A DNA stretch of 64,000 bases. Source: an uncultured Sutterella sp. Lineage in GTDB: Bacteria; Pseudomonadota; Gammaproteobacteria; Burkholderiales; Burkholderiaceae_F. Position numbers and translations under genes: made by a program. The DNA is taken from positions 2,589 through 66,588 of the forward strand of contig CAJLHF010000003.1 in the NCBI GenBank assembly GCA_905206365.1. The letters run 5' to 3'. Each line of letters begins with the position of its first letter. Positions within the stretch are counted from its first letter, which is position 1. Positions 1-64,000 of the stretch are shown here, in pieces. The notes beneath the pieces were generated by a model. It did not search any database. It was given only the letters and a program-made list of their open reading frames with translations, and was not told where the DNA came from.

Positions 1-92
1 ACGTCCTACCAAGGCACTGCTTTCGATGCGTGTGTAACGGATAAACAACCGATTTTCGAATGCGCGAAAACACACATTTGGCAACATCTGTA

Positions 93-112
93 GGACCGAA
101 GTTGTTCGGTCC
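93..112. promoter_or_regulatory. Inverted repeat GGACCGAA-GTTG-TTCGGTCC ~60 bp upstream of the Bug-family gene; candidate operator or leader hairpin
   Basis: Perfect 8-bp arms with a 4-bp spacer, seen directly in the sequence; position relative to the start codon fits a regulator binding site. Confidence 0.3.
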
Positions 113-168
113 GAACTTTATACTCCGCTGGCTTACGTATTTTGTCTTATGAGTGAGGAGTTGATTTG

Positions 169-1149
169 ATGACTTCCCGACGCACCTTCCTTGCGGCCGC
201 GGCGGCGACGGCCGCAGCTTCCGCTTTCGGCTTTTCGGTTCCCGCACTCGCAAAGAGCGGCACCACGCGCGTGATCGTTCCCTTTCCCGCGGGCGGGGGC
301 GGCGACGCGCTCGCGCGCACCGTGGTCGACGTACTCGCCCGACAGGCCGGCAGCCGCATTCTCGTCGACAACCGTCCGGGCGCGGGCGGCAACGTGGGAA
401 CGCGCCTTTTGACGCAGGCCAAACCCGACGGTCTCACGCTCGGCTACGTCACGAACGGCATTCTTTGCGTCAACAAGCACCTCTACGGCGACACGGGGTT
501 CGACACGAACGATCTGATCCCCGTCGGTCTTTCGACCGAAATCGGTCTCATCGCGGTTCTCAACCCGAAGGCGATCGAAGGCGTCACGGACCTCGCGTCC
601 CTCATCGCCTACGCGAAGGCGAACCCCGGGAAGGTCGACTTCGCTTCGTCCGGCAACGGCACCACGAGCCACCTCGCGGGGCTCTTCTTCGGCGAATGCG
701 CGGGCGTGAAGTTGACGCACATCCCGTACCGGGGCGGTGCGGCCGCGATGCTCGACGTGCTCTCGGGCCGCATTCCCCTCATGATCGACGTTGCTCCCAA
801 CGCGCTTCAGCACGTGGCGGCCGGGAAGCTCACGGCGCTTGCCACTCCCTCGCGCGAACGCCTCCCGAGCGCGCCCGACGTTCCGACCTTCGCCGAGGCG
901 GGGGTGCCGGGGTTCGAACTCTCGGCCTGGGACGGGTTCGTGCTCCCGAAGGGCACGCCCGATAAGATCGTGCGCGACTGGAACCGCGCGCTCGTCGAAG
1001 CGCTCTCCGACGAGGATTTGCGCCGTCGACTCGCCGCCCGCGGCGCCGACGTTCGTCCGGGCACGCCCGAAGCGTTCCGCGACTTCATCGCTTCCGAAGC
1101 GCCCAAGTGGGAAAAACTCGTGAAGACGATTCGCGCCGAGCGCACCTGA
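169..1149 (+). CDS. Bug-family (TctC-like) tripartite tricarboxylate transporter periplasmic substrate-binding protein
   Basis: 326 aa; N-terminal Tat/Sec-type signal (SRRTFLAAAAATAAASAFG...ALA); overall Bug-family architecture; GAGGAG RBS 8 nt upstream of ATG at 169 (the ORF track starts at TTG 166). Confidence 0.8.
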   Translation: MTSRRTFLAAAAATAAASAFGFSVPALAKSGTTRVIVPFPAGGGGDALARTVVDVLARQAGSRILVDNRPGAGGNVGTRLLTQAKPDGLTLGYVTNGILCVNKHLYGDTGFDTNDLIPVGLSTEIGLIAVLNPKAIEGVTDLASLIAYAKANPGKVDFASSGNGTTSHLAGLFFGECAGVKLTHIPYRGGAAAMLDVLSGRIPLMIDVAPNALQHVAAGKLTALATPSRERLPSAPDVPTFAEAGVPGFELSAWDGFVLPKGTPDKIVRDWNRALVEALSDEDLRRRLAARGADVRPGTPEAFRDFIASEAPKWEKLVKTIRAERT

Positions 1150-1282
1150 TCGAGAACCGATCTGACGTTTGTTAACGTTTTTCCGCCCGAGCGACGCCCG
1201 CCGATCTTTCCGTCGGGCGTCGCTTGTCGTCGGGGCGTCGTATGATTCCGTCCTCTTCTTGAAACTCCTACAAGGATTCACC

Positions 1283-2134
1283 ATGCAACCCATGCTCGAT
1301 ACGTCGCACCTCCCGCGCATTCCCGAATGGAAGAAGGCGGGCGACTATACCGACATCCTTTACGAAAAGGCCGAAGGGATCGCCAAGATCACGATCAATC
1401 GTCCGGAAGTGCGCAACGCCTTCCGTCCGCTCACGGTTCGTGAAATGGAAGCGGCACTTGCGGACGCGCGCGACGACGATGAAATCGGCGTCGTGATCCT
1501 CACGGGTGCGGGCGAACTCGCGTTTTGCTCCGGGGGCGACCAGAAGGTGCGCGGCACGGGCGGCTACGTGGGCTCGGACGGCGTGCCGCGCCTGAACGTC
1601 TTGGACTTCCAGCGTCAGATCCGAACCTGCCCGAAGCCCGTCATTGCCATGGTTGCGGGCTGGTGCGTCGGGGGCGGTCACGTACTTCACATGATGTGCG
1701 ACCTCACGATCGCCGCGGAAAACGCATGTTTCGGTCAGACGGGTCCTCGCGTCGGGTCGTTCGACGGCGGCTGGGGCGCTTCCTACATGGCGCGCATCGT
1801 CGGTCAGAAGAAGGCCCGCGAAATCTGGTTCCTCTGCCGCTTCTATGACGCGAAGGAAGCCCTTGAAATGGGGCTCGTCAACCGCGTTGTCCCCTACGAA
1901 GAGCTTGAAGCCGAAACGGTACAGTGGTGTCGCGAGATCCTCGCGAATTCGCCCCTGGCGATCCGCTGCCTCAAGGCGGCGCTCAACGCCGACTGCGACG
2001 GTCAGGCGGGCTTGCAGGAACTCGCGGGCAACGCCACGCTCCTTTACTACATGACGGACGAAGGCCGCGAAGGGAAGAACGCTTTCCTCGAAAAGCGTCG
2101 CCCCGACTTCTCGAAGTTCAAGCGTCTCCCCTGA
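1283..2134 (+). CDS. menB: 1,4-dihydroxy-2-naphthoyl-CoA synthase (crotonase fold)
   Basis: 283 aa; strong MenB N-terminus ([26 protein letters not shown]...[19 protein letters not shown]); internal ATG at 1283 gives the canonical length; the upstream part of ORF 1169..2134 is an N-terminal artefact. Confidence 0.9.
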
Positions 2135-2141
2135 GTCAAAC

Positions 2142-3506
2142 ATGTCCGACTTGACCGTCGAGGAACTCCGTCGGGATTTCTCCGTCTTCGATGCCGCGCG
2201 CGAGCGGGGTGAAAGCGTCTTCCTGCGTACGCCCGAGGAGGACCTCACGTACACGGAAGTCGCCCGCCTTGTCGCGGACCGGATCGCCTCGTTCGAGCGC
2301 CCCGCGCCCGGACGTCCCCATGTGCTCGTTGCGCGCAACGACCTCGCGTCGATCGTCGAAATCCTTGCGTGTCTCGAACTTGAGGTTCCTCTGGTGCTCC
2401 TGCACCCGGGATTGACCGAGCTCGAGCAAAAGGCCCTGCGCGAAGAAATCGCCGCAAAGCGCGACCCCTTGCCCGAAGGGGCTGCGGTCGTCGTCTTCAC
2501 GTCGGGAACGACGGGACGCGCCAAGCCCGCCGTCCTTACGCGTCTGGCGCTCGCCGAGAGCGCCCGATCGTCGGATGCGAACATCGGACTCGCTCCGGGC
2601 GACGTATGGCTTCTTTCGATTTCGCCCGCGCGCATCGGGGGTTTTTCGATTCTCACGCGTTCTCTGCGGGCGCGTTCGGCCGTCGCGCTCGGCGGACACT
2701 TTTCGCCCGAAGGGTTTCTCTCCGAGGTCGAATCGATGGAGGTGACGCTTGCCTCGATCGTTCCGACGATGCTCGTGCAGATCCTCAAGACCTTCCCGGA
2801 ACGAAAGGCTCCTGCGACGTTGCGCGCGCTCCTTCTCGGAGGGGCGTCCGCAAGCGACGCGTGGCTTGCTCGGGCGCGTGCCGCGGCCTGGCCCGTCATC
2901 GCCACCTACGGCATGACGGAAACGGCAAGCAACGTGACGACGACCCCGTACGCCGAACGCTATTCGGGCGTGGTCGGAAGCGGTCGCGTCAACAAGTTCG
3001 CGGAAGTGCGGGTGGAAAACGGGCACATTCTCGTGCGCGGTCCCATGCGCATGACGGGGTACTGGGGCGAGCCTCCGCTTGTCCCCGAAGCCTGGCACGA
3101 TACGGGCGACATCGGGTACTTCGACGAGGCGGGGTATCTGCACGTCGAAGCGCGTCGCTCCGACCTCATTCTCTCGGGCGGCAACAACGTCTATCCTCTC
3201 GAAGTCGAGGCGGCGCTCGAAAGCCTCCCGGGCATCCGCGAGGCGCTCGTGACGGGCCTTCCCGACGACGTGTGGGGCGCGGTCGTGACGGCACTGCTCG
3301 TTCCCGAAAAGGGGCCGCTTCCGCCCGAAGTGATCGTCGAGGGGCTCTCGGGGCGGCTTGCCGCCTACAAGTCCCCGCGCCGCATCGCCTGGGTCGAGGC
3401 GCTCCCAGTCAATCCGGGCGGGAAACTTCGCCGCCGACCCGACGTCTTGGAGGGGCTCAGGCTCGAAACCCTCCACTATCGCAAACGTCGCCGAGATCAA
3501 GAATGA
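2142..3506 (+). CDS. menE: AMP-binding acyl-CoA ligase, probably o-succinylbenzoate--CoA ligase
   Basis: 454 aa; AMP-binding motif VFTSGTTGRAKPAVLT; starts 8 nt after the menB stop (operon context). Confidence 0.7.
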   Translation: MSDLTVEELRRDFSVFDAARERGESVFLRTPEEDLTYTEVARLVADRIASFERPAPGRPHVLVARNDLASIVEILACLELEVPLVLLHPGLTELEQKALREEIAAKRDPLPEGAAVVVFTSGTTGRAKPAVLTRLALAESARSSDANIGLAPGDVWLLSISPARIGGFSILTRSLRARSAVALGGHFSPEGFLSEVESMEVTLASIVPTMLVQILKTFPERKAPATLRALLLGGASASDAWLARARAAAWPVIATYGMTETASNVTTTPYAERYSGVVGSGRVNKFAEVRVENGHILVRGPMRMTGYWGEPPLVPEAWHDTGDIGYFDEAGYLHVEARRSDLILSGGNNVYPLEVEAALESLPGIREALVTGLPDDVWGAVVTALLVPEKGPLPPEVIVEGLSGRLAAYKSPRRIAWVEALPVNPGGKLRRRPDVLEGLRLETLHYRKRRRDQE

Positions 3507-3584
3507 CACGGTTCGCGGGGCGTCCACGGTCCGAAGCATGCGAAGTCCGAAAAGCCTCAAGACAACGAATCGAATACCAGAAAC

Positions 3585-3637
3585 GAAAGGGCGCGAAAGC
3601 CTCCGAGGCCTTCGCGCCCTTTTTTTCGGTCGCGTCC
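3585..3637 (+). terminator. Rho-independent terminator downstream of menE, convergent with nth
   Basis: GC-rich imperfect hairpin (AAGGGCGCGAAAGCCTC / GAGGCCTTCGCGCCCTT) followed by a T7 run. Confidence 0.5.
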
Positions 3638-3671
3638 GCTGTCGCGGTTGAACCGCACTTCGGTCCGCGCT

Positions 3672-4340
3672 TCAGTTCCCGCTCTTCGGGGAAAAGTCTG
3701 CGAGCCGCGCCTTTTTTTCGGGGGCGTTGCAGAAGTCGATGACGGGACAACGTTCGCACTCGGGCGAGCGTGCTTTGCAACAGTAGCGCCCGTGCAAAAG
3801 GAGGTAGTGGTGCGCTTCCTTGAGGTAGGCCTTCGGCACGACCTTGAGGAGCTTTTCTTCCACTTCGTCGGGCGTTTTTCCTCGGGCGAAGCCCGTACGG
3901 TTCGAGACGCGGAAAATGTGCGTGTCGACCGCAATCGTCGGATGCCCGAAGGCGACGTTGAGAACGACGTTCGCCGTCTTGCGCCCGACTCCGGGGAGGG
4001 CGACGAGTTTGTCGAAGTCTTCGGGCACCTCGCCGCCGTACTCGTCGCGAAGAATTTCGGAGAGCTTCACGACGTTTTTAGCTTTGTTGCGGTAGAGCCC
4101 GATCGTCTGAATGAAGGGGGTCAGCCCCTCGACCCCGAGGGCCGCGATTGCGTCGGGAGTGTTCGCTACGGGAAAGAGTTTCGCCGTGGCGAGGTTCACG
4201 CCCTTGTCGGTTGCCTGGGCGGAGAGCACGACCGCAACGAGCAATTCGAAGGGCGTCGTGTAGTTGAGCTCCGACTTCGGGTTCGGATGGGCGGCGGCAA
4301 GCGCCGCCATGAAGGCTTCGCGATCGGCTTTGCGGACCAT
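3672..4340 (-). CDS. nth: Endonuclease III (DNA glycosylase/AP lyase)
   Basis: 222 aa; HhH-GPD motif LVALPGVGRKTANVVL and C-terminal 4Fe-4S cysteine cluster (CxxxxxxC..C..C). Confidence 0.9.
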   Translation of the reverse strand: MVRKADREAFMAALAAAHPNPKSELNYTTPFELLVAVVLSAQATDKGVNLATAKLFPVANTPDAIAALGVEGLTPFIQTIGLYRNKAKNVVKLSEILRDEYGGEVPEDFDKLVALPGVGRKTANVVLNVAFGHPTIAVDTHIFRVSNRTGFARGKTPDEVEEKLLKVVPKAYLKEAHHYLLLHGRYCCKARSPECERCPVIDFCNAPEKKARLADFSPKSGN

Positions 4341-4349
4341 GGCGACTCC

Positions 4350-4967
4350 TTATTTCGAGGCGCGCACGCGCGCCATGATGTCGGCGATGAGCGCGGAGGG
4401 GGCGCCCCCCTGGGTGCCCGCCGCATGACGGCGCGCTTCGAGGCGGGACTTTTCTTCGGCCGCACGGCGCACGCCCCGCGCCCAGGCTTCTTCGTAGTGT
4501 TCGCGCGCCCGGTCGGCGTCTTCGTCCGTCCACTCGGTCCCGGTTTCAACGTAGTCGATGCAGTCCATCGGGCAGGCGGGCGCACAAAGCGCACAGCCCG
4601 TGCAACGCGACTCGATCACGGCATGGAGGCGCTTGGGCGCACCCGCAATCGAATCGGTCGGGCAGACTTTCACGCACCAGCCGCAGCCGATGCATTCGGC
4701 CGCGCGGATGCGGGCCGTGGCAAAGGGAACTTCATGACCGTACTCGGGGTCGAGATCGATCACGGGCGCCCCCGTTACGCGGGAGAGCTTCGCAATCCCG
4801 CGTGCGCCCCCGGGAGCGCAACGGTTGATGGGTGCGAGTCCCTCGGCAATCGCCTCGGCGTAGGCTGCGCAACCGTCGAAGCCGCACTGACGACATTGGG
4901 TTTGGGGAAGCGCACGGTCAACGGCTTCGGCCGAAGCGCGGTTGGGGTTGGAGTTGAAGTGCGTCAT
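4350..4967 (-). CDS. RnfB/RsxB-like 4Fe-4S ferredoxin (soluble form, no N-terminal TM segment)
   Basis: 205 aa; N-terminal CxxCxxxGC motif plus two CxxCxxCxxxCP ferredoxin motifs; lies immediately upstream of nth as in rsx-nth operons. Confidence 0.75.
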   Translation of the reverse strand: MTHFNSNPNRASAEAVDRALPQTQCRQCGFDGCAAYAEAIAEGLAPINRCAPGGARGIAKLSRVTGAPVIDLDPEYGHEVPFATARIRAAECIGCGWCVKVCPTDSIAGAPKRLHAVIESRCTGCALCAPACPMDCIDYVETGTEWTDEDADRAREHYEEAWARGVRRAAEEKSRLEARRHAAGTQGGAPSALIADIMARVRASK

Positions 4968-4976
4968 TTTCGACGA

Positions 4977-5720
4977 TTACCAGAAATTTTCCGCCACGAG
5001 TTGTCCCGGCTTTCCGAAGCGGGGCGAGACGATGCCGCGTTCCTTGAAAACCGCGCGCGTGGCCGTGATGAAGTCGGGGTTGCCGCAAAGAAGAACGCGC
5101 GAGGTTTCGGGCGTAATGTTCTTCCCGACGTGCGCTTCGAGTTCTCCCGATTCGAGAAGCGCGGGAATGCGACCCGAGAGGTCGCCGCGGCGACCGTCTT
5201 CTTCTTCGCGGGTGGTGGAGACGACGAGCGTGAATTCGCCCGGGAACGCCGTATCGACGAGTTCGCGGGCGACGGCTGCGTCTTCGAAATTGCGCACGCT
5301 CAGAACGAGTACGACGTCCTTGCGGGTCTCCCAGAGGGACTTCGAGCGGAGCATCGAGAGAAAAGGCGAAAGGCCCGAGCCCGTCGCAAAGAGCCAGAGA
5401 GTCTCGCCTCCGGGGATGCGACCGGGAAGGAGGTTCCCTTCGGCAACGCCCTCAAGAAGGGCCGTCTCGCCCGGCTCCAGATCTGTGAGGCGGGGCGAAA
5501 GGGCGCCGCCTTCGACGCGCGTCACGAGAAAACGAAGAACGTTTTCTTCCGGAGCGGATGCAACGGAATAAGCGCGCATGAGGGGATCGGCACCTTCGAC
5601 GGGAAGGCCGATGCGGGCGAACTGGCCCGCTTCGAAGGACCAGCCTTCGGGGCGCGTGAATTCGAGCACGAACAGGTTGGGAGCGGCCCGGCGTTTCGAC
5701 GTAAGCGTGATGATCTGCAT
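4977..5720 (-). CDS. fpr: Ferredoxin--NADP(+) reductase (Fpr-type FAD/NAD-binding oxidoreductase)
   Basis: 247 aa from internal ATG (MQIITL...); RAYSVAS FAD-binding motif, GTGLSPF NAD-binding motif, ends ...VAENFW; the N-terminal 103 aa of ORF 4977..6029 is artefactual. Confidence 0.85.
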   Translation of the reverse strand: MQIITLTSKRRAAPNLFVLEFTRPEGWSFEAGQFARIGLPVEGADPLMRAYSVASAPEENVLRFLVTRVEGGALSPRLTDLEPGETALLEGVAEGNLLPGRIPGGETLWLFATGSGLSPFLSMLRSKSLWETRKDVVLVLSVRNFEDAAVARELVDTAFPGEFTLVVSTTREEEDGRRGDLSGRIPALLESGELEAHVGKNITPETSRVLLCGNPDFITATRAVFKERGIVSPRFGKPGQLVAENFW

Positions 5721-5871
5721 GACGATTCCAAAAGTCGTGATTCGGTATCGGCGCGAAAAGTCGTTTTTTCGGAGGCGTCGAGCTCCTTGGCGACGGCGTC
5801 GCGGCGCAACCGACGGGTTCGGAAATGCTACCACGCTCGAGGGGCGCCTCCGAAGCGCCTTCGGACCTACG

Positions 5872-5908
5872 CAAAAAGAACGGCCTCCGCTGCGGGCGGA
5901 GGCCGGTC
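5872..5908 (-). terminator. Terminator hairpin downstream of fdxA (minus strand)
   Basis: GGCCTCCGC...GCGGAGGCC stem followed on the minus strand by TTCTTTTT. Confidence 0.5.
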
Positions 5909-5938
5909 GTTGCATGCTGGAAGCTCGACGCTGCGCGG

Positions 5939-6262
5939 TCAGCGCTTCAGGAAGCGGATCTTGTTCGGCACGCCGCGCCATTCGTCGGCGTCGTCCGCGT
6001 AGGGCTTGCGATGCGTGATGGAGGGCCATTCGCGTGCGAGTTCGGCGTTGAGCGCGATGAATTCACGCTGGTCCTCGGGGACGTCTTCTTCGGCATAGAT
6101 CGCGGCTTCGGGGCATTCGGGAATGCACACGGCGCAGTCGATGCATTCGTCGGGGTCGATCACGAGGAAGTTCGGACCTTCGCGGAAGCAGTCCACCGGG
6201 CAGACGTCAACGCAGTCGGTACGCTTGCAGCCGATGCAGGCTTCGCAAACAACGTGAGGCAT
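5939..6262 (-). CDS. fdxA: 7Fe ferredoxin (Azotobacter FdxA type)
   Basis: 107 aa from internal ATG ([26 protein letters not shown]...[12 protein letters not shown]); the N-terminal extension in the ORF track is non-coding. Confidence 0.85.
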
Positions 6263-6419
6263 AGTCAGAAGTCTCCGTTCGAGAGAGGGTCCGACGGGCG
6301 GGGGCGTCGTCCTTCGGGCCAGTACAAATAGGGGAAAGCGCGTCGCCCGACAGGGCGAACGCGCGAAATGGAACATTGTAAAACAAAGGTGGTCGACCGT
6401 GCGACCGCCCGATCGGGAA

Positions 6420-8126
6420 TCAGCCGCGCGTGCGGTGCCAGTACTGCATGCCGCCCGTGAGAATGTAGACGTTCTCGAAGCCGTCGCCCAGCAGGATGCG
6501 GCTTGCGGTATGCGCGCGAACGCCGCGGCGGCAGACGACGATCACGGTCTTCCCTTCGGGGATTTCGTCCGTACGGTCGCGCAGCTCGTTGAGCGGAATG
6601 TGTACGAGCGGGTAGTCGAGTCGGTCTTCGGTCAATTCGGCCGCTTCGCGCACGTCGAGAATCGTTACGTTCTCGGGCGTATTGGGGACGTTCTCGCCGA
6701 GGTAGGGGGCCTTGCCTTCCATGAGGTCGGCCAATTCCTGCGGTTCGATGAAGCGGGCGAGGTCCTGCATGATGTTTTCTCCGATGTGACCGACGACGTT
6801 GACGGGATCTTTGGGGGTGCCTGTCTGGGGAGCGTAGCAGAGGTCGAGTTGCGCGAGGTCGCGCACGGTCGCACCGAAGCGCATCGCGGTCGAGAGAACG
6901 TCGATGCGCTTGTCGGCACCGTCCCGTCCGATCGCCTGAGCGCCGAGAAGTTTCCCCTTCGTGTCGAACAGAATCTTGAGAAGAAGCGACTGCGACCCCG
7001 GGTACCACGCGACGTGGCTCGCCGTTTCGATCGTGGCGCGGTAGAAGTCCTTGCGCGGTTGGAGACCTTCGTTCAAGAGGGTCTGCTCGTTTTTGCCGGT
7101 CGATGCCCACAGGAGCCCGAAAAGCGACACGGCGTTCGTGCCGAACCCGCCGGGCAACGGCGCGGGTTCGAGCCCCGCAATGGCGTCCGCCGCTTCGCGC
7201 GCTTCCTTGACGGCGGTGCCCGCCAACATCATCGGGCGCTCTTTCCCCGTCACGGGATCGGTTGACGTGGCGACGTCCCCGACCGCATAGATCGCGGGGT
7301 CGCTCGTGCGCATCAAACCGTCCGTGAGGATCGTGTCGCGGGGACCGAGCGCAAGACCCGCTTCGCGCGCAAGAGACGAACGGGGCGCCACGCCCGCGGC
7401 GCTCACGAGGTAGTCGACGCAAAGCGTCTCGCCCGTCGAGAGCGTGAGATCGAGCGCTCCGTCGGGACGCTTTTCCGCCTTCGCGACCGACGTTTCCATG
7501 TGCCAGACAAAGCGCGGTTCGCTCCCCGTCGCCTCGCGACGGAAGAAGTCGGAGAGCGTCGGGTCGTTGCGCCCCATGATCGTACGACCGTACTCGAAAA
7601 GGTGTACGGTGCCGCCTCGGCGGATGATGTTTTCTGCGGTTTCAAGACCCACGGCACCTCCGCCGACGATCCCGACCGTAAGGTCGGGCTTCGCGTCGAC
7701 TGCGGCGCGCAACCGGTCGGCGTCTTCGGGACGCCAGAGCGGAAACGCGTTTTCCTTGAATCCTTCGACGGGAAGCAGACGGGGTTCGGCTCCGGTCGCA
7801 AGCACGAGCACGTCGTAGGGTTCGACGAAGACATCGTTCGTTTCGAGGTTTCGGACCGTCACGCACTTTTTCGCGCGGTCGATCGAGAGCACTTCGTGAC
7901 GCTCGCGCACGTCGACGCCCTGCGTGCGCCGCAGCGCTGCGGCGCTCGTTGCAAAGAGGGACGTGCGGGCGACTTCGCCGCCCACGTAGTAGGGAAGGGC
8001 ACAGTTCGCAAAGGAAATGCGCTCTCCGCGCTCGAAGAGCACGACCTCAGCCGAGGCCTTGAGGCGCTTCAAGCGCGTGGCGGTGCTGACGCCGGCGGCC
8101 ACGCCGCCCACGATCACGATTCGCAT
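6420..8126 (-). CDS. FAD-dependent pyridine nucleotide-disulfide oxidoreductase (CoA-disulfide reductase/NADH oxidase family) fused to a C-terminal rhodanese domain
   Basis: 568 aa from internal ATG ([16 protein letters not shown]...[10 protein letters not shown] redox cysteine); C-terminal rhodanese active-site loop VCRRGVRA; upstream 62 codons of ORF 6420..8312 are not coding. Confidence 0.8.
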
Positions 8127-8256
8127 GGGTTCCTCCGGGTGAAATACGAATTCGTCGGTTGTGAGGCATTGTACGGGGCGACCTTCGGAAAGGGCGCCGT
8201 GAAAACAGCCCATCCATGCCCGTTTGCTGGTAGGCAGAACGGGCGATAATGCGCTT

Positions 8257-9378
8257 ATGACAACGAAAGGAACGTTCCCGCCCATCTTTGCAAACGATAC
8301 GACGCGACGCATTGTTCACGTCGACATGGACGCGTTTTACGCGTCGGTCGAGCAACGCGACCGACCCGAGCTGCGCGCTCGTCCGATCGCCGTGGGGCAC
8401 GAGGACGGACGCGGGGTTGTCGCCACCGCGAGCTATGAAGCGAGGCGCTTCGGCGTTCGAAGCGCGATGCCGAGCCGCCGTGCGCGGGAGCTCTGTCCCG
8501 AACTGATTTTCGTTCCGTCGCGCATTGCCTATTACCGCGAAGTCTCCGCGCAGATTCACGACATTTTCCATCGCTACACGGACGTGGTCGAACCTTTGTC
8601 GCTCGACGAAGCGTTTCTCGACGTGACGGGAAACAAGTTGGGTCTGGAGGTCGGCACCGAGGTCGCGCGGCGCATCAAAGAGGACATCCGCCGCGAACTC
8701 AATCTCATCGCAAGCGCGGGCGTTTCCTACAACAAATTTCTCGCGAAGATCGCGTCCGATTTCCGTAAGCCCGACGGCCTCTGCACGATCCACCCGTCGC
8801 GCGCGATCGCCTTCATCGATCGGTTGCCCGTCGAAGCGCTTTGGGGCGTGGGACCCGCCACGGCGCGACGCTTTCACGATATGGGGATCACCACGGCTCC
8901 TCAGGTGCGGGCGCTCCCGCTCTCGGTTCTCACGGACGTTTTCGGACAGGCGGGCGTCATGTTTTACAAGTTCGTGCGCGGCATCGACGATCGTCCGGTT
9001 TTGGCCGAGCGCGTCCGAAAGAGCGTCGGGTGCGAAGAGACGTTCGAAACCGACATCCGCGCGCCCGAAGCGCTTCGAACGGAGCTTTCGTCCGTGGCCG
9101 AAGAGCTCGCGCGCCGCATGCGAAAGGCCGCGTTCGGCGGTCGTACGTTGACGCTCAAAGTACGCTTCTCGGACTTCACGACGATTACCCGCAGCTCGAC
9201 CCGACCGGGTGCCTGGCCCGCCGATCCGGAGGGGCTCTCGGCCGGAGGCGCCGAACTCCTCGCAGGCGTTGCGATTCCGCCCGGGGGCGTGCGCCTTTTG
9301 GGACTCTCGGTGAGCTCGCCCGTGTCGGGCGTTCTTGAACGCAACGTCGCTTTGCCGGAGCAGGGGACGCTCTTGTGA
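8257..9378 (+). CDS. dinB: DNA polymerase IV (Y-family translesion polymerase)
   Basis: HVDMDAFYASVEQRD catalytic motif, SIDEAFLDVT, little-finger domain; start chosen at the second in-frame ATG (the ORF track starts at 8224). Confidence 0.85.
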   Translation: MTTKGTFPPIFANDTTRRIVHVDMDAFYASVEQRDRPELRARPIAVGHEDGRGVVATASYEARRFGVRSAMPSRRARELCPELIFVPSRIAYYREVSAQIHDIFHRYTDVVEPLSLDEAFLDVTGNKLGLEVGTEVARRIKEDIRRELNLIASAGVSYNKFLAKIASDFRKPDGLCTIHPSRAIAFIDRLPVEALWGVGPATARRFHDMGITTAPQVRALPLSVLTDVFGQAGVMFYKFVRGIDDRPVLAERVRKSVGCEETFETDIRAPEALRTELSSVAEELARRMRKAAFGGRTLTLKVRFSDFTTITRSSTRPGAWPADPEGLSAGGAELLAGVAIPPGGVRLLGLSVSSPVSGVLERNVALPEQGTLL

Positions 9379-9511
9379 TCCACCCAAGCCCCCGCATGAA
9401 TGCGGAGAAATCCTGCGGGTTTCGTTCGAAGCGTCTTGAGGACCCTCGCAAAGAAACGCGCCGACTCCCCGCGAGGACGTCGGCGCGTTTTTCATCCGCC
9501 AGGGCGAAGGC

Positions 9512-10285
9512 TCAGACCGAGCCGCGTCGCACTTGCTCGAAGAGGTCGCGGTACATCACCCAGATGCCCGCCTGACTCACGGTCGAAAGGACGGCGATCA
9601 GAAGCGGAGCCACGTAGGGGAGCGCGTTCGGAAGGCCGACCGCGGCGAAGAGGGCTTCGAGAATCAGGCCCGAACCGGCCGTGAGACCGAAAAGGAGCAC
9701 GACGAAAACAACGACGGGCGGAAGGTTGCGCAACACCCCGAAGAAGGAATAAAAGAGGCTCTTTCCGAGGGCTTGGCGCTTGTCGGCCACAAGAAGCGGC
9801 GCGAAGACCGTCATCATGAGGAGCGGCACGTAAAGAACGACGGTCGTCACAAAGGCCGTCACGGGAAGATTCGCCATCACGGATTCGAAATCGATCCCTT
9901 TTTCGGTGATTTTCCAGGCGGCGATGGCGTCCGCACCGAGGTAGTCGAAGATCACCATTTCCACTTCGAACCAGAGCGAACTCAGAAGACCGATCCCGAG
10001 GAGCGGCCAGCGGCTCGGCGCGTCGCGAAAAATCTGCGAAAGCATCTGGTACGAGGGGACGCGCCCTTCGAGCGTGTCGCGCGCGGCGTAGCCCGTGAGT
10101 ACGGCGCCGAACGGCATCCAGCAGCTCGCGAGGATCGCACCGATGAAGGGGAAGCCCGAGAGCAGACCGCTCACGAGGGTCGAGAAAATCACGATGCCGG
10201 GCAGCGCCACGGGCTGACGGCGAAGGGCGGAAAGACTCTCCTTGAACCAGACGAGGCCGTCCGAGAAAGCAGGTGTTTGTGCCAT
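9512..10285 (-). CDS. Integral membrane protein of unknown function
   Basis: 257 aa with 5-6 predicted TM helices; no catalytic motif recognised. Confidence 0.5.
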   Translation of the reverse strand: MAQTPAFSDGLVWFKESLSALRRQPVALPGIVIFSTLVSGLLSGFPFIGAILASCWMPFGAVLTGYAARDTLEGRVPSYQMLSQIFRDAPSRWPLLGIGLLSSLWFEVEMVIFDYLGADAIAAWKITEKGIDFESVMANLPVTAFVTTVVLYVPLLMMTVFAPLLVADKRQALGKSLFYSFFGVLRNLPPVVVFVVLLFGLTAGSGLILEALFAAVGLPNALPYVAPLLIAVLSTVSQAGIWVMYRDLFEQVRRGSV

Positions 10286-10392
10286 GGGGTGGGGTTAGGT
10301 AGTGCGGTGTGGGAGCAGGCGCTCGTCAACGTAAAACGCCCGGGCGGCGATGTCGCTCGGGCGCATCGAAAACGAACGAGGTCGTGCGGGGA

Positions 10393-10830
10393 TTACCAGC
10401 CGAACTCGATGAACTTCGGGGTGCCGAGGGTGCTCTTCGAGTTGCCGCCCGGGGTCGAGTCTATCGGGCGTTCGGCCTGGTTTTGCATCGAATAAGGAAT
10501 CTGAGTGGAGCCCGGCGTCACGACGTATTCGGTGACGCGGTTGTCCTGGTCGCGCACGGCTTCGATCGTCGTACGCTTGCTATGAACTTTCGGAACGATC
10601 CCCATTTCACGATCGGCGCGGGCCTTCTCCAGGTCCGCTTCGCTCGGAGCGATCTGCATGCCTTCGCTTTTGGCCTTCGGAGGCAGCGTTCGGGCGGGCG
10701 GAGGCACCTGAACCTTCGAGGGGGAGACGTCGCCCGCGTAGGGCGGAAGCTCGTCGGACGGGGTTGCGGGGGCGGCCGCAAGCCCCATCGAAGCGCAAAG
10801 CGCGGCGGTGAGGAGGAACGGCTTGATCAT
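10393..10830 (-). CDS. Secreted/periplasmic protein of unknown function (DUF2782-like, commonly next to polA in betaproteobacteria)
   Basis: 145 aa; N-terminal signal peptide (MIKPFLLTAALCASMGLAAA); Pro-rich linker; C-terminal conserved block TTIEAVRDQDNRVTEYVVTPGSTQIPYSM. Confidence 0.5.
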   Translation of the reverse strand: MIKPFLLTAALCASMGLAAAPATPSDELPPYAGDVSPSKVQVPPPARTLPPKAKSEGMQIAPSEADLEKARADREMGIVPKVHSKRTTIEAVRDQDNRVTEYVVTPGSTQIPYSMQNQAERPIDSTPGGNSKSTLGTPKFIEFGW

Positions 10831-11187
10831 ACGGATATCCTTGCTGAAAAATCTCCCGAAAAGCGGGAGTAGGGCCGGGCGGCGGGTTTTGCGCCCGTTC
10901 GCGGGCCGCGGAATGCGGTCGTGTGTTCTTCGTGCGACATGTTTGGTGGCCGTGCCGCTCGGGGACGGTCGGTCGCAGTCGCTTCCGTACCGTCATTCTG
11001 CCACGTTGCCCGGGGCCGGCGCCTCGGGACGAGCACGAATTTCAGGGGCGCTCGAGCGGTTTGGCCGTGAGGAAACGCAATACGTCGCCGCCCCGAGCGC
11101 GGCGTCAACCCTCCGGCACGGTCGACGGCTTCCGCATCCAGTATCCTTGAGGTCTCCAAAGCATTTTTACGGACGACGCAACCAGTC

Positions 11188-14100
11188 ATGTCGACGCTAC
11201 TACTCATTGACGGATCGAACTATCTTTTCCGTGCCTACCACGGCCTGCCGCCGCTCTCCACGTCGAACGGCGAACCGACGGGCGCCATGCGGGGCTTTCT
11301 CGGCATGCTCGGGCGCGTCCAGGGCATGGTGAAGCCCGATCGTGCGCTCGTCGTTTTCGACGCGCCCGGGAAGAATTTCCGTCACGCGATGTATCCCGAG
11401 TACAAGGCGAATCGTCCGCCGATGCCCGACGATCTGCGCGTGCAGATCGAGCCCCTTCAGAAGGTTCTCCCCGATCTCGGGTGGCCGCTTCTCGTCGTGC
11501 CCGGTGTCGAAGCCGACGACGTTATTGCGACGCTTGCCCGGAAAGGGCGAGCCGAAGGGATGAAAATCGTCATCGCGACGGGCGACAAGGACATGGCGCA
11601 GCTCGTCGACGAGAACGTGACGCTTCTCAACACGATGAACACCAAGTTCTACGACCGAGACGGCGTGATTGAAAAGTACGGCGTTCCGCCCGAGCGCATC
11701 ATCGACTACCTCGCGCTCATGGGCGACAAGGTCGACAACGTCCCCGGGATTGAAAAGTGCGGTGAAAAAACAGCCGCCAAGTGGATCGCCCAGTTCGGAA
11801 GCCTCGACGAAATCAAGCGTCGCGCCGACGAGGTGAAGGGGAAGATCGGCGAAAACCTCCGCAAGGGTCTTCCCTTCCTGGACGAAGCGCGAAAGCTCGT
11901 CACGATCAAGGACGATTGCGAGCTGCCCGTCTCGGGTCTCGAAGAGCTCGACTTTCGCACGCCGTCGGCGGAAGCGCTTCGTGCATTCGCGCGCCGCTGG
12001 GAAATGTCGAACGAAACGATTCTGCGAGCGCTTCCGTCCGGGATGCGCGCCCGCGTGAAGACGGCGCTTGAAGCCGCGCACGAGACTCCGCACGAGGCTC
12101 CGAACACTACGGGCACCACCGGGTCGCTTTTCGACTTGGGCGAACTCGACGCGATGCCCGCTCCCGTCCCCGTTCCGGGCGACACGCCCCGAAACCTCGG
12201 GGTCGAACCCGATTCGACCCCGCAAGCGGTCGAAATCGGTACGGCCGAGCGCGTCGCCCGTCTGCAGGGTGCGATCGGCGCGAGCGAAGCGGGCGACGCT
12301 CCCGACGAACTTCCCTTTACGCGTATCGAAGATCCGCTGCAGCTCGCGGACTTTGCGGCGCGACTCGCGGATGTCTCCGCGCGGTGCGACTTCCCGACGG
12401 GGATTTCGCTTCACTTTGAGGGCGACTGTCGTCGCGCGCGCCTGGCGGGCGTTGCGTTCGCGCTTTCGCCCAAGGACGTGACCGTCGTTCTCGCGTCAGA
12501 GAGCCTTCCCGCCGAAGCAATCGCGGCGGGGCTTTCGGGCTGGTTGGCCGGCGATGCTCCCAAGGTCTTTCACGACGCGAAGACGATGCTTCACGTCCTT
12601 GCCGCCGCGGGTGCTCCCGTCGAAGGGCGGGTCGACGACACGATGCTCATGGACTACGTTGTCGAAGCGCACGTGAAGCACGACCTCCCGAAACTTGCCG
12701 CCCGCTACCTCGCCCGTACGATTCCGGAACGCGAGGCCGTGTTCGGCAAGGGCGCAAAACGCAAGGCCTGGACCGAAGTGCCGCGCGGAGAGGTGGAAAA
12801 ACTTCTCGCCGAAGAAGCCGCGTCCGTTCGCGCGATTTCGTCCGTGCTGGGCTCCGTGCTTCGCGCCGACGAGGTGCTTTGGCCAATTTACGACGAGATC
12901 GAACGTCCTCTCCTCAAGGTCCTTTTCCGCATGGAAAATACGGGCGTTGCGGTGGACGGGTTCCTGCTCGCGCGCGAATCCGAAGAGCTCGGGGTGCGTA
13001 TCGATGCGCTCGAAGCCGAAGCGGAACGCGTGGCGGGGACCGCTTTCAACCTCTCGAGCCCGAAGCAATTGGGGAAGATTCTTTTCGAAGACTTGAAGCT
13101 TCCCGTTCTCAAGAAGACCCCGTCGGGGACGCCCTCGACCGACGAAGACGTTCTGACGGAGCTTGCACTCGACTATCCGCTTCCGAAGATCGTCCTCGAG
13201 CACCGGCGTTTGACGAAGCTTCGGAGTACGTACCTGGAAAAGCTTCCCCGCATGGCGGACCCCGTCGACGGGCGCGTGCACACGACTTTCGGGCAGGCGA
13301 CGGCCGTGACGGGGCGTCTTGCGAGTTCCGACCCGAATCTTCAGAACATTCCCGTCCGTACCGAAGAGGGGCGGCGCGTGCGCGAAGCGTTCGTCGCCGA
13401 GCGCGGCTCGGTCATCGTGTCCGCGGACTACTCGCAGGTGGAGTTGCGCATCATGGCGCACCTCTCGAAGGACCGAGGGCTCCTTGACGCGTTCGCGCGC
13501 GGTGAAGACATTCACCGCTCGACCGCGGCCGAAGTCTTCGGTCGTCCGATCGAAGCGGTGACGCCCGACGAACGCCGCATGGCCAAAGTGATCAACTTCG
13601 GTCTCATCTACGGGATGAGCGCCTTCGGTCTCGCGCAGAACCTCGGGATCGACCGTCGCGTGGCGGCCAATTACATCGACGCCTACTTCACGCGCTATCC
13701 GGGCGTGAAGCGCTACATGGATGAAATGCGCGCGCTCGCACACGAGCAGGGGTTCGTCGAAACCGTGTTCGGTCGTCGACTCTGGATCCCCGACATCAAG
13801 AGCGGCCGCAAACCCGTGCAGGCGGCCGCCGAGCGAGCGGCCATCAACGCTCCCATGCAGGGAACGGCCGCCGATGTCATCAAGAAAGCGATGATTGCGG
13901 TCGATGCCTGGTTGCGCGAACGCAAGCTCGGTGCCCGACTCGTCCTTCAGGTGCATGACGAACTCATCCTCGAAGTGCCCGAGGCCGAAGTCGAACTCGT
14001 GAAGACCGAAGTGCCTAAGCTCATGCGCGAGGCGGCCGAACTCGAGGTGCCCCTCATCGCCGAGGTGGGCTCGGGCGACAGCTGGGAGGCGGCGCACTGA
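11188..14100 (+). CDS. polA: DNA polymerase I
   Basis: 970 aa; 5-prime nuclease, 3-prime-5-prime exonuclease and polymerase domains (RRxhKxxNFGxxYG, QVHDEL motifs); contains a ~90-aa low-complexity linker after the 5-prime nuclease domain. Confidence 0.95.
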   Translation: MSTLLLIDGSNYLFRAYHGLPPLSTSNGEPTGAMRGFLGMLGRVQGMVKPDRALVVFDAPGKNFRHAMYPEYKANRPPMPDDLRVQIEPLQKVLPDLGWPLLVVPGVEADDVIATLARKGRAEGMKIVIATGDKDMAQLVDENVTLLNTMNTKFYDRDGVIEKYGVPPERIIDYLALMGDKVDNVPGIEKCGEKTAAKWIAQFGSLDEIKRRADEVKGKIGENLRKGLPFLDEARKLVTIKDDCELPVSGLEELDFRTPSAEALRAFARRWEMSNETILRALPSGMRARVKTALEAAHETPHEAPNTTGTTGSLFDLGELDAMPAPVPVPGDTPRNLGVEPDSTPQAVEIGTAERVARLQGAIGASEAGDAPDELPFTRIEDPLQLADFAARLADVSARCDFPTGISLHFEGDCRRARLAGVAFALSPKDVTVVLASESLPAEAIAAGLSGWLAGDAPKVFHDAKTMLHVLAAAGAPVEGRVDDTMLMDYVVEAHVKHDLPKLAARYLARTIPEREAVFGKGAKRKAWTEVPRGEVEKLLAEEAASVRAISSVLGSVLRADEVLWPIYDEIERPLLKVLFRMENTGVAVDGFLLARESEELGVRIDALEAEAERVAGTAFNLSSPKQLGKILFEDLKLPVLKKTPSGTPSTDEDVLTELALDYPLPKIVLEHRRLTKLRSTYLEKLPRMADPVDGRVHTTFGQATAVTGRLASSDPNLQNIPVRTEEGRRVREAFVAERGSVIVSADYSQVELRIMAHLSKDRGLLDAFARGEDIHRSTAAEVFGRPIEAVTPDERRMAKVINFGLIYGMSAFGLAQNLGIDRRVAANYIDAYFTRYPGVKRYMDEMRALAHEQGFVETVFGRRLWIPDIKSGRKPVQAAAERAAINAPMQGTAADVIKKAMIAVDAWLRERKLGARLVLQVHDELILEVPEAEVELVKTEVPKLMREAAELEVPLIAEVGSGDSWEAAH

Positions 14101-14130
14101 GGTCGAGCGTCCTCGCACGCGAACCGCCAA

Positions 14131-14168
14131 TGAAAAAAGGGGAGCCCCTCGGGGGCTCCCCTTTTTCG
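14131..14168. terminator. Bidirectional rho-independent terminator between polA (+) and the HslJ-like gene (-)
   Basis: A6-GGGGAGCCCC-tcg-GGGGCTCCCC-T5: perfect 10-bp GC stem flanked by A and T runs. Confidence 0.6.
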
Positions 14169-14190
14169 AACACGGATCGGGCGTTCTCGC

Positions 14191-14631
14191 TTACTTGCAG
14201 TTGCCGGCCTTTTCCGGGACGAGCGTCACGAGCTTTTCTTCGTCCTTCGACCAGAGCGTGATCCCGTCGCCTTCGCTCGTCACGAACGCTACCTGATTGA
14301 GGATGCCGAGGAACTTCTGTTCGACTTCCATGAATTCGGGGGCGCACATCTTCATCGTGGAGCCGAGCGGCCCCATGGCAATGGCTTTGCCTTCGAGCTT
14401 CCAACCGCCGATCAGGTTGTTGCAGCCGGCGTTGCCCGAGACGCGACCGTCGGCACCGAACGTGATCGAGGGCGGGAGTTCGCAGTTTTCGCTCACGGCC
14501 TCGGCCCACACGAAGGTCTTGCCGGCGAGTTCGGGAGCGTTGCCCGCGGGGCCTTCCTGCCCGCCGGTCGAGGCGCAACCCGCGGCGAGAAGCGTGGCGG
14601 CGAGAGCGGCGCAAATCGTAGTCTTGGTCAT
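14191..14631 (-). CDS. META-domain (HslJ-like) lipoprotein
   Basis: 146 aa; lipobox LLAAGC; META-domain pattern (GNAGCNNLIGGWKLEG...MAMGPLGSTMKMC). Confidence 0.65.
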   Translation of the reverse strand: MTKTTICAALAATLLAAGCASTGGQEGPAGNAPELAGKTFVWAEAVSENCELPPSITFGADGRVSGNAGCNNLIGGWKLEGKAIAMGPLGSTMKMCAPEFMEVEQKFLGILNQVAFVTSEGDGITLWSKDEEKLVTLVPEKAGNCK

Positions 14632-15095
14632 GGTTCAGTCTCCGTAGGAAAGTCCCGCCGAACGTATCGGACGGGACGCGTCGGGCGTGCGTCGGATGCG
14701 CGCCCGTGGGTATCGGTTGTGCCCGGGCATCCGTTCGGTCCCCGAGGTTGCTTTGTAGTTTCGACGGGAGGGCGAAAAGCGCCGGAAAGCCAGCGGTTTC
14801 TCGCCTTTCCCCGCCCGCAATCGTACACCGTGTCGCCCGTCGGACAAAGGGTTCGGGCGACGGAGTCAACATCCGGAAACAAATCGGACGCCCGTCGAAC
14901 AAACGCTTCCTCTCCGTTAACGTCCTCATCTTCTTTGCCTCAAGGCACATCCGTTTCGCTTTTGTTCGCTCCGATCGTGAAGTCGCGCTCGAACGGATCG
15001 ACAATGCACTCCTTAGGATTCGCCGGATCGGGTGTTGCGGGCAAGAAGAGGCCCGTCGGTCCGAAGTGCAACTGTTTGTTTGTGGGGTGAAAAAA

Positions 15096-15446
15096 ATGAG
15101 AAAGGCGTTCGTACTTCTGGGGCTTGTCGCCGCGCTCGGCTGTACGACGGTGTCGGCCGAAATCGTGGTGCCGCACCGTATCCATCCGACGATCGATACG
15201 GTCTCGGAGGTGCTCGCGTCGGGCAAGGACGAAGATTGGGTGATGCTTACGGGGGCGCTCGTACGCAAGGAGCGTGCAAACGAATACGTCTTCCGGGACG
15301 CGACGGGCGAAATCAAGGCGACGGTGCTGAGCGACGTGATCGCGGGACACGTGTTGCACGCCGACCGGACGTTCCGCGCGGTGGCCCGCGTCTCGCGTCC
15401 GCCCTTTGAAACGCCGACGATCGATATCGAACGCATCGACGAATAA
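15096..15446 (+). CDS. YgiW/YdeI (BOF, bacterial OB-fold) family periplasmic protein
   Basis: 116 aa from internal ATG with RBS GGGGTGAAAAAA; signal peptide MRKAFVLLGLVAALGCTTVSA; OB-fold-like core; the longer ORF 14706..15446 is an upstream artefact. Confidence 0.6.
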   Translation: MRKAFVLLGLVAALGCTTVSAEIVVPHRIHPTIDTVSEVLASGKDEDWVMLTGALVRKERANEYVFRDATGEIKATVLSDVIAGHVLHADRTFRAVARVSRPPFETPTIDIERIDE

Positions 15447-15557
15447 TTCGACAGGTCGTCACTCCGGGGAGCTTCGCCGATTCGTGCGGTCCGAAGACGA
15501 CTTCCCTCACGGCGATAGAATGGATGAAGTCTGTCGGATGCTGTAAGGAGGACGGCC

Positions 15558-15809
15558 GTGGGGCTACGTTTTCAACGACGAGTTCGGATTTTCAAGGGGG
15601 TATATCTGAACCTTTCGAAAACGGGCGTAAGCTTCTCGCTTCGGGGACGAGGCGGCGGCATTACGGTTGGCAAGAGAGGACCGCGCGCGAGCGTGGGAAT
15701 TCCCGGGACGGGCCTGTCCTACCAAACGAAGCTCGGCTCCGGGGCTGGTGTGGTCGGGATTGTGGTTGCCGTCATTGCGGCGGTCGTGATCCTCGCTCAG
15801 TTCCTCTGA
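15558..15809 (+). CDS. Small DUF4236-like protein with a C-terminal transmembrane anchor
   Basis: 83 aa; Gly/Arg-rich repeat-like core (YLNLSKTGVSFSLRGRGGGITVGKRGPRASVGIPGTGLSY) and hydrophobic tail GVVGIVVAVIAAVVILAQFL; the alternative-frame ORF 15524..15856 looks non-coding. Confidence 0.55.
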   Translation: MGLRFQRRVRIFKGVYLNLSKTGVSFSLRGRGGGITVGKRGPRASVGIPGTGLSYQTKLGSGAGVVGIVVAVIAAVVILAQFL

Positions 15810-15863
15810 GGCCGGTCGCACTGCCCGCGGGCTCTTGCAAGTCCCCCAAGGATTGAAATCTCA

Positions 15864-15896
15864 AAGACCGCTTTCCGACGGGAAGGCGGTCTTTTT
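15864..15896 (+). terminator. Candidate terminator after the DUF4236-like gene
   Basis: GACCGCTTTCC-gacg-GGAAGGCGGTC hairpin (one mismatch) followed by TTTTT. Confidence 0.4.
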
Positions 15897-16015
15897 CCGA
15901 CTCCGTGGACGTCTCCGGAAGGGCGGCGGTACAGGCGGAGCCCGGCCGCAGAGGGGCTTGCGAGGGATGTCATGCTCGCAGGTGACCTGACACGCGGGGG
16001 TACTTCTCATGGAGA

Positions 16016-16066
16016 ACAAGGTGGAGGGCGTTGAGCTTGAACTCATGAGTGAACCGGTAGCGGGGC
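16016..16066 (+). repeat. 51-bp direct repeat, copy 1 (left boundary of the LysR-flavoprotein segment)
   Basis: ACAAGGTGGAGGGCGTTGAGCTTGAACTCATGAGTGAACCGGTAGCGGGG; differs at 4 of 51 positions from copy 2 at 18866..18916. Confidence 0.7.
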
Positions 16067-16132
16067 ATGGCCATGGAAGAACTCCTTGAAAGAGGCTGTG
16101 TCGAGCTTGAAATTCGGATGGCCGCCGACACC

Positions 16133-17116
16133 TCAACTTTGACCCTTATCTCCAACCTTCCAAAACAGTCCGTTGTGTCTTTGCTCAAACGGCAGTCCCA
16201 CGGTTCGATAACGGGACAGGGCAGCCTGACGTTCCCGTTCGACAAACCAATTCATGAAGCAGTCAAGTTCGGGATCGTCTGCCGAATTTTGTCTTACCGT
16301 GAGCGTCACTCGAAACGGTTCCCGACTCCATCCGTTCAGAACCGGCACGACTTCCCCTGACGCCAAATCATCCCGAATGCTCGCCGTCGGCAGGTCGAGC
16401 GCAACGCCCAAGCCCACACGCAGAGCGCTTTGAATCGTCAGAAAATCTCCCGACAGCATATGCGCCGCCTTGAAGGGGCGACGCTCCAGGCCGCGTACGA
16501 GGCAATGCGATTCAGGATAGTTCCTTGCTGTTCTCATCAGCAACGTATGCCGGGACAGATCCTCCGGTCTTTCGGGCATGCCGTGCCGTTCTACATACGC
16601 TTTCGATGCGACCGGCAAAACGCCGAGACAATGAATGAAGCGGTTGCAGAGATTCGGATCCTCTGGCATGTAAAGAAGATAGGCGACATCCACACGGTTC
16701 CTCAGCAAATCCAGGTGATCCACTTCGGTCACCACCTCGATGTCAATTTTCGGTGCGATCTGCTTGTATTCGGCAAGCATCGCCAAAAGCTGTTCCCGCG
16801 GATAGCCGGCAACCACCCCGAAACGAATCAGGTGTCCGTGATCGTTTCGGCATCGGGTCAACTTGGACCACAGCTCATTGTGCTGATCCAAAAAAGCTTT
16901 GATGCTTGGAATGTGTTCTTCGCCGTAGGTCGTCAATCGCATGGGCCTCGCTGATCGATCAAAGAAACGTGCGTTGAGCCGTTCCTCCATGGCCGAGATC
17001 AGACGGCTCACCATGGCGACATCCATGTCCAAAGCCACAGCCGCATCCCGCATGGATGCACACCGCGCCACTTCCACAATGGCCTTCCAGGCCGCGATGT
17101 TGTTTTCTATCCTCAT
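16133..17116 (-). CDS. LysR-family transcriptional regulator
   Basis: 327 aa; N-terminal wHTH (MRDAAVALDMDVAMVSRLISAMEERLNARFFDR) and LysR substrate-binding domain; divergent from the flavoprotein gene. Confidence 0.9.
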   Translation of the reverse strand: MRIENNIAAWKAIVEVARCASMRDAAVALDMDVAMVSRLISAMEERLNARFFDRSARPMRLTTYGEEHIPSIKAFLDQHNELWSKLTRCRNDHGHLIRFGVVAGYPREQLLAMLAEYKQIAPKIDIEVVTEVDHLDLLRNRVDVAYLLYMPEDPNLCNRFIHCLGVLPVASKAYVERHGMPERPEDLSRHTLLMRTARNYPESHCLVRGLERRPFKAAHMLSGDFLTIQSALRVGLGVALDLPTASIRDDLASGEVVPVLNGWSREPFRVTLTVRQNSADDPELDCFMNWFVERERQAALSRYRTVGLPFEQRHNGLFWKVGDKGQS

Positions 17117-17129
17117 GCGACAGCTTTTG

Positions 17130-17147
17130 TTGTTGATTTATCAACAA
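17130..17147. promoter_or_regulatory. Perfect palindrome TTGTTGAT-TT-ATCAACAA in the LysR/flavoprotein divergent promoter region; candidate LysR-type operator
   Basis: 8-2-8 inverted repeat 14 bp upstream of the lysR start codon, in the 109-bp divergent intergenic region. Confidence 0.5.
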
Positions 17148-17225
17148 TGATTGTAGATCCACTCTTAACAGGGGTCAGCATCCATCCTAAACTGAGTTTA
17201 CTTCGACCAAAGGAGGACCTTACCC

Positions 17226-18725
17226 ATGACCATCAATCTCAACCGCCGCACCCTGCTTGGTTCCGGCGCAGCCGCACTGATCGCCTCACCGCTCGCAGTC
17301 CAGGCCAAAGAAAGCAAGAGCTGGGATCGGACCGTTGACATCCTCATCGTGGGTTCCGGTTTTGCCGGGCTCAGCGCCGCCATTGAAGCCAAGAGGGCCG
17401 GACGTACGCCCGTCATCATCGAGCAGATGAGCTTCACCGGCGGTAACTCACGCATCACCGGCGGCGGTATCGCCGTTCCCGGCTCGCCCATGCAGAAGGA
17501 AAAAGGCATTGAGGACAGCCCGGAACTGATGCTCGCCGACATGCTCAAGGCCGGCAACAATCTCAACTTCCCCGAACTGGCCCGGACCGTCGCCTTCGGT
17601 GCGCGAGACGCTTACGACTGGTTGGTCAACGACATCGGCGTCAAGTTCACACGTCTGATCTACCACGGCGGTCACAGCGTGATGCGCGGTTGCGGCGCCG
17701 AGCTTCTGGATGCGCACGTGACCAACTTCATGCCGAGGCTTGAAGTCAAGGCGCGTGAGCTTGGCGTGTCCATCGAAACGCGAACCAAACTCACATCGCT
17801 TATTACCGATGATGCGGGACGCGTCATCGGCGCCGAAGTGCGCAAGAACTTCGTCTTCGGCAAACCGGAATCCGGCACGCTCGAACGCGTCCGTACGAAG
17901 GGCGGTGTCATTCTTGCAAGCGGCGGCTTTGCCGCCAATCCGAAGATGCGCATGCTATTCGATCCCCGGCTTGATGCCTCCATTGAAACGACCAATCACG
18001 TCGGCGCAACGGGCGACGCGACGGCGTGCGCGCAGATGATCGGTGCCGGCGTGACGCAGATGGACTGGATTCAATGTCTTCCGATGACGAGCCCCGACGA
18101 ACACGGCTTCGGTATTGCCGTTCACTATGTGGAGTACACCGCCGGCTTCGGGCTTGCAGTCGACCCGGTCACGGGCAAGCGCTTCATGAACGAAACCGCC
18201 AACCGCAAGGTTCGCGCCGACGCCATTTTGGCGCTCAAACACCCGGCATTGTGCATCTGTACGCTCGCCAATGCCAAAAAGCATACGCCGGCACTGCGTC
18301 TGCAGAAGGCGATGGAAAACGGTTCCGTCAAGTCCTACGACACGATTGAAGAACTTGCCAAGGCCTACAACATGCCTCTTGAAGCCTTCCGCGAACAACT
18401 CAAAACCTGGAACGAATGCATCCGTAGCCGGAAGGATCCGGAATTCGGCGCCAAGATTTTTGAGGATGCCGAAGTCAACGAAACCGGTCCCTTCCTCGTA
18501 TCCCGACTTTGGCCCCGCGCGCACCATACCATGGGCGGTTTGATCATCAATACGAAGGCCCAGGTACTCAATGCCTTCGGAGAACCCATCCCCGGACTTT
18601 GGGCTGCTGGCGAAGCTACCGGCGGCGTGCACGGCGAAGTTCGTCTCGGTACCGTCGCCATCGCGGACTGCATCGTCTTCGGCCGTATCGCCGGACAAAG
18701 TGCGTCAGCCTCCGCGATCGTCTGA
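17226..18725 (+). CDS. Tat-exported FAD-binding dehydrogenase of the fumarate reductase/succinate dehydrogenase flavoprotein family (flavocytochrome-c-like soluble reductase)
   Basis: 499 aa; twin-arginine signal NRRTLLGSGAAALIASPLAVQA; FAD dinucleotide-binding motif DILIVGSGFAGLSAAIEA; C-terminal HTMGGL catalytic region. Confidence 0.85.
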   Translation: MTINLNRRTLLGSGAAALIASPLAVQAKESKSWDRTVDILIVGSGFAGLSAAIEAKRAGRTPVIIEQMSFTGGNSRITGGGIAVPGSPMQKEKGIEDSPELMLADMLKAGNNLNFPELARTVAFGARDAYDWLVNDIGVKFTRLIYHGGHSVMRGCGAELLDAHVTNFMPRLEVKARELGVSIETRTKLTSLITDDAGRVIGAEVRKNFVFGKPESGTLERVRTKGGVILASGGFAANPKMRMLFDPRLDASIETTNHVGATGDATACAQMIGAGVTQMDWIQCLPMTSPDEHGFGIAVHYVEYTAGFGLAVDPVTGKRFMNETANRKVRADAILALKHPALCICTLANAKKHTPALRLQKAMENGSVKSYDTIEELAKAYNMPLEAFREQLKTWNECIRSRKDPEFGAKIFEDAEVNETGPFLVSRLWPRAHHTMGGLIINTKAQVLNAFGEPIPGLWAAGEATGGVHGEVRLGTVAIADCIVFGRIAGQSASASAIV

Positions 18726-18804
18726 CGGTTTCCGGCATCATCGCAACTCGGCGATCGCAGACGCTTGCGGCGCCGAGACCGCATCAACATTGCCTGAACT
18801 CTCC

Positions 18805-18845
18805 AAACCCCATGCGGACTACCGCATGGGGTTCAACATTTTGAA
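18805..18845 (+). terminator. Hairpin downstream of the flavoprotein gene
   Basis: CCCCATGCGG-acta-CCGCATGGGG perfect 10-bp stem, followed by TTCAACATTTT (weak T tract). Confidence 0.45.
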
Positions 18846-18865
18846 CAGGTCGACCGAAAACAACC

Positions 18866-18916
18866 ACAAGGCGGAGGGCGTTGAGCTTGAACTCATGAGT
18901 GAGCCGGCGGCGGGGT
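18866..18916 (+). repeat. 51-bp direct repeat, copy 2 (right boundary of the LysR-flavoprotein segment)
   Basis: ACAAGGCGGAGGGCGTTGAGCTTGAACTCATGAGTGAGCCGGCGGCGGGG; 47/51 identical to copy 1. Confidence 0.7.
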
Positions 18917-18920
18917 GCGA

Positions 18921-18972
18921 AAAAATGGCAAAAGAAAACGGCCGGAAGCGCGTGAAGCGTATCCGGCCGTTT
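18921..18972 (-). terminator. Rho-independent terminator of the dicarboxylate symporter gene (minus strand)
   Basis: AACGGCCGGA...TCCGGCCGTT perfect 10-bp stem; on the minus strand it is followed by TTTTCTTTTGCCATTTTTT. Confidence 0.5.
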
Positions 18973-19036
18973 GGTCTCGGAAGCGTCGCAAGTCTCGCTG
19001 TCGGAGGAATCGGAGGCTTGCGGCGGTTTCCGGGAA

Positions 19037-20269
19037 TCAGGCTTCGCCTTCGACGTAGGGTTCCTTGCCGAGGTCGCCTTCGAGGTTCGTGACGATAACC
19101 GCGGAGGCCACGTCGCCCACCACGTTGATCGAGGTGCGGATCATGTCGAGGATACGGTCGATGCCGGCAATGAGCGCCACGGCTTCAAGCGGGATGCCGA
19201 CCTGCGTGAAGACGATCGTCGTCATGATGAGACCCGCACCGGGGACGCCTGCGGTGCCGACGGCGGCGAGAACGCCCATCAGAACGATCGTCATCTGGTC
19301 GACCATCGTGAGGTCAAGCCCGTAGACTTCCGCGGCGAAGATCGAACACACACCCATGTAGACGGCCGTGCCGTTCATGTTGATGGTGTTGCCGAGCGGA
19401 ATCGAGAAGGAGGCGATGCTCTTGGTCGCACCGAGACGGCGGGCGGCGGCGAGATTCGCCGGAAGAGCCGCAGCCGACGAGCAGGTCGTGAAGGCGATGA
19501 GCCAGGGCTCGAAAATGCCGCGCAGGAACTTCATCATCGGAATGCGCGCCAGGATGTAGACGAGCGGGATGAGAACGAGGAAGACGAGGGTCGCCGTTGC
19601 GAGGAAGGAGGACAGAATGAGCTGGAAGAGGGGCAGCAACACCTGAAGGCCGTGACGCGAAACCGTGTAGGCCATCAAACCGAAGACGCCGATCGGAGCG
19701 TAGTGCATGACCATGTTCGTCACGCGCACCATCGTGTCGCCCACGAGTTCGAAGAACTTGAGCACGGGCTTGCCGCGTTCACCGAGGCCGGCAAGCGCGA
19801 AGCCGAAGATCACCGCAAAGAAGATGATCTGAAGCATGTTGCCCTTGGCAAAGGCTTCCATCGGGTTGATCGGCACGATGTCAAGGAGCGTATCGACGAG
19901 CGCCGGAGGCGTCACCTGCTTGGCCTGGAGGCCTTCGGTCGAGAGGTTGATCCCGAGGCCGGGCTGAATGACGGAAGCGAAAACGAGACCGATCGCCACG
20001 GAGACGGCCGTCGTGATCGCATAGACGCAGAGGACCTTCGTCGCGACGCGCCCGAGCTTGGACGTGTCGGAGATGCCGGCCGCACCGGCGATGATGGTGG
20101 CGATCACCAACGGAACGACCACCATGCGGATCAAACGAATAAAGAGCGTGCCGAGCGGCTGCAGGTATGTCTGCGCAAAGCTTGAATCGACCACGGCACC
20201 GACGGCGATACCGAGTGCAAGGCCGATCATCATCTGCCATGCAAGGCTGATTTTCATTTTGGAGGCCAT
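19037..20269 (-). CDS. Dicarboxylate/amino acid:cation symporter (DAACS family; DctA/GltP-like C4-dicarboxylate transporter)
   Basis: 410 aa from internal ATG with RBS GGTGGAGATA; multiple TM segments and the family-typical re-entrant-loop serine-rich motifs (SSAAALPA...); the first 44 codons of ORF 19037..20401 are not coding. Confidence 0.85.
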   Translation of the reverse strand: MASKMKISLAWQMMIGLALGIAVGAVVDSSFAQTYLQPLGTLFIRLIRMVVVPLVIATIIAGAAGISDTSKLGRVATKVLCVYAITTAVSVAIGLVFASVIQPGLGINLSTEGLQAKQVTPPALVDTLLDIVPINPMEAFAKGNMLQIIFFAVIFGFALAGLGERGKPVLKFFELVGDTMVRVTNMVMHYAPIGVFGLMAYTVSRHGLQVLLPLFQLILSSFLATATLVFLVLIPLVYILARIPMMKFLRGIFEPWLIAFTTCSSAAALPANLAAARRLGATKSIASFSIPLGNTINMNGTAVYMGVCSIFAAEVYGLDLTMVDQMTIVLMGVLAAVGTAGVPGAGLIMTTIVFTQVGIPLEAVALIAGIDRILDMIRTSINVVGDVASAVIVTNLEGDLGKEPYVEGEA

Positions 20270-20801
20270 TATCTCCACCCCTAGCGATTGTTGGAATTGT
20301 GTTGGCGTTCGGGAGCAACTGCGCGACCGAACCGAGACGGAAAACCGTGCCGTTGAGAACGATTCTAGGGAGCGGCGCACTTTGTAATAATGCGTAAACA
20401 ATTAAGTGTAAATACGTAATCCCTATACAAATCGCTAAAAACACTGTGGTTTATTTGGATTTTTATAAAATTTCGGCCTCAAAAACGAAATCCCGACGGT
20501 TTGCGCCAACGCAAAAGACTGCGAAAAAACGCAAATTGTGCACATGAGGGAATTACTCCTTAGTGGGTAGGTTTCGCGTAAAGACGAGAATTTCTTTTGA
20601 GAAACATCCATTTTTTGTAAGATGTAGCTCCGTTCGGAAGGGTTTTGACGCGCTCGAAAACGTGAGGATCGGGTTCTTTTTTTTCGTGCGGCTCCGCATA
20701 ATCCGCTAACCTTAAGCGTTTTCCACAAGCTATCCTCCGACTCCCCGCTCTCGAAGGTGCTTGTTTCCGTTTCCGCTTCCTTGCAAAAGGTTCCACCGAC
20801 C

Positions 20802-21719
20802 ATGCTTTGGCTCGTTATCGAAGTGGCTCTGGCCAACCTTCTCACGCGTTTCGTCGCGCTCGCGGCGGCCCTCTGGGTGTCGCACCGGTCGCTTGCGCGC
20901 TGGGGCGAGCGTCTGCTCGGCGTGGCGAGCGGCTTTCTCGCCACGCTTTCGCTCACGCATCTCTTGCCGGAAGCGTTCGAATCCGAAGCGGCGGACCCGC
21001 ACACGCTCGGTCTCGTGATGCTGGGGACGCTCTTTGCGTTCGTACTCCCGGGGCTCGCGTCGGGGCACGCTCACGCGCACGACCATCGAGTCGCGGAACA
21101 CCGCTCCGACGCGGGGGCGTTGCTTACGGGGGCGGCTCTGCACAACATCGTCGACGGCACGCTCGTGGCGGCGGCCTTCATGACGGACGCGCGCGCGGGG
21201 TGGCTCGCGGCCGCGGCCGTTCTGGTGCACGAAATTCCGCAGCAGATCGGCTACGCGATCGTTCTCAAAAGCTGCGGTTTTTCGGAACGAAAGACCGTCG
21301 CCTGCCTTGCGGCGCTCGCGTTGGCGGCCCTGCTCGGGGGCGTGCTCGGGTGCGGGGCGGTCGGGATGAGCGTGGAACTCCTTCCCTATCTTTTGGCGGC
21401 CTCGAGCGTCGCTTTTCTCTACATCACCTTTTCTGCACTCCTACCCGAGGTGCTCCACGCCGCCCTTGAAAAAGGAACGGCGGGCGCGCGCCTTCAGGTG
21501 GCCGTGTCGCTTGCGGCCGGGGCGGTGCTCTCGATGGGGCTTCTCGGCGTCGGGCACGGGCACGAACACGACTTCCCGCACGCGCACGGTCACGATCACG
21601 CGACCGAGACCGCCGAAGCGTCGGGGGCCGACGCGCATCGCGCCGAACACGCCGTTTTCGACGAAAACGCGTCCCCGTACCGTGTGACGGAAGGGCCCGA
21701 GGCCCCCGGAGTCCGCTAA
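20802..21719 (+). CDS. ZIP-family metal (zinc/iron) transporter, ZupT-like
   Basis: ~305 aa; conserved ZIP helices with HNIVDGTLVAAAF and HEIPQQIGYAIVL motifs; His-rich loops (HAHAHDH, HGHEHDFPHAHGHDH); the exact start is uncertain (20757 or 20802). Confidence 0.75.
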   Translation: MLWLVIEVALANLLTRFVALAAALWVSHRSLARWGERLLGVASGFLATLSLTHLLPEAFESEAADPHTLGLVMLGTLFAFVLPGLASGHAHAHDHRVAEHRSDAGALLTGAALHNIVDGTLVAAAFMTDARAGWLAAAAVLVHEIPQQIGYAIVLKSCGFSERKTVACLAALALAALLGGVLGCGAVGMSVELLPYLLAASSVAFLYITFSALLPEVLHAALEKGTAGARLQVAVSLAAGAVLSMGLLGVGHGHEHDFPHAHGHDHATETAEASGADAHRAEHAVFDENASPYRVTEGPEAPGVR

Positions 21720-21808
21720 AATTACCTGATTTCGGAGTGCGCGCCCGATCGGGAGCCCGGCGGCGAAGCGTGCATTCCTTTCATCCCCATCCTGCGGAGG
21801 ACGATGCG

Positions 21809-22078
21809 ATGGCCAAGACCGCGAAGGCCGCTTCCGAGGCCCTGCCCGAGCCCGAAACGTTGACGTTCGAAGAAGCGCTCGACGAACTCGAGTCGCTCAC
21901 GGCGGCCATGGCTACGGGCACGACGACGCTGCGCGAGAGCGTAGCCGCGTACGAGCGCGGAACGAAGCTTCTCGCGCGTTGCCGCAACGAACTCGCCGAT
22001 GCGCGCGCAACGATCGAGCGTCTGCGCGAGACCGAAGAGGGCGGTGTCGAACGCCGTCCGCTCGACGACGAGGACTGA
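21809..22078 (+). CDS. xseB: Exodeoxyribonuclease VII small subunit
   Basis: 89 aa from ATG with GGAGG RBS; XseB-typical LTFEEALDELESL...LRESVAAYERGTKLLARC; first gene of the xseB-ispA-dxs operon. Confidence 0.85.
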   Translation: MAKTAKAASEALPEPETLTFEEALDELESLTAAMATGTTTLRESVAAYERGTKLLARCRNELADARATIERLRETEEGGVERRPLDDED

Positions 22079-22159
22079 GGATGACCGGGGAGGTCGGAGG
22101 GGGGGTGTTTTGCTCTCCGACCTTTCACATTGAAACTCATTGACTGACGAGGACGATAC

Positions 22160-23128
22160 GTGACGACCGAAATTGATGCCGACCGTACGGCGCAGACCGA
22201 GGGCTCGTCCGAAGCCCGGATCGACTTTTCCGTTTGGGCCCACGAACGCGCCCGGCACTTCGAATGGCTCGCCGAAAAAGGGCTCCCGCAGCCGGGCCGC
22301 GATCCGAAACGCCTGATCGGCGCCATGCGGTATGCGGTGCTCGGAGGCGGCAAGCGTATTCGTCCCCTGCTTTGCTACGCGGCGGGTGCCGTGACGGGGG
22401 CGCCTCAGCCGGTGCTCGACGGCGCCGCGCTCGCGCTTGAATGCATCCACGGCTACAGTCTCGTGCACGACGACATGCCCGCGATGGACAACGACACGTT
22501 GCGGCGCGGTCGTCCGACGGTGCACGTTCAGTACGGCGAAGCCTGCGCGATGTTGGCGGGCGACGCCTTGCAGACGGAAGCCTTCTCGGTGCTCTCGAAG
22601 ATCGACGCCGCTCCCGAAGTGGTCGTGCGTCTGTTGCGGACGCTCTCGCGCGCTTCGGGTGTTGCGGGGATGGCGGGCGGTCAGGCGATCGACCTTGAAA
22701 TGGTGGGCGCACACCCCGACGAAGGGGCGCTTTTGCGCATGCAGTCGATGAAGACGGGCGCGCTCATCGTGGCGGCCGTTCTTATGGGCGCTCAGTCGGG
22801 ACGTTGGGAAGAGCTTTCCGAAGCCTCGAAGGGCGGTCTGGCGCTTTACGGTCACTCGCTCGGCATCGCCTTTCAGGTGGTGGACGACATTCTCGACTGC
22901 ACTCAGGATACGGCCACGCTCGGGAAGACGGCCGGCAAGGACGAAAAGGACGACAAGCCCACCTGGGTGTCGATCCTCGGGCTTGAGGGCGCGCGCGAGC
23001 GCGCCCGGGCGTTGCGCGCCGACGCGCAACGCGGGCTCGATCTGATTGCCCAAGATCCGTCGGTTCCGGAAGGGGCGCTCGTGCGTCTTACCGAAATTGC
23101 CGACTACGTCGTCGCCCGCAGCTACTGA
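22160..23128 (+). CDS. ispA: Farnesyl diphosphate synthase (polyprenyl synthetase)
   Basis: 322 aa; both Asp-rich motifs (LVHDDMPAMDNDTLRRG and FQVVDDILD); GTG start. Confidence 0.9.
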   Translation: MTTEIDADRTAQTEGSSEARIDFSVWAHERARHFEWLAEKGLPQPGRDPKRLIGAMRYAVLGGGKRIRPLLCYAAGAVTGAPQPVLDGAALALECIHGYSLVHDDMPAMDNDTLRRGRPTVHVQYGEACAMLAGDALQTEAFSVLSKIDAAPEVVVRLLRTLSRASGVAGMAGGQAIDLEMVGAHPDEGALLRMQSMKTGALIVAAVLMGAQSGRWEELSEASKGGLALYGHSLGIAFQVVDDILDCTQDTATLGKTAGKDEKDDKPTWVSILGLEGARERARALRADAQRGLDLIAQDPSVPEGALVRLTEIADYVVARSY

Positions 23129-23164
23129 TACCCCGAAGGGGACCCCGAACGATAGGAGATCGTC

Positions 23165-25066
23165 GTGAGCAACTATCCGCTTCTTGACACCATCAACAGC
23201 CCCGAAGACCTGCGTCGCCTGCCCGAGGACGAACTTCCCGAGGTGGCCGAGGAATTGCGCGGCTTCATGGTGGAGAGCGTTTCGAAGACGGGTGGACACC
23301 TCTCGAGTTCGCTCGGCGCGACGGAATTGGCTGTGGCGATCCATTACGTGTTCGATACGCCGCGCGACCGCATCATTTGGGATGTGGGTCATCAGGCGTA
23401 CGCCCACAAGATCCTCACGGGGCGCCGTGAACAGATGGCAACCCTCCGACGTCACCACGGTCTTTCGGGCTTTCCGAAGCGCAGCGAGTCCGAGTACGAC
23501 GCTTTCGGCACGGCCCACTCGTCGACTTCGATTTCCGCGGCGCTCGGCATGGCCGTTGCGGATAAGCTCAAGGGGGACGATCGCTGGCATGTGGCCGTGA
23601 TCGGCGACGGCGCTCTGACGGGCGGCATGGCGATCGAAGCCCTGAACGATGCGGGCGTCTATAAAAAGGGCGTGCGTCTGCTCATCATCCTGAACGACAA
23701 CGACTGCTCGATTTCGCCTGCGGTCGGGGCTCTCTCGGGGCATCTTGCGAAGATCGTCTCGACCCGTGCCTTCACGGGCGCGCGCGAACTGAGCAAAAAG
23801 GTCTTGAAGCCCGTCCCCGGCCTCTGGGAAGTCGCCAAGCGCATGGAAAAGCAGGCGATCAACTTCGTGAGTCCCCCGTCGGGCATCTTCAGCAGCTTCG
23901 ACATCAATTACTACGGCCCCGTCGACGGTCACAACCTCGAAGAGTTGGTCGACATCCTTCGCAACCTGAAGGCGCTCGATTGCCCGATTGTTCTGCACGT
24001 GACGACGAAAAAGGGGAAGGGATACGCACCTGCGGAAGCCGATCCGACGACGTATCACGGCGTCTCGACCTTTGATCCTGCGGTGGGGATCGTTTCCTCG
24101 GGGAAACCGTCGAAGCCCACCTTCACGCAGGTCTTCAGTCGCTGGATCTGCGACACGGCCGCGCGCGACGGGCGTCTCTACGGGATCACGCCCGCGATGC
24201 GGGAAGGTTCGGGTCTCGTCGAATTCGAGAAGTCCTTCCCGGATCGGTACCGCGACGTGGCGATCGCCGAGCAGCATGCGGTGACGTATGCGGCGGGGCT
24301 CGCCTGCGAAGGGATGAAGCCCGTCGTGGCGATTTATTCGACCTTTCTGCAGCGTGCGATCGACCAGGTGATTCACGACGTCGCGCTCCAGAACCTGCCG
24401 GTGGTCTTTGCGGTCGACCGTGCTGGGCTCGTGGGGGCGGACGGCGCCACGCATCACGGAGCCTTCGACGTAGCGCTTCTGCGCCCGATTCCCAACATGA
24501 CGATCATGACGCCCTCGGACGAAAACGAGTGCCGATTGTTGCTCAACACCGCTTTTGCGATGGATACGCCGACCGTGGTGCGTTATCCGCGAGGTAAAGG
24601 GACGGGTGTTGAGGTGACGGCGGATGCCGAAACGGTCGAGGTCGGCAAAGCGCGCGTTCTGCGCCGCGGCAAGGGCCGCGTTGCTTTCGTCGGGTTCGGT
24701 CCCATGACGCACATGTTGGCCGAAGTCGCCGGGCATTTGGACGGAACGCTCCTCGACATGCGTTTCGTGAAGCCCCTAGATCGAGAAGCGCTCCTTGAGG
24801 CCGCGAAGGCGCACGACCTCGTCGTCGTTGCCGAGGACAGCGTCCTCGATGGGGGGGCGGGGTCGGCCGTTCTCGAGGTGCTCTCCGAAGCGGGGCTCTC
24901 CGTTCCCGTGATGCGTTTCGGACTGCCCGATCGCTTCATCGAGCAGGGAACGCAGGCGGAGTTGCACGAAGAGCTCGGCCTCACGGCCGCCGCCGTCGAA
25001 GAAAAGGTGAAGGCGCGCTTGGCGACCATGAAGAAGTCCCCCTTCGGAGGCCTCTTCGGCCGATAA
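23165..25066 (+). CDS. dxs: 1-deoxy-D-xylulose-5-phosphate synthase
   Basis: 633 aa; TPP-binding GDG(A)LTGGMA and transketolase-like domains; conserved xseB-ispA-dxs gene order. Confidence 0.95.
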
Positions 25067-25253
25067 GCACGAAGAAGTCCTAGGGATGGAACACAACGGG
25101 CCCGGAACGGAAACGTCCGGGCCTTTCTCTTTCCCGACGCCCGCCCGAAGTCGTATCCGTTCGTGTCGACTGTGAGCTCCAAGCCGCCTCATCCCTATAA
25201 TTCTTGAAGGACTACGCATATTGAGCGGAGGCGCAGGCCTCCACCGGAACACC

Positions 25254-26267
25254 ATGATTGACCTCAAGCTTGACGTGCCCCTGGAGGGCCTTACTACCTT
25301 CGGTCTTCGTTCGACGGCCGAAGCCTACGCCGAAGCGGCGACGACCGACGAGTTGCGTGTCGCGCTTGCGGCGGCTCGCGAACGGAATCTTCCCGTGCAT
25401 TTCCTCGGGGGCGGCGCCAACACCGTGGCGATGCCGCGCGTCAAGGGCCTCGTCGTGCGCGTTACGATGAAGGGGTTCGACGCGCGTCGGGCAGCCGACG
25501 GCGACGTGCTCGTGACGGCTGCGGCCGGTGAAGTCTGGGACGAGGTCGTTTCGCGGACGGTCGCGCAGGGGTTCGGGGGGCTCGAAAACCTCGCCGCCGT
25601 CCCGGGGACCGTCGGGGGTGCGGTCGTGCAGAATATCGGCGCCTACGGGCTGGAACTCGCCGAACGGCTTGAGAGCGTGACGGTCTACGACCGCTCGAGC
25701 GAATCGGTGAGGATGCTCACGCGCGAAGCGTGCGACTTCGGCTACCGCCACAGCATCTTCAAAACAGAGGCGGGGAAAGACCTCGTGGTCCTTTCGGCCA
25801 CGCTGCGTTTGCCCGGGGAATGGTCTCCCGTCATGACCTACAAGGGCCTTGATGAGGCGCTCGGCGACGCGGAACCGACGCCCGCCGCTCTCGAAGCGGT
25901 CGTGCGTGCGATCCGCGCGAAAAAGCTTCCCGACCCGAAGGTGCTCGGGAACGCCGGGTCCTTCTTCAAGAATCCCGTGGTGCCGAAGGTGGCCGCCAGG
26001 CCGCTTCTTACCGTGCACCAGAGTCTCGTGGCCTATCCGCTCGGCGGTGCGCGCGTCAAACTCGCGGCGGGATGGTTGATCGAGCAGGCGGGCTTCAAAG
26101 GCTACCGCTCGGGTCCCGTCGGTGTTTGCGAAAACCACGCTCTCATCCTCGTCAATTACGGCGGCGCAACGGGCGAAGACGTGTTGCGCCTCATGAAGGA
26201 AATCACGGCGGGCGTCGGAACGAAGTTCGGCATTGCGTTGGAGCCCGAACCCGTCTTCCTCGAATAA
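25254..26267 (+). CDS. murB: UDP-N-acetylenolpyruvoylglucosamine reductase
   Basis: ~337 aa; FAD-binding PCMH domain (LGGGANTV) and MurB C-terminal domain (GSFFKNP, AGWLIEQAG); start at ATG 25254 (the ORF track gives TTG 25221). Confidence 0.85.
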   Translation: MIDLKLDVPLEGLTTFGLRSTAEAYAEAATTDELRVALAAARERNLPVHFLGGGANTVAMPRVKGLVVRVTMKGFDARRAADGDVLVTAAAGEVWDEVVSRTVAQGFGGLENLAAVPGTVGGAVVQNIGAYGLELAERLESVTVYDRSSESVRMLTREACDFGYRHSIFKTEAGKDLVVLSATLRLPGEWSPVMTYKGLDEALGDAEPTPAALEAVVRAIRAKKLPDPKVLGNAGSFFKNPVVPKVAARPLLTVHQSLVAYPLGGARVKLAAGWLIEQAGFKGYRSGPVGVCENHALILVNYGGATGEDVLRLMKEITAGVGTKFGIALEPEPVFLE

Positions 26268-26330
26268 GCCCGAATCGTGCCATCGCAGGATCCGCCGGCG
26301 GCGGGTCCGCGCGAAGCAAAAAACGCGGAT

Positions 26331-26372
26331 AAAAAAAGTCCCCGATCCTGAGGGTTATCGGGGACTCTTTTC
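26331..26372. terminator. Bidirectional terminator between murB (+) and rpsT (-)
   Basis: A7-GTCCCCGAT-loop-ATCGGGGAC-TCTTTTC; perfect 9-bp stem flanked by A and T tracts. Confidence 0.5.
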
Positions 26373-26409
26373 ATTCGGGGTTCGAGAACCCCGAGCGCTT
26401 CACTCGCAA

Positions 26410-26673
26410 TTAGGCCATGGCCTTGATCGAAGCGGAGAGACGGCTCTTGTGACGAGCGGCGGCGTTGGCGTGGAGAACGCCCTTGCGAGCCATCGAGTCG
26501 ATCACGGATTCAGCCTTCTTGAAGGCTTCCTGAGCGGCGGTCTTGTCACCGGCGACGACGAGCTTGCGCACGGCCTTGATGGCGGTGCGGTATTCGCTGC
26601 GCTGAGCCGAGAGGTGCAGGTTGCGCGCAACGATCTGGCGGGCGCGCTTGCGAGCTTGCTTGGTGTTAGCCAT
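26410..26673 (-). CDS. rpsT: 30S ribosomal protein S20
   Basis: 87 aa from internal ATG ([13 protein letters not shown]...); the N-terminal 50 codons of ORF 26410..26823 are non-coding. Confidence 0.9.
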
Positions 26674-27020
26674 TTGTAGTGTGTCCTTGATGAACGTCCC
26701 CGAATCGGGGAGCCCGGCCGGCCTCAGCTTCATGCGCCCGATGGGGGAGCGTGGGCCCGGCCGGTTCGTGTAATAAAAACAAAGCCCCGCAACGCGTGCG
26801 CGTTCCGGCGGCGGCTCCGACAACCATCAGATCGATCAGTCGCGGAGCTTTTCGAAACGTCCGGCGGTCGCCTGCCTCGTTCGCCGTGCGTGCGGTTGCA
26901 AAATTTCACCACAGCCCGTCGTCGGTAAGCATTAAACTGCCAGGCTCCGAAAAGTCCTCAACTATACCAAATTTCGAACGGCGCTACAAATCCCGAGCGC
27001 CCGAAATTTTCGAGTTTCGA

Positions 27021-28562
27021 ATGTCGCTCATCAAGTCCGCCGCAACGATTTCCGGCCTCACCCTGGTGTCTCGCATCACCGGGGTGATCCGAGACATGCT
27101 GATCGCCCGCTACTTCGGTGCATCCGCGGAAACCGACGCGTTCTACGTCGCGTTTCGACTTCCCAACATGCTTCGACGGCTCTTTGCCGAAGGGGCCTTC
27201 CAGCAGGCGTTCGTGCCGATGCTCTCCGACGTGCGCGAGCGTGAAAGTCCCGAGCGCGGCGCGGCCTTCGTCGACCACGTCTTCACGATCCTCGGTGCGG
27301 CGGTGTTGGCGGCAAGCGTCCTGGGCGTACTCTGTTCGCCCCTTCTCGTCTGGGCGATTGCAGGCGGGATGAGCGAGAACGGGGAGGCCTTCGATCTCGC
27401 GGTTGCGCTCACGCGCTTCATGTTCCCCTATATCGCCTTCATGAGTCTCGTGGCGCTGGCGGCGTCGATTCTCAATACGCTCAAGCACTTTGCGATTCCG
27501 GCGGCGACACCGATTCTTCTCAACCTCTCCTTCATCGGTTGCACGATCCTCGTTGCTCCCCGACTGGAAGAACCCGTCTGGGCGCTGGCGGGAGCCGTCA
27601 TGCTCGGGGGCGTGTTGCAGCTCGGCGCCCAGTGGATCGCGCTCGCGCGCCTCGGCGTGCGGCTTCGACCGCGTGCCTTCGGGACGAGTCTGGCGGACGC
27701 GGACGTGCGGCGCGTTCTGAAACTCATGGTACCCGCGCTCTTCGGCGTGGGGGTCGCGCAGCTCTCGATTCTCATCAACACCAACATTGCTTCGCACCTC
27801 GGGCACGGTGCGGTGACGTGGCTCAATTACGCCGACCGCCTGATGGAATTCCCGACGGCGCTTTTAGGGGTCGCGCTCGGGACGGTACTGTTGCCGGGGC
27901 TTTCCGCCGCCTTTGCGAAAAACGACTTGGAGCGCTACAACGGGTTGCTCGACCACGGCTTGCGTCTCGTCGTTCTCGTCGGGCTCCCTGCAAGCGTCGG
28001 ATTGTGGCTCACGGCCGACGCGCTCGTTGCGTTCCTTTTCCAGGGGCGAAGCTTCTCGCCCGAAGACGTCCGTCAAACCGCCACCGCCGTTGTGGGTTAC
28101 AGTGCGGGCTTGATGGGACTCATCGCCTTGAAGATCGTGGCGCCCGCTTTTTACGCCCGCAAAGACATCCGCACGCCCGTGCGTGCGGCCTTCGCGTCGC
28201 TTGTCGTCGTGCAGTTGATCAACCTCGTTGCCGTGCCCCTTCTCGCGCACGCGGGGCTTGCGTTGTCGGTGGGGCTCGGGAGTTGCGTGAATGCCCTGAC
28301 GCTCCTCGTCATTCTCGGGAAGCGCCGTATCTACAAGCCCCTTGCGGGCTGGGGCGTCTATGCGTTGCGAGTGTTCCTTGCAACCGTCCTCATGGGGGCG
28401 GTCCTTTACTGGGTACAGGACGGACAGGACTGGACGCAACTCGGTTGGGCGTACCGCGCGCTGGGGGTGGCGCTGCTCGTTGCGGGTGCGGCGGTACTCT
28501 ATTTCGGGGTGCTCTTCGTTACGGGTTGGCGACTGCGGGATCTGCGTCCGGCGAAGAACTGA
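27021..28562 (+). CDS. murJ: Lipid II flippase MurJ (MviN)
   Basis: 513 aa from internal ATG (MSLIKSAATISGLTLVSRITGVIRDMLIARYFGAS); 14 TM-type helices; divergent from rpsT as in many betaproteobacteria. Confidence 0.9.
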   Translation: MSLIKSAATISGLTLVSRITGVIRDMLIARYFGASAETDAFYVAFRLPNMLRRLFAEGAFQQAFVPMLSDVRERESPERGAAFVDHVFTILGAAVLAASVLGVLCSPLLVWAIAGGMSENGEAFDLAVALTRFMFPYIAFMSLVALAASILNTLKHFAIPAATPILLNLSFIGCTILVAPRLEEPVWALAGAVMLGGVLQLGAQWIALARLGVRLRPRAFGTSLADADVRRVLKLMVPALFGVGVAQLSILINTNIASHLGHGAVTWLNYADRLMEFPTALLGVALGTVLLPGLSAAFAKNDLERYNGLLDHGLRLVVLVGLPASVGLWLTADALVAFLFQGRSFSPEDVRQTATAVVGYSAGLMGLIALKIVAPAFYARKDIRTPVRAAFASLVVVQLINLVAVPLLAHAGLALSVGLGSCVNALTLLVILGKRRIYKPLAGWGVYALRVFLATVLMGAVLYWVQDGQDWTQLGWAYRALGVALLVAGAAVLYFGVLFVTGWRLRDLRPAKN

Positions 28563-28700
28563 GAGCCGCAGTCGGCTCGAGCCGAATGAGGACAAGAAAG
28601 GCCGCATACCCGGAAGGGGATGCGGCCTTCGTCTCTCGGCGGCTTTCAAGTCCTCGGGGTTCTCCGAGGCTTCCGAAAGGCGAACCGACGGCGTCGGGCG

Positions 28701-29093
28701 TCAGAGCGCGCGGGCGCTCTTCACGTCGAGTTCGATGACCGTGCCGAGGCGTTCTCGTTCGATTTCGGCCGTGATTTCAACGGGGGCGTCCTTGCGGATG
28801 TGGCTCCAGTTGCGATCGTCGTCGAGTTCGGCCACGATCGTGCCCGTGTCATCCGTGAATTCGAACTTTTCACGCGAGAGTTGCTTCGTAAAGCGCCCCT
28901 TCAGAACCACGTGCTGATCGTCATAGCCGTTCTTCTTCACTTCGGCGACGCTCTTCGGGACGTTCACGGGATCGAACCCCTGGGGGCCCGCGGGCGCGGG
29001 TTCAAAACCTTGAGGGGCGGCCTGAAGCGCGGTGACGCCTGCGAAGAGCGCGAAGGCGGAGACGATAGAAACGGCGGTTTTCTTCGTAAGCAT
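28701..29093 (-). CDS. YgiW/YdeI (BOF) family periplasmic OB-fold protein
   Basis: 130 aa from internal ATG (MLTKKTAVSIVSAFALFAGVTALQA signal); conserved core HVVLKGRFTKQLSREKFEFTDDTGTIVAELDDD. Confidence 0.7.
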   Translation of the reverse strand: MLTKKTAVSIVSAFALFAGVTALQAAPQGFEPAPAGPQGFDPVNVPKSVAEVKKNGYDDQHVVLKGRFTKQLSREKFEFTDDTGTIVAELDDDRNWSHIRKDAPVEITAEIERERLGTVIELDVKSARAL

Positions 29094-29231
29094 GGCGTAC
29101 TCCTTGGAAGAGGAAATCGGTTGTCGTTGCTTTTCTTGCAGTTGTCGGGATGGCTTTCCCCGACCGTTGAAGTGAGTGTAGGAAACGAAACTTAGGAGAA
29201 ACATAGAGGCTGAATTTCCTCGAAAAAAAAC

Positions 29232-30191
29232 TCAACCGATCGCGTCGACCTCCTCGACATCCCCGACTGAGTCGGTCGCCGAGAGCCTGCGGATGTCGCG
29301 TAGCGGCGGCTCTCCGAAAAGCCCCTTGTAGTCGCGTACGAACTGCGACGGGCTCTCGTACCCGACCGCAAACGAGACCCCCGTGACGTTCATGCGGCGC
29401 GACAGAAGGAGCTTCCTTGCTTCGTAGAGCCTTACTCGTTTTCGGAACTGGATGGGCGAGAGGCCCGTAAGTTTCCGAAAGTGTCTGTGGAAGGTCGGAG
29501 GCGACATGTGCGAGCGCTCGGCGAGGTCCGCCACCGAGCAGTTGTCGGCGTAGTTGCGTCGTAGCCAGTCGGCGGCGGCCGAGACGGCATTTCCGACGGA
29601 GCCCGCAAGTGCCAGATCGCGCAGAGTGGCGGCCTCTTTCGAGTCGAGCAAAAGCGCATGGATGTCCCTCAACGCGAGCGGCGCACGAATCGCAACGAGC
29701 GAGGGGCGTTCAAGAAGCCGAAGAAGCCGCAGAAAGGCCTCGGCCAAATCGACGTCGGGCCGTATGACGAAAACGCCGCTCAGATCGTCAGCCGACGTTG
29801 AATCGGAGGCTTTCAGGCCAATGGCGGCCGCGTACTCCATCAGGATCGCCAGATCGAGCGACACGGCGAGTGCGAGAAACGGGGCTTCGGGTGACGCATC
29901 AAGCGTATGGAATTCGGTCGGCGAAGCAATGCCGCACACAAGGCTCTGCCCTGGTCCGTATTCAAGCACGTGGTCGCCGACCGCCGTCGCCTTCCGACCC
30001 GAGACGATAAAGGAAACAAGAAGCTCCCCGGCATTGCGTTCGATGAAGTCGTTCGAAGCGATGTGGTAGAGCGCGAGGCCCGGCACGCCTGTGAGCCTCA
30101 CGCCGGGTGTGGGGAGGTGCTTGAGAATGAGACGGCGTGCTTCGTTGAGTTCTTTGCCGTGCTTCTCGACGGCGTCCGTGCGTTCGATCAT
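29232..30191 (-). CDS. AraC-family transcriptional regulator
   Basis: 319 aa; C-terminal double HTH (VADLAERSHMSPPTFHRHFRKLTGLSPIQFRKRVRLYEARKLL...GYESPSQFVRDYK); divergent from the NAD(P)H dehydrogenase/YciI/ABM genes. Confidence 0.85.
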   Translation of the reverse strand: MIERTDAVEKHGKELNEARRLILKHLPTPGVRLTGVPGLALYHIASNDFIERNAGELLVSFIVSGRKATAVGDHVLEYGPGQSLVCGIASPTEFHTLDASPEAPFLALAVSLDLAILMEYAAAIGLKASDSTSADDLSGVFVIRPDVDLAEAFLRLLRLLERPSLVAIRAPLALRDIHALLLDSKEAATLRDLALAGSVGNAVSAAADWLRRNYADNCSVADLAERSHMSPPTFHRHFRKLTGLSPIQFRKRVRLYEARKLLLSRRMNVTGVSFAVGYESPSQFVRDYKGLFGEPPLRDIRRLSATDSVGDVEEVDAIG

Positions 30192-30391
30192 GATGGGTAC
30201 ACCTCGCGAAAGAGAGAAGGGCGGAAGGATGGCTTCCGCCCGGAAATGTCGGAATCCGACTATTTTTCTGGGAATGATCGATTATTTCAATATTTTGAAT
30301 GATTCGATGATACTAACAAGGGTATGTAATAGGAAAATACAAAAACAAACTTCCGTCTCTCAATCCGATTTCGTTCGAAGGAGTTACGAGA

Positions 30392-30964
30392 ATGACGAAA
30401 ATCCTCTTGATTAACGGTCACCCCAACCCGGAAGCCTCGACGGCGGGGAAGGCTATCGTCGACTCGCTGATGAAGCGCCGCCCCGATGTGACCGTGCACG
30501 AACTCAAGGCCGCGTTCGGGAAGTACGGCTTTGACGCGGTCGCCGAACAGGAGGCCCTGCGTGTTGCCGACGTCATCGTGTGGCATTTTCCCTTCTATTG
30601 GTATTCGGTGCCGGCCCTGATGAAGACCTGGATGGACACTGTGCTGACGCGAGGCTTTGCATTCGGTACGGGCGGCACCGCGCTGCACGGTAAGAAGCTC
30701 GTTCTTTCCTTCACGACGGGTGCACCCGCCGAAAAATACGTGCGGGGCGGCGGCATGGGCTGGCCCGTCAAGGATTTTCTTCCGCCTCTGATGCAGACGG
30801 CGCGCTTGTGCGGGATGGAGATGCTGACGCCGATCTGGACGTGCGGCGCTATGTACATCCCGGGTGTGAGTACCGAGGACGACCTGCGCCGCATACGTGA
30901 GGCGGCCGACTCACACGCTGAGCGTCTCCTTGCCGAAATCGAGTCGACTGAAAAGAACGTCTGA
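30392..30964 (+). CDS. Flavodoxin-like-fold NAD(P)H dehydrogenase (quinone) (Flavodoxin_2 / general stress protein 14 / KefG-like)
   Basis: 190 aa; MTKILLINGHPNPEAS N-terminus and VWHFPFYWYSVPALMKTWMD motif; AAGGAG RBS. Confidence 0.75.
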   Translation: MTKILLINGHPNPEASTAGKAIVDSLMKRRPDVTVHELKAAFGKYGFDAVAEQEALRVADVIVWHFPFYWYSVPALMKTWMDTVLTRGFAFGTGGTALHGKKLVLSFTTGAPAEKYVRGGGMGWPVKDFLPPLMQTARLCGMEMLTPIWTCGAMYIPGVSTEDDLRRIREAADSHAERLLAEIESTEKNV

Positions 30965-30976
30965 GGAGAGAAAATC

Positions 30977-31261
30977 ATGCAGTGTCTTGTTGACGTACGT
31001 ATTCGTGACCGCGAAGCGGCGCTTCCCCATCTCCCTGGCCACATCGCTTACCTGAATGCGTACTTCGAATCGGGCGACATTCTCTGCTTCGGTGGTTACG
31101 AAGACGGTACGGGCGGCATGATGATCGTGCAGGCGGATTCGCCCGAAGCGCTTGAGGCGCTCCTTGCCGCGGATCCACTCAAGGCGGCGGATTGCGCCGA
31201 GTGGTTAGTGACGGGTTTTGCGATGAAGCGCCTTTCTGGCGTGCTCGTCGAGGGCGCGTGA
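30977..31261 (+). CDS. YciI-like protein
   Basis: 94 aa; YCII-related domain pattern (HLPGHIAYLNAYFESGDILCFGGYEDGTGGMMIV). Confidence 0.7.
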   Translation: MQCLVDVRIRDREAALPHLPGHIAYLNAYFESGDILCFGGYEDGTGGMMIVQADSPEALEALLAADPLKAADCAEWLVTGFAMKRLSGVLVEGA

Positions 31262-31314
31262 TGCGCGTCGGGGCGGGAAAATCCGCTCCGATCGTTGACT
31301 TTTAGGAGGAAATC

Positions 31315-31758
31315 ATGATTTTACGACTTGCGTTCGCTTCCGCGGCCGCCACGGTTCTCTTGACGGGGCCCGTCGCGGCCGAAGAGGGTGGTGCCGCGGA
31401 CGTTGTCGCTCAAGCGGTTCCCGCGGTCGACTTTGCGCGCTACGAAGGAAACATCGTGCGTCTTTCGAAAATCAAGGTCGACCCAGCGAAGCTTGAAGCC
31501 TACAAGGTCTTCGCCGCCGAGGTGGGCCGCGAATCGATGCGGCTTGAGCCCGGCGTTCGGGTACTCTACAGCCTTCAGGAAAAGAAGGATCCGACTTCCT
31601 TTGCGATCCTCGAAATCTACGAAAGCGAAGAGGCCTATCGGCACCACATCCAGACGCCGCATTTCCGCAAGTACAAGGAAGGAACGGCCGATATGGTGAC
31701 GAGCCTCGAGCTTGTCGACTGCGACCCGCTCGTGCCCGAGGCGCTGATCAAGCCCTGA
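31315..31758 (+). CDS. Antibiotic-biosynthesis-monooxygenase (ABM) domain protein with signal peptide (putative quinol monooxygenase)
   Basis: 147 aa; N-terminal signal (LAFASAAATVLLTGPVAA); ABM-domain core (FAILEIYESEEAYRHHIQTPHFRKY). Confidence 0.65.
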   Translation: MILRLAFASAAATVLLTGPVAAEEGGAADVVAQAVPAVDFARYEGNIVRLSKIKVDPAKLEAYKVFAAEVGRESMRLEPGVRVLYSLQEKKDPTSFAILEIYESEEAYRHHIQTPHFRKYKEGTADMVTSLELVDCDPLVPEALIKP

Positions 31759-32013
31759 GTCACGTCGTAAGGCAAGGCTCGTCGAGATTGCTCGAAGCAC
31801 TGATGAAAGACTGTCCGGCCGGGTGCCGGTGCGGCCTTCGTGCGTCGAAGGTCCGAAGGCGGTTCGGACGAACCGATTGCGCAAACGGCAAAATTTCTTT
31901 GCCCGTCGTGAGCTGGTGGGCCGCCGGTGTGTCCTCCTACACTCGTTGTAAATCTCGTGCGGCGCCCTTTGACCCGGGCGCCCGCGCAACCGACTACAAA
32001 GGAGAACAGCATC

Positions 32014-33180
32014 ATGCCTCGATTCACTCGTTCGGTCCTGACGGCCGCCCTTGCTCTGGCGACGTTCGGTACGCTCGGAACGGCCCAAGCCGCCGACGTT
32101 GAAGTCTACGGTCGTCTCGACACGGGCTTTCTTTATACTATGAACCACGGCGACGCGCAGGACACGACGGAAATGACCTCGGGCCGCTCCACGGGTTCCC
32201 GCTGGGGCCTCAAAGGAAGCGAAGCTCTCACGAGCGACGGCTGGGCCGTCCGTTTCGTTCTGGAATCGGGCTTCGACTCGGATACGGGCGAATTCTCGAG
32301 CTCGGGGAAGCTCTTCGGTCGTCAGTCGACGCTCTCCCTCTACCATCGCTCCTACGGCGAACTCGCCTTCGGTCGCTCCGGGAAGCCCATGTCGGGCGCC
32401 GACCAATTCACCCGCATTGGGAGCTTTACGCCCTTCGGCGTGACGTACGGGGATGCGGGCCTGCTTTTCTACGGGAAGGGCGGGCGCGTCGACAACGGGA
32501 TCTTCTACCGGTCGCCGAAACTTGCCGGCTTTCGCGTTGTCCTCGCAGGCTCGCTCAATACGAGCGGTTCGGAAGCCGAAAAGTGGAACGACAACAACCG
32601 CTTCCTCGGCGGTACCGTCGACTACACGTACGGCAACTTCGGCGTGATGCTCGGTGCGGAACGCATCTTCATGAGTGACGAGGATTACGCCGACAACGAC
32701 GACGCCGATCCCACGACGTTTTTCGTCGGTGCGAAGTACGATTTCGGCTTCATGGAACTCATGGGCGGCTACCAGCGCGGCCAGGGGCTTGATCGCGTCG
32801 GTGCGCTTCAGGGCATCAAGATCGGAAAGCACGGCGAAACCGCGAAAAACGCCCAGATTCAGGATTGGGACGGAAACAGCTACATGATCGGGGCGCGCAT
32901 TCCGGCCTGGGGCGGTTCCGTTCGTTTGAGCGGTATCTACGTCGAAGGCGAAAACAGCCGCAACATCGCGAACAACAACGTGGGCGACCTCGGACGGGAT
33001 GCGGGTTACTACGCGCTCGGCGCGGGCTACATCTATCCCTTCAGCAAGCGTACCAACGTCTACGGCGTTGTTTCACACCTCGAAGGGCGCAAAGGGCTCG
33101 CGAAGGACTACAACATCTACAACGGCGACGGGGACCTCGACCGTACGACGATCGCGGTCGGTTTGGTTCACAAGTTCTGA
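32014..33180 (+). CDS. Gram-negative general porin (betaproteobacterial OmpC/Omp32-like)
   Basis: 388 aa from ATG with AAAGGAGAA RBS; signal peptide ending AQA; VEVYGRLDTGF N-terminus; alternating beta-strand pattern; C-terminal ...VGLVHKF ending in Phe. Confidence 0.8.
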   Translation: MPRFTRSVLTAALALATFGTLGTAQAADVEVYGRLDTGFLYTMNHGDAQDTTEMTSGRSTGSRWGLKGSEALTSDGWAVRFVLESGFDSDTGEFSSSGKLFGRQSTLSLYHRSYGELAFGRSGKPMSGADQFTRIGSFTPFGVTYGDAGLLFYGKGGRVDNGIFYRSPKLAGFRVVLAGSLNTSGSEAEKWNDNNRFLGGTVDYTYGNFGVMLGAERIFMSDEDYADNDDADPTTFFVGAKYDFGFMELMGGYQRGQGLDRVGALQGIKIGKHGETAKNAQIQDWDGNSYMIGARIPAWGGSVRLSGIYVEGENSRNIANNNVGDLGRDAGYYALGAGYIYPFSKRTNVYGVVSHLEGRKGLAKDYNIYNGDGDLDRTTIAVGLVHKF

Positions 33181-33245
33181 CGCCCGAAACAACGCGGGCG
33201 CCGAGGCCTGACGGCCCGCGCCCGCATCTCACGAGGACTTCCATC

Positions 33246-34064
33246 ATGTCATTTGTTCGAAAGTTCGCCGCCGTTGCGGCCGGTGCCTTCCTTGCCGTCG
33301 GGTGCGCGCAGGCGCTCGAAAACACCGTCGCCCCCGACGTGACCGCACCGCTTGCGAAAGCCCCGAAGGTTGCGCTCCTGGTCGGGAATTCCTATTCCTT
33401 CTACAACTGCGGGGTTCACACCTACCTGCGCGGCTTCATGCAAAACGGTACTCCGAAGGAAAGGATGAAAACGCGTCTTCTCACGATTTCCTCGGGCTCG
33501 TTGTCGTTCCACGACATGCGGCACTACCTCGCGCCCCACGAGCAGGATCCCTACGCCGAAGTCAAGAACGGAAAGCTCGCGCATCCCATGTTCGACGTCG
33601 TACTGCTGCAGGAAAATTCGGCGGGCGCCACGTCGAAAAAGCGGATTCCCTTCTTCGAAAAGTACGCGATCGAACAGGCGGACATCATCCGCGAAGCGGG
33701 AAGCACGCCGCTTCTCGTCATGACCTGGGCGAAGAAGGACAAGCCCGACGACATCGTGCGGCTCGCCGACACGACGATTCGCATCGCCAACAAGGCGAAG
33801 ATGCGCGTCGTACCGGTGGGGCTCGCTTTCGCGGAGGCGATCAAGGCGAAGCCCGAGCTTGAAATGTACATGCCCGACAAGAGCCATCCGTCGGCGGCGG
33901 GCTCGTACCTTTACGGTGCCGTCCTTTACGCGACGCTCTTTCACCGTACGCCCGCCGACATCAACTATTTCGGCGAGTGCGAAAAGCCGCTCGACCCCGA
34001 CACCGCCGCGTTCCTGCGCGACGTCGCCTGGAAGACCGTCTCGGAATTCAACGGTTGGCACTGA
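33246..34064 (+). CDS. Lipoprotein with an SGNH/GDSL-hydrolase-like fold (DUF4886-like)
   Basis: 272 aa from internal ATG; lipobox LAVGC; LLVGNSYSF block resembling the SGNH block I (GNS instead of GDS); fold assignment is tentative. Confidence 0.5.
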   Translation: MSFVRKFAAVAAGAFLAVGCAQALENTVAPDVTAPLAKAPKVALLVGNSYSFYNCGVHTYLRGFMQNGTPKERMKTRLLTISSGSLSFHDMRHYLAPHEQDPYAEVKNGKLAHPMFDVVLLQENSAGATSKKRIPFFEKYAIEQADIIREAGSTPLLVMTWAKKDKPDDIVRLADTTIRIANKAKMRVVPVGLAFAEAIKAKPELEMYMPDKSHPSAAGSYLYGAVLYATLFHRTPADINYFGECEKPLDPDTAAFLRDVAWKTVSEFNGWH

Positions 34065-34153
34065 GTCGCCCGAATAACAGCGACTCCCGAAGTTGGAAAC
34101 GGCCCGCACGCTTCACGAGCGTTCGGGCCGAATGCTTTGAGAAAAGCGCCGAC

Positions 34154-34519
34154 TCAGGCTTCGGCGTTCTCGTCCTCTTCTTCGCAACCGAGGTCGTCGA
34201 TTTCGTCGAACGTGAGGAACGGCATCTTCGCCGGCCAGGCGATCACTTCGTCTTCGGAGAGGGCCGTGAGCGCGGCCGGGCCGAGACGGGCGGAGTTCAC
34301 CGCATAGTTGAGCTTGGCGTAGACATGCACGAGGTCGTTCTTGAGAATCTCTTCGGACGTCTCCTCGTCGGGATTCGCCTCAAGCTTGGCGAGCACCTCA
34401 AGGAGCGCTTCGCTCGCGTCGTTCAGGGTGGCCTGAAGCCATTCCGGATCGGGCATCAGGTGCGCCGCTTCGGTCTCGGAAAGGTCGCGGTCGATGTCGG
34501 ACATGTCGTTGAACCTCAC
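34154..34519 (-). CDS. Small, very acidic hypothetical protein
   Basis: 121 aa (or 116 aa from the second Met); Asp/Glu-rich throughout; ends EEEDENAEA; no known motif recognised. Confidence 0.4.
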   Translation of the reverse strand: MRFNDMSDIDRDLSETEAAHLMPDPEWLQATLNDASEALLEVLAKLEANPDEETSEEILKNDLVHVYAKLNYAVNSARLGPAALTALSEDEVIAWPAKMPFLTFDEIDDLGCEEEDENAEA

Positions 34520-34830
34520 AGTTGCGGGAAATAGGGAGAAGAAAGTAAAAACGCCCGAACCGGGGTGTCCCTTCGGAGACGCATGCGCGATACGGGATCG
34601 AGCGGATTCGCTCCATTGTATACCCGCGGACGAACCTTCTCAAATCGGCCCGAAGGTTTGCCCGTATCGCACGATTTCGGGAGGGGCGGCGCGGGCGACG
34701 AGCCAAGAACGCAATCAAGACTTAAGAAATGCGCGCTAAAGTCTTTGTCCGACCTGCGTCGAAAGGCCGCTGCGACGCACCACCCCTCAATTGCGGCCGC
34801 ACACGAATACAAAAAAGGACCCGACCCATC

Positions 34831-35946
34831 ATGCCGGAGAGTAAGGTTGCGGCGCGCCGTGCGCGCAAATTGTCGAAGCGTCGTCAGGGAGGCGCCGATC
34901 GGCCCGTGAGCTACGTGCAGATGCTCGACTACCTGCGCGAATCGCTCAACAAGCGCTTTTACGAAGAACAGGGCTTCCCGCATCTCGAGTTTCTCGCCCA
35001 GAACTGGTCGGGTCCCGAGCAACAGCACGGCGACCTCTCGAACTATTTCGAGCTCCAGGACATGTTCATCGGGTTCGCGTACTCGCTCGCCCGAGCGCTC
35101 CACAGCGGCGCGCCCTACACGCTCGAAGAACGCGAAGACCGCGTCGCGGCGGTGGCGTACGCCCTGGCGGCGACGCTTCTCAATATTCGTCCCGACTACC
35201 GCGACGATTCGAATTGGATGGGTAACGGCGCCCTCGACGCCCTTCGCGACCGTTGGGGCCTCGCGAAGATGATTCACGCGGGCGTGCCCGTGCAGAACCG
35301 CTTCATGGACAAGCGCGACCTCGTCTGTCTCTTCGCGATCGACTTCGTGATGTCGTTCCTCGACATGACGGGCGAACTCGCTCAGATGGGCGGCGACAAG
35401 GTAATTTCGGTCACGAACTGCAAGGACAGCCTCATCACCGCCTACACGGGCTTTGTGACGGCGAACCTGCAGCTTGCGAACTCGACCCTTCCCGACTTCG
35501 AAGGGATCCTCGCCCAGAACCGCGTGACGCCCGAATTCCTCAAGGACTACCCCGACTGGAAGCCCGAATCCGCGGACGCGCTCGACGTCGAACGCGTGGG
35601 CTTCAACAGCATCAATCCCCTCGACATGCAGTTCATGACGGAAATGATGGGGAACGCCGAATTCATGAGCGACATGCGCAACCTCTACCTCACGGACGAA
35701 TCGGCCGCGGTGCCGCAGGGCAAGCGCGAAGAAATCGTCATGGGTTACGTTCTGCGTTACGGACCGCGTTGCAAGCAGGCCTTTGCCGAAGGGCGCGATC
35801 CGACGGAAGAAGAAATGGACCGCGACGCGGAAGTGGTGAATTCGATCGTCTACCATCTGATCGAATCCGTGCGCGGCGCTGGGGCTCCCGCTCCCGAAGC
35901 GCCCGCGCAAGCTCCCGTGCCCGCCGAAGGCGAAGTCAAAGCCTGA
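34831..35946 (+). CDS. Hypothetical soluble protein (no recognised domain)
   Basis: 371 aa from ATG preceded by an A-rich/GGAC RBS-like sequence; basic N-terminus (KVAARRARKLSKRRQGG), Ala/Pro-rich C-terminal tail; upstream part of ORF 34729..35946 probably non-coding. Confidence 0.45.
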   Translation: MPESKVAARRARKLSKRRQGGADRPVSYVQMLDYLRESLNKRFYEEQGFPHLEFLAQNWSGPEQQHGDLSNYFELQDMFIGFAYSLARALHSGAPYTLEEREDRVAAVAYALAATLLNIRPDYRDDSNWMGNGALDALRDRWGLAKMIHAGVPVQNRFMDKRDLVCLFAIDFVMSFLDMTGELAQMGGDKVISVTNCKDSLITAYTGFVTANLQLANSTLPDFEGILAQNRVTPEFLKDYPDWKPESADALDVERVGFNSINPLDMQFMTEMMGNAEFMSDMRNLYLTDESAAVPQGKREEIVMGYVLRYGPRCKQAFAEGRDPTEEEMDRDAEVVNSIVYHLIESVRGAGAPAPEAPAQAPVPAEGEVKA

Positions 35947-36086
35947 TGTTTCACGGCGAATAACCGGTCGGACCGATCAGGCGCTCGATGAAAAGCGGAG
36001 TCTTCTTGAGGGAGGCTCCGCTTTTTATTCGACGTCGTGTGGCGTTCGGGACCGGGCCTTCGACTCTCGGCCCCGGAAGCGGGGAC

Positions 36087-37403
36087 TTACTTCGTCGCGT
36101 CCCCGAGCACGGCCGCCAAGTGAGTGCGCACGCCCGCCGCGAGCGCGGCGTCGTCGATCACAAATTTGTCGGAGTGATTGTTGGCCGCGTTTTTCGCGCC
36201 GGGTGCGTCGACTCCGAGGAAGAAAAAGACGCTCGGAACGCGTTCGGCGTAGAAGGAAAAATCTTCGCTCGCGCCGGGGTTGTAGGCACGCATTGCGGCC
36301 TTGACGCCGAAATCGGCCAAGGGGGCCATCATCGCTTCGGCGAGTTCGGGCGAATTGACGGTGACGGGATAAATTTCGACAAGACGCGTCTCGGCTCGAA
36401 CGCCCGCTGCCTTCGCCGTGCCTTCCACGACTTCGGGGATGCGCTTCAGAATCGTCTTGCGGTTGCCGGGGTGGTTCGAACGGATCGTGCCCGCGAGGTA
36501 GGCCTCGCCCGTCATAACGTTCGCAGTTTCTCCCGCAACGAGTTTCCCGACCGTAACGACGCCGTTTCCTTCCGAAAGGTTGACGTTGCGCGAGACGATT
36601 TGCTGAAGAGCGACCACGGTTTGCGCGGCTGCAAGCGCTGCGTCGTTTCCGGTCCAGGGCATCGCACCGTGGGCTTGCGTGCCGTGAATCTTCACTTCGA
36701 AGCCGTCGGCGGAATTGAGCGCGGGGCCTTTTACGACGACGAGCTCGCCCGCGGGAAGGCGGGCCATCACGTGAATGCCGAACATTCGTTCGATGCCGTA
36801 TTCCTTCAGAAGGCCGTTTTCGACGAGCGCGCGAGCGCCCGAAAGTTTCGGCGACTTCGCGGTGAAGGGGTTTTCGATCGAGTCGCCTTCTTCGGCGGGC
36901 TGAAAGACGAAGACCACCGTACGGTCGATCTCGTTTTTGTGCGCGGCGAGAATCTTTGCCGCGGAAAGAAGCATCGCCATGTGTGCGTCGTGCCCGCACA
37001 TGTGGGAGACGTCGACGTCGTTGCCCCACATGACGCCCTTGGCCTGACTTGCGTAAGGAAGACCCGTACGTTCCTTGATAGGGAGCGCGTCGATGTCGGC
37101 ACGAAGCCCGACCGCGTGCCCTTTGCCGGGATTCAGAACGCCGATCACGGCCGTGGGGGCGTCTTTCCAACCGACGTGCACTTCGTCGACGCCCGCGCGA
37201 CGGAGCACGTCCGCGATATAGGCCTGCGTCTTCTTTTCCTGGTTGCCGAGCTCGGGCATGGCATGGAGCTCGTGGCGCATCGTCACCGTGGCTTCGGTCT
37301 CGGCGGAAACGGCTTCGTTCAACCAGTCGGGTGCGGCGGCGAGTGCGCCGCCCGCAAGCGTCAAAAGAGCAAGAGCCGAAGCCAAGCGCGTTTTGAACAT
37401 CAT
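36087..37403 (-). CDS. Secreted M20-family amidohydrolase (hippurate hydrolase/aminoacylase-like, peptidase M20D)
   Basis: 438 aa; signal peptide MMFKTRLASALALLTLAGGALAA; metal-binding motifs (MCGHDAHMAMLL, ...EEGDS...) of the M20D family. Confidence 0.85.
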   Translation of the reverse strand: MMFKTRLASALALLTLAGGALAAAPDWLNEAVSAETEATVTMRHELHAMPELGNQEKKTQAYIADVLRRAGVDEVHVGWKDAPTAVIGVLNPGKGHAVGLRADIDALPIKERTGLPYASQAKGVMWGNDVDVSHMCGHDAHMAMLLSAAKILAAHKNEIDRTVVFVFQPAEEGDSIENPFTAKSPKLSGARALVENGLLKEYGIERMFGIHVMARLPAGELVVVKGPALNSADGFEVKIHGTQAHGAMPWTGNDAALAAAQTVVALQQIVSRNVNLSEGNGVVTVGKLVAGETANVMTGEAYLAGTIRSNHPGNRKTILKRIPEVVEGTAKAAGVRAETRLVEIYPVTVNSPELAEAMMAPLADFGVKAAMRAYNPGASEDFSFYAERVPSVFFFLGVDAPGAKNAANNHSDKFVIDDAALAAGVRTHLAAVLGDATK

Positions 37404-37587
37404 AGAAAACCTCCGTTGTTATTTTCCGATGATTTCGAGTGTATCGGCGGGATGCGAGAGTTTGCATTCGGGCGCATCGGTCGAAAGGGCGGGAGGGCTT
37501 GCGCTTCGTCACGAAAGGGGAAAAGAAAAAGCGGAGCCTCTCGTGAGGAGACTCCGCCTGGGGGCCTGCGGTCGAGAGCGAACGGTC

Positions 37588-39501
37588 TCAGACCACCGCT
37601 TCGATCTGCTCGGAGAGTTCGAGCCAGCGCATTTCAAGTTCTTCGACCTGAGGCGCCAGTTCGCCGTGCTCGCGGGTGACGCGGGCGACCTCGTCCGGGT
37701 CGGCGCTCGAATAGAGTTCCGGATCGGCGAGTCGGGCGGCGAGCGCCTTCAGGGCTTCGCTCTTGCGGCTCAGTTCCTTTTCGACCTTGTCGAGCTCCTT
37801 TTTGAGGGGTTTGCGAAGTTCGGCAATGCGTTGACGCTCCTGCGCTTCCTGACGACGCGCCTCCTTCTTGTTGACGGAGGGTGCTTCTTTTGCGGCCAGG
37901 CGCTCGGCGCGCTCGACGGCGGCCGTCGTGCGGCGGTGTTCGAGCACGAGTTCGGCGTAGTCGTCGAGGTCCCCGTCGTACTCGTCGACGCGCCCTTCGT
38001 GCACGAGCCAGAGTCGTTCGGTCGCGGCGCGAAGGAGGTGTCGGTCGTGCGAAACGATGAGCACGGCCCCTTCGAAGGTCGAGAGCGCCATCGTGAGCGC
38101 CTCGCGCGTTTCCATGTCGAGGTGGTTCGTCGGTTCGTCGAGAACGAGAAGGTTCGGTTTCTTCCAGGCGATGAGGGCGAGCGCGAGGCGAGCCTTCTCG
38201 CCGCCCGACATCGGACCCACGAGACTCGAAGCGAAGTCGCCCGAGAAACGGTAGATCCCGAGGAAGTCGCGCAGATCCTGTTCGCGCACGTCGGGAGCGA
38301 GTCGCTTCATGTGTTCGAGGGGCGTCTCGTCCGTGCGCAACTGATCGAGCTGGTGCTGCGCGAAGTAGCCGATCTCAAGCCCCTGACCGCGACGGATTTC
38401 GCCCGCCATCAGGGGGAGTTCCCCGACGATCGCTTTGACGAGCGTCGACTTCCCGGCGCCGTTCACGCCGAGAACGCCGATGCGTTCGCCCGAACGAACG
38501 GAAAAACCGACCTTGTCGAGTACGACCCGATCCCCGTAGCCGATCCGCATCGCTTCGGCGTCGACGAGGTGTTCGGGAAGGCGCACGGGTTTCGGAAATT
38601 CGAAACGCCATTCGCGCTTGGCGCGTACGGGCTCGACCGCCTTCAGGCGTTCGAGCATCTTGATGCGCGACTGCGCCTGACGGGCTTTCGTCGCCTTCGC
38701 GCGGAAGCGTTCGATGAAACTCGTAAGGCTCGCCGCCTCGCGCTCGTAGGCGCGGTGGGCCGCGTCCTGAAGCTTCAGCTTTTCGATCCGCTCGGCTTCG
38801 AACTTCGTGTAGTTCCCGGCGTAACGCACGACCGAATGATCTTCGACGGACCAAATGGTCGTCACCGCACGATCGAGAAATTCGCGGTCGTGCGAAATGA
38901 TGAGTACCGTGGCTTCGACGCGCTTCAACCAGTTTTCGAGCCAGATGAGACTGTCGATGTCGAGGTGGTTGGTCGGTTCGTCAAGAAGGAGCAGGTCGGC
39001 GGGACGCATCAGCGCGCGAGCGAGCGCGATGCGGTTGCGCCAACCGCCCGAAAAGTCGTAGACCGATCGGTCGCCGTCCGCCTGCGAAAAGCCGAGACCC
39101 GCCAGAATCGTGCGTGCCTGCGCGACGACGGCGCCTTCGTTGAGTTCCGCAAGGTTCGCGTGCGCGGTGGCCAGTGCCATTTCGTCCCCGGACGCTTCCG
39201 CGGCTCGGAGCGCCGCGCGCGCCGCCATCAGAGGGGCGTGGCCCGAAAGCACGAAGTCGATGCAGGGCATCGGCTCCGCGACGAAACTCTGCGCGACGTG
39301 CGCGATGCGGTCCTGCGGGGGCGTTTCGATGTCGCCCGCCTCCGGCGAGAGCTCGCCGAGAATCGCGGCGAACAGGGTCGACTTGCCGCAGCCGTTCGGG
39401 CCCACGAGGCCGATGCGCTCGCCGGGCGAAGCGACGAGCGTTGCGTGTTCGTAGAGAACGCGAGTGCCGCGGGCGAGGGCGAGATTTTGAAGACGAAGCA
39501 T
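37588..39501 (-). CDS. ABC-F family ATPase (two tandem ABC domains; YheS-like)
   Basis: 637 aa; two Walker A motifs (GPNGCGKST, GVNGAGKST), two ABC signatures (SGGWRNR, SGGEKARLALA), inter-domain linker and charged C-terminal coiled-coil arm. Confidence 0.85.
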   Translation of the reverse strand: MLRLQNLALARGTRVLYEHATLVASPGERIGLVGPNGCGKSTLFAAILGELSPEAGDIETPPQDRIAHVAQSFVAEPMPCIDFVLSGHAPLMAARAALRAAEASGDEMALATAHANLAELNEGAVVAQARTILAGLGFSQADGDRSVYDFSGGWRNRIALARALMRPADLLLLDEPTNHLDIDSLIWLENWLKRVEATVLIISHDREFLDRAVTTIWSVEDHSVVRYAGNYTKFEAERIEKLKLQDAAHRAYEREAASLTSFIERFRAKATKARQAQSRIKMLERLKAVEPVRAKREWRFEFPKPVRLPEHLVDAEAMRIGYGDRVVLDKVGFSVRSGERIGVLGVNGAGKSTLVKAIVGELPLMAGEIRRGQGLEIGYFAQHQLDQLRTDETPLEHMKRLAPDVREQDLRDFLGIYRFSGDFASSLVGPMSGGEKARLALALIAWKKPNLLVLDEPTNHLDMETREALTMALSTFEGAVLIVSHDRHLLRAATERLWLVHEGRVDEYDGDLDDYAELVLEHRRTTAAVERAERLAAKEAPSVNKKEARRQEAQERQRIAELRKPLKKELDKVEKELSRKSEALKALAARLADPELYSSADPDEVARVTREHGELAPQVEELEMRWLELSEQIEAVV

Positions 39502-39507
39502 TTGGGT

Positions 39508-40434
39508 TTAAGCCCCGAAGTAGCGGTCGAGTTCGGCTTTGGTCGCCATGAAGACCTGATCGTCCCCGCCCGAAACGGAGAGCCACGTGAGCTCAAGCCC
39601 CGGGAAAGCGGCTTCGACGGCTTCAAGCCCGTCGCCTACTTCGACGACGATGATGCCGTTGTCGTTCAGGTGGCGGCGCGCTTCGGGAAGGAGACGCCGC
39701 ACGACGTCCATGCCGTCCGCACCCGCACCGAGCGCCATTTCGGGCTCGTGACGGTATTCGGTCGGAAGGCGCGACATCGAGTCCGAGGTGACGTACGGGG
39801 GGTTCGAGATGATGAGATCGAACGTGCGGCCTTCGAGGTTTTCGAAGAGGTCGCCCTGAACGAGTTCGAGGGTCTCTTCGAGGTCGTAGTCGCGACGGTT
39901 GATTTTTGCGACTTCAAGAGCGTCCTCGGAAAGATCGCTCGCCGTGACGGCCGCGTTCGGGAACACGCCCGCGGCGAGAATCGCCAGGCACCCCGATCCC
40001 GTGCAGAGGTCGAGCACGGAGGAAACGGCGTAGGGATCTTCGATCCAGGGGGCGAGGTCTTCTTCGAGCAGTTCGGCGATGTAGGAGCGCGGAATAAGGG
40101 CGCGTTCGTCGATGTAGAAGCGGTGACCGGTGAGCCAGGCTTCCTTCAGGAGGTAGGCGCTCGGGACCTTGTCGTGGACGCGGCGGTCGACGAGATGCAC
40201 GAGGCGAACGAGTTCGTTGTGCGTGAGGGCGGCGTCCTGGAACTCTTCGAAGTGCTCGAACGGAAGCTTCAGCGCGCGGCAGATGAGGAACGAGGCTTCT
40301 TCCCAACTGTCGGGCGAGCCGTGACCGTAGGAGAGATCCGCCGTTTCCATCTCGGTGATGGCCCAGCGGTAGAGGTCGCGGATCGTCTTCAGATTGTGGA
40401 TCGGGTCGTCAAGAAGCGGGGCGATTTCGTACAT
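39508..40434 (-). CDS. prmB: 50S ribosomal protein L3 glutamine N5-methyltransferase
   Basis: 308 aa; SAM-dependent methyltransferase fold with DLCTGSGCLA and NPPY motifs; PrmB-like N-terminus. Confidence 0.85.
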   Translation of the reverse strand: MYEIAPLLDDPIHNLKTIRDLYRWAITEMETADLSYGHGSPDSWEEASFLICRALKLPFEHFEEFQDAALTHNELVRLVHLVDRRVHDKVPSAYLLKEAWLTGHRFYIDERALIPRSYIAELLEEDLAPWIEDPYAVSSVLDLCTGSGCLAILAAGVFPNAAVTASDLSEDALEVAKINRRDYDLEETLELVQGDLFENLEGRTFDLIISNPPYVTSDSMSRLPTEYRHEPEMALGAGADGMDVVRRLLPEARRHLNDNGIIVVEVGDGLEAVEAAFPGLELTWLSVSGGDDQVFMATKAELDRYFGA

Positions 40435-40624
40435 GGATCACTCATACAGATGGGTTGTCGGATGTCGGCGGCAAGGCGTCCGAAGGCGCCTCGCCGCGAA
40501 AGGGCGAACGCGAACGCGTTCGCACGGGCGGGCTAATTATAGATGCGGGGATCGGTTGAGACCGATCCCCGTGGAGGTTTGCGTTGAAAACGCGTCGGAA
40601 GGACTCGGAAAATCCGAGTTCGCC

Positions 40625-41503
40625 TTACCGGGAATTTTTGAGGCGGAACGCGACGGGCAGGCGCAGACGCACCGTGCGTCCCGGCGCTCCCCAGAGCGAT
40701 TCGGCTTTCGTGACGGCGGCCAGCGCCGCGCGGTCGAGCATCCCTTCGCCCGAGGACGTGTGGATGACGAGTTCGGAAAGCCGACCGTCTTTGGCAACCG
40801 TGAACTGCACGAGGGCGGTGCCCTCTTTGCCGAAACGGCGTGCCTTGCGCGGATAGACGAGGTTCGATTCGATGAGACGCTTCACGTCGGCGAGGAACGG
40901 ATCGTTCGTCTCCCCGTGAACGAGCGTCGCAATGCCCGCTTCGCCCGAGGCGGGAGCACCCCCCGTTTGGGGAACGACGCCCGGAGACGGATCCTGCGAG
41001 GTTGCGTTCGCCGGTGTTTCGGGGACAGGTACGGGCTTGGCTTCCTTCTCTTCCTTCGGTGCGGGCGCCTTCTTTTCGACGGGCTTCTCAACCTTCTTCT
41101 CGACGGGTTTGGGCTTCGGCTGCGGTTTGGTTTGAGGCTTGGGCTCCGGTTTCGGCTCGGGCGTCGGAGCGGGCTCGGGGACGACTTCGGGTTCGGGCTC
41201 CGGAGGCGGAACTTCGGGTTGAGGCTCGGGTGTCGCCTCTTTGACGTCCTTTTCTTCGATGTCCATCTCCCGGGGCGGCGCAGCCTCGAGCGCCGGGGCT
41301 CCGGCGGGCGCGGCCGCGCCTGCGATCTGCGCGAACGCGATCGTCATCGGAAGGGGTTCGCCCGCGGGAAGCGGCGCGTTGACCGTCAAACCGAAGAAGG
41401 CGAGGGCGGTGAGCGGAGCATAGACCGAGCAGGCGATCAGGAACGAATGCCGGTGGCGGCGAGCGTCACTGTGCTTTTTCGGCAGCGATGGTGAAGTTTT
41501 CAT
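40625..41503 (-). CDS. tonB: TonB energy-transducing protein
   Basis: 292 aa; N-terminal TM anchor, long Pro/Glu/Lys-rich spacer (EPEPEVVPEPAPTPEPKPEPKPQTKPQPKPKP), C-terminal TonB domain; the start overlaps the exbD stop by 38 nt. Confidence 0.8.
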   Translation of the reverse strand: MKTSPSLPKKHSDARRHRHSFLIACSVYAPLTALAFFGLTVNAPLPAGEPLPMTIAFAQIAGAAAPAGAPALEAAPPREMDIEEKDVKEATPEPQPEVPPPEPEPEVVPEPAPTPEPKPEPKPQTKPQPKPKPVEKKVEKPVEKKAPAPKEEKEAKPVPVPETPANATSQDPSPGVVPQTGGAPASGEAGIATLVHGETNDPFLADVKRLIESNLVYPRKARRFGKEGTALVQFTVAKDGRLSELVIHTSSGEGMLDRAALAAVTKAESLWGAPGRTVRLRLPVAFRLKNSR

Positions 41504-41879
41504 GGCCGTGCGTCTTGAAAAGGTCGATCACCTGGATGAAGCGGTCGAAGGTTGCCGCCTTGTCGATGCGCAAAAGTACGCGCTCTTCGGGCTTCAGGGC
41601 GCCTACGACTTCGTCGAGGCGTTCGAGCTCGTACTTTTCGTCGTTCCAGAAAATGTCGCCCTTCGCATCGATCTGCAGAAGCGCGGGCGCGGCGTCCGCG
41701 CTCGGAGCACTCGCCGAATTCGCCTTCGGCAGCTCGATCGGGATTTCGCCCTTGGCGATGAAGGTCGAAATCGAGAGGACCATCGCCAGAAGGACGAGCA
41801 TGATGTCGATGAAGGGGACGATGTTGAGCGGTTCCTTCTTGGGAATTTCGATCATGCTTCGACCTCCCGGGGCTTCCAA
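41466..41879 (-). CDS. exbD: ExbD/TolR biopolymer transport protein
   Basis: 137 aa; NIVPFIDIMLVLLAMV TM segment typical of ExbD. Confidence 0.85.
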   Translation of the reverse strand: MEAPGGRSMIEIPKKEPLNIVPFIDIMLVLLAMVLSISTFIAKGEIPIELPKANSASAPSADAAPALLQIDAKGDIFWNDEKYELERLDEVVGALKPEERVLLRIDKAATFDRFIQVIDLFKTHGHENFTIAAEKAQ

Positions 41880-42280
41880 CGGGCGGAGAGCACGTTGATG
41901 CGGCGTTGCAGACCGTTGTAGACAATGAGGGTCGGGATCGCGACCGCAAGACCGAGGGCGGTGGCCTTAAGGGCGAGGGAGAGCCCCGTCATGATCTGGC
42001 CTGCGTCGATGTTGCCCGTCATCCCCATGTCGTAGAAGGTGATCATGATGCCGATCACCGTACCGAGGAGTCCCACGTACGGGGCGTTCGAATAGATGAC
42101 ATAGAGCGTCGTGAGATTGTTCGTGAGCGCTTCGTCCCACTCGTCCTTCGTCGCGTAGTGGGAGGGATCGAGCTGCTTGAGAAACATCACGCGTTCGATC
42201 GTGAGCCAGACGGTGACGAACCCCATGAGACCGAGCACGGCGAAGATGATGTAGTCGATGCTTTCTTTAAGAAATTCCAC
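41852..42280 (-). CDS. exbB: MotA/TolQ/ExbB proton-channel protein (short form)
   Basis: 142 aa; conserved LGLLGTVIGIM and LAVAIPTLIVYN helices; first gene of the exbB-exbD-tonB operon. Confidence 0.75.
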   Translation of the reverse strand: MEFLKESIDYIIFAVLGLMGFVTVWLTIERVMFLKQLDPSHYATKDEWDEALTNNLTTLYVIYSNAPYVGLLGTVIGIMITFYDMGMTGNIDAGQIMTGLSLALKATALGLAVAIPTLIVYNGLQRRINVLSARWKPREVEA

Positions 42281-42331
42281 GGTAGGCTCCCGTAATGAGG
42301 ATCGGAAGAGAGTTGAGGATGCAATTCTAAC

Positions 42332-42349
42332 TGATAACTCTTCTCATTA
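42332..42349. promoter_or_regulatory. Fur-box-like site upstream of exbB
   Basis: TGATAACTCTTCTCATTA resembles the Fur consensus GATAATGATAATCATTATC; shares the TAACTGATAAC core with the site at 44683. Confidence 0.45.
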
Positions 42350-42488
42350 CTAAGTGCAGGGATTCGATGTTCGAAAAAAACGGGCTTCCCGTCGGTGTCG
42401 GCGGAAAGCCCGTTCGCAAAGTGCTCCAACGGAAAGAGCGTTCGGGAGAAGGGAGCTCTCCCGGAGCTTTCGGTCGGATACCCGTAAC

Positions 42489-44564
42489 TTAGAAACTGTA
42501 GGTGTAGGACACCCAGAGGTTGCGCCCGTCGACCATGTCGCTGTAGCGGTTCGCGTAGGAGACCTTGCCTCCCGACTCGATGGTTTCCCACTCGGTCGTC
42601 GACTGGTCGAGCACGTTGTTCACCGCCACCGACACGCGGTGGTTTTTCATGAAGGCGTACGAAGCACCGAGGTCGACGATCGTCACGTCGTTGTAGGTGT
42701 CCGAGGTCGGCGCTCCCTTCGTCGAGACGACCGCCATGTCGAACTTCGACGTCGACTTCAGGTAGGCGCTGAAGTTGCCGTTCGCGTAGTCGAGGCGATT
42801 CTGCCAGCTGTGCTTCGGAAGTTCGTTCGGGCGCTTGCCGCTTTTGTCGCCGTCGCGGATTTCGGCGTCCGTCAGGGTATAGCCCGTCGAGAAGGACCAC
42901 CCGTGGAAGCTCGCCGTCTTGAGGAGAACTTCGATACCGCGGGTGCGAACGCTGCCATAGTTGATCTGGACTTGGTCGGCCTTGCCGTCCGAGCCGATGT
43001 GGTCCGCGCCGCTCATGTCTTCGGTCGCGATCATGTTCTTGAAGTCGGTATAAAAGCCCCCGATCGTCAGCTGCGCGGCACGTGCGATGTCAAGCGTCGT
43101 CGAGAGTTCGTAGCTCCAGCTTTCCTCGGGCTTCAGGTCGGGGTTGCCGAACGTGCGGTTGCCCACTTCCGTTCCGCTGAAAGCGCCGTTCGTGAGCTGC
43201 TTCACGTTCGGAGTCTTGTAACCCGCGGAGACACCGCCCTTGAAACTGAGCGCGTCTACGGGTTTATAAACGAGGAAGGCGCGCGGCGCGAAGTGAGCGC
43301 CGAAGATGTCGCTCCAGGTCGCGCGACCGCCCACCGTGGCAATCCACTGCTCGGTCATGAAGTATTCGGACTCAAGGAACGCGGAAAGCACCGTCTGATC
43401 GAGCGTCTGTCCGCGGATGATTTCCGTCTGGTTGTCCTTGAAGGTTTCGTACGTGCCTTCAAGGCCTCCCGTCACCATCATGCTCCCGTAGGCGTCGAGC
43501 TCGACGGGCGAAGTGAATTTTGTCGCGGCCGTGTAGTTCCAGGTCGAGCGGAGCGGATCGTTCCAGGAGCCGCTCGTCGTGCTCGGGACGGCGAGACTGC
43601 CCGACGACCAGGGGTTGAGCGACGTTTGGGTCTGCAGAAGATCGAGGCCGTTCGCCATCACGTAGGTTTCCGTGCGACCGAAGTCGTACGTCCCTTCGTG
43701 AGCGGCAAGAAAGTTGTACTTCTGGTACCAACGGCGCGACTGAATGCTCGAAGAGCTCGTTTGCATGGAGCCGCCCTGAAAACGCGAGAAGTCGCCGTCG
43801 ACGTAGAAGAAATTTTCCGGGTCGACCGTGAGGTTCAAGCGTGCGCCGAAGTTGCCGAGGTAGGTTTCGGTCGAGGAGTGGGTGGCGTAGGTACCGTTCG
43901 GGGCGGTGATTTCGTCCTTGCCCGACTTCTGATATCGGCCGCGCATCGTAAGCGACGCGACGCCTTCCTTCAGGGGGACGCCCAGGTAGAAGCTCGAACC
44001 GCCGCGATTCCCGTACTCGTCGTGCTGCTGGATCGTGCCGTCGATCGTAAAGCTCCCCGTGAGGCGATCGGGGTGACGCTTCGTGATGACGTTCACGACG
44101 CCGCCCACGGCGTCCGAACCCCAGGCGACCGAGGCCGGACCGCGCAGCACTTCGATGCGTTCGATCATGCCGACGGGCGGAATGAAGGCGGAGGTCGGAT
44201 CGAACCCGTTGTCGATCATCGCCGTGCTCACGTTCTGACGCTTGCCGTCGATCATGAAGAGCGTGTAGGCGGCGTCGAACCCGCGGATCGACACCGTGCT
44301 GTTGCCCATCTTCGTTTGCGACACGTCGACGCCCGGAACGTCGCCCACGGCGGAGCCGAGATCGGTGACGGGTTTCGACTGAAGTTCCTTCTCGGTCGTG
44401 ATGGAGATGCTCGCAGGAGCTTCGCGCGTGTCCTGCTCGTAACCCGAGGCGGACACCACGGATTCGTCGAGCGTGGTGTAGGCCGCGTCGGCCGCCCAGG
44501 CGGCGGAAACCGCGCAGGAGAGAAGAGCGAGAGAAAGGACGGGGGTGGTCTTCGAAGTCGTCAT
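42489..44564 (-). CDS. TonB-dependent outer-membrane receptor (siderophore/iron-complex type)
   Basis: 691 aa from internal ATG (signal peptide ending AWA); plug domain with TonB box region; 22-strand barrel; C-terminal ...SYTYSF ending in Phe; the first 48 codons of ORF 42489..44708 are not coding. Confidence 0.9.
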   Translation of the reverse strand: MTTSKTTPVLSLALLSCAVSAAWAADAAYTTLDESVVSASGYEQDTREAPASISITTEKELQSKPVTDLGSAVGDVPGVDVSQTKMGNSTVSIRGFDAAYTLFMIDGKRQNVSTAMIDNGFDPTSAFIPPVGMIERIEVLRGPASVAWGSDAVGGVVNVITKRHPDRLTGSFTIDGTIQQHDEYGNRGGSSFYLGVPLKEGVASLTMRGRYQKSGKDEITAPNGTYATHSSTETYLGNFGARLNLTVDPENFFYVDGDFSRFQGGSMQTSSSSIQSRRWYQKYNFLAAHEGTYDFGRTETYVMANGLDLLQTQTSLNPWSSGSLAVPSTTSGSWNDPLRSTWNYTAATKFTSPVELDAYGSMMVTGGLEGTYETFKDNQTEIIRGQTLDQTVLSAFLESEYFMTEQWIATVGGRATWSDIFGAHFAPRAFLVYKPVDALSFKGGVSAGYKTPNVKQLTNGAFSGTEVGNRTFGNPDLKPEESWSYELSTTLDIARAAQLTIGGFYTDFKNMIATEDMSGADHIGSDGKADQVQINYGSVRTRGIEVLLKTASFHGWSFSTGYTLTDAEIRDGDKSGKRPNELPKHSWQNRLDYANGNFSAYLKSTSKFDMAVVSTKGAPTSDTYNDVTIVDLGASYAFMKNHRVSVAVNNVLDQSTTEWETIESGGKVSYANRYSDMVDGRNLWVSYTYSF

Positions 44565-44682
44565 ATCGGTGGAAACGAAGAGAAGTGCGTCCGCGGTTTC
44601 GGTGAAACGCTGGGGGAAACTGCGGACGTCCGTTAGTCGGGTCGGGAGTGAAGCGCTCCCGTAAGTTGCGACGAAGTGTAAC

Positions 44683-44697
44683 TGATAACCATTCTCA
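44683..44697. promoter_or_regulatory. Fur box upstream of the TonB-dependent receptor gene
   Basis: TGATAACCATTCTCA, 12/15 match to the TGATAATCATTATCA Fur core; ~120 bp upstream of the receptor start. Confidence 0.5.
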
Positions 44698-44820
44698 AAC
44701 GAGAACACGAACTCCCCGCCGAACCTCGCCGAAGGGTTTCAAAACGTCGCCGACTGTTTCTCGGGAAGGACGCGCGAGTTATTGAAATACAAGGGTTTTT
44801 CCATGGATTTGCAGAGGCGT

Positions 44821-44836
44821 ATTGTTGTCTAACAAT
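44821..44836. promoter_or_regulatory. Palindrome ATTGTT-GTCT-AACAAT in the receptor / ABC-permease divergent region
   Basis: Perfect 6-4-6 inverted repeat followed by another ATTGTT half-site; regulator unknown. Confidence 0.3.
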
Positions 44837-44865
44837 GCCATTGTTAAATTGAATCGAGAAAATGT

Positions 44866-44900
44866 AACTAAATACTAATGAGAATAACTCTCAAAATCAT
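44866..44900. promoter_or_regulatory. Second Fur-box-like element, upstream of the fecCD-type permease operon
   Basis: GTAACTAAATACTAATGAGAATAACTCTCAAAATCATT: AT-rich, overlapping partial Fur half-sites (AATGAGAATAACTCTCA). Confidence 0.35.
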
Positions 44901-45015
44901 TCTTCGGTAGAGTGTGGCCTTCGACATCCGTGCCGGGTGACTTCGAGCGCTTTTCGCGTGTTTTCGAACGCTCTCGGGTGCTTCTCTCCGCGCACGACCT
45001 CGACCGTACGAAACC

Positions 45016-46059
45016 ATGACGAGATCCACTTACTGCCTCCTCGCCCTGACGCTTTTTCTTTCGGCGGCCTCCCTGTTCGTAGGCGTGGCCGACATTTCGC
45101 CCGCACAGATTCTCTCGGGCGACGTCGAAGCGCTTCACGTACTCCTCACCTCGCGCCTGCCGCGCCTTCTGGCCGTTCTCTGTACGGGGGCGGGCATGAG
45201 CATTGCTGGCCTCATCATGCAGCAGCTCTGCGCGAACAAGTTCGTTTCGCCCACGACGGGGGCAACGATCTCCTCGGCGCAGTTCGGGATTCTTCTCGCG
45301 CTTCTCTTTTTGCCCGATGCGGGCATCTGGGGCCGTGCGCTTTTTGCGTTTGCGGCCGCCATGCTCGGCACGTGGGTCTTCGTGTGGTTCGTGATGCGTC
45401 TTCCGATGAAGGACGTTGTCCTCGTTCCGCTCGTCGGGATCATGTTCGGGAACGTGATCGGCGGTATCACGAACTTCATCGCCTTCCGCTTTGACATGAC
45501 GCAGGCGCTTTCGACCTGGATGGTCGGGCACTTCTCGCTTGTTCTAAAAGGCAACTACGAGCTTGTCTGGCTCGCGCTTCCTCTCATTGCGCTTGCTTTC
45601 GTCTTTTCGAGCCACTTCAACATCGTCGGCATGGGGAAGGATTTCTCCCGAAACCTCGGCGTTCGCTACGAAACCGTGCTCTTTTTGGGGCTCAGTATCG
45701 CCGCGATGATCACGGCCGCGATCGTGACGGTTGTGGGGGCCATCTCCTACATCGGTCTCATCGTCCCCAATGTCGTGAGCCTCTTCAAAGGGGACAACCT
45801 CAAGGCGACGCTAGCCGACACGGCGCTTTTCGGTTCGTTTTTCGTGCTTTCGTGCGACCTTGCGGGGCGCCTCATCATTGCGCCTTACGAACTTCCGATC
45901 GAACTCATCGTGGGCTCCGTGGGCAGTCTCCTTTTCATCGGGCTCATCTTCTACCGCCTGCGGTTCGGTCGTCGCTCGCTCGATCGCGACGCGCTTTTGA
46001 AGCTTTTCGGTCTTACCCGGGACCGCAACCCCAACCTTTGCGGAGGGTGCCGCCAATGA
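45016..46059 (+). CDS. Iron-siderophore ABC transporter permease (FecCD family)
   Basis: 347 aa; ~9 TM helices; FecCD-family conserved region (PRLLAVLCTGAGMSIAGLIMQ). Confidence 0.9.
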   Translation: MTRSTYCLLALTLFLSAASLFVGVADISPAQILSGDVEALHVLLTSRLPRLLAVLCTGAGMSIAGLIMQQLCANKFVSPTTGATISSAQFGILLALLFLPDAGIWGRALFAFAAAMLGTWVFVWFVMRLPMKDVVLVPLVGIMFGNVIGGITNFIAFRFDMTQALSTWMVGHFSLVLKGNYELVWLALPLIALAFVFSSHFNIVGMGKDFSRNLGVRYETVLFLGLSIAAMITAAIVTVVGAISYIGLIVPNVVSLFKGDNLKATLADTALFGSFFVLSCDLAGRLIIAPYELPIELIVGSVGSLLFIGLIFYRLRFGRRSLDRDALLKLFGLTRDRNPNLCGGCRQ

Positions 46060-47105
46060 GTGCCATGGAATCCGTTCAGTCCCTCGAACCCGTCCGGTCC
46101 GTTCACGCCCCTAACGGCACCGACGCGGAAAGCGCCGTCCGTGCACGCTCGCGCCGCATCGCCGTCGGCATGGCGGCACTCGCCGCGGCGACGTTCGTGG
46201 CGGTCCTAGCCTACCAGTTTGCGTTTGTGAACCCGAAGTATTTCGAGTACGCGATGAGTCTGCGTTGGCCGCGCTTGGCCGCCATGCTCACCGCCGCCTT
46301 CGCGATTTCCGCGGCTTCGCTCGTCTTTCAGACGATCATCCGCAACACGATCGTGACGCCGTGCCTTTTGGGCATGAATTCGCTCTACGTACTCGTTCAC
46401 ACCGGGGTCTTCTTCTTTCTCGGTGCGGGGAGCGCCTTCGCGACCGATCCGCAGCTCGCCTTTCTCCTCGATCTCGTTGTGATGGGCGTGGTGGCGACGG
46501 TTGTCTACAACACGATTTTCGAAAAGACGGGCGGGAACGTCCTTTACGTCCTTCTGATCGGTACGGTCCTTTCGACCTTCTTTTCGAGCGTGCAGTCGTC
46601 GATCACCCGCATCATGGACCCGAACGAATACGACGCGCTCTTGACGAGCCTCGTCGCGAGCTTCACGAACGTGAACGCGTCGGTACTCGTGCCGGGCGTG
46701 TTCCTTCTTGCGGCAATCGGGATTTGGCTCCGGCGCGATCTTGCGATTCTCGACGTCATCGCTCTCGGGCGAGATCCCGCCGTGAGTCTCGGCGTCGACT
46801 ATGAGCGCACCGTGCGCCGCCTGATGACGGGCGTGGCGCTTTCGATTGCCGTCGCGACGGCGCTCGTAGGGCCCCTTTCCTTCCTCGGCCTCATCACCGC
46901 GAACCTCTCGCGCCGGATCTTCCGCACGTACCGCCACGACGTGCTGATCGCAGGGTCGGTCTTTGTGGGGATGTTCATCCTCACGGCCGGGCAGTTCCTC
47001 GTCGAGCACGCCGCGAACTACAGCGTCCCCGTGAGCGTTTTCGTGACGATCGGCGGCGGCATTTACTTCCTCTACCTCATTCTTACGACGACCCGTACCC
47101 GCTGA
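46056..47105 (+). CDS. Iron-siderophore ABC transporter permease (FecCD family), second subunit
   Basis: 349 aa from ATG overlapping the upstream stop (ATGA); FecCD-family helices; the upstream 68 codons of ORF 45852..47105 are not coding. Confidence 0.85.
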   Translation: MSAMESVQSLEPVRSVHAPNGTDAESAVRARSRRIAVGMAALAAATFVAVLAYQFAFVNPKYFEYAMSLRWPRLAAMLTAAFAISAASLVFQTIIRNTIVTPCLLGMNSLYVLVHTGVFFFLGAGSAFATDPQLAFLLDLVVMGVVATVVYNTIFEKTGGNVLYVLLIGTVLSTFFSSVQSSITRIMDPNEYDALLTSLVASFTNVNASVLVPGVFLLAAIGIWLRRDLAILDVIALGRDPAVSLGVDYERTVRRLMTGVALSIAVATALVGPLSFLGLITANLSRRIFRTYRHDVLIAGSVFVGMFILTAGQFLVEHAANYSVPVSVFVTIGGGIYFLYLILTTTRTR

Positions 47106-47125
47106 ATGTTGACAGGAATTTCGAC

Positions 47126-47881
47126 ATGATCACCATCCGCAATCTTGAGAAGCGCTACGACGAGCGCGCCGTCGTCGACGACGTTTCCGTGACGCTGCCC
47201 GCCGGTAAGGTCATCTCGATGATCGGCCCGAACGGGGCCGGCAAATCGACGGTCCTCGGCATGATCGCCCGGCTTGTCGCCCGGTCGGCGGGCGATATCG
47301 AATTCAAGGGACGCGACGTTTCCTCGTGGGAGAGCCGCGATCTCGCGCGCCACCTCGCGATCCTCACGCAGAGTTACGCCGTCACGATGAAACTCACCGT
47401 GCGCGAGCTCGTCGCCTTCGGGCGTTTCCCCCACAGCGGCACGCACCTCACGGCCGAAGATTGGGAAAAGGTCGACGAGGCGATCCGCTACATGGAGCTC
47501 GACCCCTTTGCCGAACGCTTCATCGACGAAATGTCGGGCGGGCAGCGTCAGCGTGCTTTCATCGCCATGGTGCTCGCGCAGGATACGGAGTACGTGCTCC
47601 TCGACGAGCCGACCAACAACCTCGACATCTACCACGCGACCCAGATGATGAAGCTCGTGCGGCGTCTCTGCGACGAGCTCGGAAAAACCGTCATCCTGGT
47701 GCTCCATGAAATCAACCTCGCCGCTTTCCACTCCGATTACATCTGCGCCTTCAAGGACGGGCGCGTCGCCGCCTTCGGCACGGTCGACGAAGTGATGACG
47801 AGCGAAACCCTCGAAACGATTTACGGCGTTCCCTTCGAAATCCACCGCATCGAAGGCCGCCCGCTCGCGATCTTCCACTGA
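47126..47881 (+). CDS. Iron-siderophore ABC transporter ATP-binding protein (FecE/FepC-like)
   Basis: 251 aa; Walker A GPNGAGKST, signature MSGGQRQRAFIAMVL, Walker B VLLDEPTNNLD. Confidence 0.9.
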   Translation: MITIRNLEKRYDERAVVDDVSVTLPAGKVISMIGPNGAGKSTVLGMIARLVARSAGDIEFKGRDVSSWESRDLARHLAILTQSYAVTMKLTVRELVAFGRFPHSGTHLTAEDWEKVDEAIRYMELDPFAERFIDEMSGGQRQRAFIAMVLAQDTEYVLLDEPTNNLDIYHATQMMKLVRRLCDELGKTVILVLHEINLAAFHSDYICAFKDGRVAAFGTVDEVMTSETLETIYGVPFEIHRIEGRPLAIFH

Positions 47882-47934
47882 CGATCGCCCGATTGCAGCC
47901 CGATTGACTCACGACTTTTCCAAGGAAATCCTCG

Positions 47935-48903
47935 ATGTTCCGACGTTCTCTTTTCTGCGGCGCCGCCGCCCTCTGCTTCTCGGCCGCTTTCGCGCTTCCC
48001 GCCATCTCCGCGCACGCGGCCGACACGGTGACGCTCGACACGCTCGACGGCCGCATGAAGGCCAAGACCGTTCGGGTCCCCGCCGACCCGAAGCGCATCG
48101 CCGTTCTTGACGCGGCGGTCCTTGACATGCTTGACAGTTGGAATCTGGGGGACCGCATCGTGTCGCTTCCGAAGACGACGACTATTCCGTTTCTTGCCAA
48201 GTACTTCGATCCGAAGAACGGCATCGCCAACGTCGGCACCCTGAAGGAAGTCAATATGGAAGCGCTCATGGCGAGCGAACCCGACGTGATTTTCATCAGC
48301 GGCCGCCTCGTGAAGAAGTACGACGAACTCTCCCGCATCGCTCCGGTGGTCTACATGACGACGGACCGCGAGGCGGGGACGCTCGAGAGCTTCCGCCGCA
48401 ACCTTACGAACGTCGCAAAACTTTTCGGCCGTGAAGCCGACGCGCAGGCGACCTATGAAAACTTCAAGGCTCGCGCCGAAGCGATCAAAAAGAAGACGGA
48501 AGGGAAGACCGCTTTGGTGGGGCTCGTGACGGCGAGTCACGTGAACCTCCTCGGCAACGCCGCCCGTTGCTCTTTGATCGGGAACGAATTCGGCTTTACG
48601 AACGTCGCCGAAAAGGCGAACGCCAACCACGGGAACGAGTCCTCCTTTGAACTTCTTCTGAAGCTCAACCCCGACTACTTTTTCGTGCTCGACCGCGACT
48701 CCGCGATCGGTCGTCCGGGTGCGAAGCTCGCGGCCGACGTTCTCAACAATGACATGGTGAACCGCATGAAGGCGAAGGCGGACGATCACATCGCCTACCT
48801 CACGCCCTCGGCCTGGTACCTCGCCGAAGGCGGCATTACCGCGATGGAAATCATGTTCACGGACGTCGAGCGCGAGCTTGGCATGGCGAAGGAGGCGATG
48901 TGA
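47935..48903 (+). CDS. Periplasmic iron-siderophore-binding protein (ABC class III substrate-binding protein), paralogue 1
   Basis: 322 aa; Sec signal ending AHA; FecB/CeuE-like bilobal binding-protein pattern (RIAVLDAAVLDMLDSW...DVIFISG). Confidence 0.85.
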   Translation: MFRRSLFCGAAALCFSAAFALPAISAHAADTVTLDTLDGRMKAKTVRVPADPKRIAVLDAAVLDMLDSWNLGDRIVSLPKTTTIPFLAKYFDPKNGIANVGTLKEVNMEALMASEPDVIFISGRLVKKYDELSRIAPVVYMTTDREAGTLESFRRNLTNVAKLFGREADAQATYENFKARAEAIKKKTEGKTALVGLVTASHVNLLGNAARCSLIGNEFGFTNVAEKANANHGNESSFELLLKLNPDYFFVLDRDSAIGRPGAKLAADVLNNDMVNRMKAKADDHIAYLTPSAWYLAEGGITAMEIMFTDVERELGMAKEAM

Positions 48904-49871
48904 TGGTGTTCCTCTCCCGTCGTACGCTCCTCGGAGCAACTTCCGCCGCCGCGTTCCTTGCGACCCTTCCCTTGGCGCGCACCGTGTCGGCCGAGGTCGT
49001 TGCAGCCGCCGTCCACGCCACGGCCCCGAAGGACCCGAAGCGCGTCGTCTGCATCGACTACGCAACGCTCGACATGATGCGTCTCTGGGGCGTTGAGAAC
49101 CGCATCGTCGGTGCGGCGGCCCTCTCGAGCGTGCCGTTCCTTGCGCCCTTGCCCGAGGGTCTTCCCGTGACAGGCGGCCTCAAGGACGCGAACCTCGAAG
49201 CGATTGCGGCTCTGAAGCCCGATCTCATCGTCATCACGGGGCGCCTCGCGCGTCGCGAAAAGGAGATCGGTTCGGTGGCGCCCGTTCTTCTCGTCACGCC
49301 CGATCAGCGGAACGGGGCGCTCGCGAGCTACGGCACGAACCTCCTCACGGTCGCGAGCCTCTTCGGAAAGACGGACGCCGCGAACGCCCTGATCGACGAG
49401 GCGAAAGCCCGTGTTGCGGCGATTCGCGGGCGCGCGGCCGGAAAGAGCGCCGCCGTCCTCATGGTGAACGAAGGCCGCATCGGGATGCTAGCGCCTCAGG
49501 GCCGCTGCTCGATGATTTCGGCCGAAATGGGTTTTGCGAACGTCGTTCCGCCCCGCAAGGGGCCGGCTCCCAAGAAGGACGGTTCGAAGTCCGATGCGGA
49601 AGCGTTAGCGAACGCAAACCGCAAGACGCTTGAAGACCTGAAGCGCCTCCATCCCGAGTACGTCTTCGTCCTCAACAAGGACATCGCGGTCGGGCGCAAG
49701 CCCGCGACCGACTACCGGGCGATCTTCGGTGCGGACTGGGATCAGCTGCCCGCCGTCAAGGCGGGTCGCGCCTTCGAACTCTCACACGCGGCCTGGTATC
49801 TCGGCGAAGGCGGTCCGACGGCGATGAACCTCATGCTCGCTGACGTCGAAAAGGCGGTCGGGATCAAGTGA
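48900..49871 (+). CDS. Periplasmic iron-siderophore-binding protein, paralogue 2 (Tat-like signal)
   Basis: 323 aa; start overlaps the upstream stop (ATGTGATGG); RRTLLGATSAAAFLATLPLA signal; homologous to paralogue 1 (~30% identity by eye). Confidence 0.8.
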   Translation: MMVFLSRRTLLGATSAAAFLATLPLARTVSAEVVAAAVHATAPKDPKRVVCIDYATLDMMRLWGVENRIVGAAALSSVPFLAPLPEGLPVTGGLKDANLEAIAALKPDLIVITGRLARREKEIGSVAPVLLVTPDQRNGALASYGTNLLTVASLFGKTDAANALIDEAKARVAAIRGRAAGKSAAVLMVNEGRIGMLAPQGRCSMISAEMGFANVVPPRKGPAPKKDGSKSDAEALANANRKTLEDLKRLHPEYVFVLNKDIAVGRKPATDYRAIFGADWDQLPAVKAGRAFELSHAAWYLGEGGPTAMNLMLADVEKAVGIK

Positions 49872-49920
49872 TCTGTTGAGTCGTGGATTATCGATTCCGA
49901 CAGCGGGAATCCCGAAACCG

Positions 49921-49965
49921 AAAAAGCCGTGCATCCCTTGCAGTGCTTGGGATGCGCGGCTTTTC
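49921..49965. terminator. Bidirectional terminator after the siderophore ABC operon
   Basis: A5-GCCGTGCATCCC-loop-GGATGCGCGGC-T4 hairpin (one G-U pair). Confidence 0.55.
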
Positions 49966-50142
49966 GACGTTTTCGGCCTGTAGTTAAAGAAGGTCCTTCG
50001 AGTACGACCCAAAGACCGATTTTCCGGGGCCCCCGACACCCGTCCGACGAACGGCTACAATGTCGCCCGTTCCCGAAGGAGGTGTGCGACGTGCCGTCGA
50101 CCACCTCCGTTCTTTTTTAACGTTTTCAAGGACTTTCCCCCC

Positions 50143-53100
50143 GTGCGTCTTCGCCAGATCAAGCTCTCGGGCTTCAAAAGCTTTGCCGATCCGACGTTGA
50201 TCGAACTCAACGACCCCTTCGTCGGGGTGGTGGGGCCGAACGGTTGCGGAAAGTCGAACGTAATCGATGCCGTGCGTTGGGTGCTCGGCGAAGGGCGTGC
50301 GAGCGAATTGCGCGGCCTCGGGATGACGGACCTGATTTTCGCGGGCTCGTCGGGCCGCGCCCCGATGGGGCGCGCGAGCGTTGAGCTCGTCTTGGAAAAC
50401 GACGACGGGCGCGTTAAGGGCCCGTGGAGTGCATACGCCGAACTCTCGATCAAGCGCGTCGTCACCGCCGAAGGCGAATCGGGCTACTTCATCAACCATC
50501 AGCAGGTACGCCGCCGCGACGTGCAGGAAATCTTCCTCGGCACGGGTCTCGGCCCCAAAAGCTATGCGATCATCTCGCAGGGGATGATTTCGAACTTCAT
50601 TCGCGCCAAGCCCGAGGAGCTGCGCGTCTACCTTGAAGAAGCGGCGGGCGTGTCGCTCTATAAAGAAAGGCGTCGCGAAACGGAGTCGCTCCTGCGCTCC
50701 ACGCTCGAAAACATCGAGCGCGCCGAAGACCTTCAAACCGTGCGCGGTGAAGAAATCGCGCGCCTCAAGGAAGACGCGGGGCGCGCCGCGCGCTGGAAGG
50801 AACTCACCGACCGTCGCACCGAGTCCGAGGGGCTCCTTTACTTTCTTCAGTACGAAGACGCGAAAAACGAATTGGAGCGCGTGCGAACCGAGGGTTTGGC
50901 GACGGTCGCGACCCTTCAGGAAAAGCGCGCCGCCTACGACGAAAGCACGGCCGAGCACGAGGGTCTTGCCAAGCGCGCGACCGCCGCCGAACACGCGCTC
51001 TCGGCCGCGGAGGTCGACGAACGCCGCGTCGAGCGTGAGCTCGCACGCCTCGAAGGGGAAGCCAAGCGCTCCATGGAGCGTCGCGCCGAAGCGGAGCGTC
51101 ACCTCGCATCCGCAACCGCCACGCTCGAAGCGAAAAAAGCGCGCCTTGCGGCCGAAAACGAGCAACTTTCCGCCGACCGCGAAAGTCGGGCGGCGCTGAC
51201 GGATGCCCGCGACGAAGCGGATGCCCTGGAAGCCGAAGCCGCGGAGCGCCTCGAGGCGGCGGAAATCGAACTCGAAACGGCCGAGGAGGGACGCCGCCAA
51301 ACGCGCGAGGCGCTTGAAGCGCTTCGTCGTCGCACGTCGGTCGACGAAGCCGCGCTCGGGCACGAACGCAATCGCTTGGCCGAAATCGAACGGAACCGCT
51401 CGAAAACCGAAGCGGACCGCGCGGCCGCCGAAGCGTCGCGTCCCGACGAAAAGGAAACGGCGCGGCTGCGCGACGACGTCGACGAAGCGGAAGCTGCGGC
51501 GGAAGACTGCGCCGAGCGGCTTGAAGCCGCCGAAACGCGGCTCGAAGAAACCCGGAGTCTTGCGGACGAAGCGGACAAGGCGTATTTCGCACTCCTTGCG
51601 GATCTCAAAGCCAAAGGGTCGCGCCTTTCGGCCCTTCAGGAAGTACAGGCGGGAGCCGAGCAACAGGCCGCCTTTTCCGAGTGGCTCGAAGCTCGGGGTC
51701 TCACGGGAATTCCCGCCTTTTTGGACGAAGCCCTCGTGGAGGAGGGCGCTCTCACGGCGCTCGAAGCCGTGTTGGGCGCGCGCGTGCGCACGTTGCTCTT
51801 GCGGGACCTTCGGGCAGCTTCAGGGTTTGAAAGCGAACGCCCTCCCGCGCTTTTGAGTTTTGCGGCCCCCGTTCCGGGGGAATCGGTGTCGGAAACTTCT
51901 TCGGGGGCGCTTTCCGAGGCGCTTCTCAAGCTCGGAGAGCAGTGTGCGCTCCGCCCCTTGGCGGACGTCGTCACGAGTGCTCACCCGGCCGTTGCGGCCG
52001 CCGTGCGAGATTGGTGCGCGGGCGTGGGGCTCGTGGAGTCGCTTGCGGAAGCGATGCGCGTTCGGGAGTCGATCCCCGAAGGCGTCGTACTCGTCACCCC
52101 CAAGGGTGACATCGTCGGGCGTGCAAGCATCACGTTTTTCGCGTCCGACGCTCCCGAGAATTCGCTTCTCGCACGCGCCCAGGAAATCCGTCGTTTGACG
52201 GACGAAATCGAAGCAGCCGAGGTGGAACTGGGCCGATCGGACGACCGTCGACAAAAGGCCGCGGCCCGTGCGACGGACGCCAAGCGCGCGGTCGACGACG
52301 CGCGTCGCGGGGTATCGGAAGCCGAACGAACGCTTTCCGCCTTGAAACTCGAACTCAAAGACCGCGAAGCGGCTGCGGCCGCCTGGCGTCGTCGCGACGA
52401 AGATTTGCGCCGAAGCAGCGAAGAACTCGAAGCCGAACGCGCGGAGCGCGCTCTGGAGATCGAATCGATTCTGGAGCGACTCGAATCGGGGGCGGAGGCG
52501 CTCGAAAACGCCGAACGGGCCGATGCGACCGCCGCCGCCCGCGAAACCGCCGCCCGTGCGAATTCCGTGCGCTTGGCGCGTGAAGCGGCCGACGCACGCG
52601 AACGCGTGTCGATTCTCGGGTTGAAAGCCAGGCAGCTTCAAGACGCGGACCTCGCGCGCACGCGCACGATCAAGGATCTGACGGACGACATCGAGCGCGA
52701 ACGTCTGCGCGTCGAAGCCGCCCGTCGCACGATCGACGAGACGGATCGCGAAGAGCTTGATGCCGGAACGCGCGCCCTCGTCGAAGAGCTCGAACGGTTG
52801 CGTCGCACAAGCGCCGAAGCGCGCAACGCGCTCGAAGTCGCTCGCGCCACGCTTTCCGCCAACGAAGCCGTGAGTCGGGAGTTACAGGGCGCGATGTTGC
52901 CGCTGACGGAAGCAATCGGCACCTTGAAGCTTGCCGAAGGCGAAAAGAAGGCTTTGCTCGAGCAGTATTCGCAGCGCATGGACGAAGTGGGCGCTGACTG
53001 GACGCGCATGTCGGTGGTCGCGCAAACGCGCGGCGTCAAAATCGGCACCGTCCGAAACGAAGTCTCTCGCTTGACGGGCGAAATCGCCGCGCTCGGGCCC

Positions 53101-53754
53101 GTCAACCATGCGGCCCTGTTGCAGCTTGAAGAAGCGGAAAAAGTTTTCGAAGCGACGCGCCTTCAGATCGAAGACCTCCGTACGGCCGCGGACACGTTGG
53201 AATCCGCCATTCGTACGATCGACGCGGATACGCGAAGCCGCATGAGGGAGACCTTCGAGCGCGTGAACGCTTACTTCAAAGAGACCTTCACGGGGCTTTT
53301 CGGGGGCGGGCACGCCGAACTTACGATGACCGGTGACGAAATCCTCGCCTCGGGGATCGACGTCACGGCGCAGCCTCCGGGGAAGAAAAACGCCTCCGTT
53401 CGATCGCTCTCCGGGGGCGAGCAGGCGCTCACCGCCACGGCGCTTGTTTTTGCCATGTTCAAACTCAATCCCGCGCCCTTCTGCCTGCTTGACGAAGTGG
53501 ACGCGCCGCTCGACGAAGCGAACCAGGCGCGATTGGCGGGCCTTTGCCTCAAGATGTCGGAGTCGACGCAATTCCTCATGATCACGCACCACCGCGTGAC
53601 GATGGAATTCACTCGGGCCCTGATCGGCGTCACGATGCGCGAGCCCGGGGTGAGCCGCGTCGTGAGCGTCGACCTGGACGAGGCCGTGCGAATCGCCGAG
53701 TCGGCTTCGGGAGATCGTGCGTCGGGCGACGCGGCCCCCGCGACGGTCGGGTAA
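50143..53754 (+). CDS. smc: Chromosome segregation protein SMC
   Basis: 1203 aa; N-terminal Walker A (GPNGCGKSN), long coiled coils, hinge, C-terminal signature LSGGEQALTA and Walker B; GTG start. Confidence 0.9.
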   Translation: MRLRQIKLSGFKSFADPTLIELNDPFVGVVGPNGCGKSNVIDAVRWVLGEGRASELRGLGMTDLIFAGSSGRAPMGRASVELVLENDDGRVKGPWSAYAELSIKRVVTAEGESGYFINHQQVRRRDVQEIFLGTGLGPKSYAIISQGMISNFIRAKPEELRVYLEEAAGVSLYKERRRETESLLRSTLENIERAEDLQTVRGEEIARLKEDAGRAARWKELTDRRTESEGLLYFLQYEDAKNELERVRTEGLATVATLQEKRAAYDESTAEHEGLAKRATAAEHALSAAEVDERRVERELARLEGEAKRSMERRAEAERHLASATATLEAKKARLAAENEQLSADRESRAALTDARDEADALEAEAAERLEAAEIELETAEEGRRQTREALEALRRRTSVDEAALGHERNRLAEIERNRSKTEADRAAAEASRPDEKETARLRDDVDEAEAAAEDCAERLEAAETRLEETRSLADEADKAYFALLADLKAKGSRLSALQEVQAGAEQQAAFSEWLEARGLTGIPAFLDEALVEEGALTALEAVLGARVRTLLLRDLRAASGFESERPPALLSFAAPVPGESVSETSSGALSEALLKLGEQCALRPLADVVTSAHPAVAAAVRDWCAGVGLVESLAEAMRVRESIPEGVVLVTPKGDIVGRASITFFASDAPENSLLARAQEIRRLTDEIEAAEVELGRSDDRRQKAAARATDAKRAVDDARRGVSEAERTLSALKLELKDREAAAAAWRRRDEDLRRSSEELEAERAERALEIESILERLESGAEALENAERADATAAARETAARANSVRLAREAADARERVSILGLKARQLQDADLARTRTIKDLTDDIERERLRVEAARRTIDETDREELDAGTRALVEELERLRRTSAEARNALEVARATLSANEAVSRELQGAMLPLTEAIGTLKLAEGEKKALLEQYSQRMDEVGADWTRMSVVAQTRGVKIGTVRNEVSRLTGEIAALGPVNHAALLQLEEAEKVFEATRLQIEDLRTAADTLESAIRTIDADTRSRMRETFERVNAYFKETFTGLFGGGHAELTMTGDEILASGIDVTAQPPGKKNASVRSLSGGEQALTATALVFAMFKLNPAPFCLLDEVDAPLDEANQARLAGLCLKMSESTQFLMITHHRVTMEFTRALIGVTMREPGVSRVVSVDLDEAVRIAESASGDRASGDAAPATVG

Positions 53755-53987
53755 AACCCACAAACAAACCGCCGAGTGAGCCCACGGCTTCGGTCGTTGG
53801 GGGAAATCGGCGCTTTGAATTGATTGGTGGCACATGTGATCTTCTGTCCGAAGTACCGTTGTCCAGTCCTTGTGGACGAGGAGCTACTTCATCTGCACGG
53901 TGGGATACATCGGCGAAGAAGCGTCAAGCTCCATATCGAAGAACAAAAGGGGAGCTGACGTGGTAAAAACCGATCCCGACTGGCGTC

Positions 53988-54483
53988 ATGCTGCTTGCCG
54001 GTACGGCGAGTTTCATGCAAAAAAAGAATAAGACGGCCGAGGAAAAGGCCGAACTTGAGCTTGTTAAGACCACTTAGAGGAATCTGAAGCTCAAGTACCG
54101 CCTGACGGAGTATCAGTTTCACGAGGAAGTGGCCAAGATGCGCTCGCACTTCGGCAATCCGATTTCCATCAACGAAGCTCAGAAAGCGGCAACGGCGGCC
54201 TTCCGCGCATTTGAGCGGCGAGGCGCACCGCCTGAACAACAAGCCCCGCGGAACTCCCGTTACGATTGAGAACAAGTCAAACTCTTTCGGTTTTCGAGAA
54301 AAAGACGGCAAGCTCCTCGGGTTGAACGGATTCACGGCGAAGTTCCGAATTGCCCCGGACGACCTGCTGCTTCAGGTCTCCTTTGCGGATCGCGCGAAGT
54401 ACGTCTGCATCTTCCGCCGTGAAATATCAGAGGTTCTCGTCAGTCTATTGGGGCAGATTCCGCACCCTTCGGGATGCGGATAA
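53988..54483 (+). pseudogene. Candidate disrupted ORF (in-frame amber stop plus a frameshift) of unknown function in a low-GC gap between smc and zipA
   Basis: Frame 0: MLLAGTASFMQKKNKTAEEKAELELVKTT-TAG(54075)-RNLKLKYRLTEYQFHEEVAKMRSHFGNPISINEAQKAATAAFRAFERRG...TGA(54267). It continues in frame +1 as ORF 54211..54483 (...VTIENKSNSFGFREKDGKLLGLNGFTAKFRIAPDDLLLQVSFADRAKYVCIFRR...). The text is protein-like, local GC (~52%) is far below the window mean, and no intact long ORF is present. Confidence 0.3.
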
Positions 54484-54762
54484 GGTCTCACCCGGCCGCA
54501 AGGTACGGGCTTGTTGGAAAGCGGGAACTTCGGGACCTTTCGGCTTCGGTCGAAAGAGCCCCGCGACTTTAGTCGTCGGGAGTAATCAGTCACAAATTAC
54601 CGGAGCTCCTGTGCCACGGCCCCGTTCATCGGCGAACGCGCGGGTTACAATGCAACAACGCAAACCCCGCGGTTTTCGCCGCACACGGGCGGCCCGACGC
54701 GCTACGGCGTCGGTGTCGCGGATCGTCTTCCAACGCACATCAATTCTTCGCTTCCGAGCATC

Positions 54763-58331
<3,569 letters not shown>

Positions 58332-58421
58332 GATCGAACGTCCGCTCCCGAATCACCGCTTTCCTCGTTGCCCTTTTTCAGACGCCCCCGGTTTTCTCGG
58401 GGGGCGAAGGATTTCAGTCCC

Positions 58422-59189
58422 ATGTATGCGCTTATCGGCGGATCGGGGTTCACGTCGAACGATGTCGTGACCGACCGCGAAGAAATCGAAATGACCACCC
58501 CGTACGGCATCCCCTCGGCGCCGCTCGTCTTCGGGCGCCTCGGCGGCACGCCGATCGTCTTTCTGCGCCGGCACGGCGTGAACCATCAGTTCGCTCCCCA
58601 TCGCGTGCCCTCGCGCGCGAACCTCTGGGCCCTGAAGCAGGCCGGAGTCGAGGGGGTCATTGCGGTCGCCACCGTGGGCGGTATCGCCGCCGACATGGGG
58701 CCGGGCGGGATTGCGCTTCCCGATCAGCTGATCGACTACACCTGGGGCCGCGAAGCGACCTACTACGACACGCCGGAAGCGGGCGTGAAGCACGTCGACA
58801 TGACGCACCCCTTCGATCGCACGCTCTCGGCGGGTCTTGCGGCCGCGGCGACACGCATCGGGCGCACGGTGCGTACGGGCGGCGTCTATGCCGCCACTCA
58901 GGGGCCGCGCCTTGAAACGGCGGCCGAAGTCGAGCGCTATCGTCGCGACGGGGCCGACATGATCGGCATGACCGTGTATCCGGAATGCGCGCTCGCGCGC
59001 GAGTTGGGGCTCGCGTACGCTCCCGTCTGCGTCTCGGTGAATCACGCGGCGGGAATCGGTACCTCGAACGAAGGGATCGACTTCGAGGCGCTCAAGGACA
59101 CGGTTGCCGAAGCCGTGGTTTCGGTGGTAGACATCGCGAAGGCGTTCGTGGCGTTCGAAGCTCTCAAGACGCCTGCCGCCGAGCGATAA
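58422..59189 (+). CDS. mtnP: S-methyl-5-prime-thioadenosine phosphorylase (PNP family 2)
   Basis: 255 aa from internal ATG (MYALIGGSGF...); PNP/MTAP-family motifs (TPYG, RRHGVNHQFAPHRVPSRANLWALK, GMTVYPECALARELG). Confidence 0.8.
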   Translation: MYALIGGSGFTSNDVVTDREEIEMTTPYGIPSAPLVFGRLGGTPIVFLRRHGVNHQFAPHRVPSRANLWALKQAGVEGVIAVATVGGIAADMGPGGIALPDQLIDYTWGREATYYDTPEAGVKHVDMTHPFDRTLSAGLAAAATRIGRTVRTGGVYAATQGPRLETAAEVERYRRDGADMIGMTVYPECALARELGLAYAPVCVSVNHAAGIGTSNEGIDFEALKDTVAEAVVSVVDIAKAFVAFEALKTPAAER

Positions 59190-59206
59190 CGAAAAGGAAC
59201 GTCTCC

Positions 59207-59725
59207 GTGCAGCGTCCCGTTCTTCGAATGGGGGATCCGAACCTCGTCACGGCCTCGGTTCCGGTTCGCGAATTCGGCACGACCGAATTGCGCCGACTTG
59301 CGGGCGATCTTTGGGACACCATGGATCGCGAAGGTGGCTGCGGCCTTGCCGCTCCTCAGATCGGCGTCAACCTTCGCGTGATCTGCTTCGGGTTCAAATC
59401 CAAAAATCCATTGTGCGAAGGGCGTTCGATTCCGCAGACCGTGCTTGTCAACCCCGTGATCGAGCCGATCGGGGAGGAAACGGAAGAAGACTGGGAAGGG
59501 TGTCTGTCGCTTCCCGGTTTGCGGGGCGTCGTGCGCCGCGCAAAGAAAATCCGCTACAGGGGATTCGACATCGAGGGGAACCCGATCGAGCGGACGGCCG
59601 CCGGCATGCACGCGAGGGTCGTGCAGCACGAAACGGATCACCTCGACGGGATCCTCTACGTGATGCGGGTCGAAGACTGGACGAAGTTCGGCTTCCGAAA
59701 GGAAATCGAAAAGAACGAAGGCTGA
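59207..59725 (+). CDS. def: Peptide deformylase
   Basis: 172 aa from GTG with AAGGA RBS; the three PDF motifs GCGLAAPQIG, EGCLSLPG, HETDHLDG; the upstream 74 codons of ORF 58985..59725 are not coding. Confidence 0.9.
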   Translation: MQRPVLRMGDPNLVTASVPVREFGTTELRRLAGDLWDTMDREGGCGLAAPQIGVNLRVICFGFKSKNPLCEGRSIPQTVLVNPVIEPIGEETEEDWEGCLSLPGLRGVVRRAKKIRYRGFDIEGNPIERTAAGMHARVVQHETDHLDGILYVMRVEDWTKFGFRKEIEKNEG

Positions 59726-59762
59726 GCGGCCGGACTTCCGGATCCCGAACGTCCCCGAAACG

Positions 59763-59805
59763 AAAACGCCCCGTCGCGTGCAACGCGAGGGGCGTTTTGT
59801 TTTTC
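59763..59805. terminator. Bidirectional terminator between def (+) and the GntR gene (-)
   Basis: AAAACGCCCCGTCGCG-tgca-ACGCGAGGGGCGTTTTGTTTTT: GC stem with one bulge, flanked by A and T tracts. Confidence 0.55.
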
Positions 59806-59821
59806 ATTCGACGAAAGGAAA

Positions 59822-60499
59822 TCAAGCCTGCAGCATGTCGACCTGTTCGCGCAGGTGTTCGCGCAGGAGTTCCTTCGCGAGGTCTTCTTCGCCGCGTTTG
59901 ATGGCCTGGAGGAGTTCGCGCTCCTGACGGGCGATGTTGAGGAAGAATTCCGGATTGTTCTGCGGAAGGGTCGAGGTCGTCTTTTCGAAGTACGTGACGA
60001 GCGCGGCCGAGAAGACCTGGAGGACGCGGTTCCCGCAAGCTTCAAGGAGCAACAGGTGAAATTCGCGGTCCCAACGGTCCGCTTCCTGCGTGTTTGCGGC
60101 GTTCGCTTCGATGCGGTTGATTGCTTCGTCGAGTCGCCCGAGCAGTGCGGGTGTCACGCGACGGATCGCGAGCGGAATGATGTCGACTTCGATCAGGAGG
60201 CGCGCTTCGATGAATTCGCGGATGTCGAAGTTGGCGATGTCCATCTGAACCTGAATCTGCGCGGAGAGGTTCTTCGGGCCGAGATTGTTGACGGTCATGC
60301 CGCGCTTCGGCGCGCGGTCGACGACGCCCATCTGAGAGAGAACGCTCAATGCCTTGCGAATCTTGTAGCGCGTCACGCCGAAGCGGGTGGCGAGTTCCGT
60401 TTCGGTATCGATGCGTCCGCCCGACTTGGCCTGGCGGAGAATGTGTTGATGAATCGCGCGAAAGAGCGCTTCTTCATCGACCAACGTGTCTTTTGTCAA
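59822..60499 (-). CDS. GntR-family transcriptional regulator (FadR/FCD subfamily)
   Basis: 225 aa; N-terminal wHTH (ETELATRFGVTRYKIRKALSVLSQMGVV) and FCD ligand-binding domain; apparent TTG start (no in-frame ATG at the 5-prime end). Confidence 0.85.
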   Translation of the reverse strand: MTKDTLVDEEALFRAIHQHILRQAKSGGRIDTETELATRFGVTRYKIRKALSVLSQMGVVDRAPKRGMTVNNLGPKNLSAQIQVQMDIANFDIREFIEARLLIEVDIIPLAIRRVTPALLGRLDEAINRIEANAANTQEADRWDREFHLLLLEACGNRVLQVFSAALVTYFEKTTSTLPQNNPEFFLNIARQERELLQAIKRGEEDLAKELLREHLREQVDMLQA

Positions 60500-60987
60500 A
60501 GCCGTTCCCCGGAAAGTGCCGTCCGACGGGTGTGTTCCGCCCGGGTCGGTTCCTCCGGGCAGAGACGAACGGCTGCGTGCTGTTTGGAAAAAATTGAAGT
60601 GGCGCTCATTTTAGCGCAGAGACGCGACCGCATCGGTCGACCCAAGACGAGATGAGAATCGCGCCCGGGACACGGTGTCGTCCGCCATGTATATGCGGGT
60701 TTGGGAAAGTCGGGAAGGTCGAATTCTGTTAAAATCCTCGCTCTTCTCGCAGAGGAGTAGCCGGGAAGGGCGTCTGAGACGCCGTTTCCGTCCGCGTCAA
60801 CATACTTGGCGTCCGGTTTTCCCACCTTTCGGACCCATGGCGCGGATAGCGGGGTTGCGCGCAACGCGCACCGTGTCGGCAAGATCTGCGAAGGCATCCG
60901 ATGCGACCGGGCGGGACCGGCGGCGGAGGCCTTCGTACGATTGTTCGCCGCCGACAGCCCGCCCTTTCTTTTTTCCCGGACCCCATC

Positions 60988-61554
60988 ATGATTTTCGAGT
61001 CGCTTACCCTCTCGACCCTTGTCGTCACGGCCGCCGAAATCGGCGACAAGACCCAGTTGCTCGCGCTGTGTCTTGCGGCGCGTTTTCGCGCTCCGGTGCC
61101 GATCGTGCTCGGTATTCTCGCCGCCACCGTTTTGAATCACTTGTTGGCCGGACTCCTCGGCCTCTCGGTGGCGAGCTTTCTCACGCCCGAGACGCTCAAG
61201 TGGATTCTCGTGCTCTCGTTCCTCGCGATGGGGCTCTGGATGCTCGTTCCCGACAAGATCGACGAAGAGGATTGCGAGAGCGCCCCGAACACCTACGGCG
61301 TGTTCGTGACGACGGCCATGCTCTTTTTCCTCGCGGAAATGGGTGACAAGACGCAACTTGCAACCGTGGCGCTCGCCGCGCACTACCACGACGCGATTTT
61401 CGTCGTGGCGGGGACGACCCTCGGGATGTTGATCGCGGACGTGCCCGCGGTTTTCGTGGGCGACAAGCTTTCGAAGAAAATCAGTATGGTTTGGATGCGT
61501 CGCATCGCGGCCGTGATCTTCCTCGGGTTCGCCGTCGCGTCCTACTTCGCCTAA
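60988..61554 (+). CDS. UPF0016 (GDT1/TMEM165) family membrane protein, putative Mn2+/Ca2+:H+ antiporter
   Basis: 188 aa from internal ATG; two E-x-G-D-K-T repeats (EIGDKTQLLAL and EMGDKTQLATVALAA), each in a 3-TM half. Confidence 0.8.
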   Translation: MIFESLTLSTLVVTAAEIGDKTQLLALCLAARFRAPVPIVLGILAATVLNHLLAGLLGLSVASFLTPETLKWILVLSFLAMGLWMLVPDKIDEEDCESAPNTYGVFVTTAMLFFLAEMGDKTQLATVALAAHYHDAIFVVAGTTLGMLIADVPAVFVGDKLSKKISMVWMRRIAAVIFLGFAVASYFA

Positions 61555-61680
61555 GACGCCGTAGCGCATTCCTCGAAGCGGCAGTTCGAAACAATGAAAG
61601 GGGCGCGTGCCGCAACGGTACACGCCCCTTCGAGCATTCGGGCGGCGGTTGCACGCCTCCGCCCGGGACCATTCGAACCC

Positions 61681-62442
61681 TTAGTAGTTGTAGCGCACGC
61701 CCGCGCCGAGCACCCACTTCACGTCGTCGTCGACGATCGGGCTGTCCTTGACTTCGGACGGGAGTACCGTGGCGGAAGCCGTACCGAAGAGCGACCAGTT
61801 CGCGCCGAGCTTGTAATTGACGTCCATGCCGAAGGAGGGTGTCAGGGCGGCGTCGGGCGAATAGGCGTTGAAGCCCGAGCGGCGCGATTCGGCGTTCGAG
61901 ACCCCGTAATAGTACTCGTTGAAGTTTTCGCTCGCCCACGTCAACGTGGCAAAGGGCGCGAGCGTGAGTTCGCCGAGCTGCACGGGGTAACGGTAGGAGC
62001 CGATCATGAGGAGGCCGTCGCTTTTGCCGAGTACGTCGACGTGCATGCTCGCGTCGACGATGCCGAAGCGGCTCGTCCAGCGGTAGCCGACCGAGGCGGC
62101 CATTGAGGTGTCGCGCTTCTTGAGGGTCTGCATGCGCGCGTCGTCGGAATCGTCCGGATCGAAGAACATCGGCATCCAGCCGAGGCCGAGACGGACGGAA
62201 TGCGCTTCGTTCTTGAAGAGATAAACGCCGCCCGAGATGCCGTGCGCCCAGAAGAGGTCCGATTCGACCGTGAGAAGGGGAAGCGGGTAGTAGACGGGAT
62301 CCGTGTCGACGTACTCGGACGAGGTGACGTAGAGCGCGCCGCCGAGGCTCACCTGAGCGGGCGCGGCCTGAAGAGCGGCGGGGAGCGCAAACGCGGCGGA
62401 AATCGCGGAAACGAGCGCAAGCTTGCGGAACGAAGCGGTCAT
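61681..62442 (-). CDS. MipA/OmpV-family outer-membrane protein
   Basis: ~253 aa; signal peptide ending ALQA; beta-barrel pattern with C-terminal ...LGAGVRYNY; start at 62442 or 62454. Confidence 0.75.
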   Translation of the reverse strand: MTASFRKLALVSAISAAFALPAALQAAPAQVSLGGALYVTSSEYVDTDPVYYPLPLLTVESDLFWAHGISGGVYLFKNEAHSVRLGLGWMPMFFDPDDSDDARMQTLKKRDTSMAASVGYRWTSRFGIVDASMHVDVLGKSDGLLMIGSYRYPVQLGELTLAPFATLTWASENFNEYYYGVSNAESRRSGFNAYSPDAALTPSFGMDVNYKLGANWSLFGTASATVLPSEVKDSPIVDDDVKWVLGAGVRYNY

Positions 62443-62530
62443 GAGAAAACTCAAAAAAAGAAAAAGGAAATCGGGGTCGAAGGAATCGACCGGATCGACG
62501 CGACGGGGACAGATCGGACGATTGCATATT

Positions 62531-62554
62531 AAACTGAACCGTACAGTTCAGTTT
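62531..62554. promoter_or_regulatory. Perfect palindrome AAACTGAAC-CGTACA-GTTCAGTTT ~80 bp upstream of mipA, in the mipA/tetR divergent region; candidate TetR-type operator
   Basis: 9-6-9 inverted repeat seen directly; a further ACTGAA half-site lies 10 bp downstream. Confidence 0.45.
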
Positions 62555-62827
62555 TCGTATGACTGAATTGCGGAGTGTAGTTATACTTTTTCGTGCTGTC
62601 AATGAACGTCTGTTCGTTTTTCTTCGAGAATTCGCTCGAAGGACGTGCGTTGGCCGGATTGAGCGTCTTTCCCCGTACCTACGCCCGGACGCGCCTTCCG
62701 CTATGCTTTTTTACAGGTGTCGATCGAGCGGCGTGAGCGAACCGCGATTTCCTCACGCCGATATTGCGTCGACATTGAGAACAACCGCCGAAATCGACCG
62801 CCGACACGTGCGACCCGAACCTTTCCC

Positions 62828-63442
62828 ATGAAGACCCTTTCTCCGATTCGCAGGGAATCCATCCTTGCCGCCGCCTATGCTCTGATCGACGCCGACGGAC
62901 TTGAGGGCGCATCGATGGATCGCATCGCCCGCGAAGCGGGCGTCTCGAAGACGACGCTCTACAACTACTACCCCTCGAAGGAAGAGCTTCTGCGTGCGGT
63001 GATCGTGCGGTACGCGACCTCGTTTCTCACGCGTTCCGTGGAGGATCTCGTCGCGGCGGAGGATTCCCCCGAGCCGCTCGAAGCGAAGCTTCGTACGTTT
63101 GCCGGGCACGTTCTCGACTTCCTCTATCGCGAGAAGTCGGTCGGACGTTTTTACCGTTTGATCGTAGGGGCGTCGGTACACTCCGACGTGGGACGACTCT
63201 TTCGAAGCGCAGGCCCCGAAGAGGCCATGCAGGCTGTGGCTGCCTACCTGAAGCGTCGCATGGATGCGGGCGAACTTGCCCCGGCCGACCCGTACTTGCG
63301 CGCGCGGCAACTGATGGCGCTCATTCGCGCGGAAACGGACGCGTACCTGCTCTCGCAGGACTTCCCCGACTTCCGCCCCGAAGACGTCGAGGCGATGAGC
63401 GCGCGGGCGGCCGCCTTCTTCTTCGAAGGCGCGAAGACCTGA
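62828..63442 (+). CDS. TetR/AcrR-family transcriptional regulator
   Basis: 204 aa from internal ATG; N-terminal HTH (MDRIAREAGVSKTTLYNYYPSKEELL); the first 37 codons of ORF 62717..63442 are not coding. Confidence 0.85.
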   Translation: MKTLSPIRRESILAAAYALIDADGLEGASMDRIAREAGVSKTTLYNYYPSKEELLRAVIVRYATSFLTRSVEDLVAAEDSPEPLEAKLRTFAGHVLDFLYREKSVGRFYRLIVGASVHSDVGRLFRSAGPEEAMQAVAAYLKRRMDAGELAPADPYLRARQLMALIRAETDAYLLSQDFPDFRPEDVEAMSARAAAFFFEGAKT

Positions 63443-63469
63443 TCCGAGGCCCTATCGAAAGTTCGAGCG

Positions 63470-63503
63470 AAGGCCTGCCGAAGCGGCGGGCCTTCGTTTT
63501 TTT
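63470..63503 (+). terminator. Terminator after the TetR gene, convergent with mutS
   Basis: AAGGCCTGCCG-aagc-GGCGGGCCTT stem followed by a T7 run. Confidence 0.5.
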
Positions 63504-63510
63504 CAAACGT

Positions 63511-64000
63511 TCACACGCCGCTTTCGTCGGATGCCTCGAAGCGGGCTTCGGTTTCTTCGAGCGCCGACTTCAGCGCGGGAAGCGTCCCGTAGAGGAGTTC
63601 GAGCGCCGCGCGCGGCGTCAGACTGTCGAGGTCCGTCGCGCAGAGTGCTTCGACGCGATCGAGGAAGGGTCGAAGGTCCTCCGCCGTGAGGCCCGGGGCC
63701 TTCGCGTCGAACGCATCCTCGCCGAACTCATCGTCCGAAGCCGGCGCGTCGAGAAGCGGATCGTGCGGCAGGTCGAAGAGCGACGGCTGCATCCCGGGCA
63801 TCTTCCCCGCTTCAAGGTCCCGGAGCACTTCACGCGCTCGGCGAACGACCTTGGGCGGAACCCCCGCGAGTTGCGCCACCGCGATCCCGTAGGAGCGGTT
63901 GGCGGGGCCTTCCGTGATTTCGTGAAGGAAGACGACGCGGGACTTTGCCTGCGTGGCCGCCACGTGCACGTTCGCCACACCCCGCAGTTCTTCGGCGAAC
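63511..64000 (-). CDS. mutS: DNA mismatch repair protein MutS, C-terminal part only (the gene runs beyond the window end)
   Basis: C-terminal MutS block [42 protein letters not shown]; the reading frame stays open to position 64000. Confidence 0.8.

What the first reader, a model, noticed from the sequence alone, without database searches (positions are those of the whole stretch)
16016..18916. A ~2.9 kb lower-GC segment carrying a LysR regulator and a Tat-exported flavoprotein reductase, bounded by 51-bp direct repeats
Two 51-bp direct repeats (16016..16066 and 18866..18916, 47/51 identical) bracket a segment whose GC content and third-codon-position usage differ from the surrounding ~65% GC, strongly GC3-biased genes. 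Codons such as ggt, att, aaa and gaa are common inside it and rare outside. The segment holds a divergently arranged LysR regulator and a twin-arginine-signal FAD protein of the fumarate reductase / flavocytochrome-c family. A DctA-like dicarboxylate symporter with its own terminator sits immediately outside the right repeat. Compositional distinctness plus flanking direct repeats is the signature of a horizontally acquired cassette. This one looks like a modular 'regulator + periplasmic soluble reductase' unit of the kind multiplied in Sutterella-like gut anaerobes, and the electron acceptor of such paralogues is usually unknown. No integrase or transposase is present, so the mobilisation mechanism, if any, is unclear.
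Basis: partly seen in the sequence, partly recalled or inferred. Interest (0 to 1): 0.75.

Follow-up and report, generated by a model that had tools for sequence, protein, structure and literature searches.

The report
Reductase cassette flanked by IS3 relics
The two "direct repeats" are leftover fragments of an IS3-family insertion sequence, and they bracket a horizontally acquired regulator-plus-periplasmic-reductase gene pair that some strains of this human-gut Sutterellaceae-like bacterium carry and others precisely lack; it is a clean but ordinary example of accessory-gene gain and loss.

Summary
A 50-bp direct repeat (16016-16065 and 18866-18915, 46/50) brackets a lower-GC segment holding a LysR regulator and a Tat-signal FAD_binding_2 flavoprotein. 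The repeats are not att sites, target duplications or REP elements. They are the 5' end of orfA of an IS3-family insertion sequence. The left copy lies inside a 223-bp frameshifted relic (15890-16112); the right copy is an isolated 50-bp fragment. An intact IS of this lineage was found in another contig.

Metagenome contigs of the same species show both alleles. Occupied and empty sites differ by exactly 2850 bp, which is one repeat plus the intervening DNA. Related lineages keep Dxs-IspA-Zip-DctA-(BOF)-META-PolA with no cassette and no relic. The flavoprotein is 91% identical to a protein in a 50%-GC genome, whereas PolA has no non-conspecific relative above 67%. This supports horizontal acquisition. 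Within the species, whether empty alleles are ancestral or secondary losses is unresolved.

The enzyme belongs to the flavocytochrome-c family (TIGR01813) but lacks the fumarate and urocanate specificity residues, so its substrate is unknown. Verdict: a new member of a known kind, of modest interest.

The parts
15558..15809 (+). DUF4236 gene, the left neighbour. It is lineage-specific and absent from this position in all outgroup loci.
   Evidence: Pfam PF14020, 66 bits. No outgroup locus has it downstream of dctA.
15863..15894 (+). Terminator hairpin of DUF4236; it abuts the truncated inner end of IS relic A.
   Evidence: Fold -23.8 kcal/mol, z = -4.6; also found by the terminator scan.
15890..16112 (-). 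IS3-family relic A: the 5' UTR and the first ~63 codons of orfA (IS positions ~186-411), frameshifted. It lacks the terminal inverted repeat, the rest of orfA and all of orfB.
   Evidence: blastn to the intact IS in L011: 84% identity over 222 columns with 7 gaps, E = 1.5e-62. The same extent is seen against the independent copies L106 and L105. The 34-aa ORF MAMPRYRFTHEFKLNALHLV... hits PF01527 weakly.
16016..16065 (-). Direct repeat copy A, equal to IS positions 233-282 (orfA codons ~4-20), inside relic A.
   Evidence: The diagnostic bases at repeat positions 7, 38, 43 and 44 read TATA or TACA across 16 occupied alleles.
16113..16149 (.). 37 bp of unassigned origin between relic A and the native end of LysR. 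It supplies a 6-codon tail (GDKGQS) to LysR. The left breakpoint of the cassette lies at about 16150.
   Evidence: LysR ends ...FWKVGDKGQS* here against ...FWQV* in the 91% cassette. Nucleotide homology to L022 starts at 16150.
16133..17116 (-). LysR-type transcriptional regulator (327 aa), divergent from the reductase gene.
   Evidence: PF00126 and PF03466. GC3 = 0.616, the lowest in the window.
17117..17225 (.). Divergent promoter/operator region. It holds the dyad GTTG-N9-CAAC (17129-17145, containing a T-N11-A LysR box) and ATTGTA (17150-17155), which is the -10 TACAAT of the LysR-side promoter. A promoter-like site for the reductase lies at 17165-17193.
   Evidence: These columns are invariant in five orthologous cassettes of 74-91% protein identity. 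Promoter-like matches on both strands.
17226..18725 (+). Soluble FAD flavoprotein reductase (499 aa) with a twin-arginine signal (residues 1-27) and no haem or FMN domain. Flavocytochrome-c / fumarate-reductase-like family.
   Evidence: PF00890, 224 bits. TIGR01813, 446 bits against a cutoff of 285. Best solved relatives are UrdA 6t85 (2e-81) and Fcc3 1d4c (6e-70). Leader read.
18806..18844 (+). Terminator hairpin and T-rich tail of the reductase gene.
   Evidence: Fold -23.1 kcal/mol, z = -4.55.
18866..18915 (-). Direct repeat copy B: an isolated 50-bp IS3 orfA fragment (IS positions 233-282), truncated on both sides.
   Evidence: 92% to the intact IS, E = 9e-15. Its alleles CGCG, TGCG and TACG include both alleles found at the single copy in empty sites.
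18922..18972 (-). Intrinsic terminator of dctA (hairpin 18936-18972 plus a T tail), immediately outside copy B.
   Evidence: Fold -28.4 kcal/mol, z = -5.4.
19037..20269 (-). DctA/GltP-type sodium:dicarboxylate symporter (410 aa). It is a conserved core gene and not part of the cassette.
   Evidence: PF00375, 405 bits. The identical protein is present in both occupied and empty alleles. Orthologues of 77-86% sit in conserved synteny in outgroups.

Best explanation
The 50-bp repeats are the overlapping remains of two truncated copies of the 5' end of orfA from an IS3-family insertion sequence. They bracket a self-contained accessory module. The module consists of a LysR regulator, a conserved divergent operator/promoter, and a Tat-exported soluble FAD reductase of the flavocytochrome-c family.

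The module entered this roughly 62%-GC Sutterellaceae-like lineage horizontally, from the pool of reductase modules carried by lower-GC relatives. It landed in the dctA-BOF gap, which has also taken up DUF4236 and a 6.1-kb block.

Today the species is polymorphic. Occupied and empty alleles differ by exactly one repeat plus the 2.8 kb between the repeats. The alleles therefore interconvert by recombination within the 50-bp IS3 homology, which has a 30-bp perfect core.

My preferred history is inferred and not shown. Incoming DNA carried an IS3 fragment (positions ~186-282) next to LysR and recombined with a resident IS3 relic (positions 233-411), giving a Campbell-type or homology-anchored integration. 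That would explain why the repeat is exactly the 233-282 overlap. The resulting direct repeats then allow precise loss by slippage or recombination, which regenerates the relic-only site.

Functionally (also inferred), LysR senses a small molecule and switches on a periplasmic reductase for an alpha,beta-unsaturated carboxylate other than fumarate or urocanate. This would give the strains that carry it one extra respiratory electron acceptor.
For: Repeat identity. The peptide encoded across copy A hits only PF01527, at the profile's N-terminus. The single genome-collection hit, L011, carries an intact element whose OrfA starts MAMPRRQFTHEFKLNALHLV, followed by an OrfB with an rve domain. OrfB scores 286.7 bits on NF033516 IS3 transposase (cutoff 160), and OrfA scores 45 bits on PF01527. 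Window 15890-16106 matches IS positions 192-411 (E = 1.5e-62), and 18866-18915 matches positions 233-282. Two more IS copies confirm this.

Accessory status. L012-L016 and L025 encode the identical DctA but lack the cassette. The intergenic length is 377 bp against 3227 bp, a difference of 2850 bp, which equals the repeat spacing. The empty site has the left flank of A, one 50-mer and the right flank of B.

Derived state. At least five outgroup lineages keep Dxs-IspA-(Zip)-DctA-(BOF)-META-PolA without cassette, relic or DUF4236.

HGT. Flavoprotein orthologues of 91, 81, 80 and 74% lie in 45-57% GC DNA, some inside reductase arrays. PolA drops from 99% to 67%. Cassette GC3 (0.62-0.72) lies between the orthologues (0.38-0.63) and the host (0.77).

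IS association. A decayed copy of the same IS sits next to FAD_binding_2 reductases in L105. An 80% orthologous cassette abuts an IS5-like fragment.

Module autonomy. GTTG-N9-CAAC and the -10 hexamer are invariant in five orthologous cassettes.

Enzyme. TIGR01813 membership. The carboxylate-binding and catalytic residues Arg327, His433 and Arg473 are kept (their roles are given in PMC7921117). Signal-peptide flavin reductases paired with regulators act as inducible respiratory reductases in S. wadsworthensis and others (bioRxiv 10.1101/2022.12.26.521950).
Against: The integration step itself is not observed. The same final structure could arise from two full IS copies that decayed in place, with an equal number of truncation events.

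The direction within the species is unresolved. Empty alleles carry copy-B-type bases at all four diagnostic positions, including the C/T polymorphism at position 7 that also segregates in copy B. A simple crossover in the core, in either direction, predicts a T there. No SNP is fixed between the allele classes, and empty alleles sit on several left-flank haplotypes.

The A and B copies differ at 3-4 of 50 sites, and each is also about 92% identical to the intact IS. They are therefore not a fresh duplication.

No intact IS3 copy was shown in this species, because only 64 kb plus the fetched loci were available. The contig with the intact IS belongs to a MAG assigned to Prevotellaceae and is probably mis-binned.

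The donor is unknown. The best orthologue is only 78.5% identical at the DNA level, so the transfer is not recent or the true donor is unsampled.

The substrate, the regulation and the respiratory role are inferred from family membership only.
Confidence: 0.72

Rival explanations
1. Decayed composite transposon. The LysR-reductase pair arrived flanked by two complete, directly oriented IS3 copies and transposed as a unit into the dctA-DUF4236 gap. Both IS copies were later eroded by deletions, to 223 bp and 50 bp. Empty alleles are all secondary deletions between the two remnants.
For: Both remnants come from the same IS lineage and have the same orientation. This IS lineage and an IS5-like element lie next to reductase modules elsewhere. 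Empty alleles carry copy-B alleles throughout the 50-mer, as expected from slippage-type deletion. Occupied alleles occur on both deep right-flank haplogroups. The number of truncations needed (four) equals that of the preferred model.
Against: No terminal inverted repeat, no orfB fragment and no target-site duplication survive at either end. Copy B would need two independent deletions that happen to leave exactly the stretch shared with A. A and B differ at 6-8% of sites, whereas IS copies in an active composite transposon are normally near-identical. Species-level diversity is only about 0.5%.
Confidence: 0.22
2. Site-specific integration. The repeats are attL and attR of an integrative element or gene cassette, inserted and excised by a tyrosine or serine recombinase encoded elsewhere.
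For: Direct repeats exactly bound a segment that is present or absent between strains.
Against: The repeat is an internal piece of an IS3 orfA and extends as IS homology for another 170 bp on one side only. There is no integrase in or beside the segment, no tRNA or tmRNA target and no Rfam family. The repeat occurs at only one other place among 185,579 genomes, and there it is inside an intact IS.
Confidence: 0.03
3. No horizontal transfer. The cassette is ancestral to the family, was inherited vertically and was lost repeatedly in the other lineages. Its lower GC would reflect gene-specific constraints.
For: The flavoprotein's GC3 (0.72) is within the host range. Diversity inside the cassette is not negligible (pi = 0.0026).
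Against: All outgroup lineages lack it at this site, and they also lack the IS relic and DUF4236. Orthologues occupy unrelated genomic contexts. The flavoprotein reaches 91% identity where PolA reaches at most 67%, Dxs at most 78% and DctA at most 86%. LysR GC3 is the lowest of 43 genes.
Confidence: 0.04
4. Generic intergenic repeat. The 50-mer is a REP/MITE-like element scattered through the genome, and its position on both sides of the cassette is coincidental.
For: None beyond its intergenic location.
Against: Two copies in 64 kb, none in shuffles. One hit in the species-representative genome collection. The sequence is IS3 coding sequence. The empty allele is exactly one unit shorter.
Confidence: 0.01

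Closest known systems
IS3-family insertion sequences (OrfA HTH_Tnp_1 plus OrfB DDE/rve, programmed -1 frameshift), and IS remnants acting as portable homology for insertion and deletion of accessory DNA
   Same: The repeats are homologous to the 5' UTR and N-terminal orfA of an intact IS3-family element. The flanked DNA is strain-variable, and the two alleles differ by one repeat unit, as expected for recombination between directly repeated IS sequences.
   Different: Neither window copy is an IS. There are no inverted repeats, no orfB and no intact orfA, and the reading frame is shifted. The homology left is only 50 bp with a 30-bp perfect core, close to the minimum for RecA-type recombination (from general knowledge). 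No target-site duplication is visible.
[quoted passage not shown]
   Same: A signal-peptide FAD_binding_2 reductase sits directly beside a cytosolic HTH regulator. Orthologues are embedded in arrays of paralogous reductases with LysR and two-component regulators. Gene content varies between strains. That paper invokes both HGT and duplication, and shows that presence or absence of irdA predicts a strain's phenotype.
   Different: This copy is a singleton placed among housekeeping genes and not in a reductase array. The organism is an unnamed ~62%-GC relative and not S. wadsworthensis itself (not verified). No substrate or induction data exist for this enzyme.
Urocanate reductase UrdA (PDB 6t85) and Shewanella flavocytochrome c3 fumarate reductase Fcc3 (PDB 1d4c, 1qjd)
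   Same: The same FAD and clamp-domain fold family (E = 2e-81 and 6e-70). The catalytic Arg (Arg327 = Fcc3 R402 / UrdA R411) and the carboxylate ligands (His433 = H504/H520; Arg473 = R545/R560) are conserved (PMC7921117).
   Different: There is no haem domain (Fcc3) and no FMN-binding domain (UrdA). The hinge residue is Leu285, not His365 (fumarate) or Tyr373 (urocanate). Ala306 replaces Fcc3 Arg381, and Tyr304 replaces UrdA Asp388. Export is by a Tat leader.
Campbell-type / homology-facilitated integration of foreign DNA
   Same: The occupied allele has the topology produced by a single crossover between a circular molecule and the chromosome within a short shared sequence: the insert is flanked by direct repeats of that sequence. 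The reverse event restores the empty site exactly.
   Different: No circular intermediate has been shown. The 2871-2873-bp Logan contigs that carry the cassette are what a k=31 de Bruijn assembler yields for a 37-nt exact repeat (and my arithmetic). They are not evidence of circles.

Membership tests
IS3-family insertion sequence (source of the repeats) | OrfA with HTH_Tnp_1 and OrfB with a DDE/rve integrase core, in overlapping -1 frames | tested here: met
   In the intact relative L011: orfA 224-529 (PF01527, 45.1 bits) and orfB 526-1449 (rve, 82.9 bits; NF033516 IS3 transposase, 286.7 bits against a cutoff of 160).
IS3-family insertion sequence (source of the repeats) | The window repeats are homologous to that element | tested here: met
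   Window 15890-16106 against IS 192-411: 84% identity, E = 1.5e-62. Window 18866-18915 against IS 233-282: 92% identity, E = 9e-15. Confirmed with L105 and L106.
IS3-family insertion sequence (are the window copies themselves functional IS?) | Terminal inverted repeats and an intact transposase | tested here: not met
   No orfB homology in the window by tblastn. The orfA remnant is frameshifted (7 gaps). Homology to three IS copies stops about 25-30 bp short of the IS end. Both copies are relics.
Composite transposon | Two complete IS copies with inverted repeats flanking the cargo, and a target-site duplication outside them | tested here: not met
   Only 223-bp and 50-bp fragments remain, with no inverted repeats and no duplication at the outer junctions. 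A decayed former composite cannot be excluded.
Integrase-dependent genomic island / integrative element | A tyrosine or serine recombinase gene, and att repeats that usually derive from a tRNA/tmRNA 3' end | tested here: not met
   No recombinase among the ORFs from 14 to 21 kb. The only tRNA call is at 41121. The repeats are IS coding sequence.
REP/MITE-like dispersed repeat | Many copies at unrelated intergenic sites | tested here: not met
   Two copies in 64 kb and one match in 185,579 representative genomes. The complete genome of this species was not available, so the test is incomplete.
Flavocytochrome c / soluble fumarate-reductase-like flavoproteins (TIGR01813, PF00890) | Scores above the curated cutoffs, with catalytic Arg and carboxylate-binding His/Arg present | tested here: met
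   TIGR01813 446.3 bits (cutoff 285.45) and PF00890 224 bits. Arg327, His433 and Arg473 align to Fcc3 R402, H504 and R545.
Fumarate reductase (Fcc3-type) specificity | His365 contacting the substrate, and the Arg381/Glu378 proton relay | tested here: not met
   Leu285 aligns to His365 and Ala306 to Arg381; Glu303 is kept (alignment). The role of the His is given in PMC7921117.
Urocanate reductase (UrdA) specificity | Tyr373 in the hinge; Asp388 (or Asn/Gln) binding the imidazole; an N-terminal FMN domain | tested here: not met
   Leu285 aligns to Tyr373 and Tyr304 to Asp388 (residue roles from PMC7921117). No FMN_bind domain. Alignment-based only; no structure was modelled.
LysR-type transcriptional regulator with a divergent target gene | An N-terminal HTH_1 and a LysR substrate-binding domain; a T-N11-A dyad in the divergent intergenic region | tested here: met
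   PF00126 49.4 bits and PF03466 75.7 bits. GTTG-N9-CAAC at 17129-17145 is invariant in five orthologous cassettes. Binding and the inducer are not testable here.
Tat-exported protein | A twin-arginine motif (S/T-R-R-x-F-L-K-like), then a hydrophobic stretch and an AxA cleavage site | tested here: met
   The sequence read directly is MTINLNRRTLLGSGAAALIASPLAVQA|KE. No dedicated predictor was run, and Pfam TAT_signal did not score.

The most novel reading that the evidence does not exclude
Truncated IS3 fragments attached to LysR-reductase modules might act as general, portable homology handles in Sutterellaceae. Any genome holding a relic of the same IS could then capture, and later precisely shed, a self-regulated respiratory reductase module by short-homology recombination, with no active transposase. 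This would be a systematic route by which the large and strain-variable reductase arsenals of these gut bacteria are assembled. The module here would confer respiration on a diet- or host-derived enoate not yet characterised.
Probability: 0.12. Interest if true: 0.55.

Novelty: new member of a known kind. Interest (0 to 1): 0.3.

Why it matters
Gut Sutterellaceae carry tens of secreted flavin reductases whose substrates are mostly unknown and whose gene content differs between strains. This locus is a well-resolved natural example of how one such module comes and goes. Both alleles, the junctions, the ancestral synteny and the low-GC relatives are all in hand. That gives a natural isogenic-like contrast (strains with and without the cassette) for finding the enzyme's electron acceptor. 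It also offers a concrete, testable case of short IS-relic homology mediating precise gain or loss. Nothing here challenges current understanding of IS-mediated genome plasticity or of this enzyme family.

Tried and rejected
1. tRNA or att origin of the repeat. ARAGORN finds only one distant call, and Rfam finds nothing in the window.
2. REP-like element: rejected by copy number.
3. Target-site duplication. 50 bp is far too long, and the repeat is internal IS sequence.
4. Circular excised form suggested by the 2871-2873-bp Logan contigs that carry the cassette proteins. The length equals repeat-A position 8 to repeat-B position 30, exactly what k=31 unitigs give when a 37-nt exact repeat bounds a segment. 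It is an assembly artefact and not evidence.
5. Inferring gain or loss within the species from the four diagnostic repeat positions, flank haplotype clustering, junction-proximal SNPs and nucleotide diversity. These were inconclusive. The allele classes are intermixed, and sampling was biased because loci were retrieved by exact protein identity.
6. Looking for the IS terminal inverted repeat between relic A and LysR. It is not recognisable.
7. Looking for shared non-coding ends between the window cassette and orthologous cassettes, including the ~100-bp inverted repeats that flank the L107 cassette. No homology beyond the two genes and their promoter.
8. Naming the organism. The only named PolA relative is Duodenibacillus sp. 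at 54%. The genome-collection scan did not return the source genome.
9. PADLOC and Pfam on the neighbouring 6.1-kb variable block. No defence system was found.
10. Structure prediction was not run, because sequence-level family membership and residue mapping were sufficient.

Full report
OBSERVATION. The window holds a direct repeat at 16016-16065 and 18866-18915. The copies are 46/50 identical with a 30-bp perfect core. The core occurs exactly twice in the 64-kb window and never in 100 dinucleotide-preserving shuffles. Between the copies lie a LysR regulator (16133-17116, minus; PF00126 and PF03466) and, divergently, a 499-aa FAD_binding_2 flavoprotein (17226-18725; PF00890, 224 bits). The flavoprotein's N-terminus reads MTINLNRRTLLGSGAAALIASPLAVQA|KE, a twin-arginine leader. 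An SDF/DctA-type symporter (19037-20269, minus) lies just outside the right repeat and has its own strong terminator hairpin (-28.4 kcal/mol, z = -5.4).

COMPOSITION. The segment is 57.4% GC against 62.3% for the window. GC3 is 0.616 for LysR, the lowest of 43 genes (z = -3.7), but 0.720 for the flavoprotein (z = -1.3). Pooled GC3 is 0.679 against 0.770 (p = 6e-9). The codon-level claim is overstated. ATT and GAA are only marginally enriched, GGT and AAA are not, and GAA is the majority Glu codon outside the segment.

WHAT THE REPEAT IS. Gene callers on related contigs annotate a 34-aa minus-strand ORF over the left repeat, MAMPRYRFTHEFKLNALHLV.... Its only Pfam hit is HTH_Tnp_1, aligned at the N-terminus of the profile (E = 0.058). 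I treated that as a lead only. A scan of 185,579 species-representative genomes for the 24-nt core gave one match, L011. There the sequence is the start of a 101-aa OrfA (MAMPRRQFTHEFKLNALHLVLHEK...), followed in the -1 frame by a 307-aa OrfB. OrfA is PF01527 (45 bits). OrfB has rve domains and scores 286.7 bits on NCBIfam IS3 transposase against a cutoff of 160. Candidate terminal inverted repeats lie at about 165-184 and 1465-1484.

Against this IS, window 15890-16106 aligns to IS positions 192-411 at 84% identity with seven gap columns (E = 1.5e-62). Window 18866-18915 aligns to positions 233-282 at 92%. Two further IS copies (L106, and the decayed L105) give the same picture. They extend relic A to 16112 and show that the outermost ~25-30 bp of the IS, including the inverted repeat, are missing. 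No orfB remnant exists in the window. So the left 'repeat' is part of a 223-bp frameshifted IS3 relic, and the right 'repeat' is a 50-bp internal fragment truncated on both sides. The two window copies and the intact IS are mutually about 92% identical. The repeats are therefore not a fresh duplication. The tRNA/att, Rfam, REP and target-duplication readings are all excluded.

PRESENCE/ABSENCE WITHIN THE SPECIES. The exact flavoprotein occurs on many human-gut metagenome contigs, always in the same context. A look-up with the exact 410-aa DctA returned contigs with the cassette (L017-L020) and contigs without it (L012-L016; also L025). In the empty allele the DctA-DUF4236 gap is 377 bp, against 3227 bp in the window. 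The 2850-bp difference equals the repeat spacing. The empty site reads: left flank of copy A (IS 283-411), one 50-mer, right flank of copy B (the dctA terminator). The polymorphism is thus exactly 'one repeat plus everything between the repeats', the outcome of recombination within the 50-bp homology in either direction.

ANCESTRAL STATE AND HORIZONTAL ORIGIN. A metagenome scan with DctA returned 80 loci. At least five related lineages (GC 0.51-0.65; DctA 77-82%, PolA 58-67%, Dxs 70-78% identical) conserve Dxs-IspA-(Zip)-DctA-(BOF)-META-PolA. None has the cassette, an IS3 relic or DUF4236 downstream of dctA. In this species the dctA-BOF gap has therefore accumulated several lineage-specific inserts.

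The flavoprotein has close orthologues at 91, 81, 80, 79, 76 and 74% identity, then a drop to about 53%. The 91% and 80% copies keep the same divergent LysR partner and spacing. They lie inside arrays of paralogous FAD_binding_2 reductases, LysR regulators, two-component systems and a cytochrome c3, in DNA of 49.6% and 46.2% GC. The 74% copy lies in 45% GC DNA. DNA homology to the window covers only LysR through the flavoprotein (16150-18703, 78.5%). By contrast, the best non-conspecific PolA among 5.8 billion proteins is 67% identical, and the only named relative is Duodenibacillus sp., a Sutterellaceae, at 54%. A cassette protein at 91% where housekeeping proteins reach 67-86% argues for horizontal acquisition. 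So do the different genomic contexts and a GC3 that lies between the low-GC orthologues (0.38-0.63) and the host (0.77). Partial amelioration, or an unsampled donor, would explain the intermediate composition.

JUNCTIONS. LysR here ends ...HNGLFWKVGDKGQS*, whereas the 91% orthologue ends ...HNGLFWQV*. The left breakpoint of the acquired DNA therefore sits at the native stop codon (about 16150). It is followed by 37 bp of unassigned sequence and then relic A. On the right, the flavoprotein terminator (18806-18844) is followed by about 20 bp and then copy B.

MECHANISM, AND WHAT IS SHOWN VERSUS INFERRED. Four things are shown. The repeats are IS3 relics. The cassette is accessory. The alleles differ by one repeat unit. 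The outgroups lack the cassette. The origin is inferred.

My preferred model is that a resident relic (IS 233-411, as in the empty allele) recombined with incoming DNA that carried a differently truncated fragment of the same IS lineage (about 186-282) next to LysR. The shared stretch is then exactly 233-282, which explains the odd 50-bp fragment. The reverse reaction, or replication slippage, regenerates the relic-only site. The rival is a composite transposon with two full IS copies that decayed in place. It needs the same number of truncations and cannot be excluded. It fits less well with the 6-8% divergence between A and B and with the absence of any inverted repeat, orfB remnant or target duplication.

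DIRECTION WITHIN THE SPECIES IS UNRESOLVED. Copy A reads TATA or TACA at the four diagnostic positions. Copy B reads CGCG, TGCG or TACG. Empty sites read CGCG (4 of the 5 tabulated) or TGCG (1 of 5), meaning copy-B-type throughout. A plain crossover in the 30-bp core predicts T at position 7 in empty sites, whichever way the reaction ran. Slippage-type deletions from parents polymorphic at copy B would explain the pattern and hint at recurrent loss. However, flank haplotypes are intermixed, no SNP is fixed between the classes, and sampling was biased because loci were retrieved by exact protein match. Diversity inside the cassette (pi = 0.0026) is about half that of the flanks, with the same caveat. 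The cassette is not brand new in the species.

IS-REDUCTASE ASSOCIATION ELSEWHERE. A decayed copy of the same IS lineage (OrfB 86%) lies beside two FAD_binding_2 reductases, a porin and a TetR regulator in L105. An 80% orthologous cassette (L107, L108) abuts an IS5-like DDE_Tnp_1 fragment and is bracketed by ~100-bp inverted repeats. Those ends are not homologous to the window's ends. More distant relatives of the IS are annotated as IS3 transposases of Burkholderia, Paraburkholderia and Trinickia, consistent with a Burkholderiales-type host. The MAG that holds L011 is classified in Prevotellaceae. Its 4.8-kb contig is probably mis-binned.

THE MODULE AND ITS LIKELY FUNCTION. In the 109-bp divergent region, a dyad GTTG-N9-CAAC (17129-17145, containing T-N11-A) and ATTGTA (17150-17155, the -10 TACAAT of the LysR-side promoter) are invariant across five orthologous cassettes. 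The regulator, operator and reductase therefore travel as one unit.

The enzyme passes TIGR01813 'flavocytochrome c' (446 bits; cutoff 285) but has no haem or FMN domain. Its best solved relatives are urocanate reductase UrdA (6t85, 2e-81) and the Shewanella Fcc3 fumarate reductases (about 6e-70). Counting along those alignments, the catalytic Arg (Arg327 = Fcc3 R402 / UrdA R411) and the carboxylate ligands (His433, Arg473) are kept. The hinge residue is Leu285, where fumarate reductases have His365 and UrdA has Tyr373. Ala306 replaces Arg381, and Tyr304 sits where UrdA has the urocanate-binding Asp388. The residue roles are from PMC7921117.

I infer a periplasmic reductase for an alpha,beta-unsaturated carboxylate that is neither fumarate nor urocanate, induced through LysR. 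The inference is in line with the inducible, regulator-linked, signal-peptide flavin reductases described for S. wadsworthensis, E. lenta and H. filiformis (bioRxiv 10.1101/2022.12.26.521950). The adjacent DctA is a conserved core gene and not part of the cassette. Any functional link to it is speculative.

COMPARISON AND VERDICT. IS-relic-bounded accessory DNA, and strain-variable respiratory flavin reductases paired with regulators, are both well-known kinds. This locus is a clean new example, not a new kind. The 'unclear mobilisation mechanism' is largely explained by the IS3 origin of the repeats. Interest is modest (0.3). The value lies in a well-defined natural with/without contrast for de-orphaning one reductase, and in a testable case of 50-bp IS-relic homology mediating precise gain or loss.

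Noticed in passing
window 15451-15556, replaced in L001 by 2143-8331 (also in L002, L003, L005, L016): A second, independent strain polymorphism lies in the same gap. A 6.1-kb block of five genes (406, 366, 229, 473 and 417 aa; one with DUF6844, the last CsgG-like; 60% GC) replaces 106 bp between BOF and DUF4236. It occurs with and without the reductase cassette, so the two inserts assort independently. There are no PADLOC hits.
   Followed up: partly
window 15558-15809 (DUF4236), compared with outgroup loci L030-L104: The dctA-BOF/META gap looks like an insertion hotspot in this lineage. DUF4236, the IS3 relic, the reductase cassette and the 6.1-kb block are all absent from the conserved Dxs-IspA-Zip-DctA-(BOF)-META-PolA arrangement of related lineages.
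   Followed up: partly
L107 401-497 and 3533-3628 (also L108, L109): An 80%-identical LysR-flavoprotein cassette in a ~54% GC organism is bracketed by ~100-bp inverted repeats (41 nt at 93% plus 59 nt at 75% complementarity), each with a terminator-like hairpin. An IS5-like DDE_Tnp_1 fragment lies at the contig end. The contigs stop at these repeats, which suggests a multicopy element. It is not homologous to the window's cassette ends.
   Followed up: partly
Logan contigs of 2871-2873 bp carrying the cassette proteins: Cassette-sized contigs recur in several samples. Their length matches what a k=31 de Bruijn assembler yields for a segment bounded by a 37-nt exact repeat (alleles in which both copies have T at position 7). 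I read them as an assembly artefact and not as excised circles. Read-level data could check this.
   Followed up: partly
L011 (DVNY01000055.1) 1-4783: The only genome-collection contig with the intact IS belongs to a MAG named Candidatus Caccomonas pullistercoris (Prevotellaceae). It also carries a phage-type integrase (2523-3890) and an OmdA-domain protein. The contig is probably mis-binned and may be part of an integrative element.
   Followed up: no
window 41121-41212: ARAGORN calls a 92-nt tRNA-Arg(TCG), unusually long for a tRNA, inside or next to a predicted minus-strand ORF (40625-41503). It may be a false call or a tRNA with an insertion.
   Followed up: no
L028 (VOFH01002676.1), DctA 86% identical: The closest non-conspecific DctA lies in a 66% GC contig with rearranged synteny (PolA, META, META, DctA, Zip, IspA, with several gene orientations changed). 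It may be a sister lineage with an inversion at this locus.
   Followed up: no
window 20250-20750: There is a sharp GC trough (45% over 500 bp) in the dctA-Zip intergenic and promoter region, lower than anything inside the cassette. It shows that local GC dips in this genome are not specific to acquired DNA.
   Followed up: no

Follow-up and report, generated by a model that had tools for sequence, protein, structure and literature searches.

The smc gene of this uncultured Sutterella sp. is separated from the next gene, a zipA-like gene, by 1008 nt (53755..54762, from the smc stop codon at 53752-53754 to the ATG at 54763), and the question that this locus raises is what this DNA is, and how it came to lie at a housekeeping junction. 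A first-pass annotation, made from the sequence alone, had described it as a low-GC gap of ~1 kb that contains no intact gene, and this description holds: the GC content of the gap is 56.3%, compared to 62.3% for the window as a whole (that is, the full 64-kb stretch of DNA analysed here). The figure of ~52% GC that was given at the time is right for the core of the gap, where the minimum is 50.7-53% (300-nt windows, 53800-54300), but too low for its entire length. As a side observation, the kilobase with the lowest GC content in the window is found near 19.8 kb rather than in this gap. Both features on which the earlier description of an interrupted reading frame was built are also present, namely the TAG codon (54075-54077), which lies in the frame of 53757, and the ORF 54211..54483, which encodes 90 aa.

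By Pfam, the flanking genes encode SMC and an NAD-dependent DNA ligase. The label of the zipA-like gene is a weaker one: its 395-aa product matches no Pfam family and hits TIGR02205 only weakly (E = 0.15) and only at the N-terminus, such that the label given by the first-pass annotation stands on gene position, on an N-terminal membrane-anchor architecture and on the UniProt name of the Sutterella megalosphaeroides orthologue. The gap itself is similarly quiet when taken as it stands. Its unrepaired ORFs match no Pfam family, the sole hit being a sub-threshold one to Y1_Tnp in the ORF 53824..53958; Rfam searches of the gap (E up to 10) and of the whole window returned nothing relevant, and scanning the gap for promoters turned up no sigma-70-like site.

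We are highly confident that the gap is made up of native intergenic DNA (7 + 173 nt) and an 828-bp dead copy of an IS200/IS605-family element. The element is, very probably, an ordinary relic with tnpA and tnpB pseudogenes, and neither a new gene nor a new system; the coordinates of its parts are collected in Table 1.

An insertion seven nucleotides past the smc stop codon

The extent of the element can be read from relatives that lack it. The only relative in the species-level genome collection, an uncultured Sutterella MAG (contig L001, ~88-89% nucleotide identity), aligns to the window up to 53768 and again from 54587 onward, with nothing in between. At the level of single bases, the L001 junction has GGGTAAAACCCAC joined directly to TCACAAATT, where the window has GGGTAAAACCCAC, then 53762..54589, and then TCACAAATT. 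The same empty junction is present on ten more contigs of the L001 sister lineage (L139-L148) and in the type strain of S. megalosphaeroides (complete genome AP018786, L149), and in both sister lineages the junction between smc and the zipA-like gene is only ~180 nt long and reads ...TAA AACCCAC/TCACAAATT..., where the slash marks the insertion point. As these two outgroup lineages agree on the native junction, the insertion is exactly the 828 bp from 53762 to 54589. It is not accompanied by a target-site duplication, with no base doubled in an exact comparison with L001, L139-L148 and L149, and the insertion point lies immediately 3' of (C)CCAC, the 3' part of the native AACCCAC, 7 nt past the smc stop codon. 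Aligning the same junction in relatives was a check that the first-pass annotation had itself proposed, and the outgroups prove to be empty there, with no intact homologue at this site; as the sister lineages lack the 828 bp, its main suggestion, that of a decaying horizontally acquired gene inserted at a conserved housekeeping junction, is borne out.

The 173 nt of native DNA downstream of the insertion are ~89% identical to the outgroup empty sites and ~99% identical to those conspecific alleles in which the element has been deleted (see below). This stretch presumably contains the promoter and 5' UTR of the zipA-like gene, which would then still be expressed from its own retained upstream DNA.

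Table 1. Features of the smc/zipA-like gap (positions in the window).
Feature	Coordinates	Strand	Basis
Left GTAA microhomology, overlapping the smc stop codon; deletion endpoint	53751..53754	+	Scar junctions, L158
Native 7 nt, AACCCAC	53755..53761	+	Joined directly to TCACAAATT in both outgroup lineages; absent from conspecific scar alleles
Whole inserted element, 828-bp IS200/IS605 relic, top strand on +	53762..54589	+	blastn and alignment against empty sites
Left end (LE) with subterminal imperfect hairpin	53762..53823	+	DNA fold; related LEs in L011, L019, L036
tnpA (Y1/HUH transposase) remnant	53824..53958	+	Pfam, PHROG, alignment to L027 TnpA
tnpB remnant, ~aa 60-195 of a ~485-aa TnpB	54024..54426	+	tblastn and frame-by-frame alignment
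3' non-coding part with right end (RE)	54427..54589	+	Several short hairpins with UUCG-/GCAA-type loops, then RE hairpin, then AGTAATCAG
Right GTAA microhomology, inside RE; other deletion endpoint	54582..54585	+	Scar junctions
Native smc/zipA-like intergenic DNA, 173 nt, intact, downstream of insertion	54590..54762	+	Colinear with empty sites

Ends and coding remnants of an IS200/IS605 element

The two ends of the element carry subterminal imperfect hairpins and have no terminal inverted repeats. The LE hairpin, CCCACGGC-TTCG-GTCG(T)TGGG at 53781-53801, folds as DNA into a stem of 8 bp, in which one T is bulged, closed by a loop of 4 nt, and the RE hairpin, CCCGCGAC-TTTA-GTCG(T)CGGG at 54560-54580, has the same architecture (8-bp stem, bulged T, 4-nt loop). 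Measured from the hairpin feet, the left boundary is 19 nt away on the 5' side of the LE hairpin and the right boundary 9 nt away on the 3' side of the RE hairpin, with the terminal TCAG (54586-54589) being the right cleavage motif of the element. A degenerate pattern covering both hairpins retrieved at least 120 stretches in a metagenome scan, compared to a chance expectation of ~15, which is a rough estimate that assumes a collection of ~1e12 bases. The matches listed fall into LE-type and RE-type contexts. Among them, an RE hairpin followed by the end AG(N3-4)TCAG is common to L010, L017, L027, L028, L035, L065, L068, L101 and L122; the flanks of the matching RE copies are unrelated immediately past TCAG, and the related LE copies have TCAC or TCAT directly 5'.

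In IS608 of Helicobacter pylori, the reference for the IS200/IS605 family, the left and right boundaries lie 19 and 10 nt from the hairpin feet, and the element inserts 3' of a tetranucleotide without duplicating it (PMC3201880). The relic shares with IS608 the order LE-tnpA-tnpB-RE on one strand (as does ISCbt1), the subterminal imperfect hairpins (with no terminal inverted repeats), a short target motif that lies 5' of the insertion and is not duplicated, the LE spacing of 19 nt, and an RE motif within ~10 nt of the hairpin (10 nt in IS608, 9 nt in the relic). The geometry is asymmetric, the left cleavage site being outside the element and the right motif being part of it. It differs in the hairpin sequence itself, in its target, (C)CCAC rather than TTAC, and in its right end, TCAG rather than TCAA. 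Furthermore, unlike in IS608, its TnpB is a member of a divergent clade of longer proteins (~485 aa), and the relic is non-functional, with ~1.3 kb lost and with a stop codon and frameshifts in what is left.

The tnpA remnant is a short one, broken over several frames. Its N-terminal piece (53833-53877) and its C-terminal piece (53861-53950) lie in different frames, with a further frame slip near 53920. While the intact ORF 53824..53958 reaches only 14.8 bits (E = 0.032) against Pfam Y1_Tnp, a repaired translation, in which the C-terminal frames (LWTRSYFICTVGYIGEE... and ...VKLHIEEQKGS) follow on the N-terminal one (HVIFCPKYRCPVLVD), reaches 27.2 bits (E = 4.6e-6; cutoff 23 bits) against the same family and hits a PHROG transposase at E = 6.1e-10. 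The Y1_Tnp match is confined to profile positions 7-34 and 94-121 of 121. In the alignment to the TnpA of L027, the two pieces correspond to aa 31-45 (87% identity) and aa 114-133 (65%). Relative to L027, the middle of the gene, ~68 codons that include the HUH region, has been deleted.

The reading frame that the first-pass annotation had followed across the stop codon and the frameshift is that of tnpB. The segment 54024-54218, in the frame of 53757 and containing the TAG, aligns with aa ~60-122 of TnpB, and the segment 54217-54426, in the frame of the ORF 54211..54483, with aa ~126-194, such that homology places the frameshift at ~54215-54220. When the frame is repaired (137 aa) and compared by tblastn with plasmids (7.3 Gb), aa 3-117 (115 aa) match at 37% identity (E = 1e-6), and this match crosses the frame junction, so that the notion of one frame running over stop and frameshift is upheld by homology to real proteins. 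The subject is a 493-aa 'hypothetical protein' of the Clostridium botulinum plasmid p1 (NZ_CP063817), which directly follows an ISCbt1-family tnpA and has homologues on Finegoldia pFMC and Bacillus anthracis pXO1; with L011 and L027, the repaired fragment scores 73 and 67 bits, respectively. The matched full-length proteins are 470-510 aa long, the metagenomic ones being encoded on L011, L027, L010, L043, L120 and L039, and in the metagenomic relatives (L027, L010, L011 and others) the TnpB-like gene sits between tnpA and an RE of the same type as that of the relic. Against NF040570 (guided_TnpB) these proteins obtain E-values of 1e-15 to 2e-27 with 56-96 bits, all below the 100-bit cutoff, and some of them also show weak hits to OrfB_IS605. 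The matched proteins are thus of the TnpB family and form a divergent, poorly annotated clade of ~485 aa.

The nuclease part of TnpB is its RuvC domain, which has a zinc-finger insertion and the catalytic D-E-D residues. No part of the window aligns with TnpB beyond aa ~195, where the RuvC domain and zinc finger lie. With the RuvC region deleted, what remains is a pseudogene of TnpB rather than a TnpB. From its position in the alignment, the surviving interior probably comprises the end of the REC domain and the WED domain. The product of the ORF 54211..54483 had been described as looking like a real globular domain, and this is the surviving TnpB interior; its tail (…ISEVLVSLLGQIPHPSGCG) extends into the 3' non-coding region of the element and is not TnpB. 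Other searches with the fragment were less informative: no Pfam model matched the tnpB fragment alone, word-indexed protein searches with the 90-aa ORF (5.8 billion proteins) and the repaired 137-aa frame returned only copies of the same locus, and PDB sequence searches with the tnpB fragment and the TnpB of L027 returned nothing meaningful.

The closest full-length relatives that we found are ISCbt1-type elements (NZ_CP063817) together with the elements on L027, L010, L011, L043, L120 and L039, in which tnpA is directly followed by a TnpB-like gene of 481-503 aa that carries the RefSeq name 'hypothetical protein' in the ISCbt1-type elements. The tnpB fragment of the relic is 32-37% identical to these proteins over ~115-125 aa (the match to L010 is weak, 29% over 65 aa). 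Both L027 and L010 share the RE type of the relic (hairpin + AGCAGTCAG), and L011 has a related LE. In contrast to the relic, these relatives come from Firmicutes and from anaerobic-digester contigs, have low GC content and are not from Sutterella, and, compared to them, what is left in the relic is aa ~31-45 and ~114-145 of TnpA and aa ~60-195 of TnpB. No intact copy of the same element was found, the nearest full-length relatives being ~35-45% identical in TnpB. Relative to ~2.2-kb elements such as that of L027, the total loss comes to ~1.3 kb in at least three deletions, where both the sizes and the number are estimates, as only distant full-length relatives are available for comparison. 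Taken by its sequence, the element thus displays every structural feature by which an IS200/IS605 element can be recognised from sequence, and, having neither an HUH core nor a RuvC domain, would be unable to function as one.

Decay and deletion within the species

We gathered conspecific contigs (~99% nucleotide identity) through the exact ZipA-like protein of the window, which is found on 235 contigs, and through four one-residue variants of it. The relic is present on 16 of the conspecific contigs and a short gap on the other 23, such that the relic is deleted in ~60% of them (23/39). We considered reading the short alleles as true empty sites, and rejected this on reading their junctions, which are those of deletion scars: they run ...GGGTAA/TCAG/TCACAAATT, that is, they lack the native AACCCAC and keep the last 4 nt of the element, TCAG. 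As the native 7 nt are missing and the TCAG is retained, the scars are the product of a later deletion between two copies of GTAA, 831 nt in length (53755-54585), and not of clean excision. Precise TnpA-type excision, which would restore AACCCAC/TCAC, was not observed in the sampled conspecifics. One contig, L158, is the exact recombinant predicted for the GTAA deletion, and the other scar alleles differ from this prediction by one base in the last smc codons. All of the scar alleles inspected carry a linked variant, CCACGATCCCG, which suggests that they have a single origin. Taken together with the outgroup state, the scar junctions set the order of events as native junction, insertion, decay and microhomology deletion. 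Both alleles segregate in human-gut populations.

The stop codon and the frame break are not sequencing errors, a possibility that the first-pass annotation had asked to have excluded, as the same TAG and the same break occur in 18 independent contigs from different samples (those named, at 98.6-99.8% identity, being L002, L137, L138, L128, L129, L133, L150-L156, L159, L170 and L171). In the occupied alleles, ~40 of the 828 nt of the relic (4.8%) are segregating sites, compared to 1.7-2.3% in the adjacent smc, intergenic and zipA-like DNA, and, across four full alleles, the relic has a nucleotide diversity (π) of 0.015, compared to 0.006 for smc and 0.005 for the zipA-like gene. The relic is also polymorphic for one-nucleotide indels, at 53953 and at 54018/54019, and the 90-aa ORF shows 11 nonsynonymous and 6 synonymous changes, where the random expectation is 76% nonsynonymous. 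The relic thus evolves roughly neutrally, with no sign of selection on the 90-aa ORF. The ZipA-like proteins of occupied and scar strains are identical, and the two kinds of strain coexist, which, together with the intact 173 nt upstream of the gene, suggests that the relic is probably neutral, or nearly so, for its host.

These observations are consistent with the following history. The element entered in an ancestor of the host Sutterella species, after its split from S. megalosphaeroides, landing 3' of (C)CCAC, 7 nt past the smc stop codon, with its target not duplicated; given its family membership, it would have done so by single-strand 'peel-and-paste' transposition, in which TnpA acts through a single-stranded circular intermediate. 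In the decay that followed, at least three internal deletions cost TnpA its catalytic core and TnpB its first ~55-60 codons, as well as the stretch from TnpB codon ~195 through most of the 3' scaffold. A nonsense mutation (the TAG at 54075) and frameshifts came next, and the relic encodes no working protein. Finally, in a large share of strains, the 831-nt GTAA deletion has taken out the relic, leaving TCAG as a footprint and removing the native AACCCAC along with it. The locus provides no evidence for a new biological mechanism. It is a clean, datable record of how an insertion sequence came to, decayed in and was lost from a conserved operon-like junction, its stages being insertion after the S. 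megalosphaeroides split, piecemeal decay, and microhomology removal with a 4-nt footprint.

The 3' segment, the invariant termini and alternative readings

In TnpB elements, the 3' end, at the position of the RE, is where guide RNAs are encoded (PMC8612924; PMC10055086). The full-length relatives of the relic have ~255 nt between the tnpB stop codon and the RE boundary, and this stretch corresponds to a conserved multi-stem RNA with a ~195-nt scaffold, in which 18 of 39 pairs show compensatory changes and which is absent from Rfam. We built a covariance model from five of these relatives, leaving out the RE hairpin. When the 4.5 kb around the gap were searched with it, the best match fell in the expected place, 54453-54489 on the + strand, but was weak (6.8 bits, E = 0.068). 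An nhmmer search with the scaffold of the relatives found nothing. The fold of the last 135 nt of the element contains several hairpins (z = -2.0). What survives of a guide-RNA scaffold in the relic may be a fragment at most; the greater part of the length seen in the relatives is missing. Orphan modules consisting of a scaffold and an RE were seen in other genomes (L017, L028/L035 and L065).

The outermost parts of the element, 53762-53800 (39 nt) and 54526-54589 (64 nt), carry no variant in 7 haplotypes, where ~5 would be expected (P ~0.005, with the boundaries of these segments chosen post hoc). This invariance might reflect residual constraint on the ends. An apparently stronger conservation of the ends, of ~100 nt on the left and 140 nt on the right with P ~5e-4, had been obtained with four alleles, and was discarded when the invariant stretches shrank to 39 + 64 nt with 18 sequences.

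The alternative that fares best, while still being unlikely, is that the relic continues to function, either as a non-autonomous element that is moved by a TnpA supplied in trans, or through a guide-RNA-like transcript from its 3' part that serves a TnpB in trans. Both hairpins and the boundary motifs are indeed intact, in addition to being invariant across the 7 haplotypes; the scaffold model does find its best match at the expected place and on the expected strand; orphan scaffold-plus-RE modules do occur elsewhere; and minimal, protein-less, non-autonomous IS200/IS605 derivatives, the PATEs, are known (PMC10055086). The relic resembles these in being shortened, in keeping both ends and in encoding no transposase. 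However, PATEs are multi-copy and mobilised in trans, whereas the relic occupies a single site, contains pseudogene debris and is being lost by ordinary deletion. All recovered copies are at this one site, with no second copy of the element and no other tnpA or tnpB found within the 64-kb window, and their loss has proceeded through the GTAA deletion rather than by precise excision. Moreover, the scaffold match is not significant, with nhmmer finding nothing and most of the scaffold length missing, and the P-value for the invariance of the ends is a post hoc one.

A more specific version, that the ends and the hairpin-rich 3' segment have been kept as an orphan guide-RNA gene, is still less probable. 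The 'guide' would in this case be TCACAAATTACCGGAG, the first of the native bases upstream of the zipA-like gene, and a TnpB, or a nuclease-dead TnpB-like protein, encoded elsewhere could then use it either for cleaving the empty allele or for modulating zipA-like gene expression, with the modules of L017, L028/L035 and L065 as parallel cases.

It is comparably improbable that the short alleles (TAA-TCAG-TCAC) are ancestral and that the 1-kb form arose by recent insertion of an already defective fragment. The short alleles are the more common ones (23 vs 16), and the flanks of the two forms are ~99.4% identical, both of which such a history would accommodate. Nevertheless, the insert would in this case have to bring with it AACCCAC, exactly the 7 nt that are native to two outgroup lineages, and the short allele would have to hold TCAG, the terminus of this IS family, by chance. 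Neighbor-joining trees of the flanks likewise place the scar alleles in a cluster and the occupied alleles basally, although their resolution is low.

The first-pass annotation had also offered a reading of the gap as a pair of genuine small genes, with stop-codon suppression at the amber codon in one of them, which we regard as extremely improbable. All occupied conspecific alleles do share the same ORF boundaries, with the TAG among them, and a gene caller predicted a 29-aa ORF ending at the TAG on some contigs; however, this sameness reflects the ~99% overall identity of these alleles and not conservation. Both frames align to the interior of TnpB, and a search of 5.8 billion proteins returned no homologue of the 90-aa ORF other than copies of this same locus. 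The near-neutral substitutions (11:6), the segregating indels and the dispensability of the region in 23 of 39 contigs all point the same way. The appropriate annotation for the region is a degenerate IS200/IS605 element that contains pseudogenes of tnpA and tnpB, rather than hypothetical small genes. The other proposal of the first-pass annotation, a decayed toxin-antitoxin or prophage-derived module, can be dismissed as practically negligible, as it has only context in its favor (small, low-GC, acquired DNA), while the sole Pfam and PHROG hits are to a transposase, blastn of the 828 bp against plasmids and phages gave no match, and the DNA is positively identified as tnpA-tnpB remnants with IS200/IS605 ends.

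The polymorphism between occupied and scar alleles could act as a strain marker. Finally, we note that on one of the occupied contigs, L002, the first 28 nt mismatch the relic upstream of 54035, which may represent a further structural variant.

Scaffold and right-end modules outside the relic

In four of the contigs compared with the window (L017, L028, L035 and L065), a conserved structured scaffold of ~230 nt is followed by the hairpin characteristic of the right end (RE) of an IS200/IS605 element and then by AGCTGTCAG, in unrelated gene surroundings. These modules, which are listed in the table below, lack both tnpA and tnpB, no left-end (LE)-type hairpin was found within 500 nt upstream of them, and no Rfam family covers their scaffold. 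The modules appear to be either stand-alone omega-RNA-like genes or RE-only relics.

Coordinates of the orphan modules and of the zipA-like gene
Feature	Sequence	Position	Orientation	Remarks
Orphan module	L017	~1600–1831	reverse complement	scaffold and RE hairpin
Orphan module	L028	3190–3427		scaffold and RE hairpin
Orphan module	L035	3075–3310		scaffold and RE hairpin
Orphan module	L065	~785–1015	reverse complement	scaffold and RE hairpin
zipA-like gene (zipA in the first-pass annotation)	window	54763–55950		between smc and ligA; N-terminal membrane anchor

Among the metagenome matches listed (L007–L126), the hairpin CCCACGACTTTAGTCGTTGGG is common to at least two further IS200/IS605 subfamilies abundant in anaerobic-digester metagenomes, one with TTAC directly 5′ of its LE and another with an RE that terminates in TAGTTGAC, and many of the hairpin copies lie at contig ends. 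The metagenomic contig L010 carries several IS200/IS605-type elements: besides a full-length relative, it holds a sub-threshold match to HEARO RNA (5174–5435; 42 bits, compared with a gathering score of 83) and a second, more distant tnpA–tnpB pair (9445–11307).

Variation within and beside the relic

Contig L002 enters the relic at window position 54035 after 28 nt (CAAGTCCGTTTTTTCCACCCTCATCCCA) that have no match in any sequence compared, and a Logan contig, L157, starts at ~54033. Some strains may thus have a relic of yet another structure, or the contig may be a low-coverage chimera. On the smc side, the final codons (~53740–53754) vary among strains (ATVG*, ATGG* and ATGR*), and in L173 and L174 the sequence 5′ of GTCGGGTAA is quite different; the Smc C-terminal tail, adjoining the deletion scar, is thus hypervariable or recombinant.

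The zipA-like and ligA genes and regional GC content

The zipA-like protein gave no Pfam match at E ≤ 1, and its TIGR02205 match, at 12 bits, covers the N-terminus only; if it is a ZipA, the C-terminal domain of this Sutterella protein is very divergent. At the 3′ end of ligA, 81 in-frame nucleotides (58216–58296), encoding part of the acidic, proline-rich C-terminal tail, are present or absent between strains, such that LigA is 764 aa long in the conspecific contig L128 versus 791 aa, with sister-lineage figures of 795 and 803 aa.

Within the window, GC content is lowest, on a kilobase scale, at ~16000–17200 and ~19600–21100 (52–55%), below that of the gap between smc and the zipA-like gene.
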